Assembly (NCBI GenBank): GCA_030613005.1
Contig: JAUWMV010000010.1
Location: 5,718-69,717 of the forward strand
Source: a bacterium
Lineage (GTDB): Bacteria; UBP14; UBA6098; B30-G16
DNA: 64,000 bases
Direction of reading: 5' to 3'
The notes under the pieces: model-generated
What the model saw: only the letters and a program-made list of their open reading frames with translations
Told to the model about the DNA's origin: nothing
Database searches by the model: none
Part shown: positions 1 through 64,000 of the stretch, piece after piece
How the letters are laid out: every line of letters starts with the position of its first letter
Numbering within the stretch: the stretch's first letter is position 1
Made by a program: the position numbers and the translations under genes

Positions 1-2024
1 GGAGTTTGCATAATAGTCGTTGAATCCTCGGATAATCGAACATCATCAATATACCATCCTCTAGAAGAACCTCGATCGTCCGAACCTATTTCAAATTGTA
101 TTATAATGAGTTCGCTACCTGCAAAAGGATATAGAGGTACCTTATCCTGATGCCAAAAATTACCATTGTCCTCCCCACCAAATCCTTGTTGACCACCCAA
201 ATATGGATTGCTTGAAGCAATTAATCCATCGTAACCATTAAAGGGATAAACAATTTGCCAAGTTACCCCCGAGTCGACAGAAACCTTTATATTTCCACCA
301 TCCAAATATTTATCAAGCCATTCACCTTTAAATTTATACCAATGATAGAAAGATAATAAAGGCCATCGAGTACCGGATAAAGACATTTTGAAGGACAACT
401 TCCAATTACAATTATTTGCATAATTACCGGAAAGATTGGTTCCCCAACACATTGTATCGGAATATGCATAATTAGGGTCTAAATCAATATCTGGCATACC
501 CCACCGCCATCCACCAGGTGGATCTGATATATAATGACCATTATCAGTTTCGAAATCCTCGAAGTATAATTCTGGTGCCAAATTTATGTGAAGCGATTCA
601 GTTTCAAATCGTATAAGTCCAAATGGAATACTATCATTCGTAACGAAATGGTTCTTAGAAATCCTAAGATAATGCTCACCAATAAGAACAGAATCGAATC
701 TGAAATACCCAGAAGAATCAGTTAAAACAGACCGACCTAAATCGACGAGTTCTACCAATGCGTTATCATCCGGTGTGAAAAACATAAGGTCAACCGTACC
801 TTCAAGGTGCCCATAAGCATCATGAACACCAAAGTCGTCGATATACCAGCCCCAATCCATTACACCATCGTCATCGGACAAAAAGCGAAATCGAATTATA
901 ACTTCTTCGCCCACATACGGTTTGAGATCAAAAGACACTTTTTCCCAAAAAATTAAATTTCCAGAGAAAGCTCTTTGTCCGGAAATAGGTCCTGAGACCA
1001 TTGTGGTTGGATATCCATCTTCAGGTTCAATTTTCTCCCATGTAAGTCCCTGATCAACAGAAATTTCAACAATTCCGCAATCGTGATCGGGTTGCATTTT
1101 ATAGTTTTGCCAAAAATCAAAAAAGGGTGAATTAGCATAATCCAAGCAAATATTCGGTGAAATAAGCACCCAATCGGTATCGTTGGCATAAGCAAAATCT
1201 AATCGAGTTCCCCAGACCTTAGCACCGGAATGAGCTGGTCGCCCTGGTGAGCCACTACCTGCGAGTCCCCATTCCCAGCCGGAGGTACTCTCCGAAGGAA
1301 CGCTGAAAAGTTTAAATCCTTCAAAACTAGAAGAATAAGGGGGTATAATCACTTGCACATTTCTAATTCGTATTGCCAGAGAGTCCTCGAGAAATCCACC
1401 TGTAGTACCCCAGTTGCCAATATTCAATCCAATTGTGCCATTGCCATTCTCAAATCCTATGCGCGCAGACCTAGAGGAAAAGTGTTCGACATCAAGATAT
1501 TGATAAATAATCTCGCTACGCTTAAGATTAAGTATAACTTGGAATGTTTGCTTGGGAAACGATGGACTACAACATTCTGGAATTTTTACAAACGAAATAA
1601 TAAATTTCTCACCTTTCTTTTCGTAAAAAACACCACCATCCATTGGAAAATAAAGAGGGTCAAGATATGTCCAAAGGAGTCCTAAAGCTCCATCGGGATC
1701 GGCTGTACTGGGAAATCCTGAACAAGATGACGAAGTAGTAGACCATCTGCCAAGAGCAACCCATCCATTTGAACATATTGTTATTTCTGTGTAATCCACA
1801 TCGTAATATCGGAATGTATCTCCAAGGTCGATAGTTATTATATGATTACGAGAAGTCCAACCCAAATCAGTGCCTGTAGCTCTTATGTCAATCCAATTAA
1901 ACCTTGGTCCTAAAGCCTCCTTAGAATCGATCCACCTATATCCACCAGCATCGGGACCACCAGTTCTTGCAAATCCTATCGTAACTAATAATAACAATAT
2001 TAACAAAGTAATTACTCTTCTCAT
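1..2024 (-). CDS. Large secreted protein, 3' end beyond window start (signal peptide MRRVITLLILLLLVTIGFA; two GWYIDD-containing domains). Absent from the ORF track because it has no stop codon in the window.
   Basis: Manual reverse-complement translation from ATG at 2024 gives a continuous open frame to coordinate 1 (~670 codons). An AAGGGGG Shine-Dalgarno lies 7 nt upstream of the ATG. N-terminus is a classic signal peptide. Motifs GWYIDDFGV and GWYIDDVRL are present. Hand translation is error-prone. Confidence 0.55.
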   Translation of the reverse strand, partial: MRRVITLLILLLLVTIGFARTGGPDAGGYRWIDSKEALGPRFNWIDIRATGTDLGWTSRNHIITIDLGDTFRYYDVDYTEITICSNGWVALGRWSTTSSSCSGFPSTADPDGALGLLWTYLDPLYFPMDGGVFYEKKGEKFIISFVKIPECCSPSFPKQTFQVILNLKRSEIIYQYLDVEHFSSRSARIGFENGNGTIGLNIGNWGTTGGFLEDSLAIRIRNVQVIIPPYSSSFEGFKLFSVPSESTSGWEWGLAGSGSPGRPAHSGAKVWGTRLDFAYANDTDWVLISPNICLDYANSPFFDFWQNYKMQPDHDCGIVEISVDQGLTWEKIEPEDGYPTTMVSGPISGQRAFSGNLIFWEKVSFDLKPYVGEEVIIRFRFLSDDDGVMDWGWYIDDFGVHDAYGHLEGTVDLMFFTPDDNALVELVDLGRSVLTDSSGYFRFDSVLIGEHYLRISKNHFVTNDSIPFGLIRFETESLHINLAPELYFEDFETDNGHYISDPPGGWRWGMPDIDLDPNYAYSDTMCWGTNLSGNYANNCNWKLSFKMSLSGTRWPLLSFYHWYKFKGEWLDKYLDGGNIKVSVDSGVTWQIVYPFNGYDGLIASSNPYLGGQQGFGGEDNGNFWHQDKVPLYPFAGSELIIIQFEIGSDDRGSSRGWYIDDVRLSEDSTTIMQT

Positions 2025-2106
2025 CAAAAAACCCCCTTCTTATAAATAATAAATTACAAATATCTTGTTGATTTGCAATAAAAAAAAAAGGCTTTATTTT
2101 AGAAAT

Positions 2107-2847
2107 TTAAACACCTAATCGCAATCTATGCGCCAGAAATGGAGGAAGACCTGAAGATAATATTTTTCTCTGCGCTTTCTCTATATCATAATCAAACCGG
2201 CAAAAAATTAAGTAGCGTGTTTCTGAATCGAAAACTGTAAAACTTCCTCTTGGGTCTCCATCCCTTGGCTGGCCGACACTTCCCACATTTACAATATACC
2301 TTTTATTCTTTGCAAGCCTGTAACTGAAGGAATTTCCCTCATATGGAATTATAACATCGATCTGTTCACCAGACTCGCAAAAAATCGCTGGAACGTGAGA
2401 ATGCCCAATAAAACAAACATCAGTAGTGAAATACTTAAAATTTCCAATAGCATCGTCGTATTTAAGAATATAATCCCACAATTCAGGAGATTTAGGCGTT
2501 GAATGAACAGCAAAAAAATTCCCACCGTCATATTGTAATGGTAATCTTACTAAAAACATTTTATCCGTTTGCCTGAGAACACTCTTTGTCCATAATATTG
2601 CAGCTTTTGCTAAGTTGTTAAAATAGTTGATGTTAGTCATATCGATAGCGGCTGAGTCATGGTTCCCCAATAGCGAGATGTCAAATTCTTTTTCGGCAAT
2701 TTCGATACATTCTGAAGGATTTGCACCGTATCCAACAATATCACCAAGGAAAAGAATTTTATCTACTTCCTGAACTGAAATACAATTTAGAGCAGTTTCA
2801 AGCGCTTCTAAATTCGAATGAATATCGGACAATATTGATAATTTCAT
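2107..2847 (-). CDS. Calcineurin-like metallophosphoesterase (YfcE/MPP family)
   Basis: N-terminal LSDIHSN and GDIVGYG, plus GNHD motifs typical of the metallophosphatase fold. 4-nt overlap with upstream nusB suggests an operon. Confidence 0.75.
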   Translation of the reverse strand: MKLSILSDIHSNLEALETALNCISVQEVDKILFLGDIVGYGANPSECIEIAEKEFDISLLGNHDSAAIDMTNINYFNNLAKAAILWTKSVLRQTDKMFLVRLPLQYDGGNFFAVHSTPKSPELWDYILKYDDAIGNFKYFTTDVCFIGHSHVPAIFCESGEQIDVIIPYEGNSFSYRLAKNKRYIVNVGSVGQPRDGDPRGSFTVFDSETRYLIFCRFDYDIEKAQRKILSSGLPPFLAHRLRLGV

Positions 2848-3311
2848 TCCAAACTTCTTATAGTTAATCCTTCTTCAACAAGCTTCCTAAAAACCGTATC
2901 AAGAATACCATTAATAAATCTCGGACTATCTGCACTGCCAAATTCTTTCGCAAGCTCCAAAGCCTCATCGATTATCACTGCTAGAGAAGTTTCCTCAAAA
3001 TCCATAAACTCGGCTATACCTAATTGAAGGATGTTTCTATCAACAACTGAAATTCTCTCAAGTTCCCAGTTCTCTGTAACGTTTTGGATAAATTTATCGG
3101 CAAGACTTCTACGATCGATCGCAGATATAATGAGCTTCCTGAGAAAATCAACTGGTACCTTTGATGATAGTTCCTCATATTTCAAAACAATCTGTATAAG
3201 TTCCTCTGTGTCCGACTCACCCTTAACCATATGAACATAAATTGCTTGAAAGGCACATTTACGTGCAATATGACGTGGAAATTCCCTTTTGATACGTGTA
3301 GTTTTATCCAT
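2844..3311 (-). CDS. nusB: Transcription antitermination factor NusB
   Basis: 155 aa. Pattern RKCAFQAIYVHMV...DRNILQLGIAEF...ALELAKEFG resembles the NusB family. Confidence 0.8.
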   Translation of the reverse strand: MDKTTRIKREFPRHIARKCAFQAIYVHMVKGESDTEELIQIVLKYEELSSKVPVDFLRKLIISAIDRRSLADKFIQNVTENWELERISVVDRNILQLGIAEFMDFEETSLAVIIDEALELAKEFGSADSPRFINGILDTVFRKLVEEGLTIRSLE

Positions 3312-3312
3312 A

Positions 3313-4911
3313 CTATTTCAAACCGTATTGCTTTTCATCAAACTCCAAGACAGTAAATACATAGATTTCGGTTTCAGATTTTTTATAGCAATCTCTTTCT
3401 AACATGGCTTTCTGGGAACAAAGCTCGGACAGAAATTCATCTCTATTGTTGAAATGTTCCCAAACCTGTGGCAAGAAAACACCTGTTCTATATCCTCTCT
3501 TAATATAAACCCCATGCTTATCGGGAACTACATCCTCGAAGGAATTAACTTTTCTCATCGGAGATAGAACAGATATCTCGATATCTACTTCGTCAATCTG
3601 TTTTGATGGAACCGGAGAAAATCTGGGATCTCTTGTTGCTGCGGAAATTGCCATATCTCTTACAGCAAGATATAGCGGTTCCTGAGCAATCATCTGACCG
3701 ATACAACCTCTCAACATCCCCTTTCTATGTAAAGTAACAAAAACAGGAGTATCCTCGATAAGCTTGGATTCGGAAGGTTTTGGGGGTTCATATTTTCTAC
3801 CATTGATAATATATTCTTCAATCGTTTTTCGAGCTAATTTTAACAAATATTTTTTCTGATCGTGAGTTAACGAATATTCATCACTTTCTGAATTACTACT
3901 CATTTTATAATTTCCATTTCGGACGAAAACAACTGAACAATATCCAACAACCCCCCGCGATTTGCTTTCGGGCGATGTATCTCCAGAATTTGCGTATCGA
4001 AGTAAAATCGGTTTATCCCACCCAAGCGATTCGGAAACAGCCATGCCAGTGATAACCGGTCCCCAACCGCAAAATGCATCATTACCACTCATCATCCACT
4101 TTTTCAATCCATCGATATCGTTCTTGAGAACATAATCGAGGGTCTTTTTATCGATTTTCATTGCTTCTTCATACGAGTGATAATGACTCATATCTGTAGA
4201 GAGGACGATTATTGTTCTGTCCCAATTAATATTTGAAGTTACTAATGCATTAATCAGAGTCTCAACTACTGCCATGCCTTGCTGAGCAAACGATATTGGC
4301 AACAATTTGAAATCGTTGTCCAAAGCAAATTGTAAAAATGGTATTTCAAGTTCAAGTGAATGTTCTCGATCAAAAATCTCCCTTTTAAAACGAAGAATAT
4401 CGGGATTATAAGACATAACTTTCCTTGCGAGCACCGAATCTACTTCTACACTTCCAAGCGGTGTTCTCCATTCTCCTTTTTCCCAAACCGACAGACCATA
4501 CCACGGTGGACTTCTATGAGCAAAGCCAATTAAAATGACTGTATTGCCTTTATACATTTCTTTATTCATCTTCAATGCCTTAAAACCATAAGCCGCAACC
4601 GGACCGGAAAATATATAACCCGCATGGGGAGAAATTAGTATCTGAATGCGTCCTTCAATAGGTTTTACCGAAGCAGCACCGAAGAAATTATTCAGCATAT
4701 TTTTCAATTCCAATGGGTTGCTTGGATACCACGATCCAGCAAATTGTGCAGACCTAATTATTTGCATGTTTCCCCCCTTACTCTCGCCCATGCTATTAGC
4801 CTTACTTTTATTTGTCTTCCCCTTGCTCTCTCCCGATGAAACACAACCTAAAAGCAACGCAAAAACTAACATTATTGATAATGATCTCACTTTTAATAAA
4901 CCTTGAAACAT
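3313..4911 (-). CDS. Fused Memo-like (AmmeMemoRadiSam system protein B) + AMMECR1 (system protein A) with N-terminal lipoprotein-type signal peptide
   Basis: Memo motifs ISPHAGYIFSGP and LSTDMSHYHS in the N-terminal half. AMMECR1 motif GMLRGCIGQM in the C-terminal ~180 aa. Signal sequence IMLVFALLLGC is followed by a Ser/Gly/Lys-rich linker. A GGGAGGGG Shine-Dalgarno lies upstream of the ATG at 4911. Confidence 0.8.
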   Translation of the reverse strand: MFQGLLKVRSLSIMLVFALLLGCVSSGESKGKTNKSKANSMGESKGGNMQIIRSAQFAGSWYPSNPLELKNMLNNFFGAASVKPIEGRIQILISPHAGYIFSGPVAAYGFKALKMNKEMYKGNTVILIGFAHRSPPWYGLSVWEKGEWRTPLGSVEVDSVLARKVMSYNPDILRFKREIFDREHSLELEIPFLQFALDNDFKLLPISFAQQGMAVVETLINALVTSNINWDRTIIVLSTDMSHYHSYEEAMKIDKKTLDYVLKNDIDGLKKWMMSGNDAFCGWGPVITGMAVSESLGWDKPILLRYANSGDTSPESKSRGVVGYCSVVFVRNGNYKMSSNSESDEYSLTHDQKKYLLKLARKTIEEYIINGRKYEPPKPSESKLIEDTPVFVTLHRKGMLRGCIGQMIAQEPLYLAVRDMAISAATRDPRFSPVPSKQIDEVDIEISVLSPMRKVNSFEDVVPDKHGVYIKRGYRTGVFLPQVWEHFNNRDEFLSELCSQKAMLERDCYKKSETEIYVFTVLEFDEKQYGLK

Positions 4912-5160
4912 ATCCCCTCCCTAAAATTCTCATTTCCTTATCCTAATAATATTTAGGATAGTATATATTCGCAACATGTTTGGATTATAGAACAATAAAT
5001 AAACAATATGTATTTGTCCATGAAAGATTCAAAATTCCGACTTTTTTTCTGGATTATTGAATTATTTTTTTTAGAAGTTTTGGATTGCCTGATAATCAAC
5101 CAATGTTATTATATTTCCATAACATTAAATAATGCAAAGTGTCAAAATTTATGAAACCTT

Positions 5161-5200
5161 TCTATAATAAAAAGCCTCCAATAAGGAGGCTTTGTTTTTG
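5161..5200 (-). terminator. Rho-independent terminator hairpin (AAGCCTCC-AATAA-GGAGGCTT) downstream of the 5221..7377 gene; U-run on the minus strand, also a T-run on the plus strand
   Basis: Perfect 8-bp GC-rich stem with 5-nt loop at 5172-5192, flanked by T-rich runs on both strands. Confidence 0.55.
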
Positions 5201-5220
5201 TATGATTTGAATCCCAATAT

Positions 5221-7377
5221 TTACTTTACCAAAATCAAAGATTTTCTCACAGTTTCGTTCGGTGTTGATAGGACAGCAAAATAAGTACCACTTGGTTGAT
5301 ATTTTGCATTCCAAATAAGAGTGTGCTTACCAGAAGGCAATACATCTTGAATAAGAACTTTAACTTTTCTGCCTGTGGCGTCGAATATTGTCAGATCGAC
5401 ATGAGTCTCGTTGGGAAGAACGAAATCGATCTCTGTGGATGCATTAAAGGGATTTGGATAATTGTCTAAAATCTCTAATTTTGTTGGAACCATATTTTTC
5501 AAATTGGTGGTCTTCGCTAACATTACCTCCACAATCGCTTTGTAGACATGTATTCCCTGAAACATATCAACGGAGAAAATGTAATTTCCAAATCCAGTAA
5601 GCTGAGTCCAATAGCCGTTTTTCGGCATATCAGCTACCATTTTTAGAGTTGGCAAACTGCTTATATCGAAAACTTTCAATTGACCGGGACCATCTGCAAC
5701 ATATGCATAATCCCCAAATATTCGAACATCCATTCCCCATACAGATGGATATGTGGACACAAGCCTTAACTTTTCTGGATTGCTGATGTCGATCACTGAA
5801 ACACCACTTTGTCCATCCGCAGCGATAATATATTTTCCCACAATCTCGAATCCATTGCCACCAGTTTGACTTGTATGAATGTATCCTATTTCAGCAGGAA
5901 ATTCTTTGGATAGGTCAAAAACATGGTATCCACCTAGAAAGTCCGAAGCGTAAAGAAGATCACCATCGAAATGAATATCGTAAAACTGTGCACTGTAGTC
6001 CTTTAATATAAACGAGGTATATATGTGACCTGCATTAAGAGGCATCAATGCTATCCCATCTTTTCCTAATGACACAGCGCAAAAATCGTTCCCGAATTCA
6101 ATTCTCCCAATTTTATCTGGTCCTCTTGCTGTGGATATTACGGGAATTTCATCGAAAGCACTGAGATTTTTGGGGCTTGCAACAACCATAAACACATCCT
6201 CTTTGATGCTGCTTCTGGCGCCCAGGATATAAAGAAGACCATTGTAAATCTGAACATCCCAAACAATTGTCAGATCCACGCCATAAACATTTCCAATTTT
6301 CAAAGGTCGCTCTGGATCTGATATGTCGTATACAAGAACACCCGATCGTCCTGCAGCAATGTATAAAACGTTGTCATAAATGCATATTCTTTTCGGAGTA
6401 TCATAGGTTTCTACATGACCAATTTCCATAGGTGCTCGGAAATTTGTAACATCAAACACATGAATTCCCATATGATCATTTGCTAAATAAATATCTTCAT
6501 CAACCTTTCCAAAATCCAATGTAGGCATGCCATCCAAATTCCATACTAAAACAGGATCACCTTCAATGAGCTCATAGATAGCAAAGTTCTTATATCCACC
6601 GGCATAAACGATTCCATCAAAAATTTGAACGGTCATCGGTGTAAGAAAAGGTATATTGAAAAGTCGTCTGCCAAAAATTTTCTTTTCGTTAGGTTTTTCA
6701 GCATCCCAGCGACCGTAAATAATAATGTTATTATGAAGCTGAAGCGATGTATATGTTCCCGGTTGATGCCCTAAAAGGAAAAATCTATTTTCCCTCGATA
6801 ATCCCACAACATAAATTCCCTTATTACCATTGGCTACATACAATCTGTTTTTAAACCAATCCATGCAAAGAGGTTTTCCATCGATATTAGCACGTGTTAA
6901 TAAACTGGGTGCATTTAAATCGGAGATATCTATCAAAGCCAAATATCCTTTTCCAGCCAGAAATAACCTGTTTTCATCAATTTCGAATGTAGAAAAATTG
7001 GTAAATACTGGATCCTTAAATTCAGGGAATTCGCCGAGAAGCAAAGGTTCATACGGTCTGGTTACATCAAATATTTCCAAACCTTCCTTTTCCCAAAGCA
7101 CAAAAAGTTTGTCTCCAACAACCTCCATCTTAACAATGGTGCTCGAATGACCTTTAACATCAGAAATAAGCTGTGGAAAATCTCGATTGAAAACGTTATA
7201 AATTCTAACAACACCACTCACACCGGCATACACCACTTCTCCATCGGATGTCATTGCTTGCACTCTACCCATAGGTATTTCAGCAACTTCCTCTAACTGA
7301 ACTGGACTACTTAATGCCAGAGAAGTTGCTAATAAAAATCCACATATCAAAGCTACACATTTTAGACCTTTCATCAT
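5221..7377 (-). CDS. Secreted LVIVD-repeat beta-propeller protein with T9SS C-terminal sorting domain
   Basis: Signal peptide. Recurring V(F/Y)D(I/V)S(D/N)P..P motifs characteristic of LVIVD repeats. C-terminal ~80 aa (NPFNASTEIDF...GTYFAVLS...LILVK) matches the T9SS/Por CTD pattern. Confidence 0.7.
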   Translation of the reverse strand: MMKGLKCVALICGFLLATSLALSSPVQLEEVAEIPMGRVQAMTSDGEVVYAGVSGVVRIYNVFNRDFPQLISDVKGHSSTIVKMEVVGDKLFVLWEKEGLEIFDVTRPYEPLLLGEFPEFKDPVFTNFSTFEIDENRLFLAGKGYLALIDISDLNAPSLLTRANIDGKPLCMDWFKNRLYVANGNKGIYVVGLSRENRFFLLGHQPGTYTSLQLHNNIIIYGRWDAEKPNEKKIFGRRLFNIPFLTPMTVQIFDGIVYAGGYKNFAIYELIEGDPVLVWNLDGMPTLDFGKVDEDIYLANDHMGIHVFDVTNFRAPMEIGHVETYDTPKRICIYDNVLYIAAGRSGVLVYDISDPERPLKIGNVYGVDLTIVWDVQIYNGLLYILGARSSIKEDVFMVVASPKNLSAFDEIPVISTARGPDKIGRIEFGNDFCAVSLGKDGIALMPLNAGHIYTSFILKDYSAQFYDIHFDGDLLYASDFLGGYHVFDLSKEFPAEIGYIHTSQTGGNGFEIVGKYIIAADGQSGVSVIDISNPEKLRLVSTYPSVWGMDVRIFGDYAYVADGPGQLKVFDISSLPTLKMVADMPKNGYWTQLTGFGNYIFSVDMFQGIHVYKAIVEVMLAKTTNLKNMVPTKLEILDNYPNPFNASTEIDFVLPNETHVDLTIFDATGRKVKVLIQDVLPSGKHTLIWNAKYQPSGTYFAVLSTPNETVRKSLILVK

Positions 7378-7536
7378 CCACCTCCTAATTTACTAATAAG
7401 AAATCTAATTATTTTTTTTTAATTGTCAATAGTAAACCTTGAAAATAATAATTAGAAACCTACATACTGAAAATTTAGATAACAATAAATTTCATATTTG
7501 ACTTTTATATGTTAACTGCTATGAACATGTGTTTGT

Positions 7537-8874
7537 TTATAATTCGAAATTCTCTATAAAACTTGTATCGAAATCACCTGAAATAAATCTTTTATCATTC
7601 ATAACCTTAGCATGAAAAGGAATTGTAGTTTTAACTCCCTCGATTATGAATTCCCTGAGAGCCCTCCTCATTCTTTGAATAGCTTCTTCTCGTGTTTCAC
7701 CCCACACAATAAGTTTAGCGATCATAGAATCGTAGAATGGTGGAATAACATAATCTGCATATGCATGAGTATCAACTCTAACACCCATTCCACCCGGAAC
7801 ATGAAAGCTTGTAATTTTACCGGGACATGGAGCAAAATCGTTGGATGGATCCTCTGCATTAATACGGCATTCTATCGAATGACCGCGATATGATATATCT
7901 TCCTGAGAAAATCGAAGTGGTTTCCCTGAAGCTATTCTTATTTGCTCCTTAAGAATATCGATATCGGTAATCATCTCAGTAATCGGATGTTCCACTTGAA
8001 TTCTAGTATTCATCTCCATAAAGTAGAAATTTTTCTGTTTATCCACGAGAAACTCAATAGTACCTGCACTTCTGTATTTTATATTTGAAGCACCTGTTAC
8101 AGCAGCAGAACCAATTTTTAGTCGGAAATCTTCATCGACGAAAGGTGAAGGAGTTTCCTCGATAAGTTTTTGATGTCTTCGCTGAATAGAACAATCACGT
8201 TCGCCAAGATGAATAACCTTACCTGTTCCGTCGCCAAGAAGTTGAACTTCAATATGTCTTGAATTTTCTACGTACTTTTCAATATACACATCTGAATTAT
8301 CAAAAGCCGATCGAGCTTCAACTCTAGCCATTTCGAAATTCTTAATTAATTCCGTTTGACCACGAGCGATCCGCATTCCCTTTCCACCGCCACCTGCAGA
8401 AGCTTTAATAATAATTGGATAGCCTATTTTTTTGCTTAATTCAATAGCTTTATCAAGATCCTCAACAATTCCTTCGCTACCCGGAACTGTATGAACACCT
8501 GCTTCTTTCATAATTTTCTTCGCCATAGCCTTATCACCCATAGATCGAATTTGCTCAGATGTAGGACCAACAAAAATTATGTTATGTTCCTCACACATTT
8601 CAGCAAAATCAGCATTCTCGGCAAGAAATCCATATCCGGGATGAATTGCTTCAGCACCGGTAATAACTGCAGCGGATATTATCCGACGCATATCAAGATA
8701 CGACTCAGCAGGTTTGTTTGCTCCAATGCATACGCTTTGATCAGCTAACCAACTGTGAAGGCTATCCTCATCGGCCAAGGAATGTACTGCGACTGTAGAA
8801 ATTCCAAGCTCTATACATGCTCTAATAACACGAAGAGCTATTTCACCGCGATTTGCTACCAATATCTTATCCAT
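7537..8874 (-). CDS. accC: Acetyl-CoA carboxylase biotin carboxylase subunit AccC
   Basis: MDKILVANRGEIALRVIRAC..., ATP-grasp motifs, conserved length ~445 aa. The ORF-track start at 8883 is a TTG. The ATG at 8874 gives the canonical N-terminus. No accB adjacent. Confidence 0.9.
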   Translation of the reverse strand: MDKILVANRGEIALRVIRACIELGISTVAVHSLADEDSLHSWLADQSVCIGANKPAESYLDMRRIISAAVITGAEAIHPGYGFLAENADFAEMCEEHNIIFVGPTSEQIRSMGDKAMAKKIMKEAGVHTVPGSEGIVEDLDKAIELSKKIGYPIIIKASAGGGGKGMRIARGQTELIKNFEMARVEARSAFDNSDVYIEKYVENSRHIEVQLLGDGTGKVIHLGERDCSIQRRHQKLIEETPSPFVDEDFRLKIGSAAVTGASNIKYRSAGTIEFLVDKQKNFYFMEMNTRIQVEHPITEMITDIDILKEQIRIASGKPLRFSQEDISYRGHSIECRINAEDPSNDFAPCPGKITSFHVPGGMGVRVDTHAYADYVIPPFYDSMIAKLIVWGETREEAIQRMRRALREFIIEGVKTTIPFHAKVMNDKRFISGDFDTSFIENFEL

Positions 8875-8920
8875 AATTAGCAAAAATTAACTTATTACTT
8901 TACATTGTCAAGAACAACGA

Positions 8921-8951
8921 CTCAAAAAAAAGGCGATCAGCATGATCGCCC
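8921..8951 (-). terminator. Rho-independent terminator for the 8992..11958 gene
   Basis: GGCGATCA-GCA-TGATCGCC hairpin followed on the minus strand by T8. Confidence 0.65.
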
Positions 8952-8991
8952 GTTTAATTATTAAGTTGAGTAAACAGTTTAAAAGCGAATT

Positions 8992-11958
8992 CTATTTGGG
9001 TTTAATTTGCAAAAACCCATTACCAATCGATAATATCCAATAGCCGATACTTGGTTCAATAGCATCCGGTTCTACGACAATATAAAGCTTCGACTCACAA
9101 TCCCATCGGAAAATACTCGATGGAACAATAAGGTCCGGTGGTTCAGTAGTGAATTCAGCGGGTCCATTGATTGCACCTACAAGGTTCCAACCTTTAACAA
9201 TAGGAATAATTGTTTCATTTACTGGAACACCACCAATTGTAATAGATTTATCTGCAGTAGAATAAATCCAGAAACCCTGACCTGCCTGCGTTCGTGAAAC
9301 GATATAGAAATTTCTTAGAACAGGATTATAAGCGAACGGTCCAGCGAAGATTTCATCAAAGCTTTCTGTCCAATTAGGCATATTTATTACAACTGGCGAA
9401 GAAAGAAGGTTCCAACCATTACATAGATCAAGATATGTTGCACCCGGTTCAGGTTGCGAGTATTCAATAACAAGATTTTCATTAGCGGAATAGAAATAAA
9501 TCGAATCTTCTCTCATATCGATATAGTTATTAAGAGTAAAAATACCGTCGGGCCAAAGTCTGGGATCCCAATATAGCGAACCAGGATTTTCGACTGTCAT
9601 TACAATCCATGTGCTTGGTATAGAGCTTATATTTCTTAAATCCCTTTCTAATCTTGTAATATGAGGATAGAGAGGATCATCGATCCAAATATAAACTTCG
9701 GTCAACTCAGGTGTCGTTGGTGATGAAAATATATCCATTAATGGATCATAACCATCTGTAGCTGAATAGTTGCAACCTATTGTCATTACATTCCTATCGA
9801 GATATCCTCCAGTAGGATCGAAACCATGGAAAATAAGATGCTGCATCCATGAAACTGTATTCCATCTTACAAAAATTGTAGCATCGTCGGAGTAATATCC
9901 TACTGTCCCATCGAGCAGTATCGCTGTGTCGATAAGCATTGGAGTGAAGGAAGCACCGGGAGCACTATTATTTATTAGAAGTTCAATGTCGATGAATTTA
10001 ATGTTCCGTAACATTGGGGTTATATTATTGCCGTCGATAAGCAAATAACCACTTCTTGAAGCATCAAAGTTTACTGTAAAACCATCTGCAGCTGTGCCAT
10101 CTGTTTTAACATCGAGAACCGAGACGATTTCAGGATTAAATTTTATTCCAATTGAGAAATCTGTAATAGAGAATCTAAACGGATCATCGCAATATAATGA
10201 GTACTTTACAGTAGTTCCAGGTTCCAAGGTCGTATCTCTAAAGTATAAGTAAAGATTGTCGACGAAGAAATTCCAGCATATATTAGATTCATTAGGACCA
10301 CAGTAATCATTCGTAACATTGTCCGCAGCGTAAACACACACATTGATCGTGTCACCCTTACCCCAGTTGTAGATACCGATCGGATGTAAACTAAATTCTC
10401 CATCCTCAAAAGTTACTGCTGGATCATCGATTCCATACTCATCGTCATTAACAGTCATTTTAATGCTTGAATTATCCAATCCTGATAGTAGATCGCTTAT
10501 ATTAACTGAAATAATTTCGGGCACTGAACCAAGTATTATGTTATCGAGTGGATAAACATTTTCAAGTATCGGTGGATCAAGGTCGAGCCTAAACCAATTA
10601 GTTATAGGAGCAGATAATGTACAACCACCTAAATCGTAAACATCGAGCAAACCATAATCGATTCTTTCTCCTGAGAAGAACTGCCCAGAATCGGGAGTGA
10701 AAGTTAAAATGCTGTCCTCGAATTCTAATCGCGGATCGGTGTTTGGGTCATAAATTTCACCGTCAACAGCAAATTCAATCGTTGATACATTAATACCTGC
10801 ATCATCATCTATTAATGCAATTCGAATTTCCTGAGGATCGCAGCCGCTCCAGACTCCAGTCTCAGGCCATATATTGTGAGCTTCAACAGGGGAACAGGCA
10901 CAATTTGGAATATACATGCATCCAGCACCTCGAACACTATGCATTGCAGATGAGGCATCAATTGTGAAGCACCCTTCTGCACCAATGCAACCCTGGGTGT
11001 AGTTTATCCTCCATACAAAATGTGCAGTATCTCCCGGTAAGATACTATCGCTTAGAACAGGATTTTGACCTCGTAATATCCTAATGCAAAATCCGGTCGA
11101 TAAATATGAAGCAATTCTTTGCTTGTATGGTGTGTTGTTTGCAACGTAACCTTCGATAAGCTGGAATATACCCAGTTTATCGAGCATGGAGTTATAAATT
11201 GATGAAAAACTTGTACCAAGCCGGAACCATTGTCCACCAGTGCTCTCCGCAACAGACCTATACCATTCTTCACAATAACCGTGTGGAAGCCTCATACAAT
11301 GAGTAGTATAAAGGGATGAACCTGTTACTGTAAATAGCATAAATGCACCATCCATAAGCTTATGCATTATCGTATCAGGATTTACACCTGATGTGCAATA
11401 CTCGGCACAGATTGAAGAATCCACACAGAATGGAGCATCGGTAAGAAGAATAATAACTCTCAATGCTCCAGATCTCCAGTGAATTGAGTCCATAGCTGCA
11501 TTTATCGCATCTAATGCCATCTCAGGTCCGTCGTCACCCTCTCCTGAACCTATTGGAGCCATCCAAGAATGAAATGTATCGATATTAGTCGTACAATCAT
11601 ACCCATGTGGAAAATTTTGCCCGTCGCCATAAGTAACAACATTCAAAGCATAATCGTAACCTGTAGCCTCCATAGTGTCAGCGAACTCCCTAATATTTGC
11701 CACTGCACCGACAATGTATCTGTACATGCTGCCCGTTGTATCGAGTACGAATACGATATCTACATTACCTGTATCCTGAGTACAGGTGATATCGAGTCTA
11801 AAGAATCCTGAATCCGAGAGCTCAAATGGATGAGTTATGCCCTTTCGGATTAGGTTAATTCCAATGATATCCAGCCCATAGTTATCTGGTGGATTATCCT
11901 TAGCGGTTACCATTGAAATAATTAATACGGGTAAAATCAACCATACCAATTTCCTCAC
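8992..11958 (-). CDS. Large secreted von Willebrand factor A (vWA) domain protein
   Basis: Signal peptide. MIDAS-like DIVFVLDTTGSM near the N-terminus. 988 aa Cys-rich extracellular-type composition. No clear T9SS CTD. Confidence 0.6.
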   Translation of the reverse strand: MRKLVWLILPVLIISMVTAKDNPPDNYGLDIIGINLIRKGITHPFELSDSGFFRLDITCTQDTGNVDIVFVLDTTGSMYRYIVGAVANIREFADTMEATGYDYALNVVTYGDGQNFPHGYDCTTNIDTFHSWMAPIGSGEGDDGPEMALDAINAAMDSIHWRSGALRVIILLTDAPFCVDSSICAEYCTSGVNPDTIMHKLMDGAFMLFTVTGSSLYTTHCMRLPHGYCEEWYRSVAESTGGQWFRLGTSFSSIYNSMLDKLGIFQLIEGYVANNTPYKQRIASYLSTGFCIRILRGQNPVLSDSILPGDTAHFVWRINYTQGCIGAEGCFTIDASSAMHSVRGAGCMYIPNCACSPVEAHNIWPETGVWSGCDPQEIRIALIDDDAGINVSTIEFAVDGEIYDPNTDPRLEFEDSILTFTPDSGQFFSGERIDYGLLDVYDLGGCTLSAPITNWFRLDLDPPILENVYPLDNIILGSVPEIISVNISDLLSGLDNSSIKMTVNDDEYGIDDPAVTFEDGEFSLHPIGIYNWGKGDTINVCVYAADNVTNDYCGPNESNICWNFFVDNLYLYFRDTTLEPGTTVKYSLYCDDPFRFSITDFSIGIKFNPEIVSVLDVKTDGTAADGFTVNFDASRSGYLLIDGNNITPMLRNIKFIDIELLINNSAPGASFTPMLIDTAILLDGTVGYYSDDATIFVRWNTVSWMQHLIFHGFDPTGGYLDRNVMTIGCNYSATDGYDPLMDIFSSPTTPELTEVYIWIDDPLYPHITRLERDLRNISSIPSTWIVMTVENPGSLYWDPRLWPDGIFTLNNYIDMREDSIYFYSANENLVIEYSQPEPGATYLDLCNGWNLLSSPVVINMPNWTESFDEIFAGPFAYNPVLRNFYIVSRTQAGQGFWIYSTADKSITIGGVPVNETIIPIVKGWNLVGAINGPAEFTTEPPDLIVPSSIFRWDCESKLYIVVEPDAIEPSIGYWILSIGNGFLQIKPK

Positions 11959-12062
11959 AATAAACCTCCTTTTTTATAGTATTATAAATATTGTGTATAT
12001 TAGCTTATAAAGCAATTATATTTTTAAATATATATTTTCTTAATCGAAAAAATAAGTAAAAA

Positions 12063-12908
12063 TTATAGAATAATTTCCTTATGACGAGCTGCATGGCAAT
12101 TCAAATTTACAGCAGCAGGGAACGTAGCTATATGAAGAGGGTATTGCTCGATAAAAACTTCCAGTGCTGTAGTTCTTCCACCCAAACCCATCGGTCCAAT
12201 TCCTAAATTGTTAATTTCAACTAATAGTTCTTGTTCAATTTGTGCGTAAAATGGATCTTCATTACGCTGGCCAATATTTCTTAAAAGAGATTTTTTTGCA
12301 AGCCATGCACATTTTTCAAAAGTTCCGCCAACTCCGACACCAACAACAACTGGCGGACATGGATTTCCGCCACTTTGCTCTACTGTTTCTATAACAAAAT
12401 TCTTAAATCCTTCAACACCATCAGCGGGTTTTAGCATTTTAATTCTGCTCATATTTTCGCTACCACCACCCTTAGGAGCAACGATTATTTTGAGTTGATC
12501 TCCCGGTACAATATCGAACCAAATCACAGGTGGTGTATTATCACCACTATTAGGTGATCTCTTAAGTGGGTCGATTAGAATGCTTTTTCTTAAATAACCC
12601 TCCGTGTAACCTTTTGCTATACCTTTGCTGATTGCATCTTTGATATCTCCATTAACTTTGACATCTTGCCCAATTTCTACGAAAACAACTGCAAATCCAG
12701 TGTCTTGGCAAATAGGCATTTGTTCGTCAGATGCTATGTCCTGATTTTCTAATATCTGATCGATTATAGTTTTGCCAACTTCTGATTCTTCCAATTCCCG
12801 CATTTTTTTTATTTGCGATCGGACATCATCAGGTATATAGAAATTTGCATCCATAGAAAGTTTTGCAACAGCTTGTGTTATCTGTTCGATTTCAATTATT
12901 CTCATCAC
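12063..12908 (-). CDS. Fe-S hydro-lyase, tartrate/fumarate family, alpha subunit (class I fumarate hydratase alpha / TtdA-like)
   Basis: CQDTGFAVVFVEIGQDV motif and ~280 aa length typical of the FumA N-terminal / TtdA family. No beta subunit adjacent. Confidence 0.75.
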   Translation of the reverse strand: MMRIIEIEQITQAVAKLSMDANFYIPDDVRSQIKKMRELEESEVGKTIIDQILENQDIASDEQMPICQDTGFAVVFVEIGQDVKVNGDIKDAISKGIAKGYTEGYLRKSILIDPLKRSPNSGDNTPPVIWFDIVPGDQLKIIVAPKGGGSENMSRIKMLKPADGVEGFKNFVIETVEQSGGNPCPPVVVGVGVGGTFEKCAWLAKKSLLRNIGQRNEDPFYAQIEQELLVEINNLGIGPMGLGGRTTALEVFIEQYPLHIATFPAAVNLNCHAARHKEIIL

Positions 12909-12947
12909 TAATCCTTTCTTTTAACCTGAGTTTTACTATTGTTAATT

Positions 12948-13625
12948 TTATGCATCAGATTTATCTGGTGTCTCATTGTATTTAAAAAGTTCATCTATCA
13001 GAATTTCAATACCTTTGCATGCTTTATAAAGGCTTGAATTTGGTGAAGTGCCGGGGGTAGATATAATCTTCGACTTTTCATCTAAGATAACTTCATCCGG
13101 CTTGACTTTCAGCACGTCGGCTCCCATTTTCTTTAAAACCTCGATAATTTCGACATCTTCACCTATAGTTAAGATTGGTTCTGTAATGTTTCGCAGTAAA
13201 ACGGCTAATAATGCACCACCATATCCAATAGAAGCGATATACTTATTCCTAGAGAAAAGGGATATTACAAGTTCTCGAAGTTCCGGAAGAAATTGGGCTT
13301 CGGTTCCATCTCGCAAAAGTGAGGAAAAAACTGTAACTACACCTCTCCCACCCGGAATTATTAAAGTATCTAAGTCGTTTGAATCAATTTGATCTAAATA
13401 ATAAACTTCCCCACGGACCATCATTTTTGCTTCGTTTAAATAATTCCTTTTAGGTTCTGATTTACGTCTGGGACCCGGTATATTCTTTTCTATTCCTTCT
13501 CTTGGGGCAATAGGAATCGGCTTAGCGTTACACCTTTCAAGTTCTTTCAGAACATACGAAATATCCCAAACGGATGTACCTCTGTGAAATCCTATACCAG
13601 AAATTAATAATCCTACAGTCTTCAA
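12948..13625 (-). CDS. DJ-1/PfpI family protein, ElbB-like glyoxalase
   Basis: KTVGLLISGIGFHRGTSVWDISYVLKELER aligns to the ElbB N-terminus (MKKIGVILSGCGVYDGSEIHE...). LIIPGG and SIGYGGALLA motifs. Probable TTG start at 13625 with a GGAGG Shine-Dalgarno 5 nt upstream. The ORF-track start at 13697 is probably too long. Confidence 0.6.
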   Translation of the reverse strand: MKTVGLLISGIGFHRGTSVWDISYVLKELERCNAKPIPIAPREGIEKNIPGPRRKSEPKRNYLNEAKMMVRGEVYYLDQIDSNDLDTLIIPGGRGVVTVFSSLLRDGTEAQFLPELRELVISLFSRNKYIASIGYGGALLAVLLRNITEPILTIGEDVEIIEVLKKMGADVLKVKPDEVILDEKSKIISTPGTSPNSSLYKACKGIEILIDELFKYNETPDKSDA

Positions 13626-13872
13626 TATAACCTCCAAAAAAGAAATAAATCTCGATAAATTAAACACACAAGAATATTTTTCCGAATAAAATAACAAAGC
13701 AGATGCACGATTTGCTAATGATGAAAATTAAAATAAACACGTAAGTTCATTTGACAATTGTAATTTATGCTTGACAGAGCTAATTAAATCTCCATTTTCC
13801 TCTTGACAAAACAGACTATCAATCGCTTTTTCAAAACTCACAGAGTCTTAAGAGAACAAAAAGGGGTTAAAT

Positions 13873-14328
13873 ATGGCCATTACGGCTAAAATACAGAAAA
13901 CACCACTTCCAGGGGTTAATGAAATTGAACGCAAATGGTATGTTGTAGATGCAAAAGGCAAAATTCTCGGAAGATTTGCATCTGAAATAGCCAAAATAAT
14001 TCGAGGTAAAAACAAACCAGTTTTTACTCCTCATCTTGATACTGGAGATTTCGTTATTGTTATTAATGCAAAGGATGTCAGATTATCCGGAAAGAAACTT
14101 GATCAAAAAGAATATAGATGGTACACCGGATATCCCAGTGGGCTTAGGTCTATCAAATATCGAGACTTATTAAAAACGAATCCTCGCAGAATCATAATGC
14201 ATGCAGTTTGGGGAATGCTACCTCATAATAGGCTTGGCAGAAAGCTTTTGAAAAAGCTGAAAGTTTATGAGGATGAAAATCATCCTCATGCTGCACAGAA
14301 ACCAGAACCTATCGATATCAAGACATAG
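13873..14328 (+). CDS. rplM: 50S ribosomal protein L13
   Basis: Canonical L13 sequence ([15 protein letters not shown]...). Confidence 0.95.
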
Positions 14329-14465
14329 TGAGTGCAGCTCAATCTTGAATTAATTTGAGTCTTTCCGAACGATTTGATTTATTAAACAAATAGTGCATTT
14401 GAAAATAATATTCGCTTAATCAAAGATTATTTGGACAAATACATTGAAAATAAAATAGAGGAAAA

Positions 14466-14861
14466 ATGACAAAAGTAGAATTTTACGCAACAGGAAGAAG
14501 GAAGAGATCTATAGCCAAGGTATGGTTATTCCCAAACGGCAGCGGACGAACGGTAATCAACGGGAAGAAACCCATGCAGTTTTTCTGCAGAGAGGACCTT
14601 GTTATTCACATTATTGGTCCATTAAGAGTTACCGACGTGGAGGGAAAGTTCGACATAAAAGCAAAGGTACACGGAGGTGGAATAACCGGACAGGCTGGAG
14701 CTATTAGGTTGGGTATTGCGAGAGCACTTCTTAAATCAAATGCTGATTTCAGAAAGTCATTACGTACAAGTGGGTATCTGACCAGAGATTCCAGAGTAGT
14801 GGAAAGGAAGAAATACGGTCGACCTAAAGCTCGAAAGAGATTCCAATTTTCTAAAAGGTAA
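14466..14861 (+). CDS. rpsI: 30S ribosomal protein S9
   Basis: Canonical S9 C-terminus ([19 protein letters not shown]...[25 protein letters not shown]). Confidence 0.95.
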
Positions 14862-15110
14862 TTATAAAAAAATTCTCACACTATGCTTATTTCGCTGGGG
14901 TCTCTGTTTATTTAGACTTTTATAATCATCGTAGCAGGTAACTAAGTACTATCAGCTAGAAAAACATTCACGTAGCTTAACTTTGTTATCTATTACAGTC
15001 GTCAATTCGATCGATAAACTTGATTATGAAAACTGAATAAATGGGGTTGCGAAAGATTAGAGCACAGTGGAGGCAAACCCCAAATGGCCTATAGGCTGCA
15101 GGAGGAATGT

Positions 15111-16295
15111 ATGTTTAATGTACCAATTGAGAAATTATTAGAGTCGGGTGTGCACTTTGGACACCAAAAAAGTCGATGGAATCCTAATATGAAGCAATAT
15201 ATATTCGGGGTTCGAAGTAGTATTCACATGATCGATCTTCGTAAAACTTTATTATTACTAAAAGAATCCTATGAAATTCTTCGAAGATACGCTTCTCAAG
15301 GCTCTAATATTTTATTTGTAGGTACTAAAAAGCAAATTAAAGATATTATCGCAAACGAAGCCCAACGAGGTCAAGTCTACTGGGTTTCAGAGCGATGGTT
15401 GGGTGGTATGCTGACAAATTTCCGAACAATAAGGCAAAGCGTGCAGAAACTCCGCCAGGTTGAAAGAATGATTGAAGATGGCACGATAAATCAATTAACC
15501 AAGAAGGAAGCGAATATTGTTCGAAAAAAACGAGAAAAGCTTAATAGAGTTCTGGAAGGTGTTCGGGATATGGATCGTGTACCTGATATAATTTTCATTG
15601 TTGATATATCCCACGAGAAAACTGCATTAGCCGAAGCGAAAAAACTTGGGATTCCAGTAATCGCAATTGTCGATACGAATTGCGATCCGACACCAATAGA
15701 TCATCCAATTCCTGGAAATGATGACGCAATCAAATCCGTTCAGCTGATCACTTCGGTTTTAATCGATGCGGTATTAGAAGGTAAAACCGGTGCATTTGTT
15801 ACTTCTACCTTTGCTCAAGCGGAAAAGCATGAAAAAGTTGGGAAAGTTGTTGAAATTTCAGGTGATATTATCGAGGAAAAAACCGCAGAGATACGCTCCA
15901 CAAAAGGGAAAACTAAACCGATTAAAGAAGAAAAACACGTAACAACGAAAGAGAAAATTCCTACAAAAAAAGAAGAAACTATAAAGAAAAAGAAACCTTC
16001 TGTAAAAAAGGAAAAAATTTCTGAAAAAGAAGAGAAACCACCATCCAAAGCTGAACAACTCCCAGAAAAAGAGGAGAAACCACCATCCAAAGTTGAACAA
16101 CTCCCAAAAAAAGAAGAAATTATTATTGCTAAAGAGAATGTAACAAGTAAAGAAATTATTATACCTAAAACAAAACCCAAATCTGAAGAAAAAGCAGAAA
16201 CAGCACCTATAGCAAAGAAAACAAAGGATAAAATAGATAAGAAACCAGAAGATAAAACAGAGAAAAAGAAAACTGAGGAAAGCAAACCTAAATAA
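15111..16295 (+). CDS. rpsB: 30S ribosomal protein S2 with ~150-aa Lys/Glu-rich C-terminal extension
   Basis: LLESGVHFGHQKSRWNPNM... S2 core. ATG at 15111 has a GGAGGA Shine-Dalgarno. The ORF-track start at 15084 is probably too early. The tail is low-complexity K/E/P-rich. Confidence 0.9.
   Translation: MFNVPIEKLLESGVHFGHQKSRWNPNMKQYIFGVRSSIHMIDLRKTLLLLKESYEILRRYASQGSNILFVGTKKQIKDIIANEAQRGQVYWVSERWLGGMLTNFRTIRQSVQKLRQVERMIEDGTINQLTKKEANIVRKKREKLNRVLEGVRDMDRVPDIIFIVDISHEKTALAEAKKLGIPVIAIVDTNCDPTPIDHPIPGNDDAIKSVQLITSVLIDAVLEGKTGAFVTSTFAQAEKHEKVGKVVEISGDIIEEKTAEIRSTKGKTKPIKEEKHVTTKEKIPTKKEETIKKKKPSVKKEKISEKEEKPPSKAEQLPEKEEKPPSKVEQLPKKEEIIIAKENVTSKEIIIPKTKPKSEEKAETAPIAKKTKDKIDKKPEDKTEKKKTEESKPK
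16023..16106 (+). repeat. 42-bp tandem direct repeat x2 inside the rpsB 3' region (encodes EKEEKPPSK[A/V]EQLP twice)
   Basis: Two adjacent 42-nt units differing at 3 positions, read directly from sequence. Confidence 0.85.
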
Positions 16296-16341
16296 TATAC
16301 TCTTTTAGATAAATTATAAATTCGAATATTTGGAGGAAAAA

Positions 16342-17214
16342 ATGGCTGATATTCCAGCGAAACTTGTGAAACAATTAAGAGATATGACGTGTGCGGGAAT
16401 GATGGATTGTAAAAAAGCATTAATTGAGACAAAAGGAAATATTGAAGTGGCAGTGGAATTTCTCCGCAAAGCCGGTATTGCAAAAGCTGCAAAAAAAATT
16501 GATCGTGAAACAAAAGAAGGTCGAATCGAGGCAACAATAAGCTTTAGCAGTAAGAAAGGTGCTCTTCTTCTTTTAGCAGCAGAAACTGATTTTGTTGCAA
16601 AGAATGAGAAATTTATTGAAATGGCGAAAATGCTTTCTAACCTCACAGTTGAAAAAGAGATCGATAACATCGAGGATCTTAAAGCTTTAAAAATCAACGA
16701 ATCTAACATCGAGGATGAGATAAAACACTTGATCTCCAAAATAGGTGAAAATATTGCACCACGAAAACTGAAATACTATCATGCTTCAGATAACGGATTA
16801 GTTCATGCATATATTCATCCCGGCAATAAGGTTGCGGTATTAATTCAGCTTGAATCAACTTCATCGGAAGCAGCGAATAGCTCCGAAATAAAAAGTTTAG
16901 CGAAGGAACTTGCTATGCAGATTGCATTCTCAAAACCTATGGCAATTTCGCATGAGAATATCCCACATGAAATTATAGATAAGGAAAGGGAAATATATCA
17001 CGATCAAGCAATACAACAGGGAAAACCGGAAAAGGCAATTGAGAAAATTATTGAGGGAAAACTCAGGAAATTCCTGAAACAGAATTGTCTTCTCGAACAA
17101 GATTATATCCGAGAATCTGATTTGTCTTGCAGTGCACTAATTGACAAGGTTAGTAAAGATTTGGATACAAAAATTGAAATTAAGCGATTTGATAGATTCG
17201 AAGTTGGGGCATAG
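16342..17214 (+). CDS. tsf: Elongation factor Ts
   Basis: N-terminal UBA-like AKLVKQLRDMTCAGMMDCKKAL. Start at ATG 16342 after a GGAGGA Shine-Dalgarno. Conserved position after rpsB. Confidence 0.9.
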   Translation: MADIPAKLVKQLRDMTCAGMMDCKKALIETKGNIEVAVEFLRKAGIAKAAKKIDRETKEGRIEATISFSSKKGALLLLAAETDFVAKNEKFIEMAKMLSNLTVEKEIDNIEDLKALKINESNIEDEIKHLISKIGENIAPRKLKYYHASDNGLVHAYIHPGNKVAVLIQLESTSSEAANSSEIKSLAKELAMQIAFSKPMAISHENIPHEIIDKEREIYHDQAIQQGKPEKAIEKIIEGKLRKFLKQNCLLEQDYIRESDLSCSALIDKVSKDLDTKIEIKRFDRFEVGA

Positions 17215-17358
17215 CTAGCGATTAATCGCACATTGGATAATTTAACTTTTAGTGTTGTTATGAAAACTCTATTAATTATTCTCTAATAACTATCGCAAAT
17301 TAAAACCTATTAATTACGGTCTATTACCCAAGAAACTTTAAAGATATAAAGGTTAATA

Positions 17359-18069
17359 ATGACTCCAAAATATAAACGAATATTGTTAAAACTCTCCGGT
17401 GAAATGCTGGGTGGACCAAAAGGTTATGGCATCGATCCTGAAACGATAAGTCGACTAGCTCAAGAAATCGAACAAGTATATAGAAATGGTGTTGAAATTG
17501 CTATTGTTGTCGGTGGTGGAAATATTTTCCGAGGACTTTCTGGTACGGAATTGGGCTATGACCGTGTGGCTGGTGATTATATGGGAATGCTATCAACAGT
17601 TATAAATGCTCTAGCATTACAGGTTGTTTTAGAGAACACCGGTGTTTATACAAGGGTTCTATCTGCAATAATTGTACAACAAGTCTGCGAGCAATACATC
17701 CGCCGAAGAGCTATCCGGCACTTGGAAAAGGGAAGAGTTATTATTCTCGCAGGTGGTACAGGAAATCCTTATTTTACTACGGATACCGCAGCCTCACTAA
17801 GAGCCGTGGAAATTAATGCCGATATAATCCTAAAGGGCACGAAAGTGGATGGCATTTATACAGATGATCCTGTTAAAAATCCTAAAGCTGTGAAATTTGA
17901 GCATATAACATTTCAAGAAGTTCTAACCAAAAACCTTAGAATTATGGACGCAACTGCAATAGCTATGTCGAAAGAAAATAATATTCCTATTATGGTTTTC
18001 AAAATAACCACACCTGGAAACTTAATGCGTATTATTTCCGGAGATAATATCGGAACATTGGTCGATTAA
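17359..18069 (+). CDS. pyrH: UMP kinase
   Basis: [14 protein letters not shown]...[11 protein letters not shown] motifs. Conserved rpsB-tsf-pyrH order. Confidence 0.95.
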
Positions 18070-18107
18070 GCAAGCATCCTAACACCTCATCACTTTTCAA
18101 AGCTTAA

Positions 18108-18668
18108 TTATCTGTTATGTCGAAGAATCCTTTTAGCACCAAAATACTTGCTTCTCCAATATTTATCGCTCATATCTGTAACAACAACACCTTTACTTCG
18201 GGATGCATGAGTAAACTTTCCATTTCCAACATAAATTCCAATATGATCTGGATTCTTTGAAGTTCCTGTTCTGAAAAAAACCAGATCACCAATTTTTAGA
18301 TTCTTTTTCTCTAATGGCCAACCCAACTTCCACATCTCCGAAGTGGATCGAGGTAGCTGCATGGAAATAGAATTAGAAAAGACCGCTGAAACGAATCCAG
18401 AACAATCCATTCCATTCTTATCTATTCCACCGATTTTATATGGTGTGCCCAAGAAATCGTTAACCACAGCAATTATTCTGTCGCTACTTTCATTTGAGAA
18501 TTCCAAAGGTTTCGATTTGTCTTTTGGAGGCACAATCTCATGCCTAATTCTGTATCTCGGATTAGGAGTACAACCCACCAATAAAACAATCGAAAGAAAA
18601 AGAAAAGCTTGAAAGAAATTCTTGTTATGTGCCAAGTGTCCAACTTGCAAGGTACTCTCGTTGTTCAT
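18108..18668 (-). CDS. NlpC/P60 (C40) family peptidoglycan endopeptidase lipoprotein
   Basis: Lipobox LLVGC. GMDCSGFV catalytic Cys motif and HIGIYVGNGKFTHAS His motif. Start is uncertain: as called it overlaps the ahcY 3' end by 44 nt. Confidence 0.7.
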   Translation of the reverse strand: MNNESTLQVGHLAHNKNFFQAFLFLSIVLLVGCTPNPRYRIRHEIVPPKDKSKPLEFSNESSDRIIAVVNDFLGTPYKIGGIDKNGMDCSGFVSAVFSNSISMQLPRSTSEMWKLGWPLEKKNLKIGDLVFFRTGTSKNPDHIGIYVGNGKFTHASRSKGVVVTDMSDKYWRSKYFGAKRILRHNR

Positions 18669-19893
18669 CGGTTAGAATATCTATAGTAACACCCATAGTT
18701 TCAAGCTTAATTTTCGCTACCCATTTGTCGATCGACTCTGGAACGTTGTGAACCTTGTGTAGAAAATCTCCCTTTTTCTTCACCACGAATTCGGCAGTCA
18801 AAGCTTGCAACGCGAACGACATATCCATAACTGCAGCAGGATGTCCTTCCGCCATGGCTAAATTAACCAGACGACCCTGAGCAAGAACGAAAACGCTTTT
18901 CCCGGTGGGCATTATATACTGATCAACCAAAGGTCGGGAATCTCTTTTTATCTCGATGGCTGTTTTTTCGAGTCCAGAAATATCTAACTCAACGTTAAAA
19001 TGTCCTGTATTGCAAACAATTACACCATCTTTCATAAGTTCAAAATGTTCAGCTCGAATAACATTAATATCACCAGTAGCCGTAATGAAAAAGTCACCAA
19101 TTTTAGCTGCCTCAAACATCGTCATAACTTCAAAACCATCCATTCGAGCCTCGAGAGCCTTAACTGGATTTACCTCAGTAACAATAACCTGTGCACCCAT
19201 TCCTTTTGCTCTCTTAGCAACACCACGACCGCACCAACCGTAACCAGCAACAACAAATATTGATCCAGCAAGAAGCCTGTTTGTAGCTCGAATAATTCCA
19301 TCGATGCTGGATTGACCTGTGCCATATCTATTATCGAACAGATGTTTTGTTTTTGCGTCATTTATAGAAAACACAGGGAAAAGTAACCTGCCTTCTTTTT
19401 CCAAAGCTTTGAGACGAATTACTCCTGTTGTAGTTTCCTCCATAGAAGCCCAAATGTTTTTGGCTTTTGTATTGGCGTATTTTTGGTGGAGGATTGTAAC
19501 TAAATCAGCACCATCGTCATGAGTTATAGATGGGTCAAACTCGAGACACGATTCTATGTGATTGTAATATGTATCAGTATCTTCGCTCCTAATTGCAAAA
19601 GTAGAAATTCCATAATTATGAACCAATGCAGCAGCAACATCATCTTGAGTTGATAATGGATTGGATGCACACAATCTTACATCAGCACCACCGGCTTTGA
19701 TGGTTCTGAGCAGATTAGCTGTTTCAGAAGTAACGTGTAAACATGCTGCAACTTTAATTCCAGCAAGTGGTTTCTCAGCATCGAAACGCTCACGGATCTT
19801 CCTTAAAACTAACATATCCCTTTCAGCCCATTCAATTCTCTTGACGCCTTGCTCAGCTAACGAAGAATCCTTAATATCATTAGGTATAACCAT
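18625..19893 (-). CDS. ahcY: Adenosylhomocysteinase (S-adenosyl-L-homocysteine hydrolase)
   Basis: 422 aa. NAD-binding and SAHH signature regions (e.g. CNTGHFNVE, VAGYGWCGRG). Confidence 0.9.
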   Translation of the reverse strand: MVIPNDIKDSSLAEQGVKRIEWAERDMLVLRKIRERFDAEKPLAGIKVAACLHVTSETANLLRTIKAGGADVRLCASNPLSTQDDVAAALVHNYGISTFAIRSEDTDTYYNHIESCLEFDPSITHDDGADLVTILHQKYANTKAKNIWASMEETTTGVIRLKALEKEGRLLFPVFSINDAKTKHLFDNRYGTGQSSIDGIIRATNRLLAGSIFVVAGYGWCGRGVAKRAKGMGAQVIVTEVNPVKALEARMDGFEVMTMFEAAKIGDFFITATGDINVIRAEHFELMKDGVIVCNTGHFNVELDISGLEKTAIEIKRDSRPLVDQYIMPTGKSVFVLAQGRLVNLAMAEGHPAAVMDMSFALQALTAEFVVKKKGDFLHKVHNVPESIDKWVAKIKLETMGVTIDILTDEQREYLASWTLGT

Positions 19894-20054
19894 TTTCTCT
19901 CCCTTTTTTTTTATCCTGTGTTAATTTAGGTTACTATTCATATGTAGCAAGATATTTTTAATTAAATGCTCTTATTCGAGTTATTTGAATCTTTTAACTT
20001 GCAAGGTTGAGAAAAATATCTAAAATTATTTTGGGTAATTTAGTGGAGGTCGCA

Positions 20055-20222
20055 ATGATTTCTGACGAACTTTTGAAGATATTAATATGTCCTAAGTGTA
20101 AAGGTCCCATTGAATACATAACAAAACCAGAAGAAAAGATAATTTGCAGAACATGCAAATTAGTATATGAGGTTAAAGATAACATTCCAGTGATGCTTCC
20201 CGATGAGGCAAAACCTATGTAA
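20055..20222 (+). CDS. Trm112/YcaR-family small zinc-ribbon-like protein
   Basis: [17 protein letters not shown]...PVMLPDEA matches the Trm112p-like/UPF0434 pattern. GGAGG Shine-Dalgarno before the ATG at 20055. Confidence 0.6.
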
Positions 20223-20241
20223 AAAATGATTGGAGGTAATT

Positions 20242-20733
20242 GTGGGAAGCGAACTTGCCGCTCGATTAGCTGCGAGACATTTAAAACTTGCTCAATTTTG
20301 TGGTTTCGACCTCGTCGAACTTAATCTTAAAAGCAAGGGGAAAAAAGGTGTTATAAAAGAAATAGCTAACTTACTTGCAAAATCACATAATGTTGAAAGT
20401 GAGGAAGCTGCACTTGAAGCCTTAATCGAACGTGAGGATTTAGCAAGCACTGGAATTGGATATGGAATAGCAGTTCCTCATGGAAAATCACAGCATTGTA
20501 AAGGATTAACCATAGCTTTCGGTCGTTCTATAAAGGGAGTTAATTTCGGTTCAATAGATGGAGCACCTGTTCATTACTTATTCGGAATTCTTGTTCCTAT
20601 TACCTCAGTACAGTTGCATCTACAGATTATGGCAAGTCTGTCACTTCTTCTGCAAGGGGAAAAAAATCGTAAATGTCTTGAGACTGCACAGTTCCCACAA
20701 GAGATCCTGGATTTTCTTGACGGAAAAGAATAA
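20242..20733 (+). CDS. PTS EIIA type-2 domain protein, PtsN (EIIA-Ntr)-like
   Basis: GIAVPHGKS active-site His region and overall fructose/mannitol-type EIIA architecture. Likely GTG start at 20242 with a GGAGG Shine-Dalgarno. Confidence 0.65.
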   Translation: MGSELAARLAARHLKLAQFCGFDLVELNLKSKGKKGVIKEIANLLAKSHNVESEEAALEALIEREDLASTGIGYGIAVPHGKSQHCKGLTIAFGRSIKGVNFGSIDGAPVHYLFGILVPITSVQLHLQIMASLSLLLQGEKNRKCLETAQFPQEILDFLDGKE

Positions 20734-20804
20734 ATTAGGAGTATTACTAATTATTAAAAATTTGCTTCGAAATTGTGAATCTTTAACTTTAAATTCCATT
20801 TAAT

Positions 20805-21638
20805 ATGGTTAAGAAAACAGAAGGTTCGACAGGAGTGTGGGCTTGGGTTATCTCGCTTTTTTTAGCAGGTATAATTTATATTGCTCCCGAAACCACAAAA
20901 AGCTGGGTCTCTTCCACTGTTAGATACAGCTTGTACACGCCTTTCGTTTGGGTGGATAGACAATATAACCTTTTACAGGACAACTTCTCCAGATATATCA
21001 AGGTTTATCGTGAAATGGGAAGATCAAAGATAGAACTGGAAATGCTTAAGGAAATTCGAGAAGAAAACAAGCGTCTTAGAGCTCTTCTAAAATTCAGGGA
21101 AAGCAACGAGTTCTCAATGGTTGTAGGAGAGGTTATCGGAAATGCACGCAATCGTTTCCCATCTGAACTCACAATTTCGAGAGGTACGGACTATAATATC
21201 GAAAAAGATGATCCTGTTGTTATATCGGAAGGATTAATCGGCAGAATTGTGAATGTTGGTCCAAATACATCCATTGCGAAAATATTTCCCAACCCCGCAT
21301 TGAGAATATCTGCAGTGGATCAACGAAGTAGAGTTAAGGGAATTGTTAGCTCAAGAAATGGCAGAGAACTTTTCCTAGAACAAGTTTCCAAAGAAGAAGA
21401 TATTGCAGTTGGCGACAGAATTGTTACCTCTGGATTGGGTGGTGTATATCCAAAAGGTTTGCCTATTGGTCGAGTGGTTCAAATTACTGATCCTCCACAA
21501 TCGATGTTTAAGGAAATTATAATTTCACCTTTGGTTTCAACGGACAAGTTAGAAGAATTATTTGTAATAATAGATTTTAATCCGGATACATTAGTCGTTG
21601 ACAGTTTAGAAAATACAACTAAAAAGGAGGAATTATGA
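20805..21638 (+). CDS. mreC: Rod shape-determining protein MreC
   Basis: N-terminal TM, coiled-coil region (IELEMLKEIREENKRLRALL), C-terminal MreC beta-domain motifs (GLIGRIVNVGP...TSGLGGVYPKGLPIGRV). No mreB or mreD flanking. Confidence 0.8.
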   Translation: MVKKTEGSTGVWAWVISLFLAGIIYIAPETTKSWVSSTVRYSLYTPFVWVDRQYNLLQDNFSRYIKVYREMGRSKIELEMLKEIREENKRLRALLKFRESNEFSMVVGEVIGNARNRFPSELTISRGTDYNIEKDDPVVISEGLIGRIVNVGPNTSIAKIFPNPALRISAVDQRSRVKGIVSSRNGRELFLEQVSKEEDIAVGDRIVTSGLGGVYPKGLPIGRVVQITDPPQSMFKEIIISPLVSTDKLEELFVIIDFNPDTLVVDSLENTTKKEEL

Positions 21639-22099
21639 TTGAGTTCAAGAACATTCTAACCCCTTGTGATTTATCAGAGAATGCAAGAATCGCCCTGCCT
21701 TTCGCTGTAGACCTAGCAAGGAAATATAACGCTATAATTCATATCCTTCACGTTTTCGATGAGCAGCTTTTGAGTCCTATCTACTTTGAAGCTGGTGGTA
21801 CCTCTCAGGAGTATTATGATAAACTTCAGGAGGAGTTTAGCTCAGCTTTAAAAACATTCATTGGGAACACAAATATTGAGGGTGTTGAGATTGAAAAAAA
21901 ACTTATCAGCGGGAATCCTTTTGTGGAAATAGTAAGATATGCACGTAAAGCATCTATAGATCTCATCGTCATGTCGACCCATGGAAGAACTGGTCTTATG
22001 CATACTTTAATGGGAAGTGTCGCGGAAAAGGTGAGCAGAAAAGCCCCATGTCCTGTTCTAACAATTAGAGCACCCGATTTTAAATTTGTTATGCCATAA
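21635..22099 (+). CDS. Universal stress protein (UspA family)
   Basis: ILHV...MSTHGRTGLMHTLMGSVAEKVSRKAPCPVL C-terminal ATP-binding motif. Confidence 0.8.
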   Translation: MIEFKNILTPCDLSENARIALPFAVDLARKYNAIIHILHVFDEQLLSPIYFEAGGTSQEYYDKLQEEFSSALKTFIGNTNIEGVEIEKKLISGNPFVEIVRYARKASIDLIVMSTHGRTGLMHTLMGSVAEKVSRKAPCPVLTIRAPDFKFVMP

Positions 22100-22111
22100 A
22101 AGGAGCTTTTA

Positions 22112-22600
22112 ATGGTATTAAAATTGGAATCTATTCCAATAGAATTCCCAGATGAATGTAATATAATTTTGGGTCAATCACATTTTATCAAGTCTGTGGA
22201 AGACATTCACGAGCTTATGGTCAACTGTAACGCTAATGTGGTCTTCGGCTTTGCATTTTCTGAGGCGTCAGGAGCAAAATTAGTACGCACAAGTGGAACA
22301 GATACTGAATTGACAAAAATTGCAGCGGAAAATATCATGCACTTAGGATGCGGACATTCTTTTCTGATAATAATAAGGGATTCCTTTCCAATTAATTATC
22401 TTCCGCGGCTTAAGCAGGTTCCTGAGGTTGTTAATATTTTCTGTGCAACTTCAAATCCAGTGGATGTAATTATAGTTCGAACTGACAATGGTGGTGCAAT
22501 TCTGGGAGTCGTCGATGGTTATTCACCGGTTGGAATTGAAGATGAAAAAGGCATCGATTGGCGACACAATTTCTTGAGGAATATCGGATATAAAAAATAA
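22112..22600 (+). CDS. Adenosine-specific kinase family protein (PF04008-like)
   Basis: Length ~160 aa. CNIILGQSHFIKSVEDIHE...VPEVVNIFCATSNP...FLRNIGYK resembles this family from memory. Not verified. Confidence 0.45.
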   Translation: MVLKLESIPIEFPDECNIILGQSHFIKSVEDIHELMVNCNANVVFGFAFSEASGAKLVRTSGTDTELTKIAAENIMHLGCGHSFLIIIRDSFPINYLPRLKQVPEVVNIFCATSNPVDVIIVRTDNGGAILGVVDGYSPVGIEDEKGIDWRHNFLRNIGYKK

Positions 22601-22708
22601 AAAGCTAAATACACATTTGAAATAGATAAATCCTCACCTGAACTTAAAAATGATTTTCGATAGTGATAATTTATCTAATGAGAATTTCCAGTTTTCCAAA
22701 GGAAATCT

Positions 22709-23113
22709 ATGATAAAAAAAGTCGCAATAATTCAGGGTAGTAAAAGTGACGATAACCTCGGTGATAATTGTGCAGAAGTATTATCAAAATATAATATTTC
22801 TTTCGATAGATTTATTATTTCCGCGCATAGAGATCCCGAGGAATTAGCACAATTTTGTAAATCTGCAGGAGATGGATACGGAATAATAATTGCTATTGCA
22901 GGACTTTCCGCTGCTCTTCCTGGTGTTATAGCCTCACAAACAACAATTCCTGTAATAGGCGTACCAGCAGACCACGGTCCTCTTAAGGGAATCGATGCTC
23001 TTCTCGCAATTGCACAAATGCCCTCGGGAATACCTGTGGCATGTATGGGAATCGGCAGGTCAGGGGCTAAGAATGCCGCTCATTTAGCTGCAAGGATTTT
23101 AAATAAGACATAA
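22709..23113 (+). CDS. purE: N5-carboxyaminoimidazole ribonucleotide mutase PurE
   Basis: VAIIQGSKSD...SAHRDP...IIAIAGLSAALPGVIASQTTIPVIGVP...MPSGIPVACMGIG. Confidence 0.9.
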   Translation: MIKKVAIIQGSKSDDNLGDNCAEVLSKYNISFDRFIISAHRDPEELAQFCKSAGDGYGIIIAIAGLSAALPGVIASQTTIPVIGVPADHGPLKGIDALLAIAQMPSGIPVACMGIGRSGAKNAAHLAARILNKT

Positions 23114-23162
23114 TTTGTGAAAATATATAGAAAACACCCCTTTAAACTTCAAAATTAACAAA

Positions 23163-23182
23163 GGGGGATTTCTTTATCCCCC
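23163..23182. terminator. Hairpin GGGGGAT-TTCTTT-ATCCCCC between convergent purE and the 23214..24137 gene; T-rich on minus-strand side
   Basis: Perfect 7-bp stem. Minus-strand flank is TTTGTTAATTTTG. Confidence 0.4.
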
Positions 23183-23213
23183 ATGTATCAGAATTACTTG
23201 CAAGAATCGTTTA

Positions 23214-24137
23214 TTATTTAATATATAAGATTCTTTTTGATGCAGTCTGATTATCAACTGCCGCTCGAATAAAATAGACTCCGCTTTCTACCGATTTATT
23301 GGGATGCCAAACTATCGATTTGCGATTAGTATTCAGACACGACCAAATCAATCTTCCCTGAAGATCGATTATCTCAACTGTAGCGTGCTTAGGAGCTATG
23401 ATATTACATGCCGAATTAAATGGATTTGGAGTCACATCGATAGAAATATTTCGAGGTATATTTGTTAGAGCTTCGTCTATATCGCCAGTTCCATAACTAA
23501 GCAGCACTTCAATTATTTCGGTTGAATCAAAAGGATCGAGATACCAATTTTTTATTCTACCAACATCCTTAGCAAGCCACCAATACTGTTCTCCCCATTC
23601 AGTATTATCTGCATATATAGTATCGATACCTGAAAGAACTATATAAAATTCTTCTTGTATGATTTGCAACTTAACACAATCTGTAAATGAACCAGCAGGA
23701 ACACTGACATCTTCAAAAAAAATTGCACGAAAGTTCACAGACCAATGTTCAATATTCGTATACATTGAATCTACCCATGTTGTATCATGACTATAAACAA
23801 CCCATGAATCTCCAATATTAAAGGTATTGGGGAACATCTTCATTGTCATTGTATCAGGGAAATCTATTTCAATAAACCAAATACCATCAGGTCGAGTCTG
23901 ATAATATGTTGTATCTTCTGATCCCTCCCAGAGATCCACCCAAACGTAAGTTTTATAGCCTGACATTCTAATTGTGTCTACTATTGTTATAATACCGGTA
24001 TCCTTTCCAGACTCAGAGGAATCCTCATATGTCCAAGTATTACCGATTTCTAAAGGAAAATAATCTCTCGCATTGAGTGCAAATGCAGAAAATACTGGTA
24101 TTATAAGAAGCAATACTACTATTCCCTTGAATTTCAT
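23214..24137 (-). CDS. Secreted protein with T9SS C-terminal sorting domain
   Basis: Signal peptide. C-terminal NPFNSACNI...VEIIDLQGRL...GVYFIRAAV...ILYIK pattern typical of Por/T9SS CTD. Confidence 0.6.
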   Translation of the reverse strand: MKFKGIVVLLLIIPVFSAFALNARDYFPLEIGNTWTYEDSSESGKDTGIITIVDTIRMSGYKTYVWVDLWEGSEDTTYYQTRPDGIWFIEIDFPDTMTMKMFPNTFNIGDSWVVYSHDTTWVDSMYTNIEHWSVNFRAIFFEDVSVPAGSFTDCVKLQIIQEEFYIVLSGIDTIYADNTEWGEQYWWLAKDVGRIKNWYLDPFDSTEIIEVLLSYGTGDIDEALTNIPRNISIDVTPNPFNSACNIIAPKHATVEIIDLQGRLIWSCLNTNRKSIVWHPNKSVESGVYFIRAAVDNQTASKRILYIK

Positions 24138-24472
24138 AATTACTCCTTTCTTAATTGTTGTTTCTCACAGAATCACAAATTTAATTAATAAAAAATAGAA
24201 TTTAAAATCAAGAAAAAAAAGAATTTAAAATTTAAAATTCTTCCTATTCAACAAAGTGAAGTTTACACAATTAAACAAATACATAGCATGTATATTAGCT
24301 TTTCTTCATGTTTCTCCTTCATATATTTTCTTAATAAAAATTAGAATTTTAAGAAAACCATGAAATAAAACATCGAATACAAAACATTTTCACTATCGTC
24401 AACTTGCAAATAACGAAATTATTATGTAATTTATAAATCGATTTGTACAGTTTGGAAACTAAGGAGATAAAA

Positions 24473-27109
24473 ATGCGCTCAGAACAAGTCCGAAAATTAT
24501 TCTTAGAATTCTTCAGGGAACGTGGTCATACGGTTGTTCCTTCTGCACAGATAGTACCTATTAATGATCCTACTCTTCTTTTTTCCAACGCTGGTATGAA
24601 CCAGTTTAAAGATATACTCATAGGCAAGAATGCCAGTCCTTACAATCCACCGAGAGCCACATCGGCTCAGAAGTGCATTAGAGTCTCCGGAAAGCACAAC
24701 GATCTCGAGGAAGTTGGTCGCGATGCGTGCCATCATACTTTTTTCGAGATGTTAGGGAATTGGTCCTTCGGAGATTATTTCAAGGTAGAAGCGATAAAAT
24801 GGGCATGGGAACTTATTACTGAAATCTACAAACTTCCAAAAGAAAATCTTTGGGCGGCAGTCCATAAGAACGATGATGAGTCGGCTAAAATTTGGGAGAA
24901 AGAAATTGGCTTGCCGTCGGAAAGAATCGTATCATGTGGAGATAAAGATAACTTTTGGGATATGGCGGATACTGGTCCATGTGGACCGACAACCGAAATT
25001 CATTTCGATTGGGGTGAAGAGATCGACCCAAATGGATTACCTAACTCTTCCAAGCGTTTCGTAGAAGTATGGAATATTGTTTTCATGCAATACTTTCGAG
25101 AAAAATCCGGAAAATTGCATCCTCTACCAGCAAAAAACGTTGATACAGGCTTGGGATTCGAGCGCCTTGTTGCAATTCTTCAAGGAACAGACGATAATTA
25201 CAAAACAGATATATTTAGACCATTAATGGATATGATCTCTGAGATAAGCGGTTTCGAATACGATGAAAATGAGGATATAACGATGGCTTTCAGAGTCTTG
25301 GCAGATCATATTAGAGCAATATCTTTTGCAATAGCCGACGGTGCACTCCCCGGTAATACTGGTCGCGGCTATGTACTGAGAAGGATTCTCAGAAGAGCTA
25401 GTAGATTTTCAAGAATTCTCGGAGTGCATGATCCCATGCTTTACAAGCTTGTTACTCCGTTAGTAGATAAAATGGGCGATGTCTATACTGAACTCAAAGA
25501 CAGAGTCGATCTAATTGCACGAGTTGTTAAATCTGAAGAGGAAAGATTCAGCAAGACTTTGGATTTTGGCCTCGAGCTGTTTGAGAAAATAGCAAAACGC
25601 GTTAAAAGTACCCAACAAACAACAATATCTAGTGAGGATGCTTTTAAACTTTATGACACGTATGGATTCCCATTAGATTTGACTTCCTTGATGGCTGAAG
25701 AGAAAGGATTAACGGTTGATTTGCTTGGATTCGATAAACTGATGAGCCAACAACGAAAGAGAGCAAGAACTGCAACAGAATTCGACATAACACACCAGAA
25801 AAAGGAAGAATGGTTACGTATAACAAGCGGATCAGAAAATAAATCACTCTGTTATGAATCCGAATCGGAAATGGCTGAAATAAGATGTCTGAGAGCTTTG
25901 AGTGATGATAAAATTGAAGTCGTTCTCTCGCAAACACCATTTTATGCTGAGTCTGGCGGACAGGTTGGTGATACAGGAAAGATAATAGGCGATACTTTCG
26001 AATTGGATGTTATCGACACTCAATTCGAAGGCATCCACATTGCACATATATGTAAGGTGAAAGGTAATATGGGAAATCTTTTCACCGCGATAAAATTAAA
26101 TCCTGAAGTAAAAGTCAGCATAGATCACAAACGTCGAGAAGGAATTCGTAGAAATCATACTGCCACTCATTTGCTGCATAAAGCCTTGCGAGAAATTCTC
26201 GGTGATCACATACATCAGGCTGGGTCCTTAGTAGCTACTAATAGACTGAGGTTTGATTATACACACTTCGATTCTCCAGACACAGAACAACTCAACAAAA
26301 TCGAGAAATTTGTGAATGATATCGTTATGCAGAATTTACCCGTAGATATTACAATTTCATCGTTTGATGAAGCTATATCTCAGGGTGCAATTGCGCTCTT
26401 CGGTGAAAAATATGGAGAAAAGGTTCGTGTAGTAACTGTGGGTGACTATTCAATAGAGCTATGCGCTGGAACTCATCTGGATTATACGGGTCAGATAGGT
26501 CTTTTTGTGCTATTGCATGAGGAAAGCATTGGTTCCGGAATGCGCAGAATCGAGGCTTTAACTGGCGAAGAAGCATATAAATACTTCAATTCGATTAAAA
26601 ACAGATTCCAACAATTAGAGCAAAAACTTCATTCGACAGGAGATGATGTACTAGAAAAGATAGAGAAAATGGAGAATCAAATAACCGAATTAAGAAAAAT
26701 AACCGACCAAATTTCCAATAAGCGGATAAAGAATGAAGCAGAGCTATTACTTAATAATGCCACACTTTTTAACGACTCAAAGATAATAGTATCGATAATT
26801 GATGCGAAAAACAAAGAGGAAATTCAAGCCGCAATGAAATTCCTTGAAAATAAAATCGAATCTGGTGTTATTTTCCTTAGTGCAGCATTTGGAAATGAGA
26901 AGGTTGCGTTTATGTGCCGTATCTCTGGGGATATTATTGACAATAAAGGGCTTAATGCAGGTGATCTCGTTAAACTCGCAGCTAAAATTACAGGTGGTGG
27001 TGGCGGAGGAAGACCAGATTTCGCTCAAGCGGGTGGTAAAGACATATCGAAAATAAATCAAGCTGTCAATACTGTTAGAAAAAAAATTGAAAATATATTT
27101 ATAAACTGA
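24473..27109 (+). CDS. alaS: Alanine--tRNA ligase
   Basis: Class II aaRS motifs, editing-domain HxxxH...CxxxH and C-terminal DHHA1 GGGGG. ATG at 24473 after an AAGGAG Shine-Dalgarno. Confidence 0.95.
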   Translation: MRSEQVRKLFLEFFRERGHTVVPSAQIVPINDPTLLFSNAGMNQFKDILIGKNASPYNPPRATSAQKCIRVSGKHNDLEEVGRDACHHTFFEMLGNWSFGDYFKVEAIKWAWELITEIYKLPKENLWAAVHKNDDESAKIWEKEIGLPSERIVSCGDKDNFWDMADTGPCGPTTEIHFDWGEEIDPNGLPNSSKRFVEVWNIVFMQYFREKSGKLHPLPAKNVDTGLGFERLVAILQGTDDNYKTDIFRPLMDMISEISGFEYDENEDITMAFRVLADHIRAISFAIADGALPGNTGRGYVLRRILRRASRFSRILGVHDPMLYKLVTPLVDKMGDVYTELKDRVDLIARVVKSEEERFSKTLDFGLELFEKIAKRVKSTQQTTISSEDAFKLYDTYGFPLDLTSLMAEEKGLTVDLLGFDKLMSQQRKRARTATEFDITHQKKEEWLRITSGSENKSLCYESESEMAEIRCLRALSDDKIEVVLSQTPFYAESGGQVGDTGKIIGDTFELDVIDTQFEGIHIAHICKVKGNMGNLFTAIKLNPEVKVSIDHKRREGIRRNHTATHLLHKALREILGDHIHQAGSLVATNRLRFDYTHFDSPDTEQLNKIEKFVNDIVMQNLPVDITISSFDEAISQGAIALFGEKYGEKVRVVTVGDYSIELCAGTHLDYTGQIGLFVLLHEESIGSGMRRIEALTGEEAYKYFNSIKNRFQQLEQKLHSTGDDVLEKIEKMENQITELRKITDQISNKRIKNEAELLLNNATLFNDSKIIVSIIDAKNKEEIQAAMKFLENKIESGVIFLSAAFGNEKVAFMCRISGDIIDNKGLNAGDLVKLAAKITGGGGGGRPDFAQAGGKDISKINQAVNTVRKKIENIFIN

Positions 27110-27119
27110 GAGGTGAGCT

Positions 27120-28781
27120 ATGCAAAGGATTACCTTTTATGTATGCGTAATAATTTTACTTGCATCTCTGGCATTTCCTCAGGGAGGTATTGTCGAATGC
27201 TGGACAAACGAAGCACAAAAATCCAAAACCACTGTTCAGAAAGTTACTGTTTTCCAAGATAGAGCAATGGTTGAAAGATCCGGAAGAGTTCAAATACCTG
27301 AGGGTGATGGTAAAATCTTTGTAGCTTATCTTCCACAAAATATCGATAAAAATTCAATTCGGGCGAGTGCAAAGGCAAATGTTAAACTAAAACTAAGCAG
27401 CATTGAAATTCATTTTGTTAAGCATACACCAGAATCGATAAAGGCAATTAAAGATTCAATTCAGGAAATCGACGATCGTCTTGCAGAACTTAGAATTCAG
27501 GAAGAGGGATTGAAAATTCGAGACAAATTCCTTCTATCTGTGGCGAATCTGGGTGGTTCAGTGCCTAACGATAAGCATCTGATTATCATTCCAGAAAATC
27601 TCACATCGACTTCTGAATTCCTGAAAACCGAATTGACAAGCAAAGCCGAAGAACAAACGAGTATCAGCGTCGAAAGACGAGAACTCAATAAAAAACGCAG
27701 AGAACTTAACGAGAGACTTATGAATTTAACGGGTGGGAAAGCTGGACGAGGTTATAGGGTTGAGATACCATATAAATCCAAAACAGCAGGCACAGCAGAA
27801 GTTGAAATAAAGTATATTACATATAATACAGTATGGTTTCCAAAGTACGACGCTCGATACAATGAAGAAAGCGAAAAAGTTGAGCTTTCATATTACGGTG
27901 TTGTCAGACAGAGCACTGGGGAAGATTGGGATAACATAGATTTAGTTCTTTCTACTGCTCAACCGCAACTCGGTCTTGATCCTCCTTTTCTTAGCACGTG
28001 GTATTTAAGGCTTTATGCACCCCGACCAATACAAGCATACGGGGTTACAGGAGGAAAAGGACTAGCCCGAGAACTTACTTTTGAAGCATCAGAAGCGAAA
28101 AAATTCGAAAGTCTCGATGAAATCGCTGAATTCGAAACTGCGCGTGCCGTTGTTTCAGGGGAACAAGTCGTTTTCGAAGTTCAAGGAAAGCAGACAATCC
28201 CGGCAGATGGACAAAGCCATACAATTACCATAAGCGAACTTGAATTTAGCGCAGAGAAAAAATTTATCACAGTACCTCGAAGAGACACTCGAGTTTTCAT
28301 AGTTGCAAAAACAACCAACAACTCTGACTATTTATTGCTTCCTGGGAACATATCAGTATTTCAAGGCTCAGAATTTCTTGGCACAAAATACCTGAAGTCG
28401 TCCATTGCTTACAATGAAAAATTCGAACTATCTCTTGGTTCAATTCAAACGATCAAGGTAAAATTCGAAAGAGTAAAAGAATACTCAAAGAAATCGGGCA
28501 TAATAGGACAGAACAAAAAAGACCTTTTTGAATATAAGATAACTTTAACAAGCAATTCACGCTCTAATGTAAATATCGAGATTCGCGATCATATTCCTGT
28601 TTCCACGCTGGACATAATTAAAGTTGAGGATGTAAAATTTAATCCTGAACCAGATTCTAAAAACAAACATTTTCAAGGTGAAGTTATTTGGAATATTCAA
28701 CTCGCTCCCTCGGAGAAAAAGGAAATCAATACTAAATTCACAGTTAAATACCCAAAAGATAAAAATATAATGGGTATCTAA
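27120..28781 (+). CDS. DUF4140/DUF4139 family secreted protein (MuiA-like)
   Basis: Signal peptide. N-terminal VTVFQDRAMVERSG pattern typical of DUF4140. Size ~550 aa. Confidence 0.5.
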   Translation: MQRITFYVCVIILLASLAFPQGGIVECWTNEAQKSKTTVQKVTVFQDRAMVERSGRVQIPEGDGKIFVAYLPQNIDKNSIRASAKANVKLKLSSIEIHFVKHTPESIKAIKDSIQEIDDRLAELRIQEEGLKIRDKFLLSVANLGGSVPNDKHLIIIPENLTSTSEFLKTELTSKAEEQTSISVERRELNKKRRELNERLMNLTGGKAGRGYRVEIPYKSKTAGTAEVEIKYITYNTVWFPKYDARYNEESEKVELSYYGVVRQSTGEDWDNIDLVLSTAQPQLGLDPPFLSTWYLRLYAPRPIQAYGVTGGKGLARELTFEASEAKKFESLDEIAEFETARAVVSGEQVVFEVQGKQTIPADGQSHTITISELEFSAEKKFITVPRRDTRVFIVAKTTNNSDYLLLPGNISVFQGSEFLGTKYLKSSIAYNEKFELSLGSIQTIKVKFERVKEYSKKSGIIGQNKKDLFEYKITLTSNSRSNVNIEIRDHIPVSTLDIIKVEDVKFNPEPDSKNKHFQGEVIWNIQLAPSEKKEINTKFTVKYPKDKNIMGI

Positions 28782-28853
28782 CAGCAAGACACTAAAACAT
28801 TCTAACATTATTTGATTACAAAAGGCAAATTAATATTCCAGAATTAACCAAAT

Positions 28854-31016
28854 ATGAAAACCTTTGATCAACAAAAAATTTCAAATTACATTATCTCAAT
28901 ATTACTACCCTTTCTGGCATTCATTGCAGCAGTAGAAAGAGGTTGCATGTATCGATCGACAAAAGAAATACTTGCATTGGTAATCTGGGGATTGGGAATT
29001 CTTATTTTCCTTGGGATCAAGAAAATAAACATACCTCCTAAAACGTTCACGGTATGCTGGCTCTCGTTTTGGCTTTGGGGGATTCTCTCCATTCTAACTA
29101 CTGTCTCCCCGGATAATACAATCCGATGGATGTCCTCTACTGGAGCAATTGTTATTTTAGCTTTATTGACTTATAGAACTATTCAAGAGCCGCTTAAGGA
29201 TTTTTATAGGTTTATGTTCATCGGTGCATTAATCATTGTTTTAATAGGTTATACCTTCCTGATAATTGCCAAAGCAGGATATATTACCGGTTCGCACATT
29301 ATGCAGCTGCACTTTATTTCCACATTCTTTTGGAAGAATCCTGCTGGAAGTTACTTAGCTCTTTTTATTCCTATTGGGTTTGGATTAACATGTTCAGAAA
29401 GTAATAAAGCCTGGAAAATATTCTTTATTATCTTCACAATATTGGCATTTTCGGCGTTGCTTTTGACTCGATCACGAGGCGCAATGATCTCTCTATTTGC
29501 CGTCATAGTAATTAGCTTACCATTCCTTATAAAACAGGTTCTAAGGAACTGGTCAAAAATTGTACTTATTGTTGTAGTTGGATTTGCTTTGTCGTCCACG
29601 ATAATACCTCCATCATGGTTAGTGGCAAGATTTAAAAAACTTGAGGAGGTTTCTCAAGAACAAGCCGAAGATCCTATTCAGGAGAGAAAATTAATGCTGC
29701 GAATGGGGTCTCGAATTATAACAGACAGACCAATTCTTGGTGTTGGTGCAGGTGCATTCTTATCGGTATATCCATCCTATCTCGAAAATAGCCATTACCT
29801 TTCGAAACATTTGCACAACCAGTATCTTCAATTTGCTGTCGAGGGTGGCTTGCCAATGGCGATCTTCTTCTTTGTTGCTCTTATTAGTTCGATATGGTTG
29901 ATATTCCGAAAATCGAGACAAGAAAAGGATATTTTACTATGGTGCATCGGTGTTGGAACTCTTGCCTATGTCATTCATATGACTCTGGATTTCAATTGGG
30001 AATTATGGGGAACATCGATACCGTTTGTCTTTTTTCTTATGGTGGGTCTTAAGAAATCATCGAGAGATTTCAGGATTAAATCTGGAAGTATAATTAGATA
30101 TTCACTTATAATAATCTCAATTATTGGATTTATAATAACCGGAATTATCTCTCAATCCACACTTTATTTCAACAGCAGCGAAATTCAGAGTCAACCTGAA
30201 GAAAGGATAACTTATTTAAAACGCGCAATTAATCTGTACCCATTCTCTGCACGATTTCATCATGAATTGGGTCTTAAATACAAGCTTAAAGGAAAGTTTG
30301 ATATTGCCCGAAAAGAATTTGAAAAAGTATTGGAACTTGAACCAAAGAATATCGATGCCTTATATAGTCTTGGATTCTTACTTTGGCATACCGATAGTAC
30401 TACAGCGCATGAATACATTAATCGTGCTTTAGATCAAGCTCCGTATGTTCTGCCCAGAGAACAACTTAAAGCCGCAAAGAGATTTCTTAATCTCTCCGAC
30501 ACCACAAAGGCAAAGGAAATATTGCTTTCCATGACCGAATGTTTCTCCACGAACCCAAGAACACCATATTCCGAGGGTACTACTGGATATCGTTATATTG
30601 TTGCAAGAGCGATGTTCTTGCTGAGCAATATTTATACTGTTCAAAATAAAGCAACAGAAGCAGAGGAATTATTTGAGAAAGCGCAGATTCTCGGTTGTCC
30701 TCGTTACTTTGACCGACTTGCATACCAGTGGGGAATAAAAGCACCTGCTCCTGAATGGATTGTTATGGAATTTATTGAAGCGACTACAATGAATGATACG
30801 AGTCTTGTGAAAGAATTATTGGCTGACACTTCCGAATGTTGGAGAATGGACCAAGAGCTTTATCTAACGCAAATATACGATGTTCAAATCACCATGATAC
30901 AAGGGAAGGCGATAGTGGATGCTCTTGTCATGGTGTGTAAAGACAGTGAAGTTAATTGGAATTTATGGTTTTTCAAATTAATTCTCACCGATGAAGGTTG
31001 GAAAATAACGTTTTAA
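28854..31016 (+). CDS. O-antigen ligase (Wzy_C)-like polytopic membrane protein fused to a C-terminal TPR domain
   Basis: ~10 TM helices with LTRSRGAM loop motif typical of the O-antigen ligase family. The C-terminal ~280 aa contain TPR-like repeats (FEKVLELEPKNIDALYSLG...). Confidence 0.6.
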   Translation: MKTFDQQKISNYIISILLPFLAFIAAVERGCMYRSTKEILALVIWGLGILIFLGIKKINIPPKTFTVCWLSFWLWGILSILTTVSPDNTIRWMSSTGAIVILALLTYRTIQEPLKDFYRFMFIGALIIVLIGYTFLIIAKAGYITGSHIMQLHFISTFFWKNPAGSYLALFIPIGFGLTCSESNKAWKIFFIIFTILAFSALLLTRSRGAMISLFAVIVISLPFLIKQVLRNWSKIVLIVVVGFALSSTIIPPSWLVARFKKLEEVSQEQAEDPIQERKLMLRMGSRIITDRPILGVGAGAFLSVYPSYLENSHYLSKHLHNQYLQFAVEGGLPMAIFFFVALISSIWLIFRKSRQEKDILLWCIGVGTLAYVIHMTLDFNWELWGTSIPFVFFLMVGLKKSSRDFRIKSGSIIRYSLIIISIIGFIITGIISQSTLYFNSSEIQSQPEERITYLKRAINLYPFSARFHHELGLKYKLKGKFDIARKEFEKVLELEPKNIDALYSLGFLLWHTDSTTAHEYINRALDQAPYVLPREQLKAAKRFLNLSDTTKAKEILLSMTECFSTNPRTPYSEGTTGYRYIVARAMFLLSNIYTVQNKATEAEELFEKAQILGCPRYFDRLAYQWGIKAPAPEWIVMEFIEATTMNDTSLVKELLADTSECWRMDQELYLTQIYDVQITMIQGKAIVDALVMVCKDSEVNWNLWFFKLILTDEGWKITF

Positions 31017-31175
31017 TTTTGATTTTTCAAAATCGAGCATAAATAATGAATTTTATAATTTGCTCCTCAATATCGCAGATTCCAATGTTTGAGCTGCAAA
31101 TATCGAATTACATTTACAATTTATTGCTATTCAGGATGTTACAGAAACTGGGTATTCATTTGTCAAAATTACCGA

Positions 31176-31213
31176 TTATAAAAAATGGGTCGGAGGATGC
31201 AAAACCCCCGACC
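31176..31213 (-). terminator. Rho-independent terminator downstream of the 31247..32302 gene
   Basis: GGTCGGAGG-loop-CCCCCGACC imperfect 9-bp stem followed on the minus strand by ATTTTTTAT. Confidence 0.5.
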
Positions 31214-31246
31214 TAATCCACAATCCAATAATATGAACTTATTTAC

Positions 31247-32302
31247 TTATTTAACTACTCTTTTTGTCTTTTTGGGTTCAGCGGGTTTTTCCTCGGTTGC
31301 TGCGTCCTCCTCAGCAGGTTTTCCTTCCTCAGCTTCCTTCTCAGCCATTGCAACTTCTTCACCTTCTACTGGGATCGTTAAGCCTAATTCTGCAGCTCTT
31401 TTTTCATTTATTACCTTATAACCAGTGTCAATAGTAACAATAGGAATGTCGGCAGGTTTGGTTCCATCTAAGATACTAATAACCATCTCACCTGCGGCTT
31501 TACCTTGATCCGCACCGTTTAGACTGTATTCGCAAAGGAATTCATCTTCTACAGGATAGAGACTCAATTCGGGAAGTTTATTATTATCAATTATCCACTT
31601 TACAACCATTTCGGCAGGTAAATTGATTTCGCTTGTTTCATCGGTAAGAGTGAGGCATGAATAAAAACCGATAGCATCAACAGTAGTCTGATATTCAGCA
31701 ATCTTTTCCTTCCAACCATTGAAATCATCGGAAATATAGACTTCTACAAGTTCTATTGGCAATTCCGTCTCTTTCAACCGAGCCATAACAAGTTGTGATG
31801 TAGGACTTTCATCAGAAATAAATGCTATCTTCTTCACATCGGGAGCTAAAGATTTCAAGAGTTCAAAAGCTTTATCGAATTGATCTCTCTCGATAACACC
31901 TGTAACATTTCCATCAGGGAAATTGTAAGCTGCAGGATCGTTATTAACACCTGCAAACACGATAGACATCTTATCACCAACATGATTCTTACCAACTAAT
32001 TCACATGCATTATCGTCAAACAAAACTAACACCTTGGGCTTGAACTTTTTAATCTTTTTCTCGGTATTTTCAGCAGATTCAAGTTTCCAATCCTCATCCG
32101 TTTTACTTTTAGTGTCCATATAATAGATTTCTAAATTTATCTCCTTTTCACCAAGAGCTTCCTTCAAACCGTCCAACTCCTCCGTACACCATGCAAATTC
32201 TTCATTATAACTGAAAACAACCAAAACCTTTGGTGGCCTCTTTGCGCACCCCATAAAGCTAACCATAATCAAGACTAACATAACCCATAAAATCCTTTTC
32301 AT
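31247..32302 (-). CDS. Lipoprotein, probable ABC-transporter-type substrate-binding (ABC_sub_bind/BMP-like) protein with acidic C-terminal tail
   Basis: Lipobox SFMGC. Periplasmic-binding-fold-like alternation. ATG at 32302 with AAGGAGG Shine-Dalgarno. The ORF-track start at 32320 is a TTG. Confidence 0.45.
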   Translation of the reverse strand: MKRILWVMLVLIMVSFMGCAKRPPKVLVVFSYNEEFAWCTEELDGLKEALGEKEINLEIYYMDTKSKTDEDWKLESAENTEKKIKKFKPKVLVLFDDNACELVGKNHVGDKMSIVFAGVNNDPAAYNFPDGNVTGVIERDQFDKAFELLKSLAPDVKKIAFISDESPTSQLVMARLKETELPIELVEVYISDDFNGWKEKIAEYQTTVDAIGFYSCLTLTDETSEINLPAEMVVKWIIDNNKLPELSLYPVEDEFLCEYSLNGADQGKAAGEMVISILDGTKPADIPIVTIDTGYKVINEKRAAELGLTIPVEGEEVAMAEKEAEEGKPAEEDAATEEKPAEPKKTKRVVK

Positions 32303-32905
32303 GTCCCCCTCCTTTTTCAAAGGATTATTCCATGTTAAACATAATTTTCTTTATTTACAATATTACACATTAATATCACAGGATGAATAAACCAATTATC
32401 ATCACTAATCTAAAAATGTTTATAAACTAACCCGAACCCAAATTACTTTATCAACAATTTACCCCTATAAAATCAAAGCTCTAATAAATCTATACCAACC
32501 TTAGAGTTATCCATAGTCATAAAAGTAACACTTACTTCTGCCAACTCCCGATAAATATAGAAACTATTTATACTCCGCTAACCTTAGAGAGAATCGCAAA
32601 CCATGACCTAATAAGTCTTAAAAATATCCCTGTGTAACTGAACAGTTAATAGTAATCAAAAAGAATAAAACGAACTTTTCTCATCTCCCCCCAAAGATTA
32701 GAAAAGACGATAACCCTAAAAACTGAATATATAATACTTCAATTAAGACAATTAACAAGAAAATTCTCACTATTTTTTTTTGTTTGATAAATATTTTTTT
32801 TCATATCTATGAAACTTTAAATTATCGGTAAGCTTTCATTTTCTATTGCTTAACACACTCAAAATGTTAGTTTAGGATTCCAGATATCACTGAATTGAGG
32901 AAATA

Positions 32906-33907
32906 ATGAAATCACCATTGCTCTTTACTGGCAAAACCGACTATGCATATGCGTCAGGTGTAATAAGAGGTCTCGAGAATTACCTTCTTGGTCGAAGTGA
33001 ATATCAGAAGTTAATAGATTCCGATCCAGATAGTATAGACAATGTTTTGGCAGAATTTGGATATTCGAGTAGCGAGAAAGATCCTGAGATAGCGCTCAGT
33101 CTTGCAACAGAGAAACTGTTCGAAACAATTGATAAATTATCTAAAGGGGATAAAATAGCCGATATCTGGAAAGTTAGAGCCGATTTCTCGAAAATTTCTG
33201 CCATTGTTAAATCAATACTTTTAGACACTGAACCACCGGAGTTAGTAAATTGGGGATTTCTCAACTCTGAAGAGCTCAGCAGAGAGATTTACTACCATTT
33301 CGATCCCGAAAAAAAATGCTCGCTTCCGGTTCATTACATTAAAACAATAGAGAGAGCACAATCAAATTTCAAAAGCCATAAAACAACTCTTTCTGTGGAT
33401 ATTGCTGTGGATAACTCATTTTCTGATTATGTGAGTACTATTATTCCGAGAAGTGAGTATTTTAAACGATTTTGGAGTTTTTATGTGGACTGGTGGAATG
33501 TTAAGGCTTTCGTTCGAATCCGGAAAGCTAAATTGTCGTCAAGCATATTTTATGATACATTTAATGCTGCTGGAGATATTCCACTTAGCATATTTACTGA
33601 CGCTATGGAAAGCGATAGTGAGCGATTATCAACGCATTTTATGCATACAGAATACGGAAAAGGTTTACAAGACGTTATTAAGCAAGCATTTGAGGGCATG
33701 CTTATCCCACTCGACAATTATTTCCGAGGGAAACTTCTTGTACACTATAAATATACACGGTATTGCCTTTACGGTCTCGAGCTCCTTTTAGCATATGAAA
33801 GCATAAAACTCGAGGAAATAGCAATACTAAGAACAATTATCCGAGCCAAGAAAGCTCGATTACCTGTCAATAAACTTAAGGAGGTAATAAACTTTGCCTT
33901 GGAATAA
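32906..33907 (+). CDS. V-type ATP synthase subunit C (d subunit)
   Basis: N-terminal DYAYASGVIRGLENYLL and overall ~330-aa helical protein resemble NtpC/AtpC of V/A-ATPases. Confidence 0.65.
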   Translation: MKSPLLFTGKTDYAYASGVIRGLENYLLGRSEYQKLIDSDPDSIDNVLAEFGYSSSEKDPEIALSLATEKLFETIDKLSKGDKIADIWKVRADFSKISAIVKSILLDTEPPELVNWGFLNSEELSREIYYHFDPEKKCSLPVHYIKTIERAQSNFKSHKTTLSVDIAVDNSFSDYVSTIIPRSEYFKRFWSFYVDWWNVKAFVRIRKAKLSSSIFYDTFNAAGDIPLSIFTDAMESDSERLSTHFMHTEYGKGLQDVIKQAFEGMLIPLDNYFRGKLLVHYKYTRYCLYGLELLLAYESIKLEEIAILRTIIRAKKARLPVNKLKEVINFALE

Positions 33908-34223
33908 ACTTGCAGCAATAGGAGATTTCTCCACAGTTTTCCCGTTAAAGGCAATCGGTATCGAGGTGCATCCTGTGGACGATAATGAAGATGTGGCAAA
34001 AATTCTTCGTAATTTAGCGATAAGCAAAGAGTTCGGTATTATATTCGTAACAGAGAGCCTATTGAAACCTGCACAGGAAGTTATGAACGAGTTCTTAGAT
34101 AAAGAGATGCCTGCAATAATCACAATCCCGAGTATTAGTGGCTCTCAGGGGTTAGGAGTATCGCGAGTTCGCGAGATAATGAAACGTGCTGCCGGTCGCG
34201 ATATTATGGCTGAAGAAGACTGA
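33894..34223 (+). CDS. V-type ATP synthase subunit F
   Basis: ~109 aa. LAAIGD...GFxxAG-like N-terminus and IPS...G pattern of V-ATPase F. TTG start with AAGGAGG Shine-Dalgarno 8 nt upstream. Overlaps the C-subunit stop. Confidence 0.6.
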   Translation: MPWNKLAAIGDFSTVFPLKAIGIEVHPVDDNEDVAKILRNLAISKEFGIIFVTESLLKPAQEVMNEFLDKEMPAIITIPSISGSQGLGVSRVREIMKRAAGRDIMAEED

Positions 34224-34290
34224 CTTCATTAATTCTTCCTAAATTTCACTCCTGAATATTATCCTTTGAAAATTGATCTTGGAAGTATTG

Positions 34291-34385
34291 TTGTATGCTC
34301 CCCCCTCATCCTAAATCCTTCTCCCCGAGGAGAAAGACTTTCCATGTTGTCCTTCGTCTGGTTGTCCTGGTCGAATTCACCGAGC
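34291..34385. repeat. Copy A of ~85-95-bp hairpin-containing repeat (CCCCTCATCCTAAATCCTTCTCCCCGAGGAGAARGACTTT..CATGTTGTCCTTCGTCTG..TCCTGGTCGAATTC...)
   Basis: Near-identical to copy B at 35881..35975. Shares its 3' 32 nt with partial copy C at 34972..35010. Contains an 8-bp stem CCTTCTCC/GGAGAAGG with a CCGA loop. Confidence 0.85.
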
Positions 34386-34580
34386 TGCTTTGTAGGATAA
34401 ATTTTAGAGCTGTTGTTTCTCATCAGGTGTTATCTCTTTTCGAAATTTTCTATAATATTTAATAGCCATGCCTATGATCCATATAATATTAAAACCTAAA
34501 CCCCAAAATAAAATTCTTAAATCGTTTTTTAAGTATAATACCGAAAAAACTGAAAAGTAAATAAATATCAATTGGTATAT

Positions 34581-34817
34581 CTAAAAGATAGGCACAGCCA
34601 CTGTTTTAAACATATCCTTTGTTTTTGAAGCAAATTTAATCATCATAAATAGCAATACTGGTGAAATTAGAAAAAATCTTAAAATTGCGTTTTTTACAAA
34701 ATCTTCTCTTGGTAAATGTTTGTATGGGGAGCACAATACCATTAAAATCCACATCAAACATAAAATATAAATAGTAATGTATTTTCTTTTGTTAGAAATC
34801 TGTTTTCTTTTATTCAT
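34581..34817 (-). CDS. Hypothetical small membrane protein (2 predicted TM helices)
   Basis: Strong AAGGAG Shine-Dalgarno before the ATG. Hydrophobic segments. Confidence 0.4.
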   Translation of the reverse strand: MNKRKQISNKRKYITIYILCLMWILMVLCSPYKHLPREDFVKNAILRFFLISPVLLFMMIKFASKTKDMFKTVAVPIF

Positions 34818-34835
34818 AGCATTTCTCCTTGAATT

Positions 34836-34890
34836 ATGTCCCTACTTAAATTTTTAATAATATAATTATCTTTGTTTCAAGTAGGGACAT
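34836..34890. repeat. Perfect 12-bp inverted repeat ATGTCCCTACTT / AAGTAGGGACAT separated by a 31-nt AT-rich spacer, immediately 5' of the 34581..34817 gene
   Basis: Read directly. Arms at 34836-34847 and 34879-34890. Confidence 0.8.
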
Positions 34891-34971
34891 TTTACTCTGT
34901 AATTTAATCCTACTAAGACATACTTTATTTCGAAAAAATCCTTCTCTTGCACCAATGATATCGTTTCCACT

Positions 34972-35010
34972 CGTTGTTGTCCTGGTCGAATTCGTCGAGC
35001 TGCTTTGTGC
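34972..35010. repeat. Partial copy C of the islet repeat (TTGTCCTGGTCGAATTCGTCGAGCTGCTTTGTG)
   Basis: Matches the 3' portion of copy A at 34358..34390 with 2 substitutions. Confidence 0.7.
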
Positions 35011-35107
35011 TGTCGAAATCGAAACCGGAGTCGCGGGAACCTGTTTCATAGTTGCGAAGGTTTCCAAGAAAGTCTATGTTCTCATGATGAAGCATTTTTC
35101 ATCGTCA

Positions 35108-35395
35108 TTATAGTATGAATTCTTGCTTTACGCCTTCAACTACTCTAACTCTCTTTACTGTCATAGGTCTATCCCATCTAGAAAATCTGTTGCGAAAATC
35201 CCAATAATATGCTTCTACTATTTTATTATTTTCAACAATAAAAGTGTCAACAAATGTATAAATATAGTATTGTCTTAACTTACCTTTGTAAAACTTACTA
35301 TTTCTATAAACATAAGGATGTTTACTGAAACTGATAAGGGTATAACCTCCTTTGAATAAATCAGTTCGAAACCCATGCTTTATGAAAATATACAT
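35108..35395 (-). CDS. Hypothetical basic protein; may be a frameshifted continuation of the 35380..35757 ORF
   Basis: ORF only. No Shine-Dalgarno. Its ATG lies inside the last codons of the upstream ORF (AAATAAATGTAT). Confidence 0.2.
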   Translation of the reverse strand: MYIFIKHGFRTDLFKGGYTLISFSKHPYVYRNSKFYKGKLRQYYIYTFVDTFIVENNKIVEAYYWDFRNRFSRWDRPMTVKRVRVVEGVKQEFIL

Positions 35396-35757
35396 TTATT
35401 TGAATCTGTTATGTCGTTTACATGAGTAATCGATTTAACATAAACAGAGGGATTATATGATCTTACAAATTTCTCCTCACCAGGCTTCCCAATCCAAAGA
35501 GAGTAATCACCACCATATCCACCATTAAATATAATATCTCTATTTCGAACCTGAGCTCTGATACCTTTGCAAACATCCTCGAATGCTAATTCATTGAGTA
35601 AATTCCAAGATGGTATAATCATGTTTACAAACCTTGGTATTGCTGTCATACATATAATTACTATAAATAGCATTGAAGTAAATATTGCAATTAGGATCAT
35701 AAAATAAATCCATCTCGCAACAACACATCTGAATATAGCATTAATACATGTATTCAT
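35380..35757 (-). CDS. Hypothetical protein with N-terminal TM helix
   Basis: AGGGGAA Shine-Dalgarno 4 nt before the ATG. N-terminal hydrophobic helix then a ~90-aa soluble region. Confidence 0.4.
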   Translation of the reverse strand: MNTCINAIFRCVVARWIYFMILIAIFTSMLFIVIICMTAIPRFVNMIIPSWNLLNELAFEDVCKGIRAQVRNRDIIFNGGYGGDYSLWIGKPGEEKFVRSYNPSVYVKSITHVNDITDSNKCIFS

Positions 35758-35880
35758 TTAAGTTCCCCTATTTAAGACTTACTAAATGCACGAATTTTTA
35801 TAATCACTAATTATTTTAACAACATTATTTAAAGAGCCAATTTCTTTCATCAACAAATAAACCAATGTCAAAGTAGTTTG

Positions 35881-35975
35881 AAATCACCTCCCCTCATCCT
35901 AAATCCTTCTCCCCGAGGAGAAGGACTTTTCATGTTGTCCTTCGTCTGATCGTCCTGGTCGAATTCGTTGATGTG
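35881..35975. repeat. Copy B of the islet repeat
   Basis: ~90% identical to copy A over ~85 nt including the hairpin. Confidence 0.85.
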
Positions 35976-36022
35976 TAAGTTTTTGCTGTGGTTTAATTAG
36001 TATCTCGATCCAAGTAATTAAT

Positions 36023-36289
36023 TTACTTTTCATCTATTCCCATAAACCATTTCGGATATTTAAAACGCATCACTATCTGTATAATAATGAGACCACTGAG
36101 ATATAGCACAATACATAAGGATAAGGAAAATTGTTTGAATGAGGTATATTTATCACCTGTTAAATAACTGAATATAGTAGATTTTTCTAACATAAATACA
36201 AAAGAAGAATACAACACAATTATACCAAGAAGGATGTAAAAAAGAATAAGGCGAATTATGCTCCTGGTTTTATTAATGCTATCCACCAT
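36023..36289 (-). CDS. Hypothetical small membrane protein (2 TM helices)
   Basis: ORF with two hydrophobic segments. Weak Shine-Dalgarno. Confidence 0.3.
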   Translation of the reverse strand: MVDSINKTRSIIRLILFYILLGIIVLYSSFVFMLEKSTIFSYLTGDKYTSFKQFSLSLCIVLYLSGLIIIQIVMRFKYPKWFMGIDEK

Positions 36290-36436
36290 CCTGCTTTACA
36301 TTTTTCACTCAAATCTCTAATATTATACATATATTCATTTAAATTTGCAAATAAAAACAATTTAATTTGAGTTTTACTCCCTGAAATAAAAATTGTGGTG
36401 GAAATCTAAATTAAAAATTTAATAAATTGTATTCAT

Positions 36437-36465
36437 TTGACATCCTTCAATTACACTATTTATTG
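36437..36465 (+). promoter_or_regulatory. Possible sigma70-like promoter for rimP-nusA-infB (TTGACA -35, weak TTATTG -10 at 17-nt spacing)
   Basis: TTGACA at 36437-36442. Poor -10 match. Speculative for this lineage. Confidence 0.2.
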
Positions 36466-36489
36466 CATTTAATAAGGGGGATCGTAGAG

Positions 36490-36927
36490 ATGAGAGAACT
36501 TTTGCCACAAATCGATAACATAATAAGTCGAATTGTCGAGCAAAATGGTGGTGAATTGGTGGAGATTAGTGTCGTCGGTCGAGATAAAACTTCAATTCTA
36601 AGAGTATTTGTTTGCAAACCAGGTGGAATTAACATCGGAGAAATCTCAACACTGACAAAAAAGATTTCAAAAGCTCTTGACGAAGCCGATATAATTCCGC
36701 ATAATTATCTCTTAGAAGTTTCATCACCAGGTCTTGACAGACCACTCAGAACTATCCGGGATTTCGAACGAGTGATATCCGAGAATGTCAGAATAGTACT
36801 TCCAGATGGCAAAACGCATGAGGGTACATTAGTCGAAGCCGACCAAGATACAATCTCATTAGAAACAGAAAGTGAATCAATCCTAATATCACTCGATGAA
36901 ATATGCTCAGCAAAAATTATTTATTGA
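36490..36927 (+). CDS. rimP: Ribosome maturation factor RimP
   Basis: VSSPGLDRPL motif. Conserved position upstream of nusA. AAGGGGGA Shine-Dalgarno before the ATG at 36490. Confidence 0.85.
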   Translation: MRELLPQIDNIISRIVEQNGGELVEISVVGRDKTSILRVFVCKPGGINIGEISTLTKKISKALDEADIIPHNYLLEVSSPGLDRPLRTIRDFERVISENVRIVLPDGKTHEGTLVEADQDTISLETESESILISLDEICSAKIIY

Positions 36928-37108
36928 CAATATTTTAGAATTTCACATAAGATCACATTAGAGCAAAAGAAAATCTTGTTAATACATTTTTAACTGTTAA
37001 ATTTTGATATAGGTTGCTTCAACAATTTAATCCGCTTATTTTTCAATTGAAAAGTTTAAAAAAACCGTTAAGCTAATATTAATTATTTGAAATATATTGG
37101 AGGAAAAG

Positions 37109-38419
37109 ATGAGTGATATTTCCAACTATCAAATTGTAGAGGCACTCGAGGATTTAGTTAAGGATAAAAGTTTGGATTCTGAACTTATTATAGAAACTCT
37201 TAAACAAGCAATATTGTCTGCAGTACGTAAAAAATATGGAACATCTGAAAACATTGAGATTAAAATAGATCCGAAGATAGGAACAATACAAATTTTAGCA
37301 ACAAAAACTGTTGCACTGAGAGTTAATGATCCTGCACTCGAAATATCCAAAAAGGAAGCTAAGAAAACAAAACCAGACGCTCGAGTGGGTGACGAAATCC
37401 TTATTGAACTTTCACCCTCAGAGTTTGGGAGATCTGCAATTACAGTGGCTAAGCAAAGTCTTATTCAGCACATTAAGGAAAGCGAACGAGAACTCGTTTA
37501 TGCAGATTATCGTCATAAAGTAGGAGAAATAATCTCAGGAATGGTCTCGAGAGTAGATAAGGGTAACATCCTTATTAATTTAGGACGAACCGAAGGAGTT
37601 ATTCTGAGATCGGAGCAAATACCCGACGAACATCTTCCAATCGGCAAAACAATTAGAGTATATGTAAAGGATGTTCGGAAAGATACTCAGGGTGCTCAAG
37701 TTATTTTGTCCCGTAAAGCAGCTGAGTTTGTTAAGAAACTTTTTGAGTTCGAGGTTCCAGAAATTTACGAGGGTAGAGTCCAGATAATTGCTGTTTCTCG
37801 TGAGGTTGGAGAACGAACAAAGATAGCAGTATATTCTACGGACGATAGAATCGACCCAGTCGGTGCATGTGTAGGGCTTAAAGGCACTAGAGTTCAATCG
37901 GTTGTCAAAGAACTTTCCAATGAAAAAATTGATATTGTTCCGTACTATACGAACCCGGAAGAATTTGTTAAAAAAGCAGTTGCTCCTGCAGATGTTAAGG
38001 AAACATATCTTTATCCCGATGAGCATAAAATAGTTCTGATTGTACCCGAGGATCAACTTTCGCTTGCTATAGGCAAGGGTGGCGTAAATGCTCGACTCGC
38101 GGCAAGACTCGTAGGATGGAGACTCACCATATATGGCGATGAAAACTACAAAGATTCTCTGATCCCACTTAGTGAAACGGATATTCTTGAACCTGAACAA
38201 TTGGAAGTACTAAAAAGATTTGAAATCGACTCAATTCAGAAACTTTCGCGAATGAAGGAAGAACTTTTACGCTCGATTGAAGAAATTGGTGATCAAGCAG
38301 GAGATATACTTCTCAAAGCCCGTAAAAAACTTCGCGAAATTGAAGAAGAAAAGGCTTTCGTTACTAAAGATAAGCGTCTCAACGAAATTCTTGATTCACA
38401 ACTGGAGAAACAAAAGTAG
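37109..38419 (+). CDS. nusA: Transcription termination/antitermination factor NusA
   Basis: S1 and KH domains (GACVGLKGTRVQSVVKEL, LAIGKGGVNARLAARL). GGAGGA Shine-Dalgarno before the ATG at 37109. Confidence 0.95.
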   Translation: MSDISNYQIVEALEDLVKDKSLDSELIIETLKQAILSAVRKKYGTSENIEIKIDPKIGTIQILATKTVALRVNDPALEISKKEAKKTKPDARVGDEILIELSPSEFGRSAITVAKQSLIQHIKESERELVYADYRHKVGEIISGMVSRVDKGNILINLGRTEGVILRSEQIPDEHLPIGKTIRVYVKDVRKDTQGAQVILSRKAAEFVKKLFEFEVPEIYEGRVQIIAVSREVGERTKIAVYSTDDRIDPVGACVGLKGTRVQSVVKELSNEKIDIVPYYTNPEEFVKKAVAPADVKETYLYPDEHKIVLIVPEDQLSLAIGKGGVNARLAARLVGWRLTIYGDENYKDSLIPLSETDILEPEQLEVLKRFEIDSIQKLSRMKEELLRSIEEIGDQAGDILLKARKKLREIEEEKAFVTKDKRLNEILDSQLEKQK

Positions 38420-38699
38420 ATTCCGAAACTAATCGGAACGAAAGAAAGGTATAATCGAAAAACGATCTATGATCGTGAATTACAATACTAATCACGTTCT
38501 GTGACTTAAAAAAATGGATTAATAAATTTTACCTCGAAATGTCTTTTCAAATCTATTTAATTGCAGCAATTAATTACCCTAACAAGTAATTTTTTCAATC
38601 AATTTATAAAATACCATTTGTAAACATAAAAAAAATTGTTATTAATAGATTTCATTTCATGGATTTGCAGTAAACTAATATTTGCAAGAACAAAAGGTT

Positions 38700-40931
38700 A
38701 TGGCTAAGAAAAGAATATATCAAGCAGCAAAGGAATTTGATCTCTCAAGTAAAGCTTTAGTTCAGCTTCTATCCGATTTAGGCTTTGAGGTTAAAAGTCA
38801 CATGAGCGTTTTCACAGATGAAATGGATAAGAAGTTGAGAAAAAAACTTTCCCTTGAAAAGGAAGCTGCTAAAATACGAGCGGAAAAAAAGGATCTAGTC
38901 CAGAAAGCAGTGGCAACAGCCGAATTACAGATAAAGGAAGAAAAAGAATACCGAAAGACAAGAAAAAGACGCAGAAAAAAGAAAAAACACAAAGGACGAG
39001 ATTACGCCGCAGAGGTCAGAATACTCGACGAAGAACGTAGGAAAAGGCGTGAAGAGCTTTTAAAAACAATAACAAAAGAAAAAGTTTCTGAGACAGTGCG
39101 CCAAACTTTATCTCAACTAAACGCAACAAAGAAACGAAAAAAATATCGCAGAACCACAAGAACTGAAGAGGAAATAGAAACTATTGATCCAAATATTATT
39201 GAGATTCATGAGCTTATGACAACTAGAGAACTTGCGGAAAGACTAAATATTAACCCAGCAGAATTGGTTGAAAAATGTTTTAAAGAATTAGCAGTAATTG
39301 TAACTTTAAACCTGCGGTTGGACTATGAAACTATTTCCTTGATTTCAGAATCATACGAAAAACAAGCAAAAAAAATTGACATCGAAGAGAAAATATATGA
39401 GGATGAAGAAGAACTCGATGAATCCAAGCTTGTTCACCGCCCACCAGTCGTAACAGTTATGGGACACGTTGATCATGGAAAAACTACACTCTTAGATTAC
39501 TTAAGAAATGCGAATATCGTTGCTGGAGAAGTGGGTGGAATAACACAACATATTGGTGCTTATATGGTTGAGACCGAGTATGGGTATATAACCTTCATAG
39601 ATACACCTGGACACAGAGCATTCACAGCAATGCGTGCCAGAGGCGCACAGGTTACTGATATTGTCGTTCTTATAATCGATTGGAAAGACTCAGTAATGCC
39701 TCAAACTATAGAAGCGATAAGTCACGCAAGAGCTGCAGGTGTTCCAATTATTATTGCAATAAATAAGATGGATTTACCAGACGCTTCCTCTGATAATGTT
39801 TTGAAACAACTATCCGATTCAGGATTGTTATGCGATAAATGGGGTGGAGATACATTATGTCTCGAGATATCGGCAAAAACTGGAATGGGAGTTGAAACTC
39901 TCATTGAATATATAATATTACAGGCTGAATTGATGGAACTGAAAGCAAATCCGGATAAACTTGCCAGAGGGATTGTTCTTGAAGCCAAACTTGACAAAGG
40001 CAAAGGTCCCACTGCTAATGTCCTTATCCAAAACGGAACACTTCGAAAAGGAGATCCTGTAGTATCAGGTATATATTCTGGTAGAATTAGAAACATTTTT
40101 GACGAACGAGGAAAAATTATCCAAGAAGCTAAACCTTCGAGACCTATTCAGATTATGGGAATCAACGGTGTTCCGGAAGTTGGAGACTTATTTTTCGTGG
40201 CTGAATCAGAGAAAAGAGCTTCTGAATTAGCATCACAGAAAAAAATTATCAGAGAGCAACAGGGTAGATTCCGATATAGAACCACTCTTGCCGATTTCTA
40301 TCAAAAGACAACAATAGAAAAAGAGAAAAAAACTCTTAGAATAATTTTGAAGAGTGATGTAGAAGGATCCGCTGAAGCAATATCTGATATGCTATCACAA
40401 TTTTCGTCCGATGAGGTAAAGCTCGTAATAATTCATAAAAGTGCAGGAAATATAACGGAAAACGATATATTGCTTGCTGTGGCATCGAGAGCAATTATTT
40501 TGGGATTTGGTGTTAAACCTGATGCCAGAGCAAGAGAAGCAGCAGTACAAGAAAACGTTGAAATCCGTCTTTATAATGTTATTTACGATCTTGAAGAAGA
40601 TATTAAAAAGGCTCTTGAGGGTTTGCTTGAACCTGAAGTTCTTGAAGAATATCTTGGCTCAGCGGAAATTTTAAAACTGTTTAGAGACAATGTCGTTGGT
40701 TGCATTATACGGGAGGGTGTGCTGAGGAAAAATGCAGACCTTAGAATTATTCGAGATGACGAAAAAATCGGGGAAGCAAAAATCGTTGAACTAAAAAGAT
40801 TTAAAAACACTGTAAAGGAAGTTATTACTGGTTTAGAATGCGGTGTTTTAATCGAGGGTTTCAAAGGTATGAATGTTGGAGACACATTTGAAGCTTTTAT
40901 AAAAATTAAAATAAAACGTACTTTAGATTAA
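38700..40931 (+). CDS. infB: Translation initiation factor IF-2
   Basis: [14 protein letters not shown]-terminus. G-domain [21 protein letters not shown]. Confidence 0.95.
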
Positions 40932-41121
40932 AATTTTATCTTTGTATCAAAAATTAATATTGTGAATTTTGTGAGAATGATTCAAATGTTAGAGATATTT
41001 TAAATATTTATAGTAATATTACAGTCAAAAAAGCAACCAATAAATATTCTGAAATTAACAAATCATATTAGTAACTTAAATTCCAACTATACCTTAAAAT
41101 TTATAATTTGATTAATTCGAA

Positions 41122-41403
41122 ATGATTATTGGAGTTAGAACATTCGATCTCCATATCCCAGGTTGTAGATCTCTAAAAGAGAAAAGATTTGTTGTAAAAT
41201 CGATACGGGACAAGATTCGATCGAGATTTAATGTTTCGGTGGCTGAAGTAGATTACTTAGACAAGTGGCAAAGAACCGCTATATCTATTGCTACTGTTAA
41301 TCAAAACAAATCTTATGTAAACGGACTTTTGGATAAAGTTCTTGAAGTCGTTGAAAATGAGCGAAGAGTCGTCATTATTAACATAAGAACAGAGTTGCTC
41401 TAA
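41122..41403 (+). CDS. DUF503 family protein (YlxP-like)
   Basis: ~93 aa. Conserved location between infB and rbfA as in Firmicutes ylxP. Sequence pattern resembles DUF503. Confidence 0.65.
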   Translation: MIIGVRTFDLHIPGCRSLKEKRFVVKSIRDKIRSRFNVSVAEVDYLDKWQRTAISIATVNQNKSYVNGLLDKVLEVVENERRVVIINIRTELL

Positions 41404-41503
41404 CAAAACTTTTTCTCTTGCCAAATTTCTAATCTCATATAATTTGGAATGATTTATAGGCACTGAAAACGATGCCTTATAGATTTTACTGAGGAGTATT
41501 TAC

Positions 41504-41872
41504 ATGTCTACGAGAACAGAACAAATTGGTGGTCTTATTGCGCAAAAAATCAGTGACATTTTGCAAAAAGATGTATCCGACCCAAGATTATCTGGACTTG
41601 TAACAATAACAGGTGCCAAAGTTTCTGCCGATTTAAGAAATGCAGTAGTTTATTGGAGTGTTTTGGGTAACGAAGAAGTTTGGAAAGAAGTTGATAGTGC
41701 ATTTTTTCATGCTGCAGGATATATTCAAAGGCTCGTGGGGCAAAGAGTAAGTCTCAAAGTAACTCCAATACTGAGTTTCGCACCTGATCACACAATGGAG
41801 CAAGCGCAAAAAATTGAGATGCTTATCGATCATCTAAAACCAATCAGCGAACAAACATCAGAGGAAAAATGA
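41504..41872 (+). CDS. rbfA: Ribosome-binding factor A
   Basis: KH-like RbfA pattern (RLSGLVTITGAKVSADLRNAVVYWSV). Confidence 0.85.
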   Translation: MSTRTEQIGGLIAQKISDILQKDVSDPRLSGLVTITGAKVSADLRNAVVYWSVLGNEEVWKEVDSAFFHAAGYIQRLVGQRVSLKVTPILSFAPDHTMEQAQKIEMLIDHLKPISEQTSEEK

Positions 41873-41904
41873 ATTCTATGAATCATAAAACCTGTGAGTA
41901 AGTA

Positions 41905-42894
41905 ATGAATATTCCAAAAGACATTATTAATGCAATAAATAGGAATCAATCGTTTGTCATTACTGGTCACATTTCACCGGATGGTGATTGCCTTGGAAGT
42001 TCGGTTGCTCTTTCTATGGCTCTTTCTAACATAGGTAAAGAAGTATTCATTCCTTCCCTTGGCAGTTTCAAAGGAAAATATTCTTTCCTTGCTCAATATG
42101 GAGAGAAGTTCTCTAAGTTAACCAAAAAAGCAGACATAGCTATTGTTCTTGATTGTTCAACTCCGGACAGAGTTGATTGGGGTATTTTCGGAACTCAGCC
42201 TTCAATCCCATTAATTATAATCGACCATCATAAAGGAAATATGATGTTTGGTGAGATTAATTGGGTAGAAGTTGATAAACCTGCAGTAGCCCAAATGATT
42301 TATTATCTTCTGAATGAAATGTCCATACAAATAAATGAGAAAATTGCATCCGCTCTATATGTTGCAATACTAACAGACACCGGAAAATTTTCATTTCCCA
42401 ATACTACGCCCGAGATATTTCGAGTTGCGGCTGATCTTGTTGAACTTGGTGCAAGTCCAAAAATCCTAACCGAAAAACTTTATTACTGTAATTCTGAATC
42501 CTTCTTAAAAAACATTGGTATAGCACTTACAAGTCTTAGAAGTTATCTGAATGGGGAAGTAATATTTATGACAATCAAGAATAAGGATGTACTACAATAT
42601 TCCACATCTATAACTGAATCTGAGGGTATAATAGATTTTGCAATGTCCTTGAAGAACGTGAAAGTAGCAGTTTTACTCAAGGAAATTGATAGTAATAATG
42701 TCAAAGCATCACTAAGAAGCCGTGACGACATCGATACAAGCTCGATAGCTAGAATTTTTGGAGGTGGTGGACATAAAAATGCTGCAGGATGTTCTATTTA
42801 CGGGAATTTAGATTATGCTGAAGATGTTTTACTATCGGCAATCACAAATATTCTTCAACGTAAGGGCACTGTAAATGAGGAAGTTACAATTTAA
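41905..42894 (+). CDS. nrnA: DHH/DHHA1 phosphoesterase, NrnA-like bifunctional oligoribonuclease/pAp phosphatase
   Basis: HISPDGDCLGS, DHHKGN, GGGGHKNAAG motifs. Confidence 0.75.
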   Translation: MNIPKDIINAINRNQSFVITGHISPDGDCLGSSVALSMALSNIGKEVFIPSLGSFKGKYSFLAQYGEKFSKLTKKADIAIVLDCSTPDRVDWGIFGTQPSIPLIIIDHHKGNMMFGEINWVEVDKPAVAQMIYYLLNEMSIQINEKIASALYVAILTDTGKFSFPNTTPEIFRVAADLVELGASPKILTEKLYYCNSESFLKNIGIALTSLRSYLNGEVIFMTIKNKDVLQYSTSITESEGIIDFAMSLKNVKVAVLLKEIDSNNVKASLRSRDDIDTSSIARIFGGGGHKNAAGCSIYGNLDYAEDVLLSAITNILQRKGTVNEEVTI

Positions 42895-42911
42895 ATGATT
42901 ATAAGACCTTC

Positions 42912-44171
42912 TTATATCTGCGAAGCATTTATCAATGGTAAAGCTATTATAAACGTAGTTCTTAGATACGATTTACTTTCCAAAAGATATAATTTACCGT
43001 GATGATAGTCTTGCACAATTCGGCGTGTAAGTGAAAGACCAATACCCCAACCTCTTTTCTTTGTGGTGAAACCAGTAGAAAAAATCCTTTTATGAAGATG
43101 TAGTGGAACACCCTTGCCTGTATCGGATACAATAAAATGAACTTCATCTCCATCAACATTGTTGCGCAGAGCAACGAGAATTGAACCCTTTCCAGCACCA
43201 ATAGATTCAACCGAGTTTTTGATCAGATTTTCTAGAGCCCAGGACAACAAGAGTTTATTTGCCATGACCATAGGAACCGATTCATACTGTTCTTCAAATT
43301 TTATCTTCTTATTAAGTTGTGGAATTCTATCTTTAAGATATCCAGCTACATCTTTAGCGATATCGATCGGGTCAACGGGAGACAATTCCGGTTTGCTACC
43401 TATTTGACCGAAACGAACTACAATTTTTGAAAGATTATTTACATCTCTCTCCATCTCAAAAATGTATTTTCGGATTTCATTTAAGTCCTTGGAACTACTT
43501 ATTTCGTCGTTAATAAGCTGTATCCAACCTAGCAATGATGATGTTGGAGTTCCCATTTGATGAGCTGCTTCCTTCGCCAATGAAAGCCATAGATTCTGTC
43601 GCTCATATCGTTTGACTTTTGAATAAATAATACCGCCAATTGCAAACATAATGCAAATAATAATCATCTCAATAATAGGAGCTATTCTGAGCCATTTCAT
43701 AACCGGAGACTCACCGAAAAAGATGTAAGCATAAGCCTTATTAGTTTCAGGAATTCGGACTGCAATAGGCGGATACTTTCCCCGATTTTTTTCTAGCCAT
43801 CGTTTAACTTTCTTTCGACCTTTCTGCGTCGTATCTCCTGAAGCCACAGGAAGATTTCGCCACGAATGCGGTTCACAATCGGCAGTAGTGAATAGAACGG
43901 GAAAATCTGCCTTCTCAATAACTTCCTCGAAAAGTATTGTAAGCTCTGGACCCTCAATTTCCCGTGCCAAACTTAGTGCCCATAATCTAGCATGAGTGTT
44001 CATTATGCGTCTTGTATTTCTAATCATCATTCCGTGGACAACTTCAGTAAGCCAGAACATAGCTACAAGAAGAACTATTGATAGTATTATTAACGCTAAC
44101 GTAGCTAAGGGTGGGATATTTCGATACCTTAAAAAATTCTTGCTGCCACTGTGTATAAGTTTACTATACAT
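42912..44171 (-). CDS. Sensor histidine kinase (HisKA + HATPase_c), no adjacent response regulator
   Basis: Two TM segments. H-box AHQMGTPTSSLLGW. G-boxes (VSDTGKGVP, GWGIGLSLTRRIV). Confidence 0.8.
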   Translation of the reverse strand: MYSKLIHSGSKNFLRYRNIPPLATLALIILSIVLLVAMFWLTEVVHGMMIRNTRRIMNTHARLWALSLAREIEGPELTILFEEVIEKADFPVLFTTADCEPHSWRNLPVASGDTTQKGRKKVKRWLEKNRGKYPPIAVRIPETNKAYAYIFFGESPVMKWLRIAPIIEMIIICIMFAIGGIIYSKVKRYERQNLWLSLAKEAAHQMGTPTSSLLGWIQLINDEISSSKDLNEIRKYIFEMERDVNNLSKIVVRFGQIGSKPELSPVDPIDIAKDVAGYLKDRIPQLNKKIKFEEQYESVPMVMANKLLLSWALENLIKNSVESIGAGKGSILVALRNNVDGDEVHFIVSDTGKGVPLHLHKRIFSTGFTTKKRGWGIGLSLTRRIVQDYHHGKLYLLESKSYLRTTFIIALPLINASQI

Positions 44172-44331
44172 TTTCTTGCTTAATTAATTCAGAATTTGGA
44201 ATTTAATTGTTAAAGTAAAATTGTAAAAGTAAATTATCCGTCAAGAATGATAACTATATATTTATAGTATATTTATAATTTTATGAGTCAAATAATATAT
44301 TGTAAAACATTTTCGCAGCAAGTAATAGAAA

Positions 44332-44403
44332 AGGCGGCGATCGGACTTGAACCGATGAATCGAGGCTTTGCAGGCCTCTGCCTTACCGCTTGGCTACGCC
44401 GCC
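44332..44403 (-). tRNA. tRNA-Cys (GCA)
   Basis: Reverse complement folds as a cloverleaf: acceptor GGCGGCG/CGCCGCC, anticodon loop CUGCAAA, T-arm GGTTCAAGTCC, U73 discriminator. No encoded CCA. Confidence 0.85.
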
Positions 44404-44550
44404 AGTATATTAGCGATTTTCTGGGGATAATAATAAATTGAATACTCGAAATTAACAAGAAATCTTTGAGACATAAAACTTCAAGCTTCCCACAATAACA
44501 TCAGTTAGTTATATCATATAAAATAAAGTCGAAATCCCAAGAGTAACAAA

Positions 44551-44623
44551 AGCGGGAGACGGGGTTTGAACCCGCGACAACCACCTTGGCAAGGTGGCGC
44601 TCTACCACCTGAGCTACTCCCGC
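44551..44623 (-). tRNA. tRNA-Gly (GCC)
   Basis: Reverse complement GCGGGAGTAGCTCAGGTGGTAGAGCGCCACCTTGCCAAGGTGG...GGTTCAAACCCCGTCTCCCGCT. Anticodon GCC. Confidence 0.85.
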
Positions 44624-44863
44624 ACGGAACTAGAAAGTATTTTCACATAGCATTTAAGTCAAGGGAAAATGTATAATTGGAAGTCTTAGACTTTACGTTT
44701 ATCTATAAATATTTAGAATTATTACAAAATTTCCCTATTTAAAAATTTTTTTATTTCTTATCTATAAAAATGGTGTATAATGTTTTGTAATATAAAGTTC
44801 AAACTTTGTATTTTGTATGAAGTGAAATTTAACATTAAAAATAAATAAATCGGAGGTTTTATC

Positions 44864-47800
44864 ATGTATAAGTTGTTGTTTGCGACTGTGTTACTCTTAG
44901 TAAGTTTGTCATTCGGATTTGTTGCATATGAAACTGGTCTTCCTGAAATTAATGTGGATTACCCCAAAGCAGTAAACATTTCAGGGTTAGAGCGCCTTAA
45001 CATTAATGATATATTAACGATAAAAGTTAAAGTTGATCCTATTGGTGGAAACGTAGTACACATGATACCAGAACCTATTACTACGAAATTAAATAGAATC
45101 GAGAATGCACAGGATGCTGTAAGCGCTGCTTTTGATTTTGCTAGAACATATACTTCCTTGATAGGAGTACCACCTGAAAACCTCTGTTACCAACGCTCAG
45201 AAAAGATAAGAAAATTCTGGTATGTTACGCTTGACCAGCATTACAACGGAACACTTGTTATAGGAGGCAATGCTGAATTCAGGATAAACGATAAAGGTGA
45301 AGTATTCTTCTATCACAGTGGCATAAAACCTATGGACAAACCACTTGTGTCAGAAACAATTAGCAAATCCAAAGCATTAGATCATGCAATAGAATTCTTG
45401 GGTGTAAGCGATTATGAACTAAGAGAATCGCATATTCGAATTGCAGCTATTCCAAATGGAAAGGAATATGAAGGAAAATATGTCTGGTGGCTCAAAATAA
45501 TGATAAACAAACCCTTAGCGTTATACATAATCTGGATCGATGCTCAGACGGGTAAGGTTTTACGTGCACTTAACGAACTACCAACACTTTCCGGGAAGGT
45601 AGAAATACAATATCATCCGGAATTCGCAGATGATACAATGCGAGTGGGAAACATGAAATACGCTTTTCTGCAAGTTAACGGCACAGGTGCTTACACTGAT
45701 TCTTTTGGAAATTATTCTGTAGCTGGGAGCACACCACCTTTTAATTTTCACCCAAAGCTATATGGCAACTACTGTGAGGTAACTCGCAATAGCTCGAGCC
45801 CGAGTTCTAATATGGATACAACAGTCACTGGACCCACATACGATCATCTATGGTGTACACCACCTGCAATTGAAAACGAAATAAATATATACTATCATGT
45901 AAATGTAGTTCACGATTTCGTTAAGAACTATCTGGGTTATTCGCGGATGGATTATAGAGTTAAGGGGAATGTGAGTGATTCCAGAATTCGAGATAATGCA
46001 TTCTCAGATGGAACGAATATAAATTTCGGAGTTCCGAATAGACTAAATGATCTATCGATGCATGCAGATGTGGTCTATCACGAATATCAACACTTAGTAA
46101 CTGCAAGAGTTTACAGTGGTGTGTCCTTCCCCTATTCAGGAGAATCTGGAGCAATAAACGAAGCCCTGTCTGATTATTTTCCGTGTTCATTCCTAAACGA
46201 TCCTTTAATTGGAAATAGAGTTAATCCCTCCGCTCCAAGTTACTATATGAGGAATTTGAATAATCGATTGATGTATCCAACAGATCTAGTAGGCGAAGTA
46301 CATTATGACAGTAGAATAATTTCTGCAGTTTGGTGGGAGATTCGAACTGCATTGGGTATCGGATACACCGACTCTCTTGTACACCGAACGCGGTTCGGAC
46401 ATCCCGTTAATTTCGAAGAATATTTAGATGAGATGTTAGTGGCTGATGACGACGATGGGAATCTATCCAACGGAACACCGAATTCAGAAGCAATATTTAT
46501 TGCATATAACAATCATGGCATAGGACCGGAAAAATTAATGTGCATCACCCATAGATGCATAGGTGATCAGGAGGATACAACTGGGGAATACTTTGTTAGT
46601 GCAAAAATATTCACAGTATTAGAAATCGATTCTACAGCTTTTTGTTACAGAGTCGATTTTTCTTCTTGGAGCTGCACTACTTTAACATACACTGGTTCTA
46701 CTTGGGTTGCAAATATCCCAGCTCAGCCAATAAACTCCCTTGTACATTACCAATTTTATATCAAAGCACCCAGTGGGTTCGATGTTAAAGAACCTCCAGG
46801 AGCTGGCTTTTTTTCTTTCCGAGTTGGAAAAGATTCGATTCCACCTATAGTAAATCACACACCAATAGTTAATGCATCCCTTTCAATATGGCCACCAGAG
46901 CTTGTAGCTCAAGCAACCGATAATGGTTCTGTTCGAGGCGTAACGTTGGAATACTCAATAAATGGAACTTCACAACCTGCTATTCCATTTTCTTACGATT
47001 ACTATGAAGATATATGGAAAACCAATTTCCCAACAACTTTTCCTAGTATTAATGACACAATAGATTATAGAATTATAGCCACAGATAACTCCGTTGCTGC
47101 AAATGTAGGTTTCGCTCCCGACAGTATTTCTATGTTCAGATTTATTGTCGCATTAAGCTTTTTTGAGGATGTAGAAACCGGTGCTCCTGGTTGGCGTGAT
47201 TACAGCGTAACCTCAACATATACAAACCAATGGCACGTTTCTACAGCAAGGAAACTCAGTGGTAGTCGCAGCTTTAAATGTGGCGGATCAGGACATTCAG
47301 ACTATGCTGATGGTTTGGATGCTGGACTTATGACGCCTGTAATTTTCGTTTCCAATGAAGATACTCTTTTCTTCTATCATTGGATCGACGCCGAAAAAGA
47401 TGATACTCATCCAGGATATGCTTGGGATGGCGGAATTGTCGAGGTTAATCTTGTAGGCACAGAAGAATGGAGACAGTTAGATCCGATTGGTCATTATCCA
47501 TATAGGACACGAAGCAATCTCGCATCACCATTTCCGGCTAATACACCTTGTTATTCCGGTACTCAGGATTGGAATATTGCTGTTTTTCCGTTGGATTTTC
47601 TTGGATATGTGAAATTCAGATTTAGATTTGGGAGCGACGCTCATATAACTGGTGAAGGTTGGTATATCGATGATATAAGAACAACAAACTGGACATTTGG
47701 TCCTTGGATAGAAGAGCAAATAACACACCTTCCTCAAAGTATTAACATCGATATTACTCCGAATCCTTTTAATTCATCTGTTTCCTTTTCAATTCTTGTT

Positions 47801-47995
47801 CCCGAAGATGGTTCGATTTCTGTTGTTGTTATGGATATTGTTGGGAAGCATAGCTACACAGTTTACAAAGGCGAAGTTAATGTAGGAATACTTGGACTTA
47901 CATGGCAACCATCTGATATTCCAGCAGGCATATACCTTGTTCGTGTCAGAAATAACGATTATGAAACTGTAAAAAAGATATATTACATTAAGTAA
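44864..47995 (+). CDS. Secreted zinc metalloprotease (HExxH) with propeptide-like N-terminal region and T9SS C-terminal sorting domain
   Basis: Signal peptide. HEYQH zinc-binding motif with a downstream E (GAINEALSD). C-terminal NPFNSSVSFS...GIYLVRV...IYYIK T9SS CTD. GEGWYIDDIRT motif is shared with the 1..2024 protein. Confidence 0.6.
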   Translation: MYKLLFATVLLLVSLSFGFVAYETGLPEINVDYPKAVNISGLERLNINDILTIKVKVDPIGGNVVHMIPEPITTKLNRIENAQDAVSAAFDFARTYTSLIGVPPENLCYQRSEKIRKFWYVTLDQHYNGTLVIGGNAEFRINDKGEVFFYHSGIKPMDKPLVSETISKSKALDHAIEFLGVSDYELRESHIRIAAIPNGKEYEGKYVWWLKIMINKPLALYIIWIDAQTGKVLRALNELPTLSGKVEIQYHPEFADDTMRVGNMKYAFLQVNGTGAYTDSFGNYSVAGSTPPFNFHPKLYGNYCEVTRNSSSPSSNMDTTVTGPTYDHLWCTPPAIENEINIYYHVNVVHDFVKNYLGYSRMDYRVKGNVSDSRIRDNAFSDGTNINFGVPNRLNDLSMHADVVYHEYQHLVTARVYSGVSFPYSGESGAINEALSDYFPCSFLNDPLIGNRVNPSAPSYYMRNLNNRLMYPTDLVGEVHYDSRIISAVWWEIRTALGIGYTDSLVHRTRFGHPVNFEEYLDEMLVADDDDGNLSNGTPNSEAIFIAYNNHGIGPEKLMCITHRCIGDQEDTTGEYFVSAKIFTVLEIDSTAFCYRVDFSSWSCTTLTYTGSTWVANIPAQPINSLVHYQFYIKAPSGFDVKEPPGAGFFSFRVGKDSIPPIVNHTPIVNASLSIWPPELVAQATDNGSVRGVTLEYSINGTSQPAIPFSYDYYEDIWKTNFPTTFPSINDTIDYRIIATDNSVAANVGFAPDSISMFRFIVALSFFEDVETGAPGWRDYSVTSTYTNQWHVSTARKLSGSRSFKCGGSGHSDYADGLDAGLMTPVIFVSNEDTLFFYHWIDAEKDDTHPGYAWDGGIVEVNLVGTEEWRQLDPIGHYPYRTRSNLASPFPANTPCYSGTQDWNIAVFPLDFLGYVKFRFRFGSDAHITGEGWYIDDIRTTNWTFGPWIEEQITHLPQSINIDITPNPFNSSVSFSILVPEDGSISVVVMDIVGKHSYTVYKGEVNVGILGLTWQPSDIPAGIYLVRVRNNDYETVKKIYYIK

Positions 47996-48119
47996 TATTA
48001 GGTTGACATAATCATAGGTTTCTATAAAGAAATAATTATCTATCATAGAGAACCGATAAAAATGAAATAATTAGAACAGGCGGCTCATCGAAAAATGTTG
48101 AGTCGTCTTTTAGAATTAC

Positions 48120-48971
48120 ATGAAACTCAATAGATTTTACGTATATCGATTAGTAAGTGATGAACTCGAGAGGGATATCGGTGTTGGGGACATAACATCG
48201 ACCTCGATTGTGCCACCGTATCTTCAAACAACCGGACAGATAATAAGCCGCAGTTGTGGTATTCTCGCTGGAATCGAATTTGCAAAAGCAACCTTCGCAA
48301 TTGTCGATAATTCCGTCAGCTTCGATATTCATATTTATGATGGTGAAAAATTAACCACAGGAGATGTCATTGTAAGAGTATCCGGTTCTGCTCATTCCAT
48401 TCTAAATGCAGAGCGAACTGCATTAAATTTTCTTGGGCATTTATCAGGTATTGCAACTCAAACTGCGAATTTTGTTAAAGCAGTCGAGGGAACTGGAACT
48501 GTAATTCTTGATACGAGAAAAACTACACCAGGACTCAGACTTGCTGAGAAATACGCCGTTAAATGTGGAAGCGGCGAAAACCACAGAATGGGGCTTTATG
48601 ATATGATACTCATTAAGGACAATCACATTACTGCTGCAGGTGGAATAACACAAGCATTGACATTGCTTTATTCAAAAGGCAAACCCAATGTTCCAGTCGA
48701 GATCGAGGTTAGCAATCTTCGAGAATTAGAGCAAGCTCTTACGAGCCCAGTCGATAGAATAATGTTAGATAACTTCACACCTGAAATGACACAACAAGCC
48801 GTAAAACTTCGGAAAGGAAAAAACTCGGAAATACCTTTTGAGTCCAGTGGCGGAATAGATATCGATACAGTACGAAATTATGCAGAGATAGGAGTCGAAT
48901 TCATATCGATAGGAGCAATAATTCATTCAGCACCACAGTTCGACCTCACACTCGAGTTAGAAATAAAATAA
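48120..48971 (+). CDS. nadC: Nicotinate-nucleotide pyrophosphorylase (carboxylating), quinolinate phosphoribosyltransferase
   Basis: LDTRKTTPGLR, GSGENHRMGLYDMILIKDNH motifs. Confidence 0.9.
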   Translation: MKLNRFYVYRLVSDELERDIGVGDITSTSIVPPYLQTTGQIISRSCGILAGIEFAKATFAIVDNSVSFDIHIYDGEKLTTGDVIVRVSGSAHSILNAERTALNFLGHLSGIATQTANFVKAVEGTGTVILDTRKTTPGLRLAEKYAVKCGSGENHRMGLYDMILIKDNHITAAGGITQALTLLYSKGKPNVPVEIEVSNLRELEQALTSPVDRIMLDNFTPEMTQQAVKLRKGKNSEIPFESSGGIDIDTVRNYAEIGVEFISIGAIIHSAPQFDLTLELEIK

Positions 48972-49174
48972 TGTTTATGACCTTAAGGATTTTGATTTAA
49001 AAAAAATTATAAACTAGCTGTTATAGAGCTTATCCAAGAAGTTAAAATTGTGTGATCCTTCGAAAATACGTGAAAATTTTAACACTTGACTATTTAATAA
49101 TTATTCAGATTATTAATACTGGTAGAAAATAAAAAGGATCACCTCCACACAATAAATAAAGTAAGGAGGAAGAG

Positions 49175-49465
49175 ATGGCAGATAAAAGTGGTGTAGATAC
49201 ATTCATTGCCGGTTTTTTAATCGGTGGAGTTATAGGAGCAGGATTAGCACTATTATTCGCACCAGCATCGGGACGTGAAACAAGAAAATACCTTGGTCGC
49301 CAAGCCAGCCAAGCATTGGATGAAGGAAAACATGAAATTGACAAGATTCGCAATATAATCCAAGTGGAATTAGCTAAGCTTGCAGAAACTAAAGAGTCAT
49401 TAAAAGAAGCTATTCAAAAGGGCACAGAAACATATAAAAGCAGAAAACAGGGAGAAATAGATTGA
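49175..49465 (+). CDS. YtxH-like small membrane-anchored protein
   Basis: FIAGFLIGGVIGAGLALLFAPASGRETR is the hallmark YtxH N-terminus. Confidence 0.55.
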   Translation: MADKSGVDTFIAGFLIGGVIGAGLALLFAPASGRETRKYLGRQASQALDEGKHEIDKIRNIIQVELAKLAETKESLKEAIQKGTETYKSRKQGEID

Positions 49466-49839
49466 GTCCAGAAACCTGGATAGCAATAGGTGTTTGGGTA
49501 ATAGCACTGGGTTCTTTGATATTTTCTATAGTAGCTTTTTGTACATGGTTGAAACTTAGAAAATGGATAGATAGAGCCACAGCTGATATAAAGGATATAA
49601 ATACTAACCTGACTGCTCTTTTAAATGATACTCAAAAAACCCTTAAAATCTTAGATGAAAATCTCGAACATACTCGTGATATTTTGGCAATAGCCCAAGA
49701 TTCAATCCAAAATGTTTCTCGATTCACATCCAAAATAGAAAGTTCAATAATACCACAAATCACTGCTGGAGTATTTGGTTTAATAAAGGGATTCAATCTT
49801 ATCAAAAATCTTTTTACAAGGCGACATCAAAAGCAGTAA
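49462..49839 (+). CDS. DUF948-like membrane protein
   Basis: N-terminal TM then coiled-coil. Follows ytxH with 4-nt overlap, as ytxG/ytxH pairs do in Firmicutes. Confidence 0.4.
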   Translation: MSPETWIAIGVWVIALGSLIFSIVAFCTWLKLRKWIDRATADIKDINTNLTALLNDTQKTLKILDENLEHTRDILAIAQDSIQNVSRFTSKIESSIIPQITAGVFGLIKGFNLIKNLFTRRHQKQ

Positions 49840-49915
49840 AACTTTAATGGTGCTCGATAACCACTTTTGTCTAAGTTTTCCAACTCAGACAATATAAACT
49901 ATTGATTTAAAACAC

Positions 49916-50851
49916 ATGAAAATCGCAGTAATTTATGGGGGAAATTCCGAAGAGGCAAAGGTATCAAACGATACCGGAAATTCGATTGCTAAAGGCTTAG
50001 CAAAAAAGGGGCATATAGTAAAATCTTTTGAAATTCCTGAACCGGAAATAATCTCAATTTTAAATCAGCTAAAACAATATGATGTCATATTTATTGGATA
50101 TCATGGCGGATTTGGTGAAAATGGAAGGATACAGACGATTTTTGAACTTCAAAATATTTGTTTTACAGGATCTGGTTCTCAAGCTTCAGCTATGTGTATG
50201 AACAAGATATTTTCCAAACTGATCTTTCAGGCAATCGATATCCCAACACCTAAATGGATTACGGTAGAATCATCTACAAGGACAGATGAATCAATCGATG
50301 CGATTTTCGAATTCGGATTGAATTTACCCCTTGTTGTAAAACCACCAAATCAAGGCTCTACAATCGGAGTTACTATCGCACACACAAAGGAAGATCTTGT
50401 AAAAGGACTTGAAATTTCAAAACCCTATAGTGATAAAATTTTAATTGAAGAATATATTGCCGGACGTGAAATAACTGTTGCTATGTTTAACGATGAGCCA
50501 TTACCTGTTGTTGAGATCGTTACTGAGAGTGGATTTTATAATTATGAGCACAAATACACAAAAGGGAAAAGTGAATATTTGGTACCTGCACCGATTTCAA
50601 CTAATGTATTTTCACGAGCACAAAATTTGGCATTAAAAGCGTATCAGACACTGGGATGCAGACACTATGCAAGAGTGGATTTTAGGTTATCGCATGATGA
50701 AGAATTATTTTGCCTTGAAGTTAATACTCTGCCGGGAATGACAGACATATCGCTGGTGCCTATAGCAGCTAAAGCAATAGGTATCGATTTCCCGTCATTA
50801 GTTGAAAAAATTGCGATATTAGCAAAAAATTCTGGAGGTAATAATGTATAA
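49916..50851 (+). CDS. ddl: D-alanine--D-alanine ligase
   Basis: MKIAVIYGGNSEE..VS N-terminus. ATP-grasp motifs. Confidence 0.9.
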   Translation: MKIAVIYGGNSEEAKVSNDTGNSIAKGLAKKGHIVKSFEIPEPEIISILNQLKQYDVIFIGYHGGFGENGRIQTIFELQNICFTGSGSQASAMCMNKIFSKLIFQAIDIPTPKWITVESSTRTDESIDAIFEFGLNLPLVVKPPNQGSTIGVTIAHTKEDLVKGLEISKPYSDKILIEEYIAGREITVAMFNDEPLPVVEIVTESGFYNYEHKYTKGKSEYLVPAPISTNVFSRAQNLALKAYQTLGCRHYARVDFRLSHDEELFCLEVNTLPGMTDISLVPIAAKAIGIDFPSLVEKIAILAKNSGGNNV

Positions 50852-51299
50852 CAAAGTTATTCTGATCGGACATCTTGGCGCAGATGCTGACGTTAGATAT
50901 ACCCAAGGTGGAGAAACAGCCATTATAAAATTTAGAATGGCTACTAAGCAAAGATGGAAAGATAAATCAGGTGAATGGAGAGATGAGACTCAATGGCATT
51001 CTATAGTTCACTTCACTAAATTTGCCGATAGAAAAGCGGAAAGACTAAAAAAAGGCGCTCTTGTTTTTGTCGATGGAGATATTAGATACAGCACCTGGGA
51101 TGATAAAGATGGAATTACTCACTATCAAACTGATATTCGCGCATTCAAGGTTACACCTTTAACTCCCAGAGAAGTGCAGGCTGGAGATTTCGAGCAATCT
51201 GAATTTGAGAAAACAGAATCAAAACCTAAATTTGAAGATAAAAGCCCAGCAAGCACTAAAGAGGAGTCGTTTGGTGTGGATGACGATATGCCATTCTGA
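50844..51299 (+). CDS. ssb: Single-stranded DNA-binding protein
   Basis: OB-fold N-terminus NKVILIGHLGAD. Acidic C-terminal DDDMPF tail. Confidence 0.9.
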   Translation: MYNKVILIGHLGADADVRYTQGGETAIIKFRMATKQRWKDKSGEWRDETQWHSIVHFTKFADRKAERLKKGALVFVDGDIRYSTWDDKDGITHYQTDIRAFKVTPLTPREVQAGDFEQSEFEKTESKPKFEDKSPASTKEESFGVDDDMPF

Positions 51300-51355
51300 C
51301 CATTTTAACCAGAATTTAAGGTACTTTAATAATAAACGATTCATAATGTAATTTA

Positions 51356-51712
51356 ATGAGGTTGCCTACAGTAAAACGAAGGAAAGAAATTGGACTTCTT
51401 TTCTCGACTGAACAAAGGATTAAAGGCTCATATTTAGAGATAAGACGCACATTAAATGAAGGAGATGCAAGATTCCTATTCGTAATATCAAAGAAATGTG
51501 GCAATGCTCCCAGAAGAAACCGCATCAGAAGAATTTTGAGGGAATGGTTGAGAAAAAATTATAATAAATTTCAAGCTGGAAATATATGGATGATCCGAGT
51601 TTCACTAGAGACAAAATGCATTTCATATAATAAATTATCCATAACTTTACGACGAGAACTGGTGGAACTTTTAAGCAAATTAATTGAAAAGGATATCGAT
51701 GTCGAGGTTTGA
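51356..51712 (+). CDS. rnpA: Ribonuclease P protein component
   Basis: Basic ~118-aa protein with RNR motif region (NAPRRNRIRRILRE). Confidence 0.75.
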   Translation: MRLPTVKRRKEIGLLFSTEQRIKGSYLEIRRTLNEGDARFLFVISKKCGNAPRRNRIRRILREWLRKNYNKFQAGNIWMIRVSLETKCISYNKLSITLRRELVELLSKLIEKDIDVEV

Positions 51713-52448
51713 TATAAAAAGCTTTCTCGAAAAAAGTGGTGGAGTTGCTCTTGCACCATCGATATTATCTGCTGATTTTCTCAACCTTGGGGATGAAATT
51801 ATCGCATTAGAAACTGCGGGTGCAGATATGATTCATCTCGATATTATGGACGGTCATTTTGTTGATGAGATAAGTTTCGGTGCTCCAATCGCAAAGGCTG
51901 TATTGTCGAAGACCAATCTTCCAACCGATGCTCATCTGATGATATGCGAACCGATTAAATATGGTAAAACTTTTGCTAATCTCGGAGTTGACATTATTAC
52001 AACTCACTTGGAGATCCTCGATTCTATAACTGAATGGCAGCGCTTTAAAAGAGAAATGAATACATCTGTGGGGCTCGCAGTTAATCCTGAGACTGAAATA
52101 AAATTTCCTGAAAGTATACTCGAACATTTCGATCTTATACTTGTTATGAGCGTACATCCTGGATTTTCTGGGCAAAAATTTATACCCGAAGTATTGCCGA
52201 AAATAGAAATGCTGTCAAATTTATGCTCACAGATGAATTTGCAAAAACTAATACAAGTTGATGGTGGGATTGATGAGAGCACAATCGATTTAGTTTTAGA
52301 TGCCGGTGCAAACCTTATTGTAGCAGGAAACGGATTTTTCAAACCTAAGAACTTTATCATTCCATATAAAACAATGAATCCCGCAGCTGATAGAGTGGCA
52401 AAGTATGCCAAAATGACTAAGATTTTAAAGGGTAATTTAAATGTTTAA
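51699..52448 (+). CDS. rpe: Ribulose-phosphate 3-epimerase
   Basis: APSILSADF, HLDIMDGHFV, VMSVHPGFSGQ motifs. ATG at 51699 with AAAAGGA Shine-Dalgarno. The ORF-track start at 51684 is a TTG. Confidence 0.85.
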   Translation: MSRFDIKSFLEKSGGVALAPSILSADFLNLGDEIIALETAGADMIHLDIMDGHFVDEISFGAPIAKAVLSKTNLPTDAHLMICEPIKYGKTFANLGVDIITTHLEILDSITEWQRFKREMNTSVGLAVNPETEIKFPESILEHFDLILVMSVHPGFSGQKFIPEVLPKIEMLSNLCSQMNLQKLIQVDGGIDESTIDLVLDAGANLIVAGNGFFKPKNFIIPYKTMNPAADRVAKYAKMTKILKGNLNV

Positions 52449-52462
52449 AAAAGGGGGAGTTT

Positions 52463-53308
52463 ATGTCTAAGTTCAGTTCTACAACAATAATTATAATTGT
52501 GATTGTGGTAATCCTTCTAATCATACTTAATCCCTTCGTGATAGTTCCCCCGGGAAATGTCGGAGTTAAAGTATTTCTCGGAAAAGTCTATCCTAGAGTT
52601 CTACATAATGGATTTCATATTGTATTCCCTCTTGTTAAGGTGGTAAAAATGGATGTTCGACTTCAAGCCTATACTATGTCCATTGCCACAGCCGAAGGAG
52701 AAATTCGCGGAGACGACGCAATCGAGGCTTTAACATCGGAAGGATTAAAAGTAAAACTAGATATTACAGCTTGGTATAGATTAATTCCAGAAGAAGCTGC
52801 AACAGTTTACCAGAATATAGGTCCGGATTATGTCGTAAAAATCGTTCGACCATCACTTAGAACAGCAATAAGAGATATCGTTGTGGGCAATACAGCTGAA
52901 GAAATATATTCTGCCAAAAGAGATGAAATTGTCTCGAAAATCCAAGAGCATTCTATTATACTTTCCGAGGGAAAGGGCATCGAGATCGACAAGATACTTT
53001 TACGCAATGTAAAACTCCCAGAGAAAATCGAAAATGCAATAGACGCTAAAATAAGTGCAGATCAAGACGCACAGAAAATGGAGTTTGTATTATTGAAGGA
53101 AAAAAGTGAAAAAGAGAGAAAGATAATCGAGGCAGAAGGGATTAGAGAAGCTAATTATATTATTTCAAAAAGCCTAACAACTAATTATATAAGATGGTAT
53201 AGAGTTGAAATGCTTAAACAATTAGTTAATTCCCCAAATAATACAATAATTATAATACCAGAGGAACTTAAATCAGCACCTATAATGATTCCATCTGTGG
53301 GTAATTAA
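52463..53308 (+). CDS. SPFH/band-7 (prohibitin/HflK-C-like) membrane protein
   Basis: N-terminal TM then PPGNVGV... SPFH domain pattern. Confidence 0.8.
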   Translation: MSKFSSTTIIIIVIVVILLIILNPFVIVPPGNVGVKVFLGKVYPRVLHNGFHIVFPLVKVVKMDVRLQAYTMSIATAEGEIRGDDAIEALTSEGLKVKLDITAWYRLIPEEAATVYQNIGPDYVVKIVRPSLRTAIRDIVVGNTAEEIYSAKRDEIVSKIQEHSIILSEGKGIEIDKILLRNVKLPEKIENAIDAKISADQDAQKMEFVLLKEKSEKERKIIEAEGIREANYIISKSLTTNYIRWYRVEMLKQLVNSPNNTIIIIPEELKSAPIMIPSVGN

Positions 53309-53390
53309 TGTGGCATATAAATTGCTGTAATAAATATATGAATAATATTTAATTGTTATATAATAGAAAATGATAAGTTAGGAGGTTCTG

Positions 53391-53750
53391 ATGGATCTGA
53401 GAATTACCGCTCGTCATTTTGTCCTCGACGATGAAACCAAAGATTATGTAGAAAAACAAATTACTTCGTTGACAAAATTTATTGGAAGGATTATCGATGC
53501 CCAGATCACGCTCACTTACAACGGACATCATGTCTATAATGTAGAACTTAGTGTTATACTTAGCGGAAAAACTCTTATCGCAAAAACAGAATCACACGAA
53601 TTAAAGTTAGGAATTGATATAGTCTCCAACAAGATGGAACGATTGATTAAGGATCATCACGATAAACTTATGGGAACTAAAAGTCACCGAAACGAGGAAG
53701 AAAAACGAATTTTTTTCGATGAGATTTCTCGAAACTTAAATGAAGAATAA
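53391..53750 (+). CDS. hpf: Ribosome hibernation promoting factor (HPF/RaiA, short form)
   Basis: MDLRITARHFVLDDETKDYVEKQI typical sigma-54 modulation protein/S30EA family. Confidence 0.85.
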   Translation: MDLRITARHFVLDDETKDYVEKQITSLTKFIGRIIDAQITLTYNGHHVYNVELSVILSGKTLIAKTESHELKLGIDIVSNKMERLIKDHHDKLMGTKSHRNEEEKRIFFDEISRNLNEE

Positions 53751-53775
53751 ATTCCCACTCTCAAATCAAGAACAG

Positions 53776-53815
53776 AGGGAACCTATTTTCATGATTAGGT
53801 TCCCTGTTTAATTCT
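53776..53815 (+). terminator. Rho-independent terminator after hpf
   Basis: AGGGAACC-13 nt loop-GGTTCCCT followed by GTTTAATTCTATTT. Confidence 0.45.
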
Positions 53816-53921
53816 ATTTAGTGATAAACATTATTAAAAGCAGTTATCATGGGAAATTAAAAACAATTGAGTAATACATTAAATAATATCTCAGATATAT
53901 TCTCAATCGAATTAATTTTTG

Positions 53922-55226
53922 CTATTTGCTAACCACAGAAATATCATCGAGACGTATATAAGGTGCATAGTATATACCTCTAATCCATTCCGCATCCTTG
54001 CTGATCGAATTTATTTTTGTAAGACATTCGTATATGTTCCCAGCTATTGCAGAGTTTTTAATCCTGCCGACAATCTTCCCGTTTTCAATCTTATATCCAG
54101 TAGTAATAGGGTTTGAGAATGCACCGGAAAGAACGTTTCCTTGCCCTAATCCCAACACAGCTTCAACCATTATTCCCTCTTTAATATCAGATAAAATATC
54201 CTCTAATGAACTGTCACCTTCTTTTATTATAATGTTTGCGAAAGTGGGAGTTGGTGGTGTGAAAATGCCTCGACGAGCACATCCATTGCTTTTATATCCA
54301 GATTTTGCAGCAGTTTTAAGATCAAAAAGAAAGTTTCTCAAATCCCCATTCTCAACAACTGGAAACCGTGACTGTGGGATGCCCTCAGCATCAAACGGAC
54401 TCGAACCAGGACGTCCATCAAGTGTACCATCGTTTAAAATCGTTAGTTTCTCGTCGAATAGTTTGCGATTTAGCTTGTCGAAAATTGGACTAGTTTTCGT
54501 GTAGATATTATTCCCATTAACACCAAGTGAAAAAGGAAGGAAAAGAACGTAACTACCCTCAGGAGTGAAAACCACGGGTATTTTGCCTGAAGGAGACGGA
54601 ACGATTATATCTCGAAATTTCATAGTCTTATTTATTTTGTTAATAATCTTCGATATAACTTCTTCGCTTTTAGGGAGATATGTAGTATGCCATGATTCAC
54701 CTGCAAAGAATATGTCTCCTTCCTTAACTCGAACGAGAAATCCTGAAACACTAAATCCCGTTTTTCTATACTCTCCCTGAAAACCCTCGGTATTGGCAAT
54801 TTTAACGTGGCTTTCTGCAGTGCTAAGAGATATTTCACAATCCGCTTCTGATCTATATTCTTCAAGGCGAGACATAATTTCTTTACCAACTTCCGCCATT
54901 TTGCTTAGTCCAAAATTCGTAGTTTTCGAATCGAAAATATCCGGGCTAATAAATTCAGCTGGACCTGGAAATTGGATGTCGAGTTTTTCTCCAAATTTTG
55001 CAGCAGTTATAGCATCGTCAATTATTTTATCCAAAACCTCTGGATCAGTAGTTGCAGCAGTTCCCAGCTTACCATCTACAAAAACTCTAACACCATAACC
55101 TCGCTGCTGGTTGCTTTCACTGCTTCGGATTTTCCAACCTTTGAAAGTAATATCTCGAGAAGTGCCTTTATAATAAAACACCTCACCTTTGTCAACTCTA
55201 CCTTTAAGCCTTTCAATCAATTCCAT
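53922..55226 (-). CDS. pmbA: TldE/PmbA family protein (metalloprotease TldD partner)
   Basis: 434 aa PmbA_TldD-fold. Lacks HExxxH. Adjacent to tldD. Confidence 0.75.
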   Translation of the reverse strand: MELIERLKGRVDKGEVFYYKGTSRDITFKGWKIRSSESNQQRGYGVRVFVDGKLGTAATTDPEVLDKIIDDAITAAKFGEKLDIQFPGPAEFISPDIFDSKTTNFGLSKMAEVGKEIMSRLEEYRSEADCEISLSTAESHVKIANTEGFQGEYRKTGFSVSGFLVRVKEGDIFFAGESWHTTYLPKSEEVISKIINKINKTMKFRDIIVPSPSGKIPVVFTPEGSYVLFLPFSLGVNGNNIYTKTSPIFDKLNRKLFDEKLTILNDGTLDGRPGSSPFDAEGIPQSRFPVVENGDLRNFLFDLKTAAKSGYKSNGCARRGIFTPPTPTFANIIIKEGDSSLEDILSDIKEGIMVEAVLGLGQGNVLSGAFSNPITTGYKIENGKIVGRIKNSAIAGNIYECLTKINSISKDAEWIRGIYYAPYIRLDDISVVSK

Positions 55227-55485
55227 AATTCCTCCTGGAATTTTATCTTAGGTTAATAAACTCTTTGTAAAAGTCCCGATTTTTCGGAGCATCAATAATT
55301 TATTAGATAATATGTGATACCGTAAAGAAACGCAATTCTACAATTCATAAAATCCGCATTACCATTTGCCAAGTACATAAACATTTTATCTGTTGTTGTT
55401 TCCATTTTTTAATTATTTATTACTTCCTACTCTCATTGCTTAAGTATATTGAAATTCTCTATCAATTTAAAGAGCATCCATTGCT

Positions 55486-56868
55486 CTATTTGCCGCCTAT
55501 TGTCACGTTTCTAATTCTGATATGAGGAGCTCCTACATCCACAGATACAGCTTGTCCACCCTTTCCACAATTACCAGCCCATTCCGCCCACATAAAATCG
55601 TTCCCAATTTGTTCAATATTAGCCATTGTCTCGAATAAATTCCCCTGCAAGACGACATCCTTAACCAATTCTGCAATTTTGCCGTTGCGAATCATATAAG
55701 CACAACCAGCAGAAAACGAAAAATTCTCGAGTTGAGTATTACCACCATAAGAATCAATTGCGTAAATGCCTTTTTCTATACCATCAAATATATTCTTCGA
55801 GAAATGAGGTCCATTCTCAATGCCAGTATTAGTCATTCTCACCTGTGGTGCGAAATGATAATTTTGTGCTCTGGAATTACCAGTTGGTTTTTCACCCATT
55901 TTCTCAGCTGTCTCAAGAGAATGAAGTCTCCCAATCAATTTTCCCTCTTTAATGAGATAGTTTTTTTTGCACAGTATTCCCTCATCATCATAAATAATAG
56001 AACCTTGAAGTTCAGGAACTTCAGAACCGTCATCGAATACATTAAGGAAATGCTCTCCAAATTTCCTACCCATATACATCAATTCTTTTGCCTGAGGATT
56101 CTCAATAATAAAATCCGCTTCGGACAGATGACCAAAAGCCTCATGTATAAAGACTCCTGCGAGCCTTGGGTCTAATACGACAGTGTAATTGCCACCTTCA
56201 ACAGATTTTGCATCGAGAAGCTCTACAGCTCTTTTTGCGCTATTTCTAACTCTGTCCTCAATTTTTTTTAAGGTTATAAAACTTTTCCGCGAACTTATAC
56301 TTTCGCGAGCCTGTTGAACATCGTCTTTCCGTTTCGCTTGACCCGATGCATAAAATATTACGTTTTGATAATTATGATCAACATTAACTCCAAAGGTATT
56401 CATAAATAACTTTTTGCTTCGAATCTCACCATAAATTGTTGTTGCTAATACAAGTGGATTACCACCGCTTTCACGCATAATTTCGTTATATTGAGTTACA
56501 AGGTCAATTTTTTCCTCGTCGGAATGATTCTCAAATGGATCTACAATTTCGATTTCAACAGTAGCTCGAAGTGGATTCATTTCGAAAATTTTAATTGGTT
56601 CATCTGGTATCAGAACTTTCGAGGCATCTACGGCATCGGTGAAAGCTTTATCGATATTGTTCAGGTCGTTAAGTGTAGCTATACCCCAACCATGATCTTT
56701 AAGCAGAACTCGGACACAACCACCCATATCGAGGATTCGATTGAAGTTTTCAATAATACCGTTTTCCATATTTATCGTTAATAATGCTCGATGTTCAAGT
56801 CTTATATCAGCATAACCATCAATATCCTTGAGCAGTTTCTCCACTCGTTCCATATAATTCTCCCACAT
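55486..56868 (-). CDS. tldD: Metalloprotease TldD
   Basis: HEAFGHLSEADF zinc-binding motif. C-terminal GGxGNC-like region. 460 aa. Confidence 0.85.
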   Translation of the reverse strand: MWENYMERVEKLLKDIDGYADIRLEHRALLTINMENGIIENFNRILDMGGCVRVLLKDHGWGIATLNDLNNIDKAFTDAVDASKVLIPDEPIKIFEMNPLRATVEIEIVDPFENHSDEEKIDLVTQYNEIMRESGGNPLVLATTIYGEIRSKKLFMNTFGVNVDHNYQNVIFYASGQAKRKDDVQQARESISSRKSFITLKKIEDRVRNSAKRAVELLDAKSVEGGNYTVVLDPRLAGVFIHEAFGHLSEADFIIENPQAKELMYMGRKFGEHFLNVFDDGSEVPELQGSIIYDDEGILCKKNYLIKEGKLIGRLHSLETAEKMGEKPTGNSRAQNYHFAPQVRMTNTGIENGPHFSKNIFDGIEKGIYAIDSYGGNTQLENFSFSAGCAYMIRNGKIAELVKDVVLQGNLFETMANIEQIGNDFMWAEWAGNCGKGGQAVSVDVGAPHIRIRNVTIGGK

Positions 56869-57094
56869 ATTTCCTCCAATATAATTTATTGTTTTTATTT
56901 TTTAATTATAACTCATTACAAAGCATTTAAGCAACACATAATGCGTTTTGAAAAAATGATAGTATTACAATGTAGATGTACAATTCTATATGTCAAATGC
57001 AAATAGAACATTTGCGATTGTAAAAATTTCGAAACACACCCGATAAGAAATTAAATAGAACTGCTCTCAAAATCAATGTCATTGGATTATCAAA

Positions 57095-58246
57095 TTATTC
57101 TTTAAAAATATCTTTCACATGCTCCTCACCAAAATATTCCACAATATATTCGCTCACTACCTTTCGAATCCTACTTATGAAATTTTCCACACTGAATCTT
57201 TTTGTACTAGCAACGATCTCTTTCTGGTCAAATTTAATTTTCTCTGCTTTGTTTATAGCTTCAACCAACGATTCAGGTGTTCTTTCATAGAAAAATAAAC
57301 CTGTAACACCATCGACGATAGTTTCCGTCGCACCGCCCGTTCCGTAAGCTATTACTGGACGACCAGCTGCCTGAGCCTCCACAGGAACGATACCGAAATC
57401 CTCTTCTCCCGGGAAAACGAGAGCCTTACAGTGTTTAAGCAGTTCGATTTTTCGTTCCGGTGTAACGAATCCCTCGAATACAATATTACTATTAGCCATC
57501 CTTCTAAGAGCTCTAAGTTGTTGTCCGGTGCCTGCAATTATTAACTTTTTACCCAATTCATTAAAAGCTTTAACAGCAATATCAACACGCTTATATGGCA
57601 CCAAGCGTGATAGAACTAAATAGTAATCCCCAATATCATCAACTGGTGATATGTTCTCAGTTTCAACAGGAGGATACACTACTTTTGAACTTCTGCGATA
57701 ATATTTTTCAATTCTACGCTTAACAGTCTCGGAGATGGAAATGAATTCATCAACTCTATCAGCAGCAACACGATCCCAAATCTTTAAATAACTGAACGCA
57801 AAAGGATAGATAAACTTACTAACAAATTTGGAATAGCTTGTCTTATTTTCGAAATATAGTTCCCAGGCTTGTCTCATTGGAGTATAACAAAGACATATAT
57901 GAAGCGTATCGCTTCGCGTAAGTATTCCCTTAGCCCAGAGATAAGCAGAACTAATAACAAGGTCATAATCTCTAAGATCGATTTGCTCTATCATAGATGG
58001 ATATAGAAGGAGATAATGTTTATAAAGATGTCGTCTGAACGGGAAATATCTGCTCCAACCCACATATCTTATATCCCAGTCGCTAAATTCCGCTGGCAAG
58101 AGATCTGGCTCATAGATCAGTGTATAGATAGGCGCTTGAGGAAAAATATAGTGAAGCCATCGCAAAACTATTTCCGCACCGCCGTATTGATTCAAATAGT
58201 CGTGAACAAGAGCAATTCGTAAAGGATGTCTTTTCAATAATTTCAT
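57095..58246 (-). CDS. Glycosyltransferase family 4 (GT-B fold)
   Basis: N-terminal IALVHDYLNQYGGAE. C-terminal EGFVTPE...EEDFGIVPVEAQAAGRPVIA (EX7E-like) motif. Confidence 0.8.
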   Translation of the reverse strand: MKLLKRHPLRIALVHDYLNQYGGAEIVLRWLHYIFPQAPIYTLIYEPDLLPAEFSDWDIRYVGWSRYFPFRRHLYKHYLLLYPSMIEQIDLRDYDLVISSAYLWAKGILTRSDTLHICLCYTPMRQAWELYFENKTSYSKFVSKFIYPFAFSYLKIWDRVAADRVDEFISISETVKRRIEKYYRRSSKVVYPPVETENISPVDDIGDYYLVLSRLVPYKRVDIAVKAFNELGKKLIIAGTGQQLRALRRMANSNIVFEGFVTPERKIELLKHCKALVFPGEEDFGIVPVEAQAAGRPVIAYGTGGATETIVDGVTGLFFYERTPESLVEAINKAEKIKFDQKEIVASTKRFSVENFISRIRKVVSEYIVEYFGEEHVKDIFKE

Positions 58247-58289
58247 TATAAAGGTTTGGATGACTTCCTATAATACCTCTGATATTAAA

Positions 58290-59417
58290 TTAACGCAAGC
58301 ATATTAGCTTGCCTGTCAATGTTGAGATAAAAATTCGTTCGCCATCAGAAGCACAAGCAGAACGAACCCTCTCATCCAATTGCATGATCAGTTTCTTCTT
58401 ACCATTCTCCGCAGAAATCAAAAAAACATCCCCTTTAAATGTTATTGCAACAATTTTTTCCCCAATCCCTATTATATCCGCAACAATAACATCAGACAAA
58501 TCGCTTTCCCAGAATAGTTCCCCTGTTGTGAGTTGGAAAGCATTAATTTTGCCAGATCTCTCACCAATTATTAATAATTTTTTAGTATAAATAGGAGCAA
58601 GCGGCTGTGAATTCAACTTGCAACTCCAAATTTCTGCTCCATCCTCTGAAGAAATGACTTTTATATCCCCCTCATTAGAGTATAGAACTAAACATCCATC
58701 AAATAGCACAATGTATCCCTTTGGCGAAAATGATAAAGGTTTTCTCCATAGGATATTTTTTCTATAAATGCAAAAAATTTCCTGTCCAGCAGCTACCCAA
58801 AAAGTATCGTTGCGCATTGCAGGCTGAGCGTATATCGGTTTTTTAAGCTTAACAATCCAGAGGAACTCATGATTATACGGAATTAATGTATATATTCCGC
58901 CTTTGAGCGTAAAGACTGTTGCGGTATCACCGAATAATATTGGGAATGTATTGCAATCGCCAGCTCGCTCAGAATATATCTTCTTACCGGTTCTAATGTC
59001 AATGAACCTTAAGAAGTTACCTGAACCCATGCCAAAATAAGCCATAAGAGGCGGCTCGAACACAGGTGGATAAATTTGAGGAATATCACTCCAAAAATCG
59101 AAAAGTTTCTTCCCGCTCAGTCTATCAAATCCCAATATCCTTTTGTCCTTTGTTCCAATTGTAACAACACCATCAAAAACAGTTGGAGAGGTTGGGTCGA
59201 CTGCAGCGATATTTCCAGTCCATTCTAACTTAAGTGTGTCACGTAAACAACCTTCTATGAAACCCCAATTTAAGTTGTTTACTCTGGGATTAGACCATAA
59301 TTGGATTTTCTCTTCGGGAATAGGTATAATGATTTTGTTCGAACAACCGTTGAAAAGGAAAAGCAAATAAACGAGAATAGATAAAAAGAAAAATGTCTTA
59401 ATTGTCCTAAAATCCAT
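58290..59417 (-). CDS. PQQ-like beta-propeller lipoprotein (BamB/YfgL-like)
   Basis: Lipobox LFNGC. Repeated W/F-containing blade motifs (LWSNP, IFCIY, ELFWESDL). Confidence 0.6.
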   Translation of the reverse strand: MDFRTIKTFFFLSILVYLLFLFNGCSNKIIIPIPEEKIQLWSNPRVNNLNWGFIEGCLRDTLKLEWTGNIAAVDPTSPTVFDGVVTIGTKDKRILGFDRLSGKKLFDFWSDIPQIYPPVFEPPLMAYFGMGSGNFLRFIDIRTGKKIYSERAGDCNTFPILFGDTATVFTLKGGIYTLIPYNHEFLWIVKLKKPIYAQPAMRNDTFWVAAGQEIFCIYRKNILWRKPLSFSPKGYIVLFDGCLVLYSNEGDIKVISSEDGAEIWSCKLNSQPLAPIYTKKLLIIGERSGKINAFQLTTGELFWESDLSDVIVADIIGIGEKIVAITFKGDVFLISAENGKKKLIMQLDERVRSACASDGERIFISTLTGKLICLR

Positions 59418-59573
59418 AGGCTAAAGATATTCAATATAGAGAGACATAACAAGCGATGAGATATCTAATTAAATAAGAAACAAGAAATCTTTTACTAAAA
59501 GGCTATATCCTTAAATTTTATGTTTCGCAATTCAGAAAATTACAGCGAAAATGATATTTTTCTATTTCTAAAT

Positions 59574-60824
59574 TTAGAATTTATACATACCTCCAAATAA
59601 ATATGTTGTGCCTTTACTGGAACCCATTAATCCGTTCTTAAAGCCAATTTCGAAAATAAAACTCTCATACTTCACCATAGCTCCTGCTTCGAATCCTATC
59701 CCAGCAATCCATTTATTTGCGAAAATCTGATCTGAATCATCCAGTGATATATATCCTAAATCTGCAATAGCACCAGCAACCACCATAAATGGGTCAGCAT
59801 AATATACGTTATATATCGCTTCACCAGATATTCGCATGGTGCTGAAACCCACTACCTCAAATTTTATTGAGTCTACCTTTTCAGGCGGAGTGAATATAGT
59901 ATCAAGGGTAAACACTTTTCTAAAACTTGCCGAACCAAAATGAATATTTCCTCTAAACAACCATGCACTCTTGAAAAATCCACCACTCAAAACAAATTCG
60001 TTAAAGTTATCCGAAAGTTCATCAAGAGTGATCTCATCGGTAAGAGAAACATAGTTTTTACGAGGACGTTTTTTTGCATTAGATTTAATTTTAATTTTTA
60101 CTTCCGCTGTGGAACTGACACCAGTCATAGCTAAACCCACAATATACGGTTTTGAAGTTCGGAATAGCAATTTCTCCTGAGTTCTATCCATTCGCATAGC
60201 CTGAAGCTTACGCTCACTTTCTTCACGTTCGCTCTTCCTTCGTTTCTGACCCGCAATCGAACTTTTAAGTAGTTCCATCTTTCGAATTCCAGACTGCGAA
60301 TTAATAACATATTCTCCATCGGGAAAATCTGTTAGATAAACATTGTAAAGTCTAATAGCTTCATCTGCAACATCCGCTCTGTTGTGCAAATGTGCTTTCT
60401 CAGTGTATAATTCAGCTAAATTGAAGTTATAAGCTCTATCAAGTTTTATTAATTCCCCCCAAGCATCGAGATATTCATATTGATTTTCAAGAGCTCGTTC
60501 GAAATACGATTTTGCAGCTTCCTTTTCACCTTCCATAAGAGCAATTTTCCCTGCCGCGTATCGAAGAAAAGCATTTAAAGGTCTAAGTTCCATCGCTTTT
60601 TCAATCATCTCGTCAGCGACCAGATATTTCCCCTCTTTCGCTGCAGTCCATGCATAATTATACAGATATTCCGGTTCGTTCTGTCGAGTCTCATATTCAC
60701 CCGTAAATTCATGTAGAGTTTTCCCGGGAGTATACGGTATTTCCTCCGTTTTTTTAAATAACTCTGGGAATTGAAAGGAAAAAGATAGAGTGAGAACTGT
60801 AAGCAAAATTATTACAATTCGCAT
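59574..60824 (-). CDS. TPR-repeat protein with C-terminal beta-rich domain ending in aromatic residue (putative outer-membrane beta-barrel)
   Basis: Signal peptide. TPR-like helices in the N-terminal half. C-terminus ...TYLFGGMYKF with terminal Phe typical of OMP beta-barrels. Confidence 0.45.
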   Translation of the reverse strand: MRIVIILLTVLTLSFSFQFPELFKKTEEIPYTPGKTLHEFTGEYETRQNEPEYLYNYAWTAAKEGKYLVADEMIEKAMELRPLNAFLRYAAGKIALMEGEKEAAKSYFERALENQYEYLDAWGELIKLDRAYNFNLAELYTEKAHLHNRADVADEAIRLYNVYLTDFPDGEYVINSQSGIRKMELLKSSIAGQKRRKSEREESERKLQAMRMDRTQEKLLFRTSKPYIVGLAMTGVSSTAEVKIKIKSNAKKRPRKNYVSLTDEITLDELSDNFNEFVLSGGFFKSAWLFRGNIHFGSASFRKVFTLDTIFTPPEKVDSIKFEVVGFSTMRISGEAIYNVYYADPFMVVAGAIADLGYISLDDSDQIFANKWIAGIGFEAGAMVKYESFIFEIGFKNGLMGSSKGTTYLFGGMYKF

Positions 60825-60905
60825 AATTACCTCCTATAAATTGATTAGTAATTTAATAAATAATATAAAAAAATATTTTGCACATCATGTATTCTCAGAT
60901 TCCGG

Positions 60906-61955
60906 TTATTTAGGTTCCAATTCCTCTTCCCTAAAAGTTTTAAGCGGAAGTTCCTCTTCCCAATCTCTCCCGGACTTGTATTCGAAAATCGATTGAACAT
61001 TCTCGGATATCCATTTGAAAATTTGTCCAACGATAATGTCCTCTGGGCAGGCTTCCTCGCAAGCACCACACGCAACACAACTAGTAGCCATATGAGCCAT
61101 TCGTCCTATGTGGAAAAGCATAACATCGGTAGGCGCTCTAAGTCCACCTTTGCGAGAAGCCAGATCAAGGAATACATCACCCTCGAAATCCATTGCGTCC
61201 GACTCGAAAAAGCACTCTTTGCAAATACAAATCGGGCAATTGGTCATACAATTATGGCAATTAATGCAATGAGCAAATGTTTTAAAAATATTATCTGTTC
61301 CGCTGCACTCGGACTTTAAGTTCTCATATAATGCTGTCTTCGCTTTAAGCTTCATATCCATAACAGACTTCAAGCCCTCATCTGGTGCGGACTCAACGAA
61401 TTGAACTCCCAATTTTTCGAGGAAATTTTTCCCAGTCTCAGTTTGTGCAATAATAGGAGTGTCCTTCTCGAAGGTCAGGTAACTGAAATCCGCAGTTTCA
61501 GAGCGTATATAATCACAACTCTTGCATATCTCTCGAAGTTCAAATTTTCCATCCGAAGCTGATTTAATAAATTCCTGCGATTTAGGTATTTCTTTATCTT
61601 TCAAGTCCTTTCTGGCGATTGTTCCATAGCAATCAAACGTTGCATATATAATATTTTTGTTTTGTATTTGAACTAATTTAACTAGTTCGACGACAGCACG
61701 CATCTCGCACGGTTTAAGTATTGCTAATATAGGTTTATTGGGAGGAGCTACTTTGGTAATTCTTTTTATGAAATTAGCACAATTATCAGGGAAATAAGGA
61801 ATCATTGAATCCACATCTTCCAACATCTCCGGATCGGTAATCAATGCATGAACCGCTGCATCGGGAGCAGTTCTCTTAAGTGTAATCACTCCTCCGATAA
61901 TTCCGTCTTTTAGTGCTTTTTTACTAAGTTCTGTCAAAACATCGTTTGTGACCAT
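60906..61955 (-). CDS. FrhB/FdhB-like coenzyme F420 hydrogenase/dehydrogenase beta-subunit family protein with 2x[4Fe-4S] ferredoxin motifs
   Basis: CINCHNCMTNCP and CVACGACEEACP cluster motifs. N-terminal FrhB_N-like region. GGGGAGG Shine-Dalgarno before the ATG at 61955. Confidence 0.6.
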   Translation of the reverse strand: MVTNDVLTELSKKALKDGIIGGVITLKRTAPDAAVHALITDPEMLEDVDSMIPYFPDNCANFIKRITKVAPPNKPILAILKPCEMRAVVELVKLVQIQNKNIIYATFDCYGTIARKDLKDKEIPKSQEFIKSASDGKFELREICKSCDYIRSETADFSYLTFEKDTPIIAQTETGKNFLEKLGVQFVESAPDEGLKSVMDMKLKAKTALYENLKSECSGTDNIFKTFAHCINCHNCMTNCPICICKECFFESDAMDFEGDVFLDLASRKGGLRAPTDVMLFHIGRMAHMATSCVACGACEEACPEDIIVGQIFKWISENVQSIFEYKSGRDWEEELPLKTFREEELEPK

Positions 61956-62061
61956 TTACGCCTCCCCTGATAGGCTTTGATGATAATCGATTTGCGTTAT
62001 ACAGAATTCTTCTATGTCATATCTATAAATTTTATAACTTGAAGCAGTTAACTAAAACAGG

Positions 62062-62487
62062 TTACGATTCCCAGTTCTGACTTAGTTCTGCCACCCCCAT
62101 TTTCCTTAGTTTTTCAGTAAACTCAGTAATCTTCTTAACAAACTTACGACCTTCGCTTGCGCTGATCCACTCTAAATATATTCTCTCCTGCTCCAATCCT
62201 AAGATTTCAAATATTTTCCTGAGTATTGCTATCCTTCGTCGAGCTTTAAAATTGCCTGAAATATAATGACAATCGCCAGGATGACAGCCACCAATTATAA
62301 CGCCATCAGCACCAGAAAGCAATGCCCGTATTACATAGCTTGGATCGACGGAGCCAGAGCACATTACTCTAATAGGTCTAACATTGGCTGGATATTCCAT
62401 TCGTGAAGTGCCTGCCATATCAGCAGCAACGGATGTACACCAATTACAGAAAAAACCAACTATTTTGGGTTCGAAATTATCTGGCAT
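62062..62487 (-). CDS. MvhD/FlpD-like methyl-viologen-reducing hydrogenase delta subunit family protein
   Basis: FFCNWC...C...GCHPGDCHY Cys pattern characteristic of MvhD. AAGGAGG Shine-Dalgarno before the ATG at 62487. Confidence 0.75.
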   Translation of the reverse strand: MPDNFEPKIVGFFCNWCTSVAADMAGTSRMEYPANVRPIRVMCSGSVDPSYVIRALLSGADGVIIGGCHPGDCHYISGNFKARRRIAILRKIFEILGLEQERIYLEWISASEGRKFVKKITEFTEKLRKMGVAELSQNWES

Positions 62488-62655
62488 ATGATGCCTCCTT
62501 TATAAAACATAAAGCGCTTTCTCCCTCAGATAAACCGCTTAATGAGCTTTCCAATCTACTATCCTTTCAGTTAATAGAATTGAAAATATAAACTGTTAAC
62601 AAAAAAGCAAATAGGTTTTATTATTTTCATGAAGCATTTGGAAAACTGGTTAGAT

Positions 62656-62946
62656 TTAATTTATCTCTTCCTTCTCAGGTAAATCTGGTACTTCTTCATG
62701 ACTGACAACAGTCGAATTATCCACAATCTCCGGCATAATAAATCCGGAAAAACTTGTTATGAAAAAATGTAGCAGGTTTGAATTCCTTTTCAACTGCAGT
62801 AATAAGTATCGAAGACATAAGTATGTTAGTAAATACAAGCCAAATACGTTAAATCTTGAATTTCTTTTTCCTCCGGGAACACCAACTGCGAAAGGTATAG
62901 CCGCTATAACAGCCGCGGCAAGTTCCTTGGTAACCATAACCGTCAT
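62656..62946 (-). CDS. Hypothetical small protein (weak)
   Basis: ORF only. Hydrophobic N-terminus. No recognisable motif. Confidence 0.2.
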   Translation of the reverse strand: MTVMVTKELAAAVIAAIPFAVGVPGGKRNSRFNVFGLYLLTYLCLRYLLLQLKRNSNLLHFFITSFSGFIMPEIVDNSTVVSHEEVPDLPEKEEIN

Positions 62947-63019
62947 GAATCATAGTTACTCCGTAGCCATAGAAGCAGATAAACGCTTGCAAAAAAACTG
63001 GCAGCGGACTGCATCTCTT

Positions 63020-64000
63020 TTATTTCAAATATACGATTCGCTTCGTTATTTGTTGCCCATCCGATGTCGTTGCTCGCACGAGATAGACGCCGCTAGAGAT
63101 TGTTTCTTCGGGTTGCCAGATAATAACATCCTGAGTCGATGCAGAAACCCCCTGTCGCTTCGCGACATCCCCTTTATTAAGTGGGACTTCTTCTGGTTTG
63201 CCTCCCTTAATAAGGGAGGTGGCTCCGACATTGTCGGAGTCGGAGGATTTATTCCAAACCAATCTCCCCTGTAAATCATATATCTCCACATTCACATTCG
63301 CACATAGGGCTGAAGCCCCATGTTGACATACCATTATCGCGCATGATGAATTAAACGGGTTTGGAGAAATAGTAAGTTCGAAAGAGATCGGTTTTGACAG
63401 TGGTTCTGTGATGAGATCGGTACATATTACAGTTACGGTTGGATCAACATCGCTTATTGTGGGTGTTACTCCCAATACGGATACAGATGGTATTGTAACA
63501 GTTGGCGACACACTATCAACACTCGGCGTTACATCTGTTATTGTTGGGAAGACTTCTGAACCTATGCATGTATTTCCATCGCTATCGAACTTCACAAGAA
63601 ACAAATCATAGTCACCAACGCCAAAACTATTTGTCATTCCAATTACAATATATTCTCTATTAGGGATTAGGGCAACAGAATGTCCATAATCCTGATCTAT
63701 TCCCCCCACAGTTTTCGCCCATGTTAAATCCCCGGAGGAATTAAATTTGCCAAGAAATAAATCAGAGCTACCGGCGCCAACAGGACTCTCTCCTGTTACG
63801 ATATACCCTCCGTCAAAGGTCTGGGCAACAGAATAGCCAAAACAATGATATCCCCCCCCCACAGTTTTCACCCACGTTAAATCTCCGGAGGAATTAAATT
63901 TGGCAAGAAATAAATCATCGCCACCGCCGCCAAAACTATCTGCCCACCCAGTTACAACATACCCTCCGTCAAAGGTCTGGGCAACAGAATTGCCTCTATC
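63020..64000 (-). CDS. Secreted repeat protein with T9SS C-terminal sorting domain; 5' end beyond window end
   Basis: Frame stays open to coordinate 64000. At least three tandem ~47-aa repeats (...FDGGY[IV]VTG...DLFL[AG]KFNSSGDLTW[AV]KTVGG...). C-terminal SPNPFNSSCAI...GVYLVRAT...IVYLK T9SS CTD. The apparent GTG start at 63871 is only the first start codon inside the window. Confidence 0.6.
   Translation of the reverse strand, partial: DRGNSVAQTFDGGYVVTGWADSFGGGGDDLFLAKFNSSGDLTWVKTVGGGYHCFGYSVAQTFDGGYIVTGESPVGAGSSDLFLGKFNSSGDLTWAKTVGGIDQDYGHSVALIPNREYIVIGMTNSFGVGDYDLFLVKFDSDGNTCIGSEVFPTITDVTPSVDSVSPTVTIPSVSVLGVTPTISDVDPTVTVICTDLITEPLSKPISFELTISPNPFNSSCAIMVCQHGASALCANVNVEIYDLQGRLVWNKSSDSDNVGATSLIKGGKPEEVPLNKGDVAKRQGVSASTQDVIIWQPEETISSGVYLVRATTSDGQQITKRIVYLK
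63852..63860 (-). repeat. G9 homopolymer (C9 on plus strand) inside the coding sequence of the 63020..64000 gene. Paralogous repeat copy has G6 (63702..63707)
   Basis: Read directly. Currently in frame, encoding VGGGY vs VGGI in the other copy. Confidence 0.9.

Follow-up and report, generated by a model that had tools for sequence, protein, structure and literature searches.

A predicted lipoprotein joining AmmeMemoRadiSam proteins B and A, with a candidate second start for a cytoplasmic isoform

In which compartment does a protein act when one bacterial gene joins Memo and AMMECR1, two proteins conserved from archaea to humans and linked to human disease, behind what looks like a lipoprotein signal peptide? 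The gene raising this question lies at positions 3313–4911 on the reverse strand of the window, the whole stretch of 64,000 nucleotides analyzed here, and encodes 532 aa comprising a signal peptide, a linker, AmmeMemoRadiSam protein B (Memo), and AmmeMemoRadiSam protein A (AMMECR1); an identical copy of the protein (P0122) is present on NCBI and Logan contigs. In itself, the gene is an unexceptional representative of a branch of B-A fusions with export signals, and its interest lies in the family-level pattern. We favor, with moderate confidence, a reading in which it encodes a two-domain enzyme of this branch, made as a lipoprotein and probably also as a cytoplasmic isoform, that would belong to an envelope-side pathway.

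By profile, fold, and motifs, the fusion is a member of both the protein B and the protein A families. The Memo domain (residues 55–327; positions 3931–4749, reverse strand) is recognized by Pfam PF01875 over exactly these residues (E = 7.7e-54, 183 bits against a cutoff of 27) and by NCBIfam TIGR04336 over residues 53–329 (234.4 bits, cutoff 26; all model positions, 1–270 of 270, are covered). The AMMECR1 domain (residues 357–523; positions 3343–3843, reverse strand) is likewise recognized by Pfam PF01871 over its whole extent (E = 5.1e-49) and by NCBIfam TIGR04335 over residues 355–524 (180.6 bits, cutoff 99). The AlphaFold model of the fusion has a pLDDT of 90.8, and Foldseek matches it to MEMO1 (3bcz, TM-score 0.82) and to AMMECR1 (1vaj, TM-score 0.81), so that the B+A fusion of 532 aa first noticed in the sequence-only reading is confirmed by Pfam, NCBIfam, and Foldseek. 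In the Memo domain, H96, H132, D240, H243, and C281 are invariant across 60 homologues; the first four align with MEMO1 residues, and C281 is paired by motif only. The metal site of MEMO1, which we take to be formed by H49, H81, D189, H192, and C244, would correspond to these five residues in the same order. In the AMMECR1 domain, the RGCIG motif (R401-G402-C403-I404-G405) and the DxRF motif (D428, R430, and F431) are invariant in the homologue alignment; the RGChG and DxRa motifs of the AMMECR1 family were defined previously (Balaji and Aravind, 2007; PMC2034487). A Memo-type metal site and the AMMECR1 catalytic cysteine would be combined in a single predicted enzyme.

The N-terminus of the fusion reads MFQGLLKVRSLSIMLVFALLLG up to Cys23, with K7 and R9 followed by 12 uncharged residues and then by L-L-G-C. 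We assign residues 1–22 (positions 4846–4911, reverse strand) to a putative signal peptide with an n-region containing K7 and R9 and an h-region from S10 to L21, residues 3–21 being helical in the model, and we read from the sequence a lipobox, L20-L21-G22-C23 (positions 4843–4854, reverse strand; Cys23 codon TGT at 4843–4845). The lipoprotein rule of PROSITE PS51257 consists of a K/R-containing n-region, an uncharged h-region, and [LVI][ASTVI][GAS]C with the cysteine at 15–35; its counterparts in the fusion are K7/R9, uncharged residues 10–21, and L-L-G-C23. Met1 (ATG at 4909–4911) is preceded by the Shine-Dalgarno sequence AGGGAGGGG (positions 4914–4922, reverse strand), whose duplex with the anti-Shine-Dalgarno reaches -12.3 kcal/mol, in a window where half of the gene starts lie at -8 kcal/mol or lower. 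The call of a signal peptide combines the sequence rule with conservation in homologues. Indeed, canonical [LF]xGC lipoboxes are retained in the closest relatives (54–62% identity), the lipobox is conserved in P0003–P0012, L001, L002, and L087, and in relatives at 92–96% identity the N-terminal 50 residues show the same degree of conservation as the remaining protein. Between the lipobox and the Memo domain, residues 24–48 (positions 4768–4842, reverse strand) form the Ser/Gly/Lys-rich linker that had been noted before, disordered in the model (pLDDT < 50 over residues 25–46) and bearing an in-frame duplication of 45 nt, in which a 16-nt direct repeat (4774–4789 and 4819–4834) encodes GESKG twice. 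The signal peptide and lipobox of the sequence-only reading are thus upheld by the lipoboxes of relatives and by the frequency of signal-like N-termini described below, and the long form is probably exported.

The fusion and its signals are far from unusual. B+A fusions occur in at least 597 GTDB species loci, from Omnitrophota, Acidobacteriota, Bacteroidota, Desulfobacterota, WOR-3, Verrucomicrobiota, and other phyla, and the closest match to our protein among the GTDB species representatives shows 54% identity. Fusions of AMMECR1 with the dioxygenase were already reported in 2007 (PMC2034487), and the JGI annotation labels such proteins “protein B/protein A.” A signal-like hydrophobic N-terminal extension is present in 105 of the 118 top homologues, 35 of which have a lipobox, and a six-frame reading independent of gene callers finds an export signal in 62 of about 79 GTDB fusion loci. 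The predicted export signal is, therefore, a family trait of the fusion branch, and the idea that a fusion of this kind, or its export, is rare does not hold once its phyletic distribution is surveyed.

The radical SAM component displays a related pattern. Within the ±10 kb flanks searched, a TIGR04337 gene accompanies the fusion in 44 of 80 related loci, and ten of the adjoining ORFs were verified as TIGR04337. An N-terminal extension with K/R and at least 12 uncharged residues was found in 25 of 36 radical SAM genes beside signal-bearing fusions vs 0 of 6 beside cytoplasmic ones (p = 0.0024, not corrected for the relatedness of the loci); this rule of an uncharged stretch replaced a hydrophobicity rule that missed RR motifs before Ala/Gly-rich regions. 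The exceptions are L032, L040, and L045, where a signal-bearing fusion adjoins a radical SAM gene without a signal. Ahead of the radical SAM core, many of these extensions are of the TRREFIKK, SRRDFFKK, SRRNFLR, or SRREFLKK type, as in the leader MEGITRREFIKKAAVVGAGLGVSVIAADY. For one such enzyme, 111 of 120 homologues carry the extension and 56 of them an RR/KR motif by the same rule, most of these 56 reading [ST]RREF[IL]KK by eye. When ten radical SAM N-termini were scanned with the Pfam TAT_signal profile (PF10518), all hits stayed below threshold (best E = 0.012; 16 bits, cutoff 22.7), and the Tat assignment therefore stays motif-based; some partner N-termini, of the Omnitrophota type, resemble Sec signals or membrane anchors. 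Export through Sec is difficult to square with the insertion of an Fe-S cluster, and Tat-type signals on the Fe-S enzyme together with Sec-type signals on the fusion are the pattern expected if export is real. Since the partners of signal-bearing fusions mostly have signal-like N-termini and those beside cytoplasmic fusions have none, the AmmeMemoRadiSam system seems to exist in cytoplasmic and extracytoplasmic versions. It also follows that the export of signal-bearing fusions should not be taken as an uncoupling from the radical SAM enzyme, as they often adjoin TIGR04337 genes with export signals of their own. We know of no source of SAM or reductant for a periplasmic radical SAM enzyme, and the export reading of the partner thus raises a biochemical problem.

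In our locus, no TIGR04337 gene was found in the roughly 8.6 kb searched on one side of the fusion or in the 59 kb on the other, as the sequence-only reading had observed for the immediate neighborhood. A profile built from ten NCBIfam-verified TIGR04337 proteins gave no match across the 64 kb of the window, nor in L088, which represents this locus in another assembly and reaches 8.6 kb past the left edge of the window, and the single CxxxCxxC motif among window ORFs of at least 100 aa belongs to a ferredoxin-type protein (60906–61955). The weight given earlier to this absence is not justified, as 36 of the 80 related loci also have no TIGR04337 gene nearby; a lone fusion is not special, and a missing neighbor is not a missing partner. 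We give even chances to a radical SAM partner encoded elsewhere in the same genome. Short of even, but to be weighed seriously, is the alternative that the partner was lost from the genome and that the fusion of this clade operates without a radical SAM enzyme, as eukaryotic Memo and AMMECR1 do. Besides the empty profile searches, this would agree with the absence of the gene within ±10 kb in the clade members with full flanks (L001, L002, L024, L029, L035, L086, and L087), and with the observation that fusions having an internal Shine-Dalgarno (see below) are almost never beside a radical SAM gene, L017 and L048 being the only exceptions. Nevertheless, these fusions belong mostly to one clade, so that the pattern is confounded by phylogeny; the search covered about 68 kb of one genome, scattered genes are common in this system, and both domains, by their NCBIfam scores, fall squarely within the families linked to radical SAM enzymes.

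A further feature concerns a second potential start at Met49 (ATG at 4765–4767), which is preceded by the Shine-Dalgarno-like sequence AAGGGGGGA (site at 4765–4779, reverse strand; -11.7 kcal/mol) and lies nine codons ahead of the AGSWYP motif, where signal-less relatives start; in the alignment, Met49 coincides with their start Met. None of the 264 control in-frame ATGs of the window reaches -11 kcal/mol. Across the family, a Shine-Dalgarno of -8 kcal/mol or lower precedes 12 of 21 equivalent internal Met sites vs 16 of 532 controls (p = 4.6e-12). Within the lipobox clade the internal Met hardly varies, and the DNA ahead of it is always GGAGG-like although the residues that it encodes vary (SSEEVG, ETKEVK, CKGRSE, ESKGGN). 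The NCBI annotation even starts P0013 and P0017 at the equivalent Met, despite a signal-like ORF running on upstream, and likewise P0024 and P0025. What we find is therefore another in-frame start codon that has a ribosome-binding site of its own and is kept in relatives. This suggests a lipoprotein isoform and a cytoplasmic isoform; judged from these sequence features, the odds that the internal start is also used are evenly balanced.

The competing explanation is that only the lipoprotein is made and that the Shine-Dalgarno and ATG at Met49 are a by-product of the Gly/Glu/Lys-rich linker, a leftover of an ancestral start, or a pause site that would let the signal peptide reach the export machinery in time. 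The G, E, and K residues of the linker have purine-rich codons, and when the six codons before the internal Met were resampled among synonymous ones, the combined p was 0.005 and that of the window alone 0.22; this support for selection at the nucleotide level is weak because the amino acids largely dictate purine-rich DNA. In addition, mRNA folding at the internal ATG in 12 genes revealed no consistent lack of structure (percentiles from 0.26 to 0.99), and many signal-bearing relatives of the Omnitrophota type are without any internal Met. Against this stand the near invariance of the Met in the lipobox clade, the frequency and strength of the Shine-Dalgarno in the family and in the window, the retention of GGAGG-like DNA while the preceding residues differ between lineages, and the coincidence with the start of signal-less relatives; for a pause site, moreover, the ATG would be superfluous. 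Production of the lipoprotein alone is, in our view, unlikely. That Met49 is the true start of a purely cytoplasmic fusion, its upstream “signal peptide” yielding no functional product, would fit the strong Shine-Dalgarno there, the four NCBI starts, and the replacement of the lipobox Cys by Tyr in L085, but is highly improbable, because every relative keeps the upstream frame open, and in dozens of lineages (40–60% identity) it encodes K/R, a hydrophobic stretch, and a lipobox (ruling out chance or non-coding DNA as its source), the Shine-Dalgarno of Met1 is equally strong, near relatives conserve the first 50 residues, and the partner radical SAM genes have matching export signals. The suspicion, voiced in the sequence-only reading, that an internal Met could be the true start was thus pertinent, in that Met49 has a clade-conserved Shine-Dalgarno equal in strength to that of Met1.

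The genomic context offers some further indications. The fusion gene heads a conserved operon with nusB (2844–3311, reverse strand), which starts 1 nt past the fusion stop, and, as third gene, a metallophosphoesterase gene (2107–2847, reverse strand) that overlaps the nusB stop by 4 nt; the fusion-nusB pairing is kept in the clade of the window (synteny in L001, L005, L085, L087, and L088). Upstream lies a gene for an LVIVD protein with a Por_Secre_tail (T9SS) domain (5221–7377), both flanks being as first described, and a terminator-like hairpin 3' of that gene (5171–5193, reverse strand; from a consensus scan only) suggests that the fusion gene begins its own transcription unit. A promoter scan upstream of the fusion gene gave 17 sites, no clear excess over the 12.4 ± 3.9 expected. 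Some relatives have envelope- or lipid-related neighbors, namely a UbiA prenyltransferase (L002/L003, L086, and L087) or Lip_A_acyltrans together with PMT_2 (L001). By tblastn, UbiA was found neither in the window nor in the remaining loci, and its limitation to three lineages makes it a hint rather than a rule.

In the two-isoform reading that we favor, translation from Met1 would yield a prolipoprotein that passes through Sec, receives its lipid at Cys23, and is cut by signal peptidase II, its flexible linker of about 25 residues tethering the long form to a membrane on the periplasmic side, and translation from Met49 would probably give an additional cytoplasmic isoform in the clade of the window. 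As the adjacent TIGR04337 partners of relatives have twin-arginine or other export or anchor signals, the substrate of the pathway is more plausibly associated with the envelope or the membrane than a cytoplasmic RNA, and a polyprenyl-type lipid is our leading guess. More tentatively, many bacteria might run AmmeMemoRadiSam outside the cytoplasm, with the radical SAM enzyme folded before export via Tat and the fusion passing via Sec, either as a soluble protein or as a lipoprotein, to which the clade of the window would add a cytoplasmic copy, one gene thereby serving two compartments. If this were true, the substrate would be an envelope or membrane molecule, radical SAM chemistry would take place in the periplasm, and RNA would be an improbable substrate of the exported branch. 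Export signals on most of the sampled bacterial fusions and radical SAM partners narrow the search for the substrate to the cell envelope, and twin-arginine radical SAM enzymes would call into question the view that this superfamily is confined to the cytoplasm. The available parts of the literature on radical SAM enzymes, twin-arginine signals, and the periplasm indicate no Tat-exported radical SAM enzyme.

The AmmeMemoRadiSam system is mentioned only in passing in the literature searched, and Burroughs et al. (JBC, in 2019) reportedly treat it as well. Its gene neighborhood, along with the AMMECR1-dioxygenase fusions, was described by Balaji and Aravind (2007; PMC2034487), whose prediction of a cytoplasmic RNA base modification is at odds with an exported fusion; the export pattern argues against this older idea for the exported branch. 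Like the components of this system (TIGR04335 for A, TIGR04336 for B, and TIGR04337 for the radical SAM enzyme), both fusion domains score far above the cutoffs, retain the motifs PHAG, DxxH, and CG in one and RGCIG and DxRF in the other, and follow the B-then-A order common to thousands of database proteins. In contrast to the three-gene system, the fusion of the window has a lipoprotein signal peptide, a nusB operon, and a second conserved start site, and is without an adjacent TIGR04337 gene within about 68 kb. Human MEMO1 (3bcz, 7l5c, and 7kq8) shares the fold of the Memo domain (TM-score 0.82, rmsd 2.6 Å) at 19% identity, but is a stand-alone cytosolic protein without a signal peptide, AMMECR1, or a radical SAM partner. 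Similarly, the archaeal AMMECR1 proteins PH0010 (1vaj) and MM0484 (1zq7) resemble the second domain (35–38% identity, TM-score 0.72–0.81), including the cleft with the RGCIG cysteine, whereas they are stand-alone cytoplasmic proteins. With respect to the two starts, proteoforms from alternative in-frame initiation are known, such as the long and short forms of CheA and SpaO (reviewed in PMC13515050), although the examples we found there include no metabolic enzyme made as both a lipoprotein and a cytoplasmic isoform. As in CheA and SpaO, the fusion has two putative in-frame starts, each with its own Shine-Dalgarno, and the N-terminal difference, here read from the sequence, would alter localization; the conserved second start would make it a simple case of one bacterial gene for candidate lipoprotein and cytoplasmic forms.

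The open reading frame at 3313-4911 (minus strand) encodes 532 residues, in which Pfam places a Memo domain at residues 55-327 (E=7.7e-54) and an AMMECR1 domain at 357-523 (E=5.1e-49). The NCBIfam models TIGR04336 (AmmeMemoRadiSam protein B, 234 bits vs a cutoff of 26) and TIGR04335 (protein A, 181 bits vs a cutoff of 99) also recognise it, confirming the single two-domain polypeptide proposed by the sequence-only reading. The AlphaFold model, built on 60 homologues (mean pLDDT 90.8), opens with a helix (3-21) and a disordered segment (25-46); a short hinge, also disordered (335-343), separates its Memo and AMMECR1 domains. Using Foldseek, it resembles MEMO1 (3bcz, TM-score 0.82) and an archaeal AMMECR1 (1vaj, TM-score 0.81), and this structure search retrieved no solved structure of a fused Memo-AMMECR1 protein. 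In the 60-sequence alignment, H96, H132, D240, H243 and C281 of the Memo half, which we take to be the equivalents of the MEMO1 metal site, are invariant, as are the AMMECR1 motifs RGCIG (C403) and DxRF; on this conservation, both halves look catalytically intact.

The fusion N-terminus, MFQGLLKVRSLSIMLVFALLLG|C, bears the lipobox signal peptide claimed previously: after an n-region with K/R come 12 uncharged core residues and the L-L-G-C lipobox, whose Cys is residue 23. Among the 118 top homologues in which the start of Memo could be recognised, 105 have a hydrophobic N-terminal extension: the closest ones have the lipobox type ([LF]xGC followed by A/V-K/R-S), and more distant, Omnitrophota-type homologues have type-I-like signals (e.g., ...SFA|AEVKEADLAGSWYP). 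N-termini at the genome loci carrying related fusions were re-derived by six-frame translation, independently of gene callers; 62 loci were signal-bearing, about a dozen lacked a signal and one (L009) was a triple radical SAM-Memo-AMMECR1 fusion. Only two of the first 50 residues are changed in relatives at 92-96% identity, and the site upstream of Met1, AGGGAGGGG, reaches -12.3 kcal/mol against the anti-Shine-Dalgarno, half of the window's gene starts being at -8 kcal/mol or lower. Judged from these sequences, the export signal is real and a family-wide trait, and both export and lipid anchoring of the protein are very likely. The export implied by the sequence-only reading is thus retained, but not as a peculiarity of the window gene. 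In a close relative (L085:438-560), Tyr stands in place of the lipobox Cys (LLLFVGYAKS vs LLLVGCAKS in the homologue P0008), a change that could stem from a sequencing error or from lipidation having been lost recently; the NCBI annotation of this gene begins at the internal Met.

A TIGR04337 (radical SAM enzyme) profile, built from ten fusion-adjacent ORFs each verified by NCBIfam, found no match within the 64-kb window, in agreement with the claim that no radical SAM gene is nearby. The sole CxxxCxxC motif in window ORFs of at least 100 aa belongs to a 349-aa protein with a C-terminal 4Fe-4S dicluster (ferredoxin-type) domain (60906-61955), which is not a radical SAM enzyme. Since the fusion is only 3.3 kb from the left edge of the window, the locus encoding the identical protein in another assembly (L088) was fetched; the same profile found no radical SAM gene downstream of the fusion, where nusB, a metallophosphoesterase and three T9SS-tailed proteins follow. 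This missing neighbour is uninformative about the rest of the genome. A TIGR04337 gene lies within the fetched flank in 44 of 80 genome loci, and signal-bearing fusions have one within 4 kb in 37 loci and none in the flank in 26. Therefore, the export signal is no mark of a system deprived of its radical SAM enzyme. In six Omnitrophota loci (L004, L006, L008, L013, L016, L028), a second CxxxCxxC ORF, a MiaB-like UPF0004-Radical_SAM-TRAM gene in L004, recurs 1.3-2.8 kb downstream of the fusion, probably as lineage synteny.

Unexpectedly, the fusion-adjacent radical SAM proteins also carry an N-terminal extension ahead of the TIGR04337 core, commonly a twin-arginine consensus leading into an uncharged stretch rich in Ala and Gly (L017, MEGITRREFIKKAAVVGAGLG; L072, SRRDFFKKTAQYG; L042, SRRNFLRNSAGY; L019, ERRYFLKCALVSGAAL), with a KR[ED]F[LI]K variant in Bacteroidota and a Sec-, anchor- or lipobox-like segment (MKNLLKLILGLFFLFGLIAAC...) in Omnitrophota. 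Signal-bearing enzymes are found at L017:8839-9969, in L019, L020, L021, L023, L027, L034, L042, L060, L072 and L078, in the Bacteroidota loci L018, L037-L039, L043, L046, L052, L055, L069, L076 and L080, and among the database proteins P0128-P0247. Scored by a simple objective rule, the extension occurs in 25 of 36 radical SAM genes beside signal-bearing fusions vs none of six beside signal-less ones (Fisher p=0.0024, uncorrected for relatedness). In a database search with the L017 enzyme, 111 of 120 homologues had a signal-like N-terminus and 56 an RR/KR motif by rule (most being [ST]RREF[IL]KK by eye); none of their database names mentions an export signal. Pfam TAT_signal scores on these N-termini are sub-threshold, so the Tat assignment is motif-based. 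The predicted combination, Tat-type on the Fe-S enzyme and Sec-type on the fusion, is what real export would require. Export of the enzyme would pose a biochemical problem, namely how SAM and electrons would reach it beyond the cytoplasm.

The sequence-only reading had also considered an internal start. Throughout the lipobox-bearing clade, a Met is located 7-9 residues ahead of the AGSWYP motif, the position at which signal-less relatives start (MSDIRKPAM..., MDRKPAL...). In the window this candidate is Met49 (ATG 4765-4767), preceded by AAGGGGGGA (-11.7 kcal/mol); among 264 control in-frame ATGs of the window, none reaches -11 kcal/mol and only two reach -8. Across loci, a site at -8 or lower precedes 12 of 21 internal Mets, vs 16 of the 532 ATGs taken from these genes as controls (p=4.6e-12). 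The preceding residues vary by lineage (SSEEVG, VEEGNN, ETKEVK, CKGRSE, SSKGGS, ESKGGN), and despite this the DNA always keeps a GGAGG-like core. In two relatives the NCBI annotation begins at the internal Met, though a signal-like ORF extends upstream. Support from synonymous resampling at the internal Shine-Dalgarno was weak (p=0.005 combined, 0.22 for the window by itself), and mRNA structure around this start lent a second one no support. Fusions with the internal start almost never have a radical SAM gene adjacent (only L017 and L048 do), but as they mostly represent one clade, this pattern supports no conclusion. We give even odds that a signal peptide was added upstream of an ancestral start that was kept, which would yield lipoprotein and cytoplasmic forms. 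At 25 aa, the window linker has two to three times the length seen in its relatives and contains an in-frame 16-nt direct repeat (4774-4789 and 4819-4834, 45 nt apart), duplicating GESKG(K/G) and including a Shine-Dalgarno-like AAGGGG.

The flanking genes are those previously named: nusB (2844-3311), which starts 1 nt from the fusion stop and overlaps the metallophosphoesterase gene, and, upstream, an LVIVD and Por_Secre_tail protein (5221-7377), with a terminator-like hairpin 3' of this T9SS gene. The fusion-nusB-metallophosphoesterase order is shared by each of the five relatives (54-60% identity) whose DNA was available (L001, L005, L085, L087, L088) and by none of the other loci. A UbiA prenyltransferase follows the fusion in L002 and L086 and is nearby in L087, and L001 has lipid A acyltransferase and PMT_2 glycosyltransferase genes 3' of the operon. 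These neighbours fit an isoprenoid link, reportedly proposed for the system by Burroughs et al. in 2019, but are too sporadic as proof. Large secreted proteins surround the operon (window 1-2030, running off the left edge, 5221-7377 and 8992-11958; L088:4031-11285), including LVIVD and Por_Secre_tail, VWA-domain and, downstream, three InhA-like MAM and Por_Secre_tail proteins; a type IX secretion system is therefore present in the organism. The window has a G+C content of 36.8%, and its only Rfam gathering-level matches are tRNA-Cys(GCA) (44332-44403) and tRNA-Gly(GCC) (44551-44623), both on the minus strand.

The protein search returned 6663 matches at E<=1e-10, the best 120 of which are nearly all Memo and AMMECR1 fusions of 465-547 aa, some bearing the JGI name "protein B/protein A". 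Scanning a single genome for each species yielded at least 597 fusion loci, in Omnitrophota, Elusimicrobiota, WOR-3, Acidobacteriota, Bacteroidota, Desulfobacterota, Nitrospirota, Latescibacterota, Calditrichota, Verrucomicrobiota, Ignavibacteria, Planctomycetota and others. In L009 (8942-11386), a single 815-aa ORF without signal peptide unites all three AmmeMemoRadiSam components; L074:8803-11445 may be a similar triple fusion or may contain a frameshift, and the two tandem fusion ORFs of one genome (L054:2611-4317 and 4119-5837) may represent paralogues or stem from the assembly.

Overall, the fusion, its lipobox, its flanks and the lack of a nearby radical SAM gene hold, whereas the rarity of the fusion and the significance of the missing neighbour do not. 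Two leads, both drawn from sequence, are worth following: radical SAM partners with export signals that match those of the fusions, and the conserved, putative dual start. We found no description of an extracytoplasmic AmmeMemoRadiSam branch in the accessible literature, and the window gene is a regular member of what appears to be such a branch. The fusion itself is ordinary, common and previously known: the placing of AMMECR1 genes next to those of a radical SAM enzyme and of a ring-opening dioxygenase (Memo), as well as AMMECR1-dioxygenase gene fusions, were already reported together with a proposed role in RNA base modification (Balaji and Aravind, 2007; PMC2034487).

What the first reader, a model, noticed from the sequence alone, without database searches (positions are those of the whole stretch)
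32906..34223. Orphan V-type ATPase C and F subunit genes without A/B/D/E/I/K partners
V/A-type ATPase operons are normally contiguous (I-K-E-C-F-A-B-D). Here only the C (d) and F genes are present, with a translationally overlapping F start. They are preceded by a 585-bp gene-free region and followed immediately by the repeat-bearing islet instead of atpA/atpB. Either the operon was split or truncated by the insertion, the catalytic genes lie elsewhere, or these are remnants.
Basis: partly seen in the sequence, partly recalled or inferred. Interest (0 to 1): 0.55.

Follow-up and report, generated by a model that had tools for sequence, protein, structure and literature searches.

The report
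Split V-type ATPase: stand-alone C-F genes
Two intact, working genes for the central-stalk subunits (C and F) of a rotary V/A-type ATPase sit alone because this uncultured lineage keeps its ATPase genes in several places; this is an unusual gene order, not a broken or new machine.

Summary
Window 32906-33907 (+) encodes a V/A-ATPase subunit C and 33894-34223 (+) a subunit F, overlapping by 14 nt, and no other ATPase gene lies in the 64 kb.

- **Not remnants.** dN/dS against ~94%-identical strains is 0.09-0.13 for C and 0-0.02 for F, lower than alaS next door (0.18).
- **Not truncated by the islet.** In six related lineages whose sequence reaches past F (26-45% C identity), the operon G-I-(methyltransferase)-K-E-C-F also ends at F. 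Only a distant outgroup (L017) continues into A.
- **Partners lie elsewhere.** A contig from the same sequencing run as a 100%-identical copy of the window carries bactofilin-G-I-K-E. It has matching GC and tetranucleotide composition. A 36.7-kb sister contig shows that operon ending at E.
- **A graded series.** The E|C junction goes from adjacent, to one inserted gene, to two, to full separation in this genus.

Their existence is inferred from selection on all six located subunits. The K subunit keeps the Na+-binding residues of Enterococcus hirae NtpK.

This is an ordinary enzyme with fragmented gene order, of low to modest interest.

The parts
32321..32905 (.). 585-bp intergenic spacer between the divergent ABC substrate-binding-protein gene (31247-32320, minus) and C. 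Presumed to carry the promoter(s) of the C-F bicistron.
   Evidence: Only ORFs of 29 aa or less. No Rfam family. No remnant of E, I, K or methyltransferase genes by tblastn. About 93% identical with indels across three strains. Promoter-like sites are no more frequent than in shuffles: 12 found vs 8.2 +/- 2.6 expected. One is at 32850-32878, 28 nt upstream of the ATG. The promoter is inferred, not shown.
32683..32770 (.). 88-nt block invariant in all three strains, inside the spacer. Candidate regulatory element.
   Evidence: no substitution in 88 columns, against about 6-8% pairwise divergence around it. Weak fold only (z = -2.0 on the plus strand, -0.7 on the minus strand). Function unknown.
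32906..33907 (+). V/A-type ATPase subunit C (eukaryotic d; atpC/ntpC), 333 aa. This is the socket that couples the D-F shaft to the K-ring.
   Evidence: PF01992 84.6 bits. Clade profile vs 1R5Z E=4.8e-10 over full length. dN/dS 0.09-0.13. GAGG ribosome-binding site 6 nt upstream of the ATG. Identical protein P0143 is on a 69.7-kb NCBI contig and in Logan run SRR12623518.
33878..33884 (+). Shine-Dalgarno AAGGAGG for F, lying inside the 3' end of C.
   Evidence: Read directly from the sequence. AAGGAGG or GGGAGG at the same position in L001, L004, L006 and L014.
33894..34223 (+). V/A-type ATPase subunit F (atpF; NtpG in E. hirae), 109 aa. TTG start overlaps the C stop (33905-33907) by 14 nt, giving translational coupling.
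   Evidence: PF01990 66.5 bits. 3AON_B E=1e-11. dN/dS 0-0.02. TTG start and N-terminus L[PS]W[NS]K[LI]AA[IV]G conserved in L001, L004, L006 and L014.
34224..36426 (.). Context only, not part of the ATPase: the strain-variable islet between F and rimP-nusA-infB. It has three copies of a roughly 100-nt repeat (34283-34393, about 34960-35010, 35871-35981) separating small minus-strand ORFs.
   Evidence: L001 and L002 carry different cargo at the same place. No intrinsic terminator for C-F was found after F.

Best explanation
**What it is.** C and F form a functional, translationally coupled two-gene operon, presumably with its own promoter in the 585-bp spacer. They encode two central-stalk subunits of a single, probably Na+-coupled, V/A-type rotary ATPase.

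**Where the other genes are.** In this genus the enzyme's genes are spread over at least three loci:
1. bactofilin-G-I-K-E, found on L021 and L022.
2. C-F, in this window.
3. A-B-D, not located and inferred.

**How it arose.** The separation happened in two steps.
- The F|A linkage was lost in an ancestor of a broad clade of uncultured bacteria, so the break is old.
- The E|C junction then became a recurrent site of insertion: adjacent in L006, L013 and L014; one methyltransferase gene in L004/L005; methyltransferase plus a restriction-modification gene in L023. In the window's genus it was severed completely. C-F moved away while G-I-K-E kept the ancestral bactofilin neighbourhood.

The variable islet downstream of F is a later, unrelated neighbour.

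**Shown versus inferred.** Shown: gene identity, selection, clade-wide gene orders and the existence of the second locus. Inferred: that L021 is the same genome, that A-B-D exist, the position of the promoter, and assembly into one holoenzyme.
For: - **Family identity:**
- **Purifying selection stronger than on housekeeping neighbours:** C 0.09-0.13 and F 0-0.02, against alaS 0.18 and the substrate-binding protein 0.30-0.47.
- **Conserved coupling:** TTG start, Shine-Dalgarno sequence and 14-nt overlap are conserved across lineages only 39-45% identical in C.
- **The operon ends at F in relatives:** L004/L005, L006, L009/L011, L014, where the next gene is a membrane protein, and L023. Outgroup L017 has the canonical I-K-E-C-F-A with a GPFGSGKT Walker A motif.
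- **Second locus, L021:** it comes from Logan run SRR12623518, as does L003, which is 100% identical to the window. Its GC is 0.372 against 0.368 for the window. Its tetranucleotide correlation with the window is 0.972, against 0.967-0.988 for confirmed conspecific contigs and 0.16-0.93 for other clade loci.
- **Matching clusters:** the C and I clusters each have 5 members with matching source patterns.
- **Sister contig L022 (36.7 kb):** G-I-K-E ends at E against a convergent PDZ gene. No C, F, A, B or D lies within 10 kb on either side. It carries a 38-nt copy of the islet repeat core, 97% identical.
- **G, I, K and E are under selection:** omega 0.12-0.34.
- **Congruent history:** I, K and E from L021 and C and F from the window rank the other lineages identically, and C-F have native GC and GC3.
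- **Ancestral position:** bactofilin-G-I synteny is shared with L012, L013 and L023.
- **Ion specificity:** K keeps Thr64, Gln65, Gln110 and Glu139 of E. hirae NtpK (residues named in PMC2359735).
Against: - A, B and D were never found for this genus or for any member of the clade, so the catalytic head is inferred only.
- The link between L021 and the window is circumstantial (same run, composition, congruent distances, shared repeat). It is not physical linkage.
- The homologue searches depend on shared 5-residue words, so a second, divergent C/F pair could have been missed.
- No promoter or terminator could be pinned down. Promoter-like hits are not enriched over shuffles, and no intrinsic terminator follows F.
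- Both proteins fall below NCBIfam's equivalog cut-offs.
Confidence: 0.8

Rival explanations
1. The variable islet inserted between F and A and truncated or split a once-contiguous C-F-A-B-D operon in this genome.
For: The islet starts 60 nt after the F stop. It is strain-variable and so clearly mobile or recombinogenic. Related contigs break at the repeat.
Against: - The operon ends at F in five other lineages with unrelated downstream genes and no islet.
- Beyond the islet lies rimP-nusA-infB-rbfA, not A-B-D.
- No A/B-like sequence exists anywhere in the 64 kb.
Confidence: 0.03
2. C and F are decaying leftovers of a V-ATPase that this lineage has lost.
For: They are isolated from all partners within 64 kb. 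They score below NCBIfam's equivalog cut-offs. An apparent 45-aa deletion was seen in the L002 copy.
Against: - dN/dS is 0.09-0.13 for C and 0-0.02 for F across three species-level lineages, and both reading frames are intact.
- The coupling signals are conserved.
- The L002 'deletion' is a masked run of N, not a real deletion.
- G, I, K and E are intact and under selection at a second locus.
Confidence: 0.03
3. The pair is a redundant paralogous copy, and a complete V-ATPase operon with its own C and F lies elsewhere in the genome.
For: Some bacteria carry two V-type ATPase gene sets (own knowledge). The whole genome could not be searched.
Against: - The only I-K-E locus attributable to this genus lacks C and F. 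It ends at E against a convergent gene.
- The C search found a single C cluster for this genus.
- The evolutionary distances of C and F match those of I, K and E, as expected for one set.
Confidence: 0.05
4. The clade has no A/B/D at all. G-I-K-E-C-F would form a 'headless' V-ATPase-derived membrane complex with another role, such as an ion channel or a partner for a different motor. The embedded methyltransferase might contribute.
For: A-B-D are absent next to the operon in every lineage examined. A methyltransferase gene lies inside the operon in several lineages.
Against: - In every characterised V/A-ATPase, E and G bind the A3B3 head and F binds D (established structural knowledge, for example the Thermus and E. 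hirae structures matched).
- F is the most strongly constrained gene measured here.
- At most 10 kb on either side was inspected, so absence nearby says nothing about the rest of each genome.
Confidence: 0.06

Closest known systems
Enterococcus hirae Na+-translocating V-type ATPase (ntp operon; structures 3AON and 2BL2)
   Same: F is the best solved match (NtpG/F, E=1e-11 over full length). The lineage's K is the best match to NtpK (E=1.6e-23) and keeps all four side-chain Na+ ligands. The subunit set G, I, K, E, C, F is the same.
   Different: In E. hirae all the genes form one contiguous operon, ntpFIKECGABDHJ (own knowledge). Here they are split over at least three loci. K has an extra N-terminal hydrophobic segment of about 30 residues.
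Thermus thermophilus V/A-ATPase (subunit C structure 1R5Z; single atp operon G-I-L-E-C-F-A-B-D)
   Same: The clade's C profile aligns end to end with Thermus subunit C (E=4.8e-10). The relative order G-I-K-E-C-F is the same in the clade's unbroken members.
   Different: Thermus continues directly into A-B-D (own knowledge), as does outgroup L017. This clade stops at F, and the window genus also separates C-F from E.
Scattered A/V-ATPase genes in some archaea, such as Nanoarchaeum equitans, several Crenarchaeota, and haloarchaea with a separate atpD (own knowledge, not checked here)
   Same: The genes of one rotary ATPase are dispersed over several loci while the enzyme stays functional.
   Different: Those cases are archaeal and break at other points. 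A stand-alone C-F bicistron in a bacterium was not found in the literature held here, but that search was shallow.
'Partial V/A-type ATPase' calls in MAG surveys, such as Cloacimonadota Clade A (PMC12590816)
   Same: Uncultured anaerobic lineages from similar habitats are reported with incomplete V/A-ATPase gene sets.
   Different: That report rests on gene presence or absence in MAGs, and the lineage is not shown to be the same. The window's relatives are labelled only 'bacterium'.

Membership tests
V/A-ATPase subunit C / d (Pfam PF01992, vATP-synt_AC39) | Full-length match to the family profile above the curated cut-off | tested here: met
   84.6 bits against a cut-off of 29, profile positions 2-338 of 339.
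V/A-ATPase subunit C / d (Pfam PF01992, vATP-synt_AC39) | End-to-end sequence similarity to a structurally solved subunit C | tested here: met
   Profile A4 against 1R5Z (T. thermophilus subunit C): E=4.8e-10, residues 12-326 against 4-319. The single sequence alone gave no PDB hit.
V/A-ATPase subunit C / d (Pfam PF01992, vATP-synt_AC39) | Reaches an NCBIfam equivalog cut-off for subunit C | tested here: not met
   Best is NF002266 at 105 bits against a cut-off of 270. The protein is a divergent member. This is a naming threshold, not a fold or function test.
V/A-ATPase subunit C / d (Pfam PF01992, vATP-synt_AC39) | Encoded in an operon with other V/A-ATPase subunits | tested here: met
   Overlaps F in the window. 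Orthologues sit in G-I-K-E-C-F operons in L006, L014 and L023.
V/A-ATPase subunit F (Pfam PF01990, ATP-synt_F) | Full-length match to the family profile above the curated cut-off | tested here: met
   66.5 bits against a cut-off of 23.5, profile positions 2-89 of 91.
V/A-ATPase subunit F (Pfam PF01990, ATP-synt_F) | Sequence similarity to solved F subunits | tested here: met
   3AON_B E=1.1e-11. 2I4R, 2QAI and 2D00 at E=0.002-0.004.
V/A-ATPase subunit F (Pfam PF01990, ATP-synt_F) | Reaches an NCBIfam equivalog cut-off for subunit F | tested here: not met
   NF002384 at 90.2 bits against a cut-off of 114.
Complete V/A-type ATPase holoenzyme (A3B3-D-F-C-E-G-I-K) | Membrane and stator subunits G, I, K and E encoded in the same genome | tested here: met
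   L021 (same sequencing run, matching composition) and L022 carry intact G-I-K-E under purifying selection. Assignment to the same genome is inferred, not physically linked.
Complete V/A-type ATPase holoenzyme (A3B3-D-F-C-E-G-I-K) | Catalytic A and B subunits and shaft subunit D encoded in the same genome | not testable with these tools
   Absent from the window and from 10 kb on either side of the G-I-K-E locus.
Complete V/A-type ATPase holoenzyme (A3B3-D-F-C-E-G-I-K) | Physical assembly and ion-coupled ATP hydrolysis or synthesis | not testable with these tools
   Needs biochemistry. The only indirect evidence is conservation of the Na+ ligands in K.

The most novel reading that the evidence does not exclude
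A broad clade of uncultured bacteria, including this genus, has dispensed with the A3B3-D catalytic head. It would keep G-I-K-E-C-F, often with an embedded SAM-dependent methyltransferase, as a V-ATPase-derived membrane complex with a different function or a different motor.
Probability: 0.05. Interest if true: 0.8.

Novelty: new member of a known kind. Interest (0 to 1): 0.2.

Why it matters
The main value is practical. Pathway surveys of metagenome-assembled genomes often score a V/A-ATPase as 'partial' or 'absent' when the expected contiguous operon is not found (PMC12590816 reports one such case). This case shows an intact, selected enzyme whose genes are split over three loci. Completeness calls for this clade should therefore be made on the whole genome and not on the operon.

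It also gives a tidy natural series of stepwise operon break-up at one junction (E|C). The C-F pair stays translationally coupled throughout, which suggests that matching the amounts of these two stalk subunits matters more than linkage to the rest. The conserved Na+ ligands point to sodium bioenergetics in this uncultured anaerobic lineage. None of this changes what is known about how the enzyme works.

Tried and rejected
- **Remnants of E, I, K or methyltransferase genes in the 585-bp spacer:** none found by tblastn at E up to 10.
- **A 45-aa in-frame deletion in the L002 copy of C as a sign of decay:** rejected, because it is a masked run of N.
- **L010 as the nearest outgroup** (67% identity over 48 aa): rejected. 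The N-terminus is conserved everywhere, and L013, the same type, is 45% identical over 204 aa.
- **L012/L013 as this species' E locus:** rejected on GC (0.43) and because C follows E directly.
- **L016** (875 nt, GC 0.367, K-E with no C start after E) as this species' locus: its E is only 39% identical to L021's, so it is another lineage. It may be a second case of E|C separation, but the contig is too short to tell.
- **RNA families around the genes:** only sub-threshold whalefall-1 hits, on the islet repeats.
- **Promoter and terminator scan:** uninformative.
- **Folding of the invariant spacer block:** no convincing structure.
- **Taxonomy of CSMAG_2881 from the cold-seep catalogue and the Cloacimonadota paper:** not in the supplements held here.
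- **Metagenome scan with the C alignment:** only five short loci.
- **Locating A-B-D:** not achieved.

Full report
**1. The observation**

- C: 32906-33907 (+, ATG, 333 aa).
- F: 33894-34223 (+, TTG, 109 aa), overlapping C by 14 nt.

C matches Pfam PF01992 at 84.6 bits (cut-off 29) over nearly the whole profile. F matches PF01990 at 66.5 bits (cut-off 23.5). NCBIfam's V-type C and F models are the best hits, but both fall below their equivalog cut-offs (105 vs 270; 90 vs 114). The proteins are therefore divergent members.

Two independent checks agree. F aligns over its full length with the solved Enterococcus hirae NtpG(F) (3AON_B, E=1e-11). A profile of the clade's C proteins aligns end to end with Thermus thermophilus subunit C (1R5Z, E=4.8e-10).

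The 585-bp spacer (32321-32905) holds only ORFs of 29 aa or less. The first islet repeat begins 60 nt after the F stop.

Nothing else in the window belongs to a rotary ATPase.
- tblastn with clade G, I, K, E and methyltransferase proteins, and with a bona fide A fragment (GPFGSGKT), hits only C and F.
- Pfam assigns the remaining ORFs of at least 100 aa to unrelated families.

**2. Are the genes alive?**

I compared the window with two species-level relatives (L001 and L002, about 93.6% nucleotide identity).

| Gene | dN/dS |
|---|---|
| C | 0.09-0.13 |
| F | 0-0.02 |
| alaS | 0.18 |
| DUF4139 gene | 0.18 |
| Wzy-like gene | 0.18 |
| ABC substrate-binding protein | 0.30-0.47 |

An apparent 45-aa deletion in the L002 copy is a masked run of N, not a real deletion.

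F's TTG start, its AAGGAGG Shine-Dalgarno sequence (33878-33884) and the 14-nt overlap recur in lineages only 39-45% identical in C. C-F have the GC and GC3 of their neighbours. These are working native genes, not remnants.

**3. Was the operon cut by the islet?**

No. Relatives retrieved through C, E and I searches show the following gene orders.

| Locus | Gene order |
|---|---|
| L006 | G-I-MT-K-E-C-F, then genes on the opposite strand |
| L014 | G-I-MT-K-E-C-F, then a membrane protein |
| L012/L013 | parA-parB-M23-bactofilin-G-I-MT-K-E-C (contig ends) |
| L004/L005 | K-E-PCMT-C-F, then unrelated genes |
| L023 | parAB-M23-bactofilin-G-I-K-E-PCMT-[1085-aa Eco57I-type enzyme]-C-F, then the opposite strand |
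| L009/L011 | I-K-E-C-F, then about 1 kb with no A |
| L017 (distant outgroup) | canonical I-K-E-C-F-A |

MT is a SAM-dependent methyltransferase gene. PCMT is a PCMT-type methyltransferase gene.

The loss of F-A linkage is therefore clade-wide and old. It is independent of the islet, which is strain-variable even within the genus.

**4. Where are the partners?**

A profile search with subunit I returned P0027. Its contig L021 comes from Logan run SRR12623518. That run also yielded L003, which is 100% identical to the window over 10.9 kb.

Evidence that L021 is the same organism:
- GC is 0.372, against 0.368 for the window.
- Tetranucleotide correlation with the window is 0.972. Confirmed conspecific contigs give 0.967-0.988, and other clade loci give 0.16-0.93.
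- The window's exact C protein (P0143) and P0027 each occur on a long NCBI contig (69.7 and 50.5 kb) and in Logan. Both clusters have five members.

L021 carries lexA-like (minus strand), then bactofilin-G-I-K-E.

The sister contig L022 (36.7 kb, 94% identical to L021) shows the operon ending at E against a convergent PDZ gene. No C, F, A, B or D lies within 10 kb on either side. L022 also carries a 38-nt copy of the islet repeat core, 97% identical, about 6.7 kb from E.

G, I, K and E are under purifying selection (omega 0.34, 0.19, 0.12 and 0.25). I, K and E from L021 and C and F from the window rank the other lineages identically: {L005, L023, L012, L014} > L006 > L011/9 > L017. That is what one vertically inherited gene set would give.

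Bactofilin-G-I synteny is shared with L012, L013 and L023. G-I-K-E therefore stayed in place, and C-F is the piece that moved.

A-B-D were not found. The budgets that could target them were exhausted. Their existence is inferred from selection on six subunits that, in all characterised enzymes, act only with A3B3-D.

**5. How it most likely works**

C-F is a bicistron transcribed from the spacer (inferred; the consensus scan was uninformative). It is translated with coupling, through the overlap and an internal Shine-Dalgarno sequence.

Subunit C is the socket between the D-F shaft and the K-ring, and F binds D. This is established structural knowledge for the Thermus and E. hirae enzymes matched.

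The lineage's K subunit matches E. hirae NtpK best (E=1.6e-23). It conserves Thr64, Gln65, Gln110 and Glu139, the Na+ ligands described in PMC2359735. The enzyme is therefore probably Na+-coupled.

The E|C junction shows a graded series: adjacent, then one inserted gene, then two inserted genes, then separate loci. It behaves as a soft spot, and C-F behaves as a separable module.

**6. Comparison with what is known**

By Pfam and structure-sequence criteria these are members of the V/A-ATPase C and F families. They fail only NCBIfam's strict naming cut-offs.

The closest characterised systems are the contiguous ntp operon of E. hirae and the atp operon of T. thermophilus. Dispersed A/V-ATPase genes are known in some archaea (own knowledge). 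A shallow literature search found no description of a stand-alone bacterial C-F pair. One MAG survey reports a 'partial V/A-type ATPase' in part of the Cloacimonadota (PMC12590816).

The lineage itself is labelled only 'bacterium', and I could not place it taxonomically.

**7. Verdict**

This is a real feature with an ordinary function and an unusual but explicable gene order. Interest is 0.2. The only reading that would raise it is that the clade lacks A/B/D altogether. That is not excluded but is unlikely (about 5%).

Noticed in passing
window 34224-36426; L001 4113-5019; L002 11221-12508; L022 19984-20021: A strain-variable islet lies between F and rimP. Three copies of a roughly 100-nt repeat separate small minus-strand ORFs for hydrophobic proteins (78, 125+95 and 88 aa). 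L001 and L002 carry different cargo at the same site, and contigs break at the repeat. The repeat core (hairpin TCTCCTCGGGGAGA) gives sub-threshold Rfam hits to whalefall-1 RNA (19.9 and 17.2 bits against a gathering score of 37). A 38-nt copy occurs elsewhere in the genus.
   Followed up: partly
window 32683-32770: An 88-nt block of the C-F upstream spacer is invariant in three strains that otherwise differ at about 6-8% of positions. It has no Rfam match and no convincing fold. It could be a regulatory site for C-F or for the divergent ABC substrate-binding-protein gene.
   Followed up: partly
L006 2062-2796; L012 8495-9229; L013 5909-6643; L014 2117-2848: A SAM-dependent methyltransferase gene (Methyltransf_11/23/25/31) sits between subunits I and K inside the V-ATPase operon of several clade lineages. 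It is absent from the window genus (L021/L022) and from L011 and L017. Its role is unknown.
   Followed up: no
L004 644-1366; L005 1611-2333; L023 13842-17834: The E|C junction has repeatedly taken up foreign genes: a PCMT-type methyltransferase in L004/L005, and that gene plus a 1085-aa Eco57I/N6_Mtase-type restriction-modification enzyme in L023.
   Followed up: partly
L021 4393-4950: This lineage's K (proteolipid) subunit is a duplicated four-helix type. It keeps all four side-chain Na+ ligands of E. hirae NtpK and has an extra N-terminal hydrophobic segment of about 30 residues.
   Followed up: partly
L016 1-875: A short contig with GC 0.367 carries K-E followed by 57 nt with no C start. 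This may be a second lineage in which E and C are separated. Its E is only 39% identical to L021's.
   Followed up: partly
L002 about 10569-10646: A masked run of N inside the C gene of this public MAG contig looks like a 45-aa in-frame deletion in ORF lists (288 vs 333 aa). It is an artefact to watch for.
   Followed up: yes
window 63588-63990: Diverged tandem-like direct repeats (143-nt and 94-nt units, 73-78% identity) lie inside a minus-strand ORF at the window's end (63020-63871). They probably encode beta-propeller-type protein repeats.
   Followed up: no
window 5224-7377, 23217-24137, 44864-47992: Three secreted proteins carry Por_Secre_tail (type IX secretion) sorting domains. This points to an FCB-group-like uncultured lineage. 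NCBI labels its relatives only 'bacterium'.
   Followed up: no
window 60909-62487: An MvhD/FlpD-like gene lies next to a 4Fe-4S dicluster protein gene, suggesting a hydrogenase or heterodisulfide-reductase-type electron-bifurcating module. That would fit an anaerobe using a Na+ V-ATPase.
   Followed up: no

Follow-up and report, generated by a model that had tools for sequence, protein, structure and literature searches.

Background

Integrons have an adjacent IntI-type tyrosine recombinase, while CALINs are clusters of attC sites without an integrase. The attC site is an imperfect palindrome of 57-141 nt with R''/L'' and L'/R' pairs and a core site GTTRRRY. REP, REPIN and MITE elements are recognized by many dispersed copies and a RAYT or transposase, and MITEs also by terminal inverted repeats and target-site duplication.

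Two further systems are close to the locus described here. The rAID-1 arrays contain co-directional genes that are small, low in GC and highly variable, separated by repetitive intergenic sequences "reminiscent of integrons", and at their 5' end is a XerD-like tyrosine recombinase with >44% identity to BF9343_RS08045 (Ross et al. 2019, 10.1101/471110). Intrastrand triplex motifs of the PIT/BoxC/TM class are intergenic and conserved, and the loci that contain them are rearranged between E. coli strains more than control loci are; a stable triplex was not found in vivo, and earlier work cited in the same study found PIT motifs to be without promoter or terminator activity in E. coli (Holder et al. 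2015, PMC4666352).

A small gene array between atpF and rimP

The window analyzed here is a single stretch of DNA of 64 kb. Within it, an AT-rich islet at 34224-36420 contains minus-strand ORFs that are all co-oriented and each followed by one copy of a repeat. This array sits between atpF and rimP, with rimP directly upstream of the array head. The cassette genes have a GC content of 0.25-0.30, compared with 0.37-0.43 for the flanks. The predicted ORFs are:

36289..36023, minus strand: ORF of 88 aa with two hydrophobic spans
35757..35380, minus strand: ORF of 125 aa
35395..35108, minus strand: ORF of 95 aa, overlapping the 125-aa ORF by 16 nt
34817..34581, minus strand: ORF of 78 aa
34571..34404, minus strand: ORF of 55 aa, the next in-frame ORF after the 78-aa ORF

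The initial annotation had counted four small ORFs. Comparison with intact versions in relatives gives three genes, two of them disrupted: 88 aa (intact), 214 aa (frameshifted) and 137 aa (interrupted by a stop codon). These genes and their associated features are:

36023..36289, minus strand: intact 88-aa gene with two TM spans, the first cassette, with orthologues in L073 and L079
35108..35757, minus strand: 214-aa cassette gene, frameshifted (the 125-aa and 95-aa ORFs), from comparison with relatives
35758..35891, minus strand: 5' leader of the 214-aa gene, with module m6 and the AGGGGAA Shine-Dalgarno site, from conservation in relatives
34404..34817, minus strand: 137-aa cassette gene with four predicted TM spans, disrupted, from comparison with P0005 in L065
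34836..34890, minus strand: inverted repeat of 15 bp (a hairpin), lying in the leader that precedes the 137-aa gene, immediately 5' of the AAGGAG Shine-Dalgarno site
36322..36351, minus strand: best promoter-like site of the islet (TTGCAA-17-TATAAT), by consensus match alone (10/12), upstream of the 88-aa gene
34224..34303, minus strand: terminal spacer from the atpF stop codon to the last repeat, the array end being convergent with atpF

The break in the 214-aa gene is the loss of one T from a run of five (the plus-strand A-run at 35385-35388), and the gene is whole in relatives (P0003, P0008, P0009). In the 137-aa gene a TTG codon has become TAG at 34581-34583; the 78-aa ORF is the N-terminal part of this gene and the 55-aa ORF is the remainder, and the gene shares 94% identity with P0005, its intact counterpart in L065. 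Two of the three cassettes are predicted pseudogenes in the genome of the window. The leader of the 214-aa gene is kept upstream of the L065 counterpart and, in part, also in L067 and L079, and the hairpin is conserved in L065 at 9281-9335. The terminal spacer has 82-89% identity with those of L073, L002 and L078; one strain (G; L075/L076) keeps just its last 38 nt.

The GC profile and the ORF list bear out the earlier description of an AT-rich segment with co-oriented minus-strand ORFs, and the Shine-Dalgarno-like sequences AAGGAG and AGGGGAA that it reported are both present. Its statement that every flanking gene is on the plus strand does not hold for all neighbouring genes, since the ABC-substrate-binding gene at 31247..32320 is on the minus strand, like the islet ORFs. 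The islet was also said to coincide with a truncation of the V-ATPase gene set. Such a link is ruled out by a strain with a single cassette (L073), which has the same orphan atpC-atpF context as the window, and by distant relatives (AtpC identity 39-45%), whose I-K-E-C-F operons likewise end at F.

The intergenic repeat

The same repeat had been reported on the 3' side of each ORF module, and copies A and B and a partial copy C agree with this. The copies and adjoining modules are:

34283..34393, minus strand: repeat copy A (m4 core region plus triplex motif), from repeat search and junction alignment
35871..35981, minus strand: repeat copy B (core plus triplex motif), from repeat search and junction alignment
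about 34951..35040, minus strand: partial repeat copy C (modules m3-m4-core-m5a), without the triplex motif, from repeat search and relatives
34364..34378, minus strand: 15-nt core GAATTCGACCAGGAC of copy A, in gene-strand reading
34979-34993, minus strand: 15-nt core of copy C, from core pattern search
35952..35966, minus strand: 15-nt core of copy B, from core pattern search
35041..35107, minus strand: module m2, a conserved 3' flank travelling with 214-family genes, also found after the 214 gene (L065) and after its paralogue X (L067)
35967..36022, minus strand: module m1, which flanks the 88-aa gene on its 3' side, from sequence comparison with relatives

Across 96 nt, copy A (34283-34378) shares 86% identity with copy B (35871-35966). 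Copy C was first detected at 34976-35008, and comparison with relatives widened it to about 34951-35040. The repeat is a composite of the lineage-specific core GAATTCGACCAGGAC and a 34-nt purine-motif intrastrand triplex motif. What does not vary is a core region of ~45 nt, AAGCAGCTCGRYGAATTCGACCAGGAC, with the triplex motif after it in most junctions. Nine junction copies (5 strains, 2 loci) have the same 15-nt core, with variation at adjacent positions; one further junction copy has a G to A change in the core. Between orthologous copies the core and triplex motif are 95% identical, compared with 77-82% for the adjacent spacers. The flanks track the genes: m2-m3 follow 214-family genes in three instances, m1 recurs downstream of the 88-aa gene in both L073 and L079 and downstream of a 213-aa gene in L065, and the triplex motif plus leader lies upstream of the 214 gene in three cases.

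Sub-patterns of the repeat were found nowhere else in the 64-kb window (shuffles yield 0-0.15 matches). Across the window and ~110 kb of loci from its own lineage and distant relatives, no core or triplex motif lies outside an array, except for a core-like match with 1 mismatch in a distant relative (L071), within its V-ATPase operon locus. Among the GTDB species representatives, a scan with the 24-nt hairpin core gave matches solely on the array contig of one same-species MAG. As far as the 64 kb and the fragments of relatives reach, the copies are confined to arrays and are not REP/MITE-like: the dispersed copies of REP, REPIN and MITE elements were not seen for the full repeat in the window and the ~110 kb of loci, which come from incomplete genomes, and no terminal inverted repeats were found. 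Folding of the full repeat as RNA and DNA gave a local hairpin only, with z near 0, and Rfam at gathering thresholds (window, L075, L067 and L002) detected only two tRNAs, far from the islet. A dif/Xer-like or palindromic recombinase site at the core was considered and set aside after its arms, compared by eye, gave no convincing inverted repeat.

A triplex motif in the repeat

Triplex motifs were defined as pyrimidine, complementary purine and mirror purine/T stems in consecutive blocks on one strand, each stem being at least 8 nt long and each loop 1-6 nt, with at most 1 mismatch allowed. Two matches occur in the 64 kb, and there were 0 in 50 shuffles of the window:

34304..34337, minus strand: triplex motif of copy A, TCTTTCTCC-TCGG-GGAGAAGGA-TTT-AGGATGAGG, with one G-T wobble in the stem
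35892..35925, minus strand: triplex motif of copy B, TCCTTCTCC-TCGG-GGAGAAGGA-TTT-AGGATGAGG, with 9/9 triads allowed

The triads of copy B are G·G-C, A·A-T and T·A-T, and its loops are 4 and 3 nt. The layout is that of the PIT/BoxC/TM elements: pyrimidine and purine stems of 9 nt separated by a 4-nt loop and then, after a 3-nt loop, a 9-nt mirror purine stem with a single T. Read as sequence, the islet motif also resembles them in being intergenic (as it is in all arrays), strikingly conserved between genomes and located at a site rearranged in close strains. The E. coli pattern TMECO, CCCTCNCCC N3-6 GGGNGAGGG N3 GGGNGAGGG, is not matched; the islet motif, TCCTTCTCC N4 GGAGAAGGA N3 AGGATGAGG, is an A/T-richer variant that fits the triplex geometry but misses the TMECO pattern, and thus has the same geometry in another sequence class. 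It further differs from the motifs of Holder et al. 2015 in its fusion to a lineage-specific core at cassette junctions, an arrangement absent from that work (PMC4666352).

The hairpin part of the repeat is not confined to the islet: the same 37-nt element is found across phyla in 61 unrelated metagenome contigs (GC 32-69%), 53 of which satisfy the full triplex rule; these are unrelated loci that have the triplex module without the core. To judge from its sequence, the triplex part of the repeat is a variant of the PIT/BoxC/TM class with a cross-phylum distribution. It is missing from copy C, from the 213-137 junction of L065 and from the 137-208 junction of strain G, so the motif is dispensable at some junctions.

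Array content in five strains

Five related strains were compared, the window (W) and four others (J, E, C and G) known from fragments. Their array states at this site are:

Strain W (window): 88-214psi-137psi
Strain J (L073): 88 only plus one repeat, at the same site
Strain E (L079 and L067): 88-X-214'
Strain C (L002 and L078): ...187
Strain G (L077 and L075/76): other head, ...137-208

One difference is defined to the nucleotide:

34379..35966, minus strand: 1588-bp block with the 214 and 137 cassettes and one repeat unit, absent from strain J at the same site

Synteny across atpC-atpF...rimP in the relatives confirms that array content is strain-variable. With the 1588-bp block removed, the window is collinear with L073 (1446 versus 1445 nt, with at most 2 gaps); the difference is exact and is bounded by repeats A and B. 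Strain J could be the product of a deletion between A and B instead of the window being an insertion. A second locus in strain J (L065) contains 213-137-214 between DUF3857 and PEPCK, and in BLASTN the 214 and 137 blocks of the window map to it in swapped order and overlap at the repeats, which amounts to a circular permutation. In strain E, X sits between 88 and 214. The 137 gene has three different downstream neighbours, each joined via the core, and in strain G the whole region is replaced, array head included. Breakpoints fall at no fewer than five positions (ahead of m3, at the core's left edge, just after the core, after the triplex motif and after m6), a spread that fits homology-driven mosaicism, and two array ends terminate inside m3, off any core. 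These alignments demonstrate that recombination in the spacers has brought cassettes in, taken them out, exchanged them and changed their order, both from strain to strain and from one chromosomal locus to another.

Recombination at the repeats

On balance we favour a strain-variable tandem array in which cassettes are shuffled by homology at triplex-containing repeats, without a dedicated linked integrase. Each gene has a 5' and a 3' flank of its own, and a conserved mosaic spacer joins the genes. Exchange would be homology-driven, either RecA-type or by replication-associated template switching between repeats of 45-100 nt, and a dedicated linked integrase would play no part. The hairpin/triplex motif may stimulate recombination, because such motifs are reported at rearrangement-prone intergenic sites. 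The locus is a clean natural case of a non-B-DNA (intrastrand triplex) motif at gene-array junctions, and comparison of strains shows genes being acquired, dropped and reordered precisely at these junctions. It is a concrete, testable locus for triplex-driven genome plasticity, a proposal that has so far been mostly a statistical association in E. coli, and it shows that, in a poorly known lineage, genes can behave like integron "cassettes" with neither attC sites nor a linked integrase. Short-read assemblies break at the repeat, which leaves arrays of this kind under-sampled in MAGs.

The initial annotation had proposed a cassette array built by integron-like insertion at one attachment point. 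The first half of this stands, as a gene-then-repeat array altered by recombination at the repeat; the second is not supported, given a repeat that is not attC-like, breakpoints at five or more positions and the lack of a recombinase in the window or in the 10 kb around the arrays of relatives. A form of it that we consider unlikely, although it has several points in its favour, is an integron-like platform whose recombinase is encoded elsewhere. The attachment site would then be the core GAATTCGACCAGGAC, either alone or together with the triplex hairpin, and cassettes excised as circles would reinsert at any core. The invariance of the 15-nt core in nine copies could equally reflect the binding site of an unlinked site-specific recombinase, the permuted orders of the window and L065 are those expected from a circle opened at either core, and the exact 1588-bp difference has direct repeats at both edges. 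The cassettes are also co-oriented, AT-rich and promoter-poor, and rAID-1 is a precedent for recombinase-linked arrays in the FCB group. Yet a Pfam scan of the 40-odd ORFs of the window found no integrase or transposase domain, as the initial annotation had stated, and the precomputed Pfam neighbour lists contain no recombinase within +/-8-10 kb of the arrays in L065 and L073. Single-stranded DNA folding of both strands gave a local hairpin of 8-12 bp only (z -0.4 to -1.5) and not an attC fold, and direct reading of the repeat revealed neither GTTRRRY nor inverted binding arms at the core. The heterogeneous breakpoints, with two array ends inside m3, likewise count against insertion at a core.

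The resemblance to integrons and CALINs lies in the gene-then-repeat layout, the co-oriented cassettes, the strain-variable content and order, a permutation consistent with circular intermediates and, as in CALINs, the absence of a local integrase. The differences are the lack of an R''/L''-L'/R' palindrome and of GTTRRRY, the heterogeneous breakpoints, and the conserved flanks that islet cassettes keep on both sides. The rAID-1 arrays of Bacteroidales are recombinase-linked, have repetitive intergenic sequences and come from within the FCB group, probably the same superphylum as the present host lineage (10.1101/471110). The islet likewise has at least two co-directional low-GC genes with repetitive intergenic sequences. 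Upstream of the array, however, rimP was found and not the rAID-1 recombinase; islet-type arrays hold just 1-3 or more genes; and rAID-1 genes are recognizable immunity homologues, whereas seven cassette proteins had no match in Pfam, NCBIfam, PADLOC or PHROGs. It is doubtful that the core and triplex repeat is the attachment site of an undescribed gene-capture system without a linked integrase, a non-attC analogue of integrons in an uncultivated FCB-group lineage. In such a system hairpin/triplex non-B DNA, and not an attC fold, would present the recombination site, and cassettes, in circular form, would move among two or more chromosomal platforms.

It is improbable that the repeats are ordinary operon elements (a terminator, an mRNA stabiliser or a processing site), with the strain differences arising by flank-driven replacement of the whole locus and local deletions. 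The plus-strand triplex hairpin is a weak terminator-like site 80 nt past atpF, strain G replaced the entire region with the array head, and the core and triplex motif are as conserved as coding sequence. Such a reading does not accommodate the permuted recurrence of the 137 and 214 cassettes at a second locus, the position of X between 88 and 214 in strain E, or the three alternative neighbours of the 137 gene, always joined via the core; the lack of terminator and promoter activity of PIT motifs in E. coli (PMC4666352) also argues against it.

We reject as very improbable the suggestion that the repeat is itself a small protein gene (at most 68 aa, for example P0007, MLHHENID...EFDQDDQTKDNMKSPSPRGEGFRMRG) partnering each membrane protein in the manner of a peptide and its immunity protein. 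A start-codon ORF of 54-68 aa does span the repeat in four copies, one of which was predicted by the gene caller, and on direct reading 4 of the 7 codons changed between copy C and the 213-137 copy of L065 are synonymous. But starts and stops are inconsistent: an in-frame start is present in only 4 of the 10 junction copies listed and missing from 5 others, the copy of strain C (L002) reaches a stop directly after the core, and ORF length and C-terminus vary in every copy. Conservation is at the nucleotide level and matches the hairpin/triplex geometry, and P0007 is the single match among 5.8 billion proteins, with no Pfam family. Equally hard to sustain is a mobile-element remnant (MITE, transposon, prophage or ICE fragment): the islet is AT-rich and strain-variable with orphan genes, but it has no terminal inverted repeats, no target-site duplication apart from repeats A and B, no tRNA next to it (the closest ones lie at 44.3-44.6 kb), no transposase or integrase in the window scan and no PHROG matches, and the core is unmatched in IMG/VR and the islet in PLSDB.

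Products of the cassette genes

The 214-aa protein is predicted to have a membrane anchor at the N-terminus followed by a beta-rich domain (AF2 model, pLDDT 69). Its family is partly paralogous, with 214, X and 208 at 23-31% identity, and has 3 matches among 5.8 billion proteins and 5 representatives among 1.84 billion. The cassette genes are best read as putative lineage-specific orphan genes for envelope proteins. One could speculate that they encode dispensable membrane- or periplasm-facing proteins for interactions between strains or with phages. Tandem arrays of paralogous immunity genes that change by homologous recombination, such as the T7SS esaG/tsaI genes (PMC9484751), are similar strings of small, non-identical genes in which recombination between repeated sequence alters copy number and content. 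Compared with these arrays, the recombining homology of the islet lies in intergenic spacers and not in coding sequences, and the islet mixes several unrelated families with no linked cognate toxin or secretion system.

The 88-aa gene is 93% identical in nucleotide sequence to its L073 orthologue and 97% identical to that of L079, with dN/dS of 0.31-0.45; the values for the 214-aa and 137-aa genes are 0.34-0.74 and 0.56. Overall, the cassette genes have dS of 0.08-0.15 and dN/dS of 0.31-0.74, and the flanking core genes have dS of 0.14-0.23 and dN/dS of 0-0.24. The cassettes are real genes, though under weak constraint.

Genes and repeats of the islet

The islet (34224-36420) has a GC content of 0.25-0.30, against 0.37-0.43 in its flanks. 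Its genes and borders are listed below.

Genes of the islet and its borders
33894-34223, plus strand: V-ATPase F-subunit gene (atpF); the islet begins after its stop codon
34817..34581, minus strand: 78-aa ORF (ORF scan), part of a 137-aa gene
35395..35108, minus strand: 95-aa ORF, overlapping the 125-aa ORF by 16 nt, part of a 214-aa gene
35757..35380, minus strand: 125-aa ORF (ORF scan), part of the 214-aa gene
36289..36023, minus strand: 88-aa ORF (ORF scan), an intact gene
36490-36927, plus strand: rimP, the other border

The initial annotation described an AT-rich islet of minus-strand ORFs accompanied by repeats, and this is borne out: the ORFs are present, a repeat search of the window recovered a 96-nt direct repeat (copy A, 34283-34378, and copy B, 35871-35966; 86% identity) with a third copy of its 33-nt right-hand part at 34976-35008, and three sub-patterns of the repeat are confined to these sites in the 64 kb, compared with 0-0.15 matches in shuffles. 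All four ORFs exist as listed there, but nucleotide alignment with relatives resolves them into three genes, two of which are broken. Exact-sequence look-up clustered the 95-aa ORF at 90% with the 214-aa protein P0003, and the 78-aa ORF with the 137-aa protein P0005, both encoded on one 469-kb JGI contig. In the alignment, the 125- and 95-aa ORFs form the 214-aa gene minus one T of a T5 run (plus-strand A-run 35385-35388), while the 78-aa ORF and the next in-frame ORF of 55 aa form the 137-aa gene with a TTG->TAG change at 34581-34583. The frameshift and the stop are probably real lesions, since identical truncated products are recorded in both NCBI and Logan.

The cassette genes are real and under weak constraint. 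The 88-aa gene has orthologues in two other strains (dN/dS 0.31-0.45) and the 137 and 214 genes have dN/dS values of 0.34-0.74, compared with 0-0.24 between the same two strains for atpC, atpF and rimP. Hydropathy predicts two transmembrane spans in the 88-aa protein, about four in the 137-aa protein and a single N-terminal anchor in the 214-aa protein, followed in the AF2 model (pLDDT 69) by a beta-rich domain. Five separate stretches of a giant protein of 2708 aa (P0036) match this beta-domain at 26% identity, which suggests that the 214-family domain is akin to a unit repeated in a large surface protein. Just 5' of the Shine-Dalgarno site of the 137 gene is a hairpin with a perfect 15-bp stem and a 25-nt AT-rich loop (34836-34890); it is kept at the second array locus of strain J (L065 9281-9335) despite a different upstream neighbour, and may act in regulation or processing specific to this cassette.

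Array states among strains

Contigs with identical or at least 90% identical AtpF, AtpC and RimP revealed five states of the one atpF-rimP interval. Cassette genes are named by product length; psi denotes a disrupted gene.

States of the interval, read from rimP to atpF
W (the window): rimP, 88 - 214psi - 137psi, atpF
J (L073, JGI Ga0366832_1000003): rimP, 88, atpF; single repeat
E (L079 and L067, ENA): rimP, 88 - X - 214' ...; X is a 214 paralogue (30% identity)
C (L002, which is MAG CSMAG_2881, and L078): ... 187-aa multi-transmembrane gene, atpF; a repeat on either side of 187
G (L077 and L075/L076, GCA_964562425.1): the array head differs, followed by ... 137 - 208, atpF; like X, 208 (product of 208 aa) is a paralogue within the 214 family

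Once 34379-35966 (1588 bp) is removed, the window is collinear with J (1446 versus 1445 nt, at most 2 gaps), so that the two states differ, as aligned, by a single block delimited by the direct repeats A and B, either inserted in W or deleted in J. J holds 137 and 214 at a second locus, between a DUF3857/transglutaminase gene and PEPCK, in the order 213 - 137 - 214. By BLASTN the 137-block of the window (35040..34283) comes first in that array and the 214-block (35966..35016) second, with both blocks overlapping at the repeats; one two-gene unit, circularly permuted, gives both arrangements. At the level of sequence, these comparisons establish the spacer repeats as the sites at which cassettes have been gained, lost, exchanged and permuted between strains whose core-gene dS is about 0.14-0.23.

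Independent short-read assemblies break precisely inside the hairpin of the repeat (L001 end, L002 end, L069 start, L078 end and L080 start), and systematic fragmentation or absence of such arrays in MAGs is to be expected. At the contig end of L075 (9430-9655; GCA_964562425.1) a GC-rich sequence of at least 225 nt, without a match in Rfam, interrupts the 137-aa homologue, which is read through intact in Logan contig L076 from another sample; either a mobile insertion or chimeric assembly could account for the interruption. The array heads of L065 (8285-8365) and L077 (~320-400, reverse strand), from different loci and strains, share a promoter-like leader of ~55 nt (TTTTTTTTGCAYGARAAAA...TATTGACAWTTTGGAATTTAACAATAT); the window head differs (TTGCAA-17-TATAAT, 36322-36351).

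Anatomy of the repeat

Alignment of junction copies, in gene orientation, divides the repeat into modules.

Modules of the spacer repeat
m1: 3' of the 88 and 213 genes
m2-m3: 3' of 214-family genes
m4: contains the core, AAGCAGCTCGRYGAATTCGACCAGGAC
m5a (RACAACGAGTGGAAACGRTAYCATTGG) or m5b: alternatives directly after the core
m5b: contains the hairpin; some copies have a further module, m6

Nine junction copies, recovered by exact matching, all have the same 15-nt GAATTCGACCAGGAC; one more copy, in L079, carries G->A within the core. Flanks keep to their genes and partner swaps occur across the core region, with breakpoints at five or more positions; two arrays, those of L065 and G, end within m3. 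Core and hairpin are 94.9% identical between W and J, similar to coding flanks, and the adjacent m1 and terminal spacer 77-82%, which points to constraint on the core and hairpin or homogenisation between copies.

The repeat was rejected as a consistent small ORF (an in-frame start in only 4 copies; the C-strain copy stops right after the core) and as a genome-wide REP, since core and triplex motif are array-only in the window and in ~110 kb of lineage and distant-relative loci, as sampled, with one core-like match (1 mismatch) in L071 as sole exception. Among GTDB representatives both are restricted to the array contig belonging to the window's species.

The triplex motif

A scan of metagenomes with the hairpin core returned 61 unrelated contigs of soil, lake and other origin (GC 32% to 69%; L004-L064, for example L005 2048-2130 and L021 1-180). 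They have in common no more than about 37 nt of identical sequence, CCTCATCCTAAATCCTTCTCC-N4-GGAGAAGGACTT, and none has the array core. The full triplex rule holds for 53 of the 61 elements, and in 23 a second motif lies within 200 nt; in L021 the motif belongs to a ~100-nt tandem unit. Often a GC-rich, TMECO-like relative, CCCTCTCC-N4-GGAGAGGG-NN-GGGGTGAGG, adjoins the A/T-rich motif in inverted orientation. Used as a literature query, the GC-rich sequence led to the PIT, BoxC or 'TM' motifs of Holder et al. 2015 (PMC4666352), built of a pyrimidine stem, loop, purine stem, loop and mirror purine stem. The E. coli motifs are always intergenic and highly conserved, have not been shown to act as promoters or terminators, and mark loci significantly more rearranged between strains than control sites (PMC4666352).

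Scanning the window for this geometry gave exactly two motifs, each lying in an islet repeat and on the gene strand; 50 window shuffles gave none. Their sequence, TCCTTCTCC-TCGG-GGAGAAGGA-TTT-AGGATGAGG, has allowed triads at 9/9 positions. By its sequence geometry the islet hairpin fits the structural definition of the intrastrand triplex motif, a class already known; as its sequence lies outside the TMECO pattern, we assign it to an A/T-richer class of the same geometry.

Mechanism and relation to known arrays

The annotation had likened the islet to an integron-like cassette array. Content and order do vary between strains at the repeats, but the array has neither IntI nor attC and its breakpoints are heterogeneous. 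Single-stranded folds of either strand of the repeat gave a local hairpin only (z -0.4 to -1.5), the repeat contains no GTTRRRY, and no Rfam family matched. The annotation was right that the window lacks an integrase or transposase: the window ORFs scanned gave none, nor did the 8-10 kb around the arrays of L065 and L073. No tRNA adjoins the islet, and IMG/VR and PLSDB gave no match.

Heterogeneous breakpoints, together with the lack of a linked recombinase or attC-type site, favour homology-driven recombination between the 45-100-nt repeats, which would be of the RecA type or proceed by replication template switching; we consider this the most likely mechanism, with somewhat better than even confidence. 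An unlinked site-specific recombinase recognising the invariant core would likewise predict both the circular permutation and a difference of exactly 1588 bp, an explanation that we regard as rather improbable. Under homology-driven recombination, the triplex or hairpin motif may plausibly act as a stimulator, since published work associates such motifs with rearranged loci.

Cassette arrays with repetitive spacers are already known as integrons/CALINs, rAID-1 and tandem immunity strings. The present array is without the defining IntI and attC of integrons, and without the XerD-like recombinase and immunity homologues that define rAID-1. What is new is the combination, in an uncultivated lineage: the junction of a demonstrably shuffled array is a lineage-specific core with a triplex motif fused to it.

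V-ATPase context and lineage

A link between the islet and the truncated V-ATPase gene set, as proposed initially, does not hold. The atpC-atpF pair is also present in single-cassette J, where the ABC-substrate-binding gene again precedes it on the minus strand, and loss of the upstream I, K and E genes is common to the strains whatever their islet content; judged from gene order, the islet did not cause the truncation. A domain scan of window ORFs yielded none of the V-ATPase I, K, E, A, B and D domains. In relatives at 39-45% AtpC identity the operon runs I-(methyltransferase)-K-E-C-F and likewise stops at F, with unrelated genes next, so the missing downstream A, B and D genes are the ancestral condition. 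Upstream of atpC, where distant relatives have the I, K and E genes, the window holds a 585-nt A/C-rich gap (32321-32905) with no ORF and a GC skew down to -0.62.

Four window proteins (5221-7377, 23214-24137, 44864-47995 and 63020-63871) carry a Por_Secre_tail domain (T9SS C-terminal sorting), which points to an FCB-group affiliation of the MAG lineage.

Follow-up and report, generated by a model that had tools for sequence, protein, structure and literature searches.

A repeat unit ending in a BoxC/PIT/triplex-type DNA motif follows the gene cassettes of a small, strain-variable bacterial islet

We identified a repeat unit in a small AT-rich islet of the analyzed window, a stretch of 64,000 nucleotides from a low-GC (0.37) uncultured bacterium that carries T9SS-type sorting domains. 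The repeat is real, and its hairpin is not a new RNA but the local version of a described and very widespread bacterial DNA motif of the BoxC/PIT/triplex class. The unit is most likely a non-coding intergenic spacer that follows each gene cassette of the islet, whose content varies between strains. On balance we favor a role for the unit as a substrate or hot-spot for recombination or instability, rather than as a gene or a regulatory RNA. The features discussed are collected in Table 1.

Table 1. Features of the islet and its flanks (positions are those of the window)
Feature	Position	Strand	Remarks
V-type ATPase subunit F, islet flank	33894-34223	+	
AT-rich islet	34224..36426	.	GC 0.31 versus 0.36 in the flanks; repeat cores 0.51
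Repeat unit copy A, mid block and motif	34301..34393	-	last islet unit, adjoins the 3' end of V-ATPase F
Triplex-type motif of copy A	34304..34337	-	pyrimidine block has one mismatch (TCTTTCTCC)
78-aa and 55-aa predicted membrane-protein ORFs, cassette between C and A	34404..34817	-	
Putative purine-block relic of a decayed motif, 3' of C	34936..34946	-	GAGAAGGATTT, exact 11-mer
Copy C, 5' two-thirds of the long unit form	34976..35134	-	159 nt, hairpin absent
X-family cassette gene	35108..35757	-	N-terminal TM helix and ~170-aa orphan domain
Repeat unit copy B, mid block and triplex-type motif	35890..35966	-	5'-truncated
Motif of copy B, class II purine-motif intrastrand triplex motif	35892..35925	-	9/9 triplets allowed
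88-aa predicted membrane-protein ORF, first islet cassette, upstream of copy B	36023..36289	-	
rimP, other islet flank	36490-36927	+	

Every ORF of the islet is on the minus strand. The X-family gene is split in the window by a 1-nt frameshift into ORFs of 125 and 95 aa, and it is unbroken (213-214 aa) in related contigs; its family comprises only five clusters among 1.84 billion representatives. No homologue of the cassette encoding the 78-aa and 55-aa proteins was found in the related contigs, and searches of Pfam, NCBIfam and PADLOC with the cassette proteins returned no match. There is no tRNA at the islet and no inverted repeat flanking it. The 40 window ORFs that were scanned include no integrase or transposase, and the neighboring genes are core housekeeping genes. 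At gathering thresholds, Rfam models identify only two tRNAs in the window.

A preliminary description of this DNA had reported copies A and B as approximately 90% identical, and the alignment bears this out. Identity is 86% over 96 ungapped nucleotides (34283-34378 versus 35871-35966) and rises to 94.8% in a 77-nt core (34302-34378 versus 35890-35966; blastn E=9e-31). The conserved mid block of copy B reads GAATTCGACCAGGAC...AACATG. Copy C had been described as a partial copy with the same stem-loop. It does have 33 nt in common with copy A (94% identity, 34976-35008); however, it is not a stub, as these nucleotides are the 3' end of a 159-nt block, and the hairpin is missing from it. The X gene's stop codon is followed directly by this block, which is 92% identical to positions 582-739 of a related contig (L001), where it makes up the 5' two-thirds of a form of approximately 200 nt. 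We also considered whether copy C is a complete unit whose motif has decayed, and rejected this, since apart from the exact 11-nt relic the tail alignment is no better than that of shuffled sequences (255/1000). The family is novel in part: the hairpin with its 3' tail falls into an already published class, while only the upstream ~45-160 nt are lineage-specific.

Judged by its sequence, the unit ends on the minus strand in a conserved motif of the BoxC/PIT/'TM' type. The hairpin CCTTCTCC-CCGA-GGAGAAGG is perfect in copy B and has a single mismatch in copy A (GGAGAAAG). The full motif is a 34-mer, TCCTTCTCCTCGGGGAGAAGGATTTAGGATGAGG, with a geometry of 9-4-9-3-9. On the minus strand of copy B it consists of a pyrimidine block (TCCTTCTCC), the loop TCGG, a purine block (GGAGAAGGA), the loop TTT and a third block (AGGATGAGG). 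The intrastrand triplex (ITxF) definition of Holder et al. (2015) asks for a 5' pyrimidine block, a purine block and a 3' reverse-Hoogsteen block on one strand, with stems of 6-15 nt, loops of 1-6 nt, at most one mismatched triplet, and G*G:C, A*A:T and T*A:T as the allowed triplets. Copy B has nine allowed triplets out of nine with loops of 4 and 3 nt, and copy A has one mismatch. The purine block is complementary to the pyrimidine block, and the third block, of G, A and T, could lie antiparallel on the purine block through the same three triplet types, so that the strand could fold either as a hairpin or as an intrastrand triplex.

The extension of the stem to approximately 12 bp that had been proposed holds for the minus strand, where a hairpin energy computation gives 12 pairs including G-U/G-T wobbles. 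The motif occurs twice in the 64 kb, both times outside credible genes. No further hairpin site was found in the window at up to 3 mismatches and none in 100 shuffles; likewise, no triplex-motif site other than A and B was found in the window, and 20 shuffles contained no GC-rich site.

Outside the window the motif is extremely widespread. A genome scan with the hairpin and tail as the pattern gave at least 120 matches, as did a metagenome scan for the exact 21-mer GGAGAAGGATTTAGGATGAGG. The 21-mer is present in more than 120 metagenome contigs with a GC content between 0.32 and 0.72, so that a single exact variant is common to organisms of 32% to 72% GC, and it also occurs in five viral contigs. 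It was found in no searchable paper. The left part of the unit as it occurs in the window is absent from all listed matches of both scans, which represent the ubiquitous motif in other phyla; the further copies of the unit described below were found through exact-protein look-ups.

The test for covariation that the preliminary description had suggested gives a signal, and it is three-way, involving the duplex together with the third strand, unlike that of a simple RNA hairpin. At the position where the window and E. coli types differ, 62 sites have C:G*G, 8 have T:A*A and about 8 are discordant (genome-scan matches listed). Among the metagenome matches listed, 38 sites have the duplex extension GCCC...GGG, and in 36 of them the third block is likewise extended, by (T/C)GGG; the 66 sites whose duplex is not extended all lack this addition to the third block. 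The motif is thus a member of a ubiquitous class with three-way covariation, which supports selection on the three-block structure as read from these sequences, and we infer that the triplex rather than the hairpin is the relevant structure. One conserved feature points the other way. The sequence AAGT 5' of the pyrimidine block, which pairs with ATTT through a G-T wobble, is retained in 93 of 103 sites among the metagenome matches listed. This fits a 12-bp hairpin with RNA-like G-U pairing and is left unexplained by the triplex model.

We identified nine further copies of the unit on six other contigs, and the motif block is 88-98% identical among the eight motif-bearing copies. Across these copies the 5' ends of the unit are nested while its 3' end is fixed: the homology begins at five different 5' positions and always stops at GGATGAGGG. 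The flanks are reassorted across the core, as the groups formed by the 5' flanks (L003 with L125a; L252 with L253) differ from those formed by the 3' flanks (A with L125a; B with L252 and L253; L003 with L125b). Two copies, L252 and L253, have a 125-nt deletion between CATCATG and CAACATG, and reading frames within the unit are broken or shifted in several copies. The cassettes of the sister strain also differ (the sister MAG is GCA_030620455.1). Copy a of its contig L125 is orthologous to copy A, and the site next to V-ATPase F that holds the 55-aa and 78-aa ORFs in the window is occupied there by a gene for a 187-aa membrane protein, with small indels directly after the motif. The strain variability of the locus, seen for L125 and eight copies, is a qualitative observation. 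Of the three readings offered in the preliminary description (a recombination site, a duplicated gene end and a regulatory RNA), the reassorted flanks and the different sister-strain cassette beside V-ATPase F best support the first.

These observations suggest that the element acts at the DNA level. The GC-rich, structure-prone motif and the ~45 nt before it appear to be the only sequence common to otherwise unrelated cassettes, and for this reason they would serve as the substrate for recombination. The motif may be an initiator as well, through stalling or breakage of the replication fork. The events would comprise homologous recombination, one-sided gene conversion and slippage deletions, by which cassettes would be added, removed and reshuffled. 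That the motif itself stimulates rearrangement beyond providing passive homology is what we infer; ordinary RecA recombination between any 80-nt repeats would yield the same mosaics with no special role for the motif. The conservation of the unit may also reflect recent ancestry instead of function, because every copy of the lineage-specific unit stems from a single type of islet among close relatives. A stronger form of the hypothesis is that the motif-bounded units allow cassettes to be shuffled without a dedicated recombinase, the motif at the 3' edge of every cassette stalling or breaking replication so that one-sided gene conversion or template switching swaps orphan membrane-protein genes in and out at a fixed chromosomal site. 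We regard this form as unlikely. If true, it would provide the first natural mechanistic role for the BoxC/PIT/triplex motifs, the function of which has been an open question ever since the 1990s, and would explain the three-block covariation across phyla.

The unit could instead act in RNA. On the minus strand, the 12-bp hairpin would lie at the 3' end of the cassette mRNA, where it could protect against 3' exonucleases in the manner of REP elements or, together with its complement, terminate transcription in both directions where the V-ATPase operon and the islet genes converge. The eight local motif copies are all oriented alike, each lying 3' of a cassette gene with the G-rich strand as the sense strand, and an RNA-level role would also predict this arrangement. 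The 12-bp minus-strand fold includes G-U pairs, the change of C to U in copy A retains such a pair on that strand only, and the AAGT/ATTT pairing noted above is widely maintained. In addition, copy B passes the terminator scan on the plus strand, and the same sequence occurs in the sister-strain copy beside V-ATPase F. However, copy A, which is the one positioned to terminate transcription from V-ATPase F, does not pass the scan, and on the minus strand, which is the gene-sense strand, the hairpin is followed by AGGAUGAGGGG and no U-tract. The wider collection shows no clear orientation bias, with the upstream gene on the same strand in 43 cases and on the opposite strand in 35 (133 metagenome copies listed, with crude gene calls), and a T-rich tail on the C-rich strand in only 22 of 101 copies among the metagenome matches listed. 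PIT/TMECO elements showed neither terminator nor promoter activity in E. coli, and a hairpin alone leaves the covarying third block unexplained. The terminator or cis-regulatory RNA of the preliminary description is therefore weak as an option, and we consider an RNA-level role in general rather unlikely. An actual small RNA of the whalefall-1 family (Rfam RF01762) appears to us the least credible identity for the motif. Whalefall-1 gives the sole non-trivial Rfam matches of both copies, on the minus strand with 19.9 and 17.2 bits, and genuine members (43-74 bits) are among the loci listed for the shared pattern. These scores are nevertheless far below the gathering score of 37, and the second of the two stem-loops of the family is missing, with 5 nt in place of 24. 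The likeness is better explained if both are variants of one triplex-type DNA motif.

A reading in protein terms is also very improbable. The preliminary description had noted a minus-strand ORF of 54 aa (34259..34423), which is indeed present, and a peptide frame common to all copies, which holds for A and B, while copy C matches their peptide only in ...KQL-EFDQDN. Such frames could represent a family of small proteins (54-68 aa), perhaps secreted peptides, that share the conserved leader ...KQLGEFDQDDQTKDNMKSPSPRGEGFRMRG, differ at their C-termini and are encoded beside membrane-protein partners. Open frames exist in A (54 aa), C (56 aa), L001 and L002 (68 aa) and L003 (65 aa), the C-termini vary after GFRMRG, and two of the ORFs were predicted by gene callers. 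However, copy B lacks an in-frame ATG, GTG or TTG start, and L125a contains an in-frame TAG and a frameshift yet is 89-98% identical across the core blocks. The short units differ by 125 nt, which places the motif in another frame that stops after 14 codons. Variable sites are distributed 4:5:5 over the codon positions, and three clearly synonymous codon changes (with two mixed ones at block edges) compare with four replacements and one stop. The peptide 'SPSPRGEGFRMRG' is simply what results from translating a DNA motif that lies between genes in many phyla, and Pfam, NCBIfam and PADLOC contain no match to the small proteins. The missing start, the stop, the frame shifts and the even codon-position ratio are equally at odds with a RiPP precursor. 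Nor do the data support the unit as the duplicated 3' end of a gene. A search for a parent gene with the 54-aa ORF as the query against 5.8 billion proteins retrieved only two small ORFs with the peptide (65-68 aa), and the frame is broken or shifted in several copies. The plus-strand mini-ORFs with a Shine-Dalgarno sequence and ATG occur as described (18 aa in A, 5 aa in B); since their lengths differ and are not conserved, they are incidental. The ORFs in the unit are incidental as a whole, and a false lead is thereby removed: the peptide-like frames and the mini-ORFs are by-products of the DNA motif. Exchange by a site-specific recombinase encoded elsewhere, with the unit as an attC-like 3' end of mobile cassettes and strand exchange at the 3' edge of the motif, seems quite unlikely. 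In its favor, homology breaks off at the same 3' sequence in all four of the independent flank types, and a unit comes after the small orphan genes, seemingly without promoters, that make up each cassette. The contig L253 comprises a single cassette and a single unit and has a direct repeat of 141 nt at its ends, so that it could be a circle or a tandem copy. Against this, the scanned window ORFs include no integrase or transposase, the neighbors are core housekeeping genes, and the motif is scattered singly through hundreds of unrelated genomes that have no cassette arrays. The 5' ends of the unit are nested rather than fixed, which argues for homologous and not site-specific exchange.

The favored reading, a unit that acts as a recombination or instability substrate, agrees with what is known of the BoxC/PIT/TMECO class (Bachellier, 1990s; Hoyne and Maher 2000; Holder et al. 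2015, PMC4666352). Published members are intergenic, form triplexes in vitro, have no promoter or terminator activity and lie at loci that are more rearranged between strains. In double-stranded DNA, and by footprinting in vivo, Holder et al. did not find a stable triplex (PMC4666352). TMECO has the geometry 9-(3-6)-9-3-9, and the window motif has the same succession of a pyrimidine block, loop, purine block, 3-nt loop and reverse-Hoogsteen block on a single strand, with 9-nt blocks. It resembles BoxC/PIT in being GC-rich relative to the genome and, judging by the two copies in the window, intergenic, in the very high sequence identity of its copies, and in lying at loci that differ between close strains and have small deletions beside the motif. 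The TMECO pattern CCCTCNCCC N3-6 GGGNGAGGG N3 GGGNGAGGG has no match in the window at up to 3 mismatches; the window blocks differ from it by a single three-way compensatory change of C:G*G to T:A*A. Unlike TMECO, the motif is part of a longer lineage-specific unit, and unlike BoxC/TMECO its local copies all point the same way, each 3' of a cassette gene, and are not paired in an inverted A/B arrangement. The host is also a low-GC uncultured bacterium rather than a proteobacterium or cyanobacterium.

Other known repeats resemble the unit less closely. The REP/BIME elements of enterobacteria and pseudomonads are likewise short, GC-rich imperfect palindromes between genes, often at gene 3' ends, and are known both as stabilizers of upstream mRNA and as hot-spots of rearrangement. 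However, the unit has no GTAG/GTGG head, the sequence 5' of the stem being AAAAGT (minus strand) or CTAAAT (plus strand); no RAYT (Y1) transposase was seen in the window; and the motif has a third, covarying block that is missing from REPs. Cassette arrays with attC sites, including CALINs, resemble the islet in having a structured repeat 3' of each small, mostly orphan gene and in a content that varies between strains. Sites of the attC type are imperfect palindromes, 57-141 nt long, that contain R''/L'' and L'/R' boxes with GTTRRRY at the crossover and are accompanied by an integron integrase or an attC array. In contrast, the unit has no inverted repeat past its 8-12-bp stem, which is far shorter than that of attC, no such boxes or extrahelical bases and no GTTRRRY at its edge, its 5' limits are nested, and no integrase is among the scanned ORFs. 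Whalefall-1 (Weinberg et al. 2010, PMC2864571), of unknown function, has the same CUCC-UYGG-GGAG hairpin and 3' tail AGGRUGAGG as the window motif. It is filed as an sRNA, whereas the evidence from the window points to a DNA-level motif, and the Rfam family may belong to the same DNA-motif class. The spread of the exact 21-mer and its co-changing blocks bear on the old open question of what BoxC/PIT/triplex motifs do. In the lineage of the window the motif marks the fixed edge of recombining cassettes, which supports a link of these motifs to local genome plasticity.

The repeat family put forward in the preliminary description is real. A repeat search pairs 34283-34378 with 35871-35966 over 96 nt (86% identity, ungapped), and 34361-34393 in copy A with 34976-35008 in copy C over 33 nt (94% identity). 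Copies A and B share a 77-nt core with 94.8% identity (34302-34378 vs 35890-35966, blastn E=9e-31), and the repeat cores have a GC content of 0.51. The stem-loop CCTTCTCC-CCGA-GGAGAAGG had been ascribed to every copy; it is exact in copy B and carries one mismatch in copy A, but copy C has no hairpin. We identified no further site in the 64 kb at up to three mismatches, and none in shuffled sequences.

All three copies lie in an AT-rich islet flanked by V-type ATPase genes and rimP-nusA-infB. The minus strand carries every islet ORF, and these ORFs have no matches in Pfam, NCBIfam or PADLOC. Outside the islet the window consists of core-chromosome genes (L13, S2, EF-Ts, AlaRS, NusB, SSB, Ddl and others). 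Several of the encoded proteins bear T9SS sorting domains, and the ORFs scanned include no integrase or transposase. The islet and rimP occupy the place where the V-ATPase A, B and D subunits usually lie. No V-ATPase subunits other than C and F are found among the window ORFs scanned, and an ABC substrate-binding protein gene lies upstream of this pair on the opposite strand. The islet seems to interrupt or split the V-ATPase operon.

Features of the islet, the related repeat units and the genuine whalefall-1 sites
Feature	Location	Strand	Description
Copy A	34301-34393	minus	repeat unit
Copy B	35890-35966	minus	repeat unit
Copy C	34976-35134	minus	repeat unit, without hairpin
Islet	34224-36426		2.2 kb, GC 0.31 vs 0.36 in flanks
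V-type ATPase genes	32906-34223	plus	subunits C (AC39) and F, left neighbours
rimP-nusA-infB	from 36490	plus	right neighbours
Islet ORF		minus	88-aa membrane protein
X gene	35108-35757	minus	frameshifted, 125 + 95 aa; N-terminal TM helix and orphan domain
Frameshift in X	35380-35395	minus	1 nt
Islet ORFs		minus	78-aa and 55-aa membrane proteins
GGAGGTGAT junction	35866-35882	minus	immediately 3' of copy B
Long unit	L001/L002		~200 nt between two X paralogues; begins directly 3' of upstream stop codon (ATGCTTCATCATG...), ends at motif
Short unit	L252, L253		ATGCT(T/A)CATCATG joined straight to motif; 125 nt shorter; junction at CATCATG/CAACATG microhomology
Units L125a, L125b	L125 (sister MAG GCA_030620455.1)		first placed as copy A, then 187-aa membrane gene, then second at contig end
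Further unit	L003		5' part different
whalefall-1	L025 1925-1980, 2180-2232		two sites
whalefall-1	L064 2968-3023		one site
whalefall-1	L117 2392-3076		five sites
whalefall-1	L005 4928-4980		one site

The X gene, which belongs to a cassette gene family, reads TTTTCATAAAGC at its frameshift where the related loci L001, L252 and L253 read TTTTTGATAAAAC. The same frameshift is present in L254, an independent unitig of the same sample, so the split in X is no error of the window: the gene is genuinely a pseudogene, or else a variant within the population. In P0008, a 1675-aa protein from the representative library, 11 separate stretches match residues 44-95 of the X protein, so this short segment following the TM helix also occurs elsewhere, as a module repeated in tandem. 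3' of copy B the motif continues into GGAGGTGAT, a perfect Shine-Dalgarno-like 9-mer, as it also does in L252 and L253. Beyond it, and still upstream of the X gene, lies a conserved segment of ~50 nt that includes TTGACA, and together these may be an expression signal for the next cassette.

Exact-protein look-ups recovered related loci on six independent contigs and on three unitigs of the sample that the window comes from. The unitigs break or start within the repeats (L124 ends at 34324, L126 starts at 35893, and L254 corresponds exactly to 35919..34312), and they bear out the islet order and the X-gene frameshift in reads. Each cassette is followed by a spacer unit whose 3' edge is fixed and formed by the motif: unit homology has five different 5' starts, and its 3' end is constant at GGATGAGGG. 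Identity is 88-98% in the motif block across all eight copies and 89-97% in the mid block across the five long copies. Copy C is 92% identical to the 5' two-thirds of the long unit, and the short units show microhomology deletion between unit forms. The flanks of the units occur in recombinant combinations. By 5' flank, L003 groups with L125a and L252 with L253; by 3' flank, the groups are A with L125a, B with L252 and L253, and L003 with L125b. L125a thus joins a 5' flank of the L003 type to a 3' flank of the A type, indicating recombination within the conserved core. Cassette content differs in the sister strain, whose V-ATPase F protein is identical to that of the window. The 985-nt contig L253 (Ga0311295_1489821) consists of one X cassette and one short unit with an exact 141-nt terminal direct repeat (1-141, 845-985), and is either a tandem cassette duplication or a circular form. 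The composite unit, like the cassette context in which it lies, is specific to the lineage.

The short ORFs noted earlier within the repeats (54 aa on the minus strand; 18 and 5 aa on the plus strand) are present as described, and are on sequence grounds incidental. Copy B lacks an in-frame start codon. In L125a the frame is broken by an in-frame TAG as well as a frameshift, although this copy is 89-98% identical to the others across the core blocks. In the short units the 125-nt length difference places the motif in another frame, giving a 14-aa ORF. Variable sites in an 81-nt core are distributed 4:5:5 by codon position, with three clearly synonymous codon changes (plus two mixed codons at block edges) against four amino-acid replacements and one stop. 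A full-length parent gene ending in the peptide had been considered. However, among 5.8 billion proteins only two ORFs of 65-68 aa carry the peptide, and no longer gene does. The peptide 'SPSPRGEGFRMRG' is the motif itself translated, and the E. coli-type motif likewise gives PLLGERVRVRG.

On the minus strand the motif reads TCCTTCTCC-TCGG-GGAGAAGGA-TTT-AGGATGAGG. It fits the ITxF class II definition: in copy B all nine triplets are allowed and copy A has one mismatch, and these are the sole class II sites within the window. The prevailing form of the motif in other genomes (below) is the one named TMECO by Holder et al. 2015 (PMC4666352), and older names are BoxC and PIT. TMECO, classed among the class II purine-motif intrastrand triplex motifs, is intergenic without exception in E. 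coli and lacks promoter and terminator activity; a triplex forms in vitro from its single strand, a stable triplex went undetected in vivo, and TMECO loci are rearranged from strain to strain more than control loci (PMC4666352). The window copies do not match the literal TMECO pattern; one triplet is altered in all three blocks together, from C:G·G to T:A·A. The hairpin with its tail belongs to a known motif class, in which its sequence is a new variant. The exact 21-mer GGAGAAGGATTTAGGATGAGG is absent from the searchable literature, though common in metagenomes.

Searching one genome per species for the hairpin and tail common to the window copies and whalefall-1 yielded at least 120 matches, compared with ~30 expected by chance (our own estimate). 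The matches listed span Verrucomicrobiota, cyanobacteria, Alphaproteobacteria, Bacteroidota, Chloroflexota, Serratia, Pseudomonas, Akkermansia and others, and most of them take the form YCCCTCTCC-TTGG-GGAGAGGG-NTA-GGGTGAGGGG. The 21-mer occurs in more than 120 metagenome contigs as a minimum (loci L127-L246; GC 0.32-0.72) and in five viral contigs (L247-L251). Each collection scan gives at least 120 matches, and full-unit copy counts are limited to the loci from protein look-ups. Almost every copy of the 21-mer has AAGTCCTTCTCC in front of it, separated by a loop of 2-14 nt. One metagenome contig, L133 (Ga0307990_1023919), has eight minus-strand matches at positions 11-1996 and arrays in which a 33-nt unit (GGAGAAGGATTTAGGATGAGGGCTTTCCCTTTG) is repeated in tandem; purine and third-strand blocks there run head to tail after one complete motif per array. 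This arrangement is absent from the window.

The covariation proposed as a check on the hairpin is present, but it extends across three blocks. Among the genome matches listed, the distinguishing position is C/G/G at 62 sites, T/A/A at 8 and discordant at ~8. The duplex extension GCCC...GGG co-occurs with a third-block (T/C)GGG extension in 36 of the 38 listed metagenome sites that have it, and the latter is found in none of the 66 listed sites without the duplex extension; the sites counted are phylogenetically non-independent, but are drawn from many lineages. In high-GC copies all three blocks are extended together (GCCC...GGG with TGGG). These patterns are evidence that constraint would cover three blocks rather than the hairpin alone. 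However, AAGT 5' of the pyrimidine block is kept in 93 of 103 listed metagenome sites and pairs with ATTT through G-T wobble, so that only a longer hairpin accounts for it, which argues against a pure triplex reading.

The motif is a three-block, structure-prone DNA element of a known, ubiquitous class. We propose that the units would serve as substrates for homologous exchange, one-sided conversion and slippage, leading to cassette reshuffling. They may also start such events, if replication forks stall at the hairpin or triplex; conversion tracts beginning at the motif would leave 5' ends that are nested and a 3' end that is fixed, as seen here. A site-specific, attC-like recombination system is not supported, as there is no recombinase among the ORFs scanned, the 5' ends of the unit are nested and the box structure is absent. 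A role at the RNA level, as a 3' stabiliser or terminator, is possible given that every local copy lies 3' of genes in sense orientation. However, the sense (minus) strand has no U-tract, only copy B passes a terminator scan and does so on the plus strand, and published tests found no terminator activity. Additionally, the wider family has no clear orientation bias (based on crude gene calls), and just 22 of 101 listed copies have a T-rich tail.

In Rfam the only matches were sub-threshold: the minus strands of copies A and B score 19.9 and 17.2 bits against whalefall-1 (gathering score 37), over the hairpin CUCCUYGGGGAG and the tail AGGRUGAGG. Balneolaceae MAGs carry genuine whalefall-1 matches of 43-74 bits, above the gathering score, as does an Inquilinus-like genome whose deposited name is 'Mycobacterium sp. 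KBS0706', and the family therefore extends beyond whale-fall metagenomes. The hairpin and the AGGGTGAGG tail of the BoxC/triplex motifs both recur in these matches, where a second hairpin is placed between them. This likeness suggests that whalefall-1, instead of being an sRNA, may be a variant within the BoxC/triplex class of DNA motifs.
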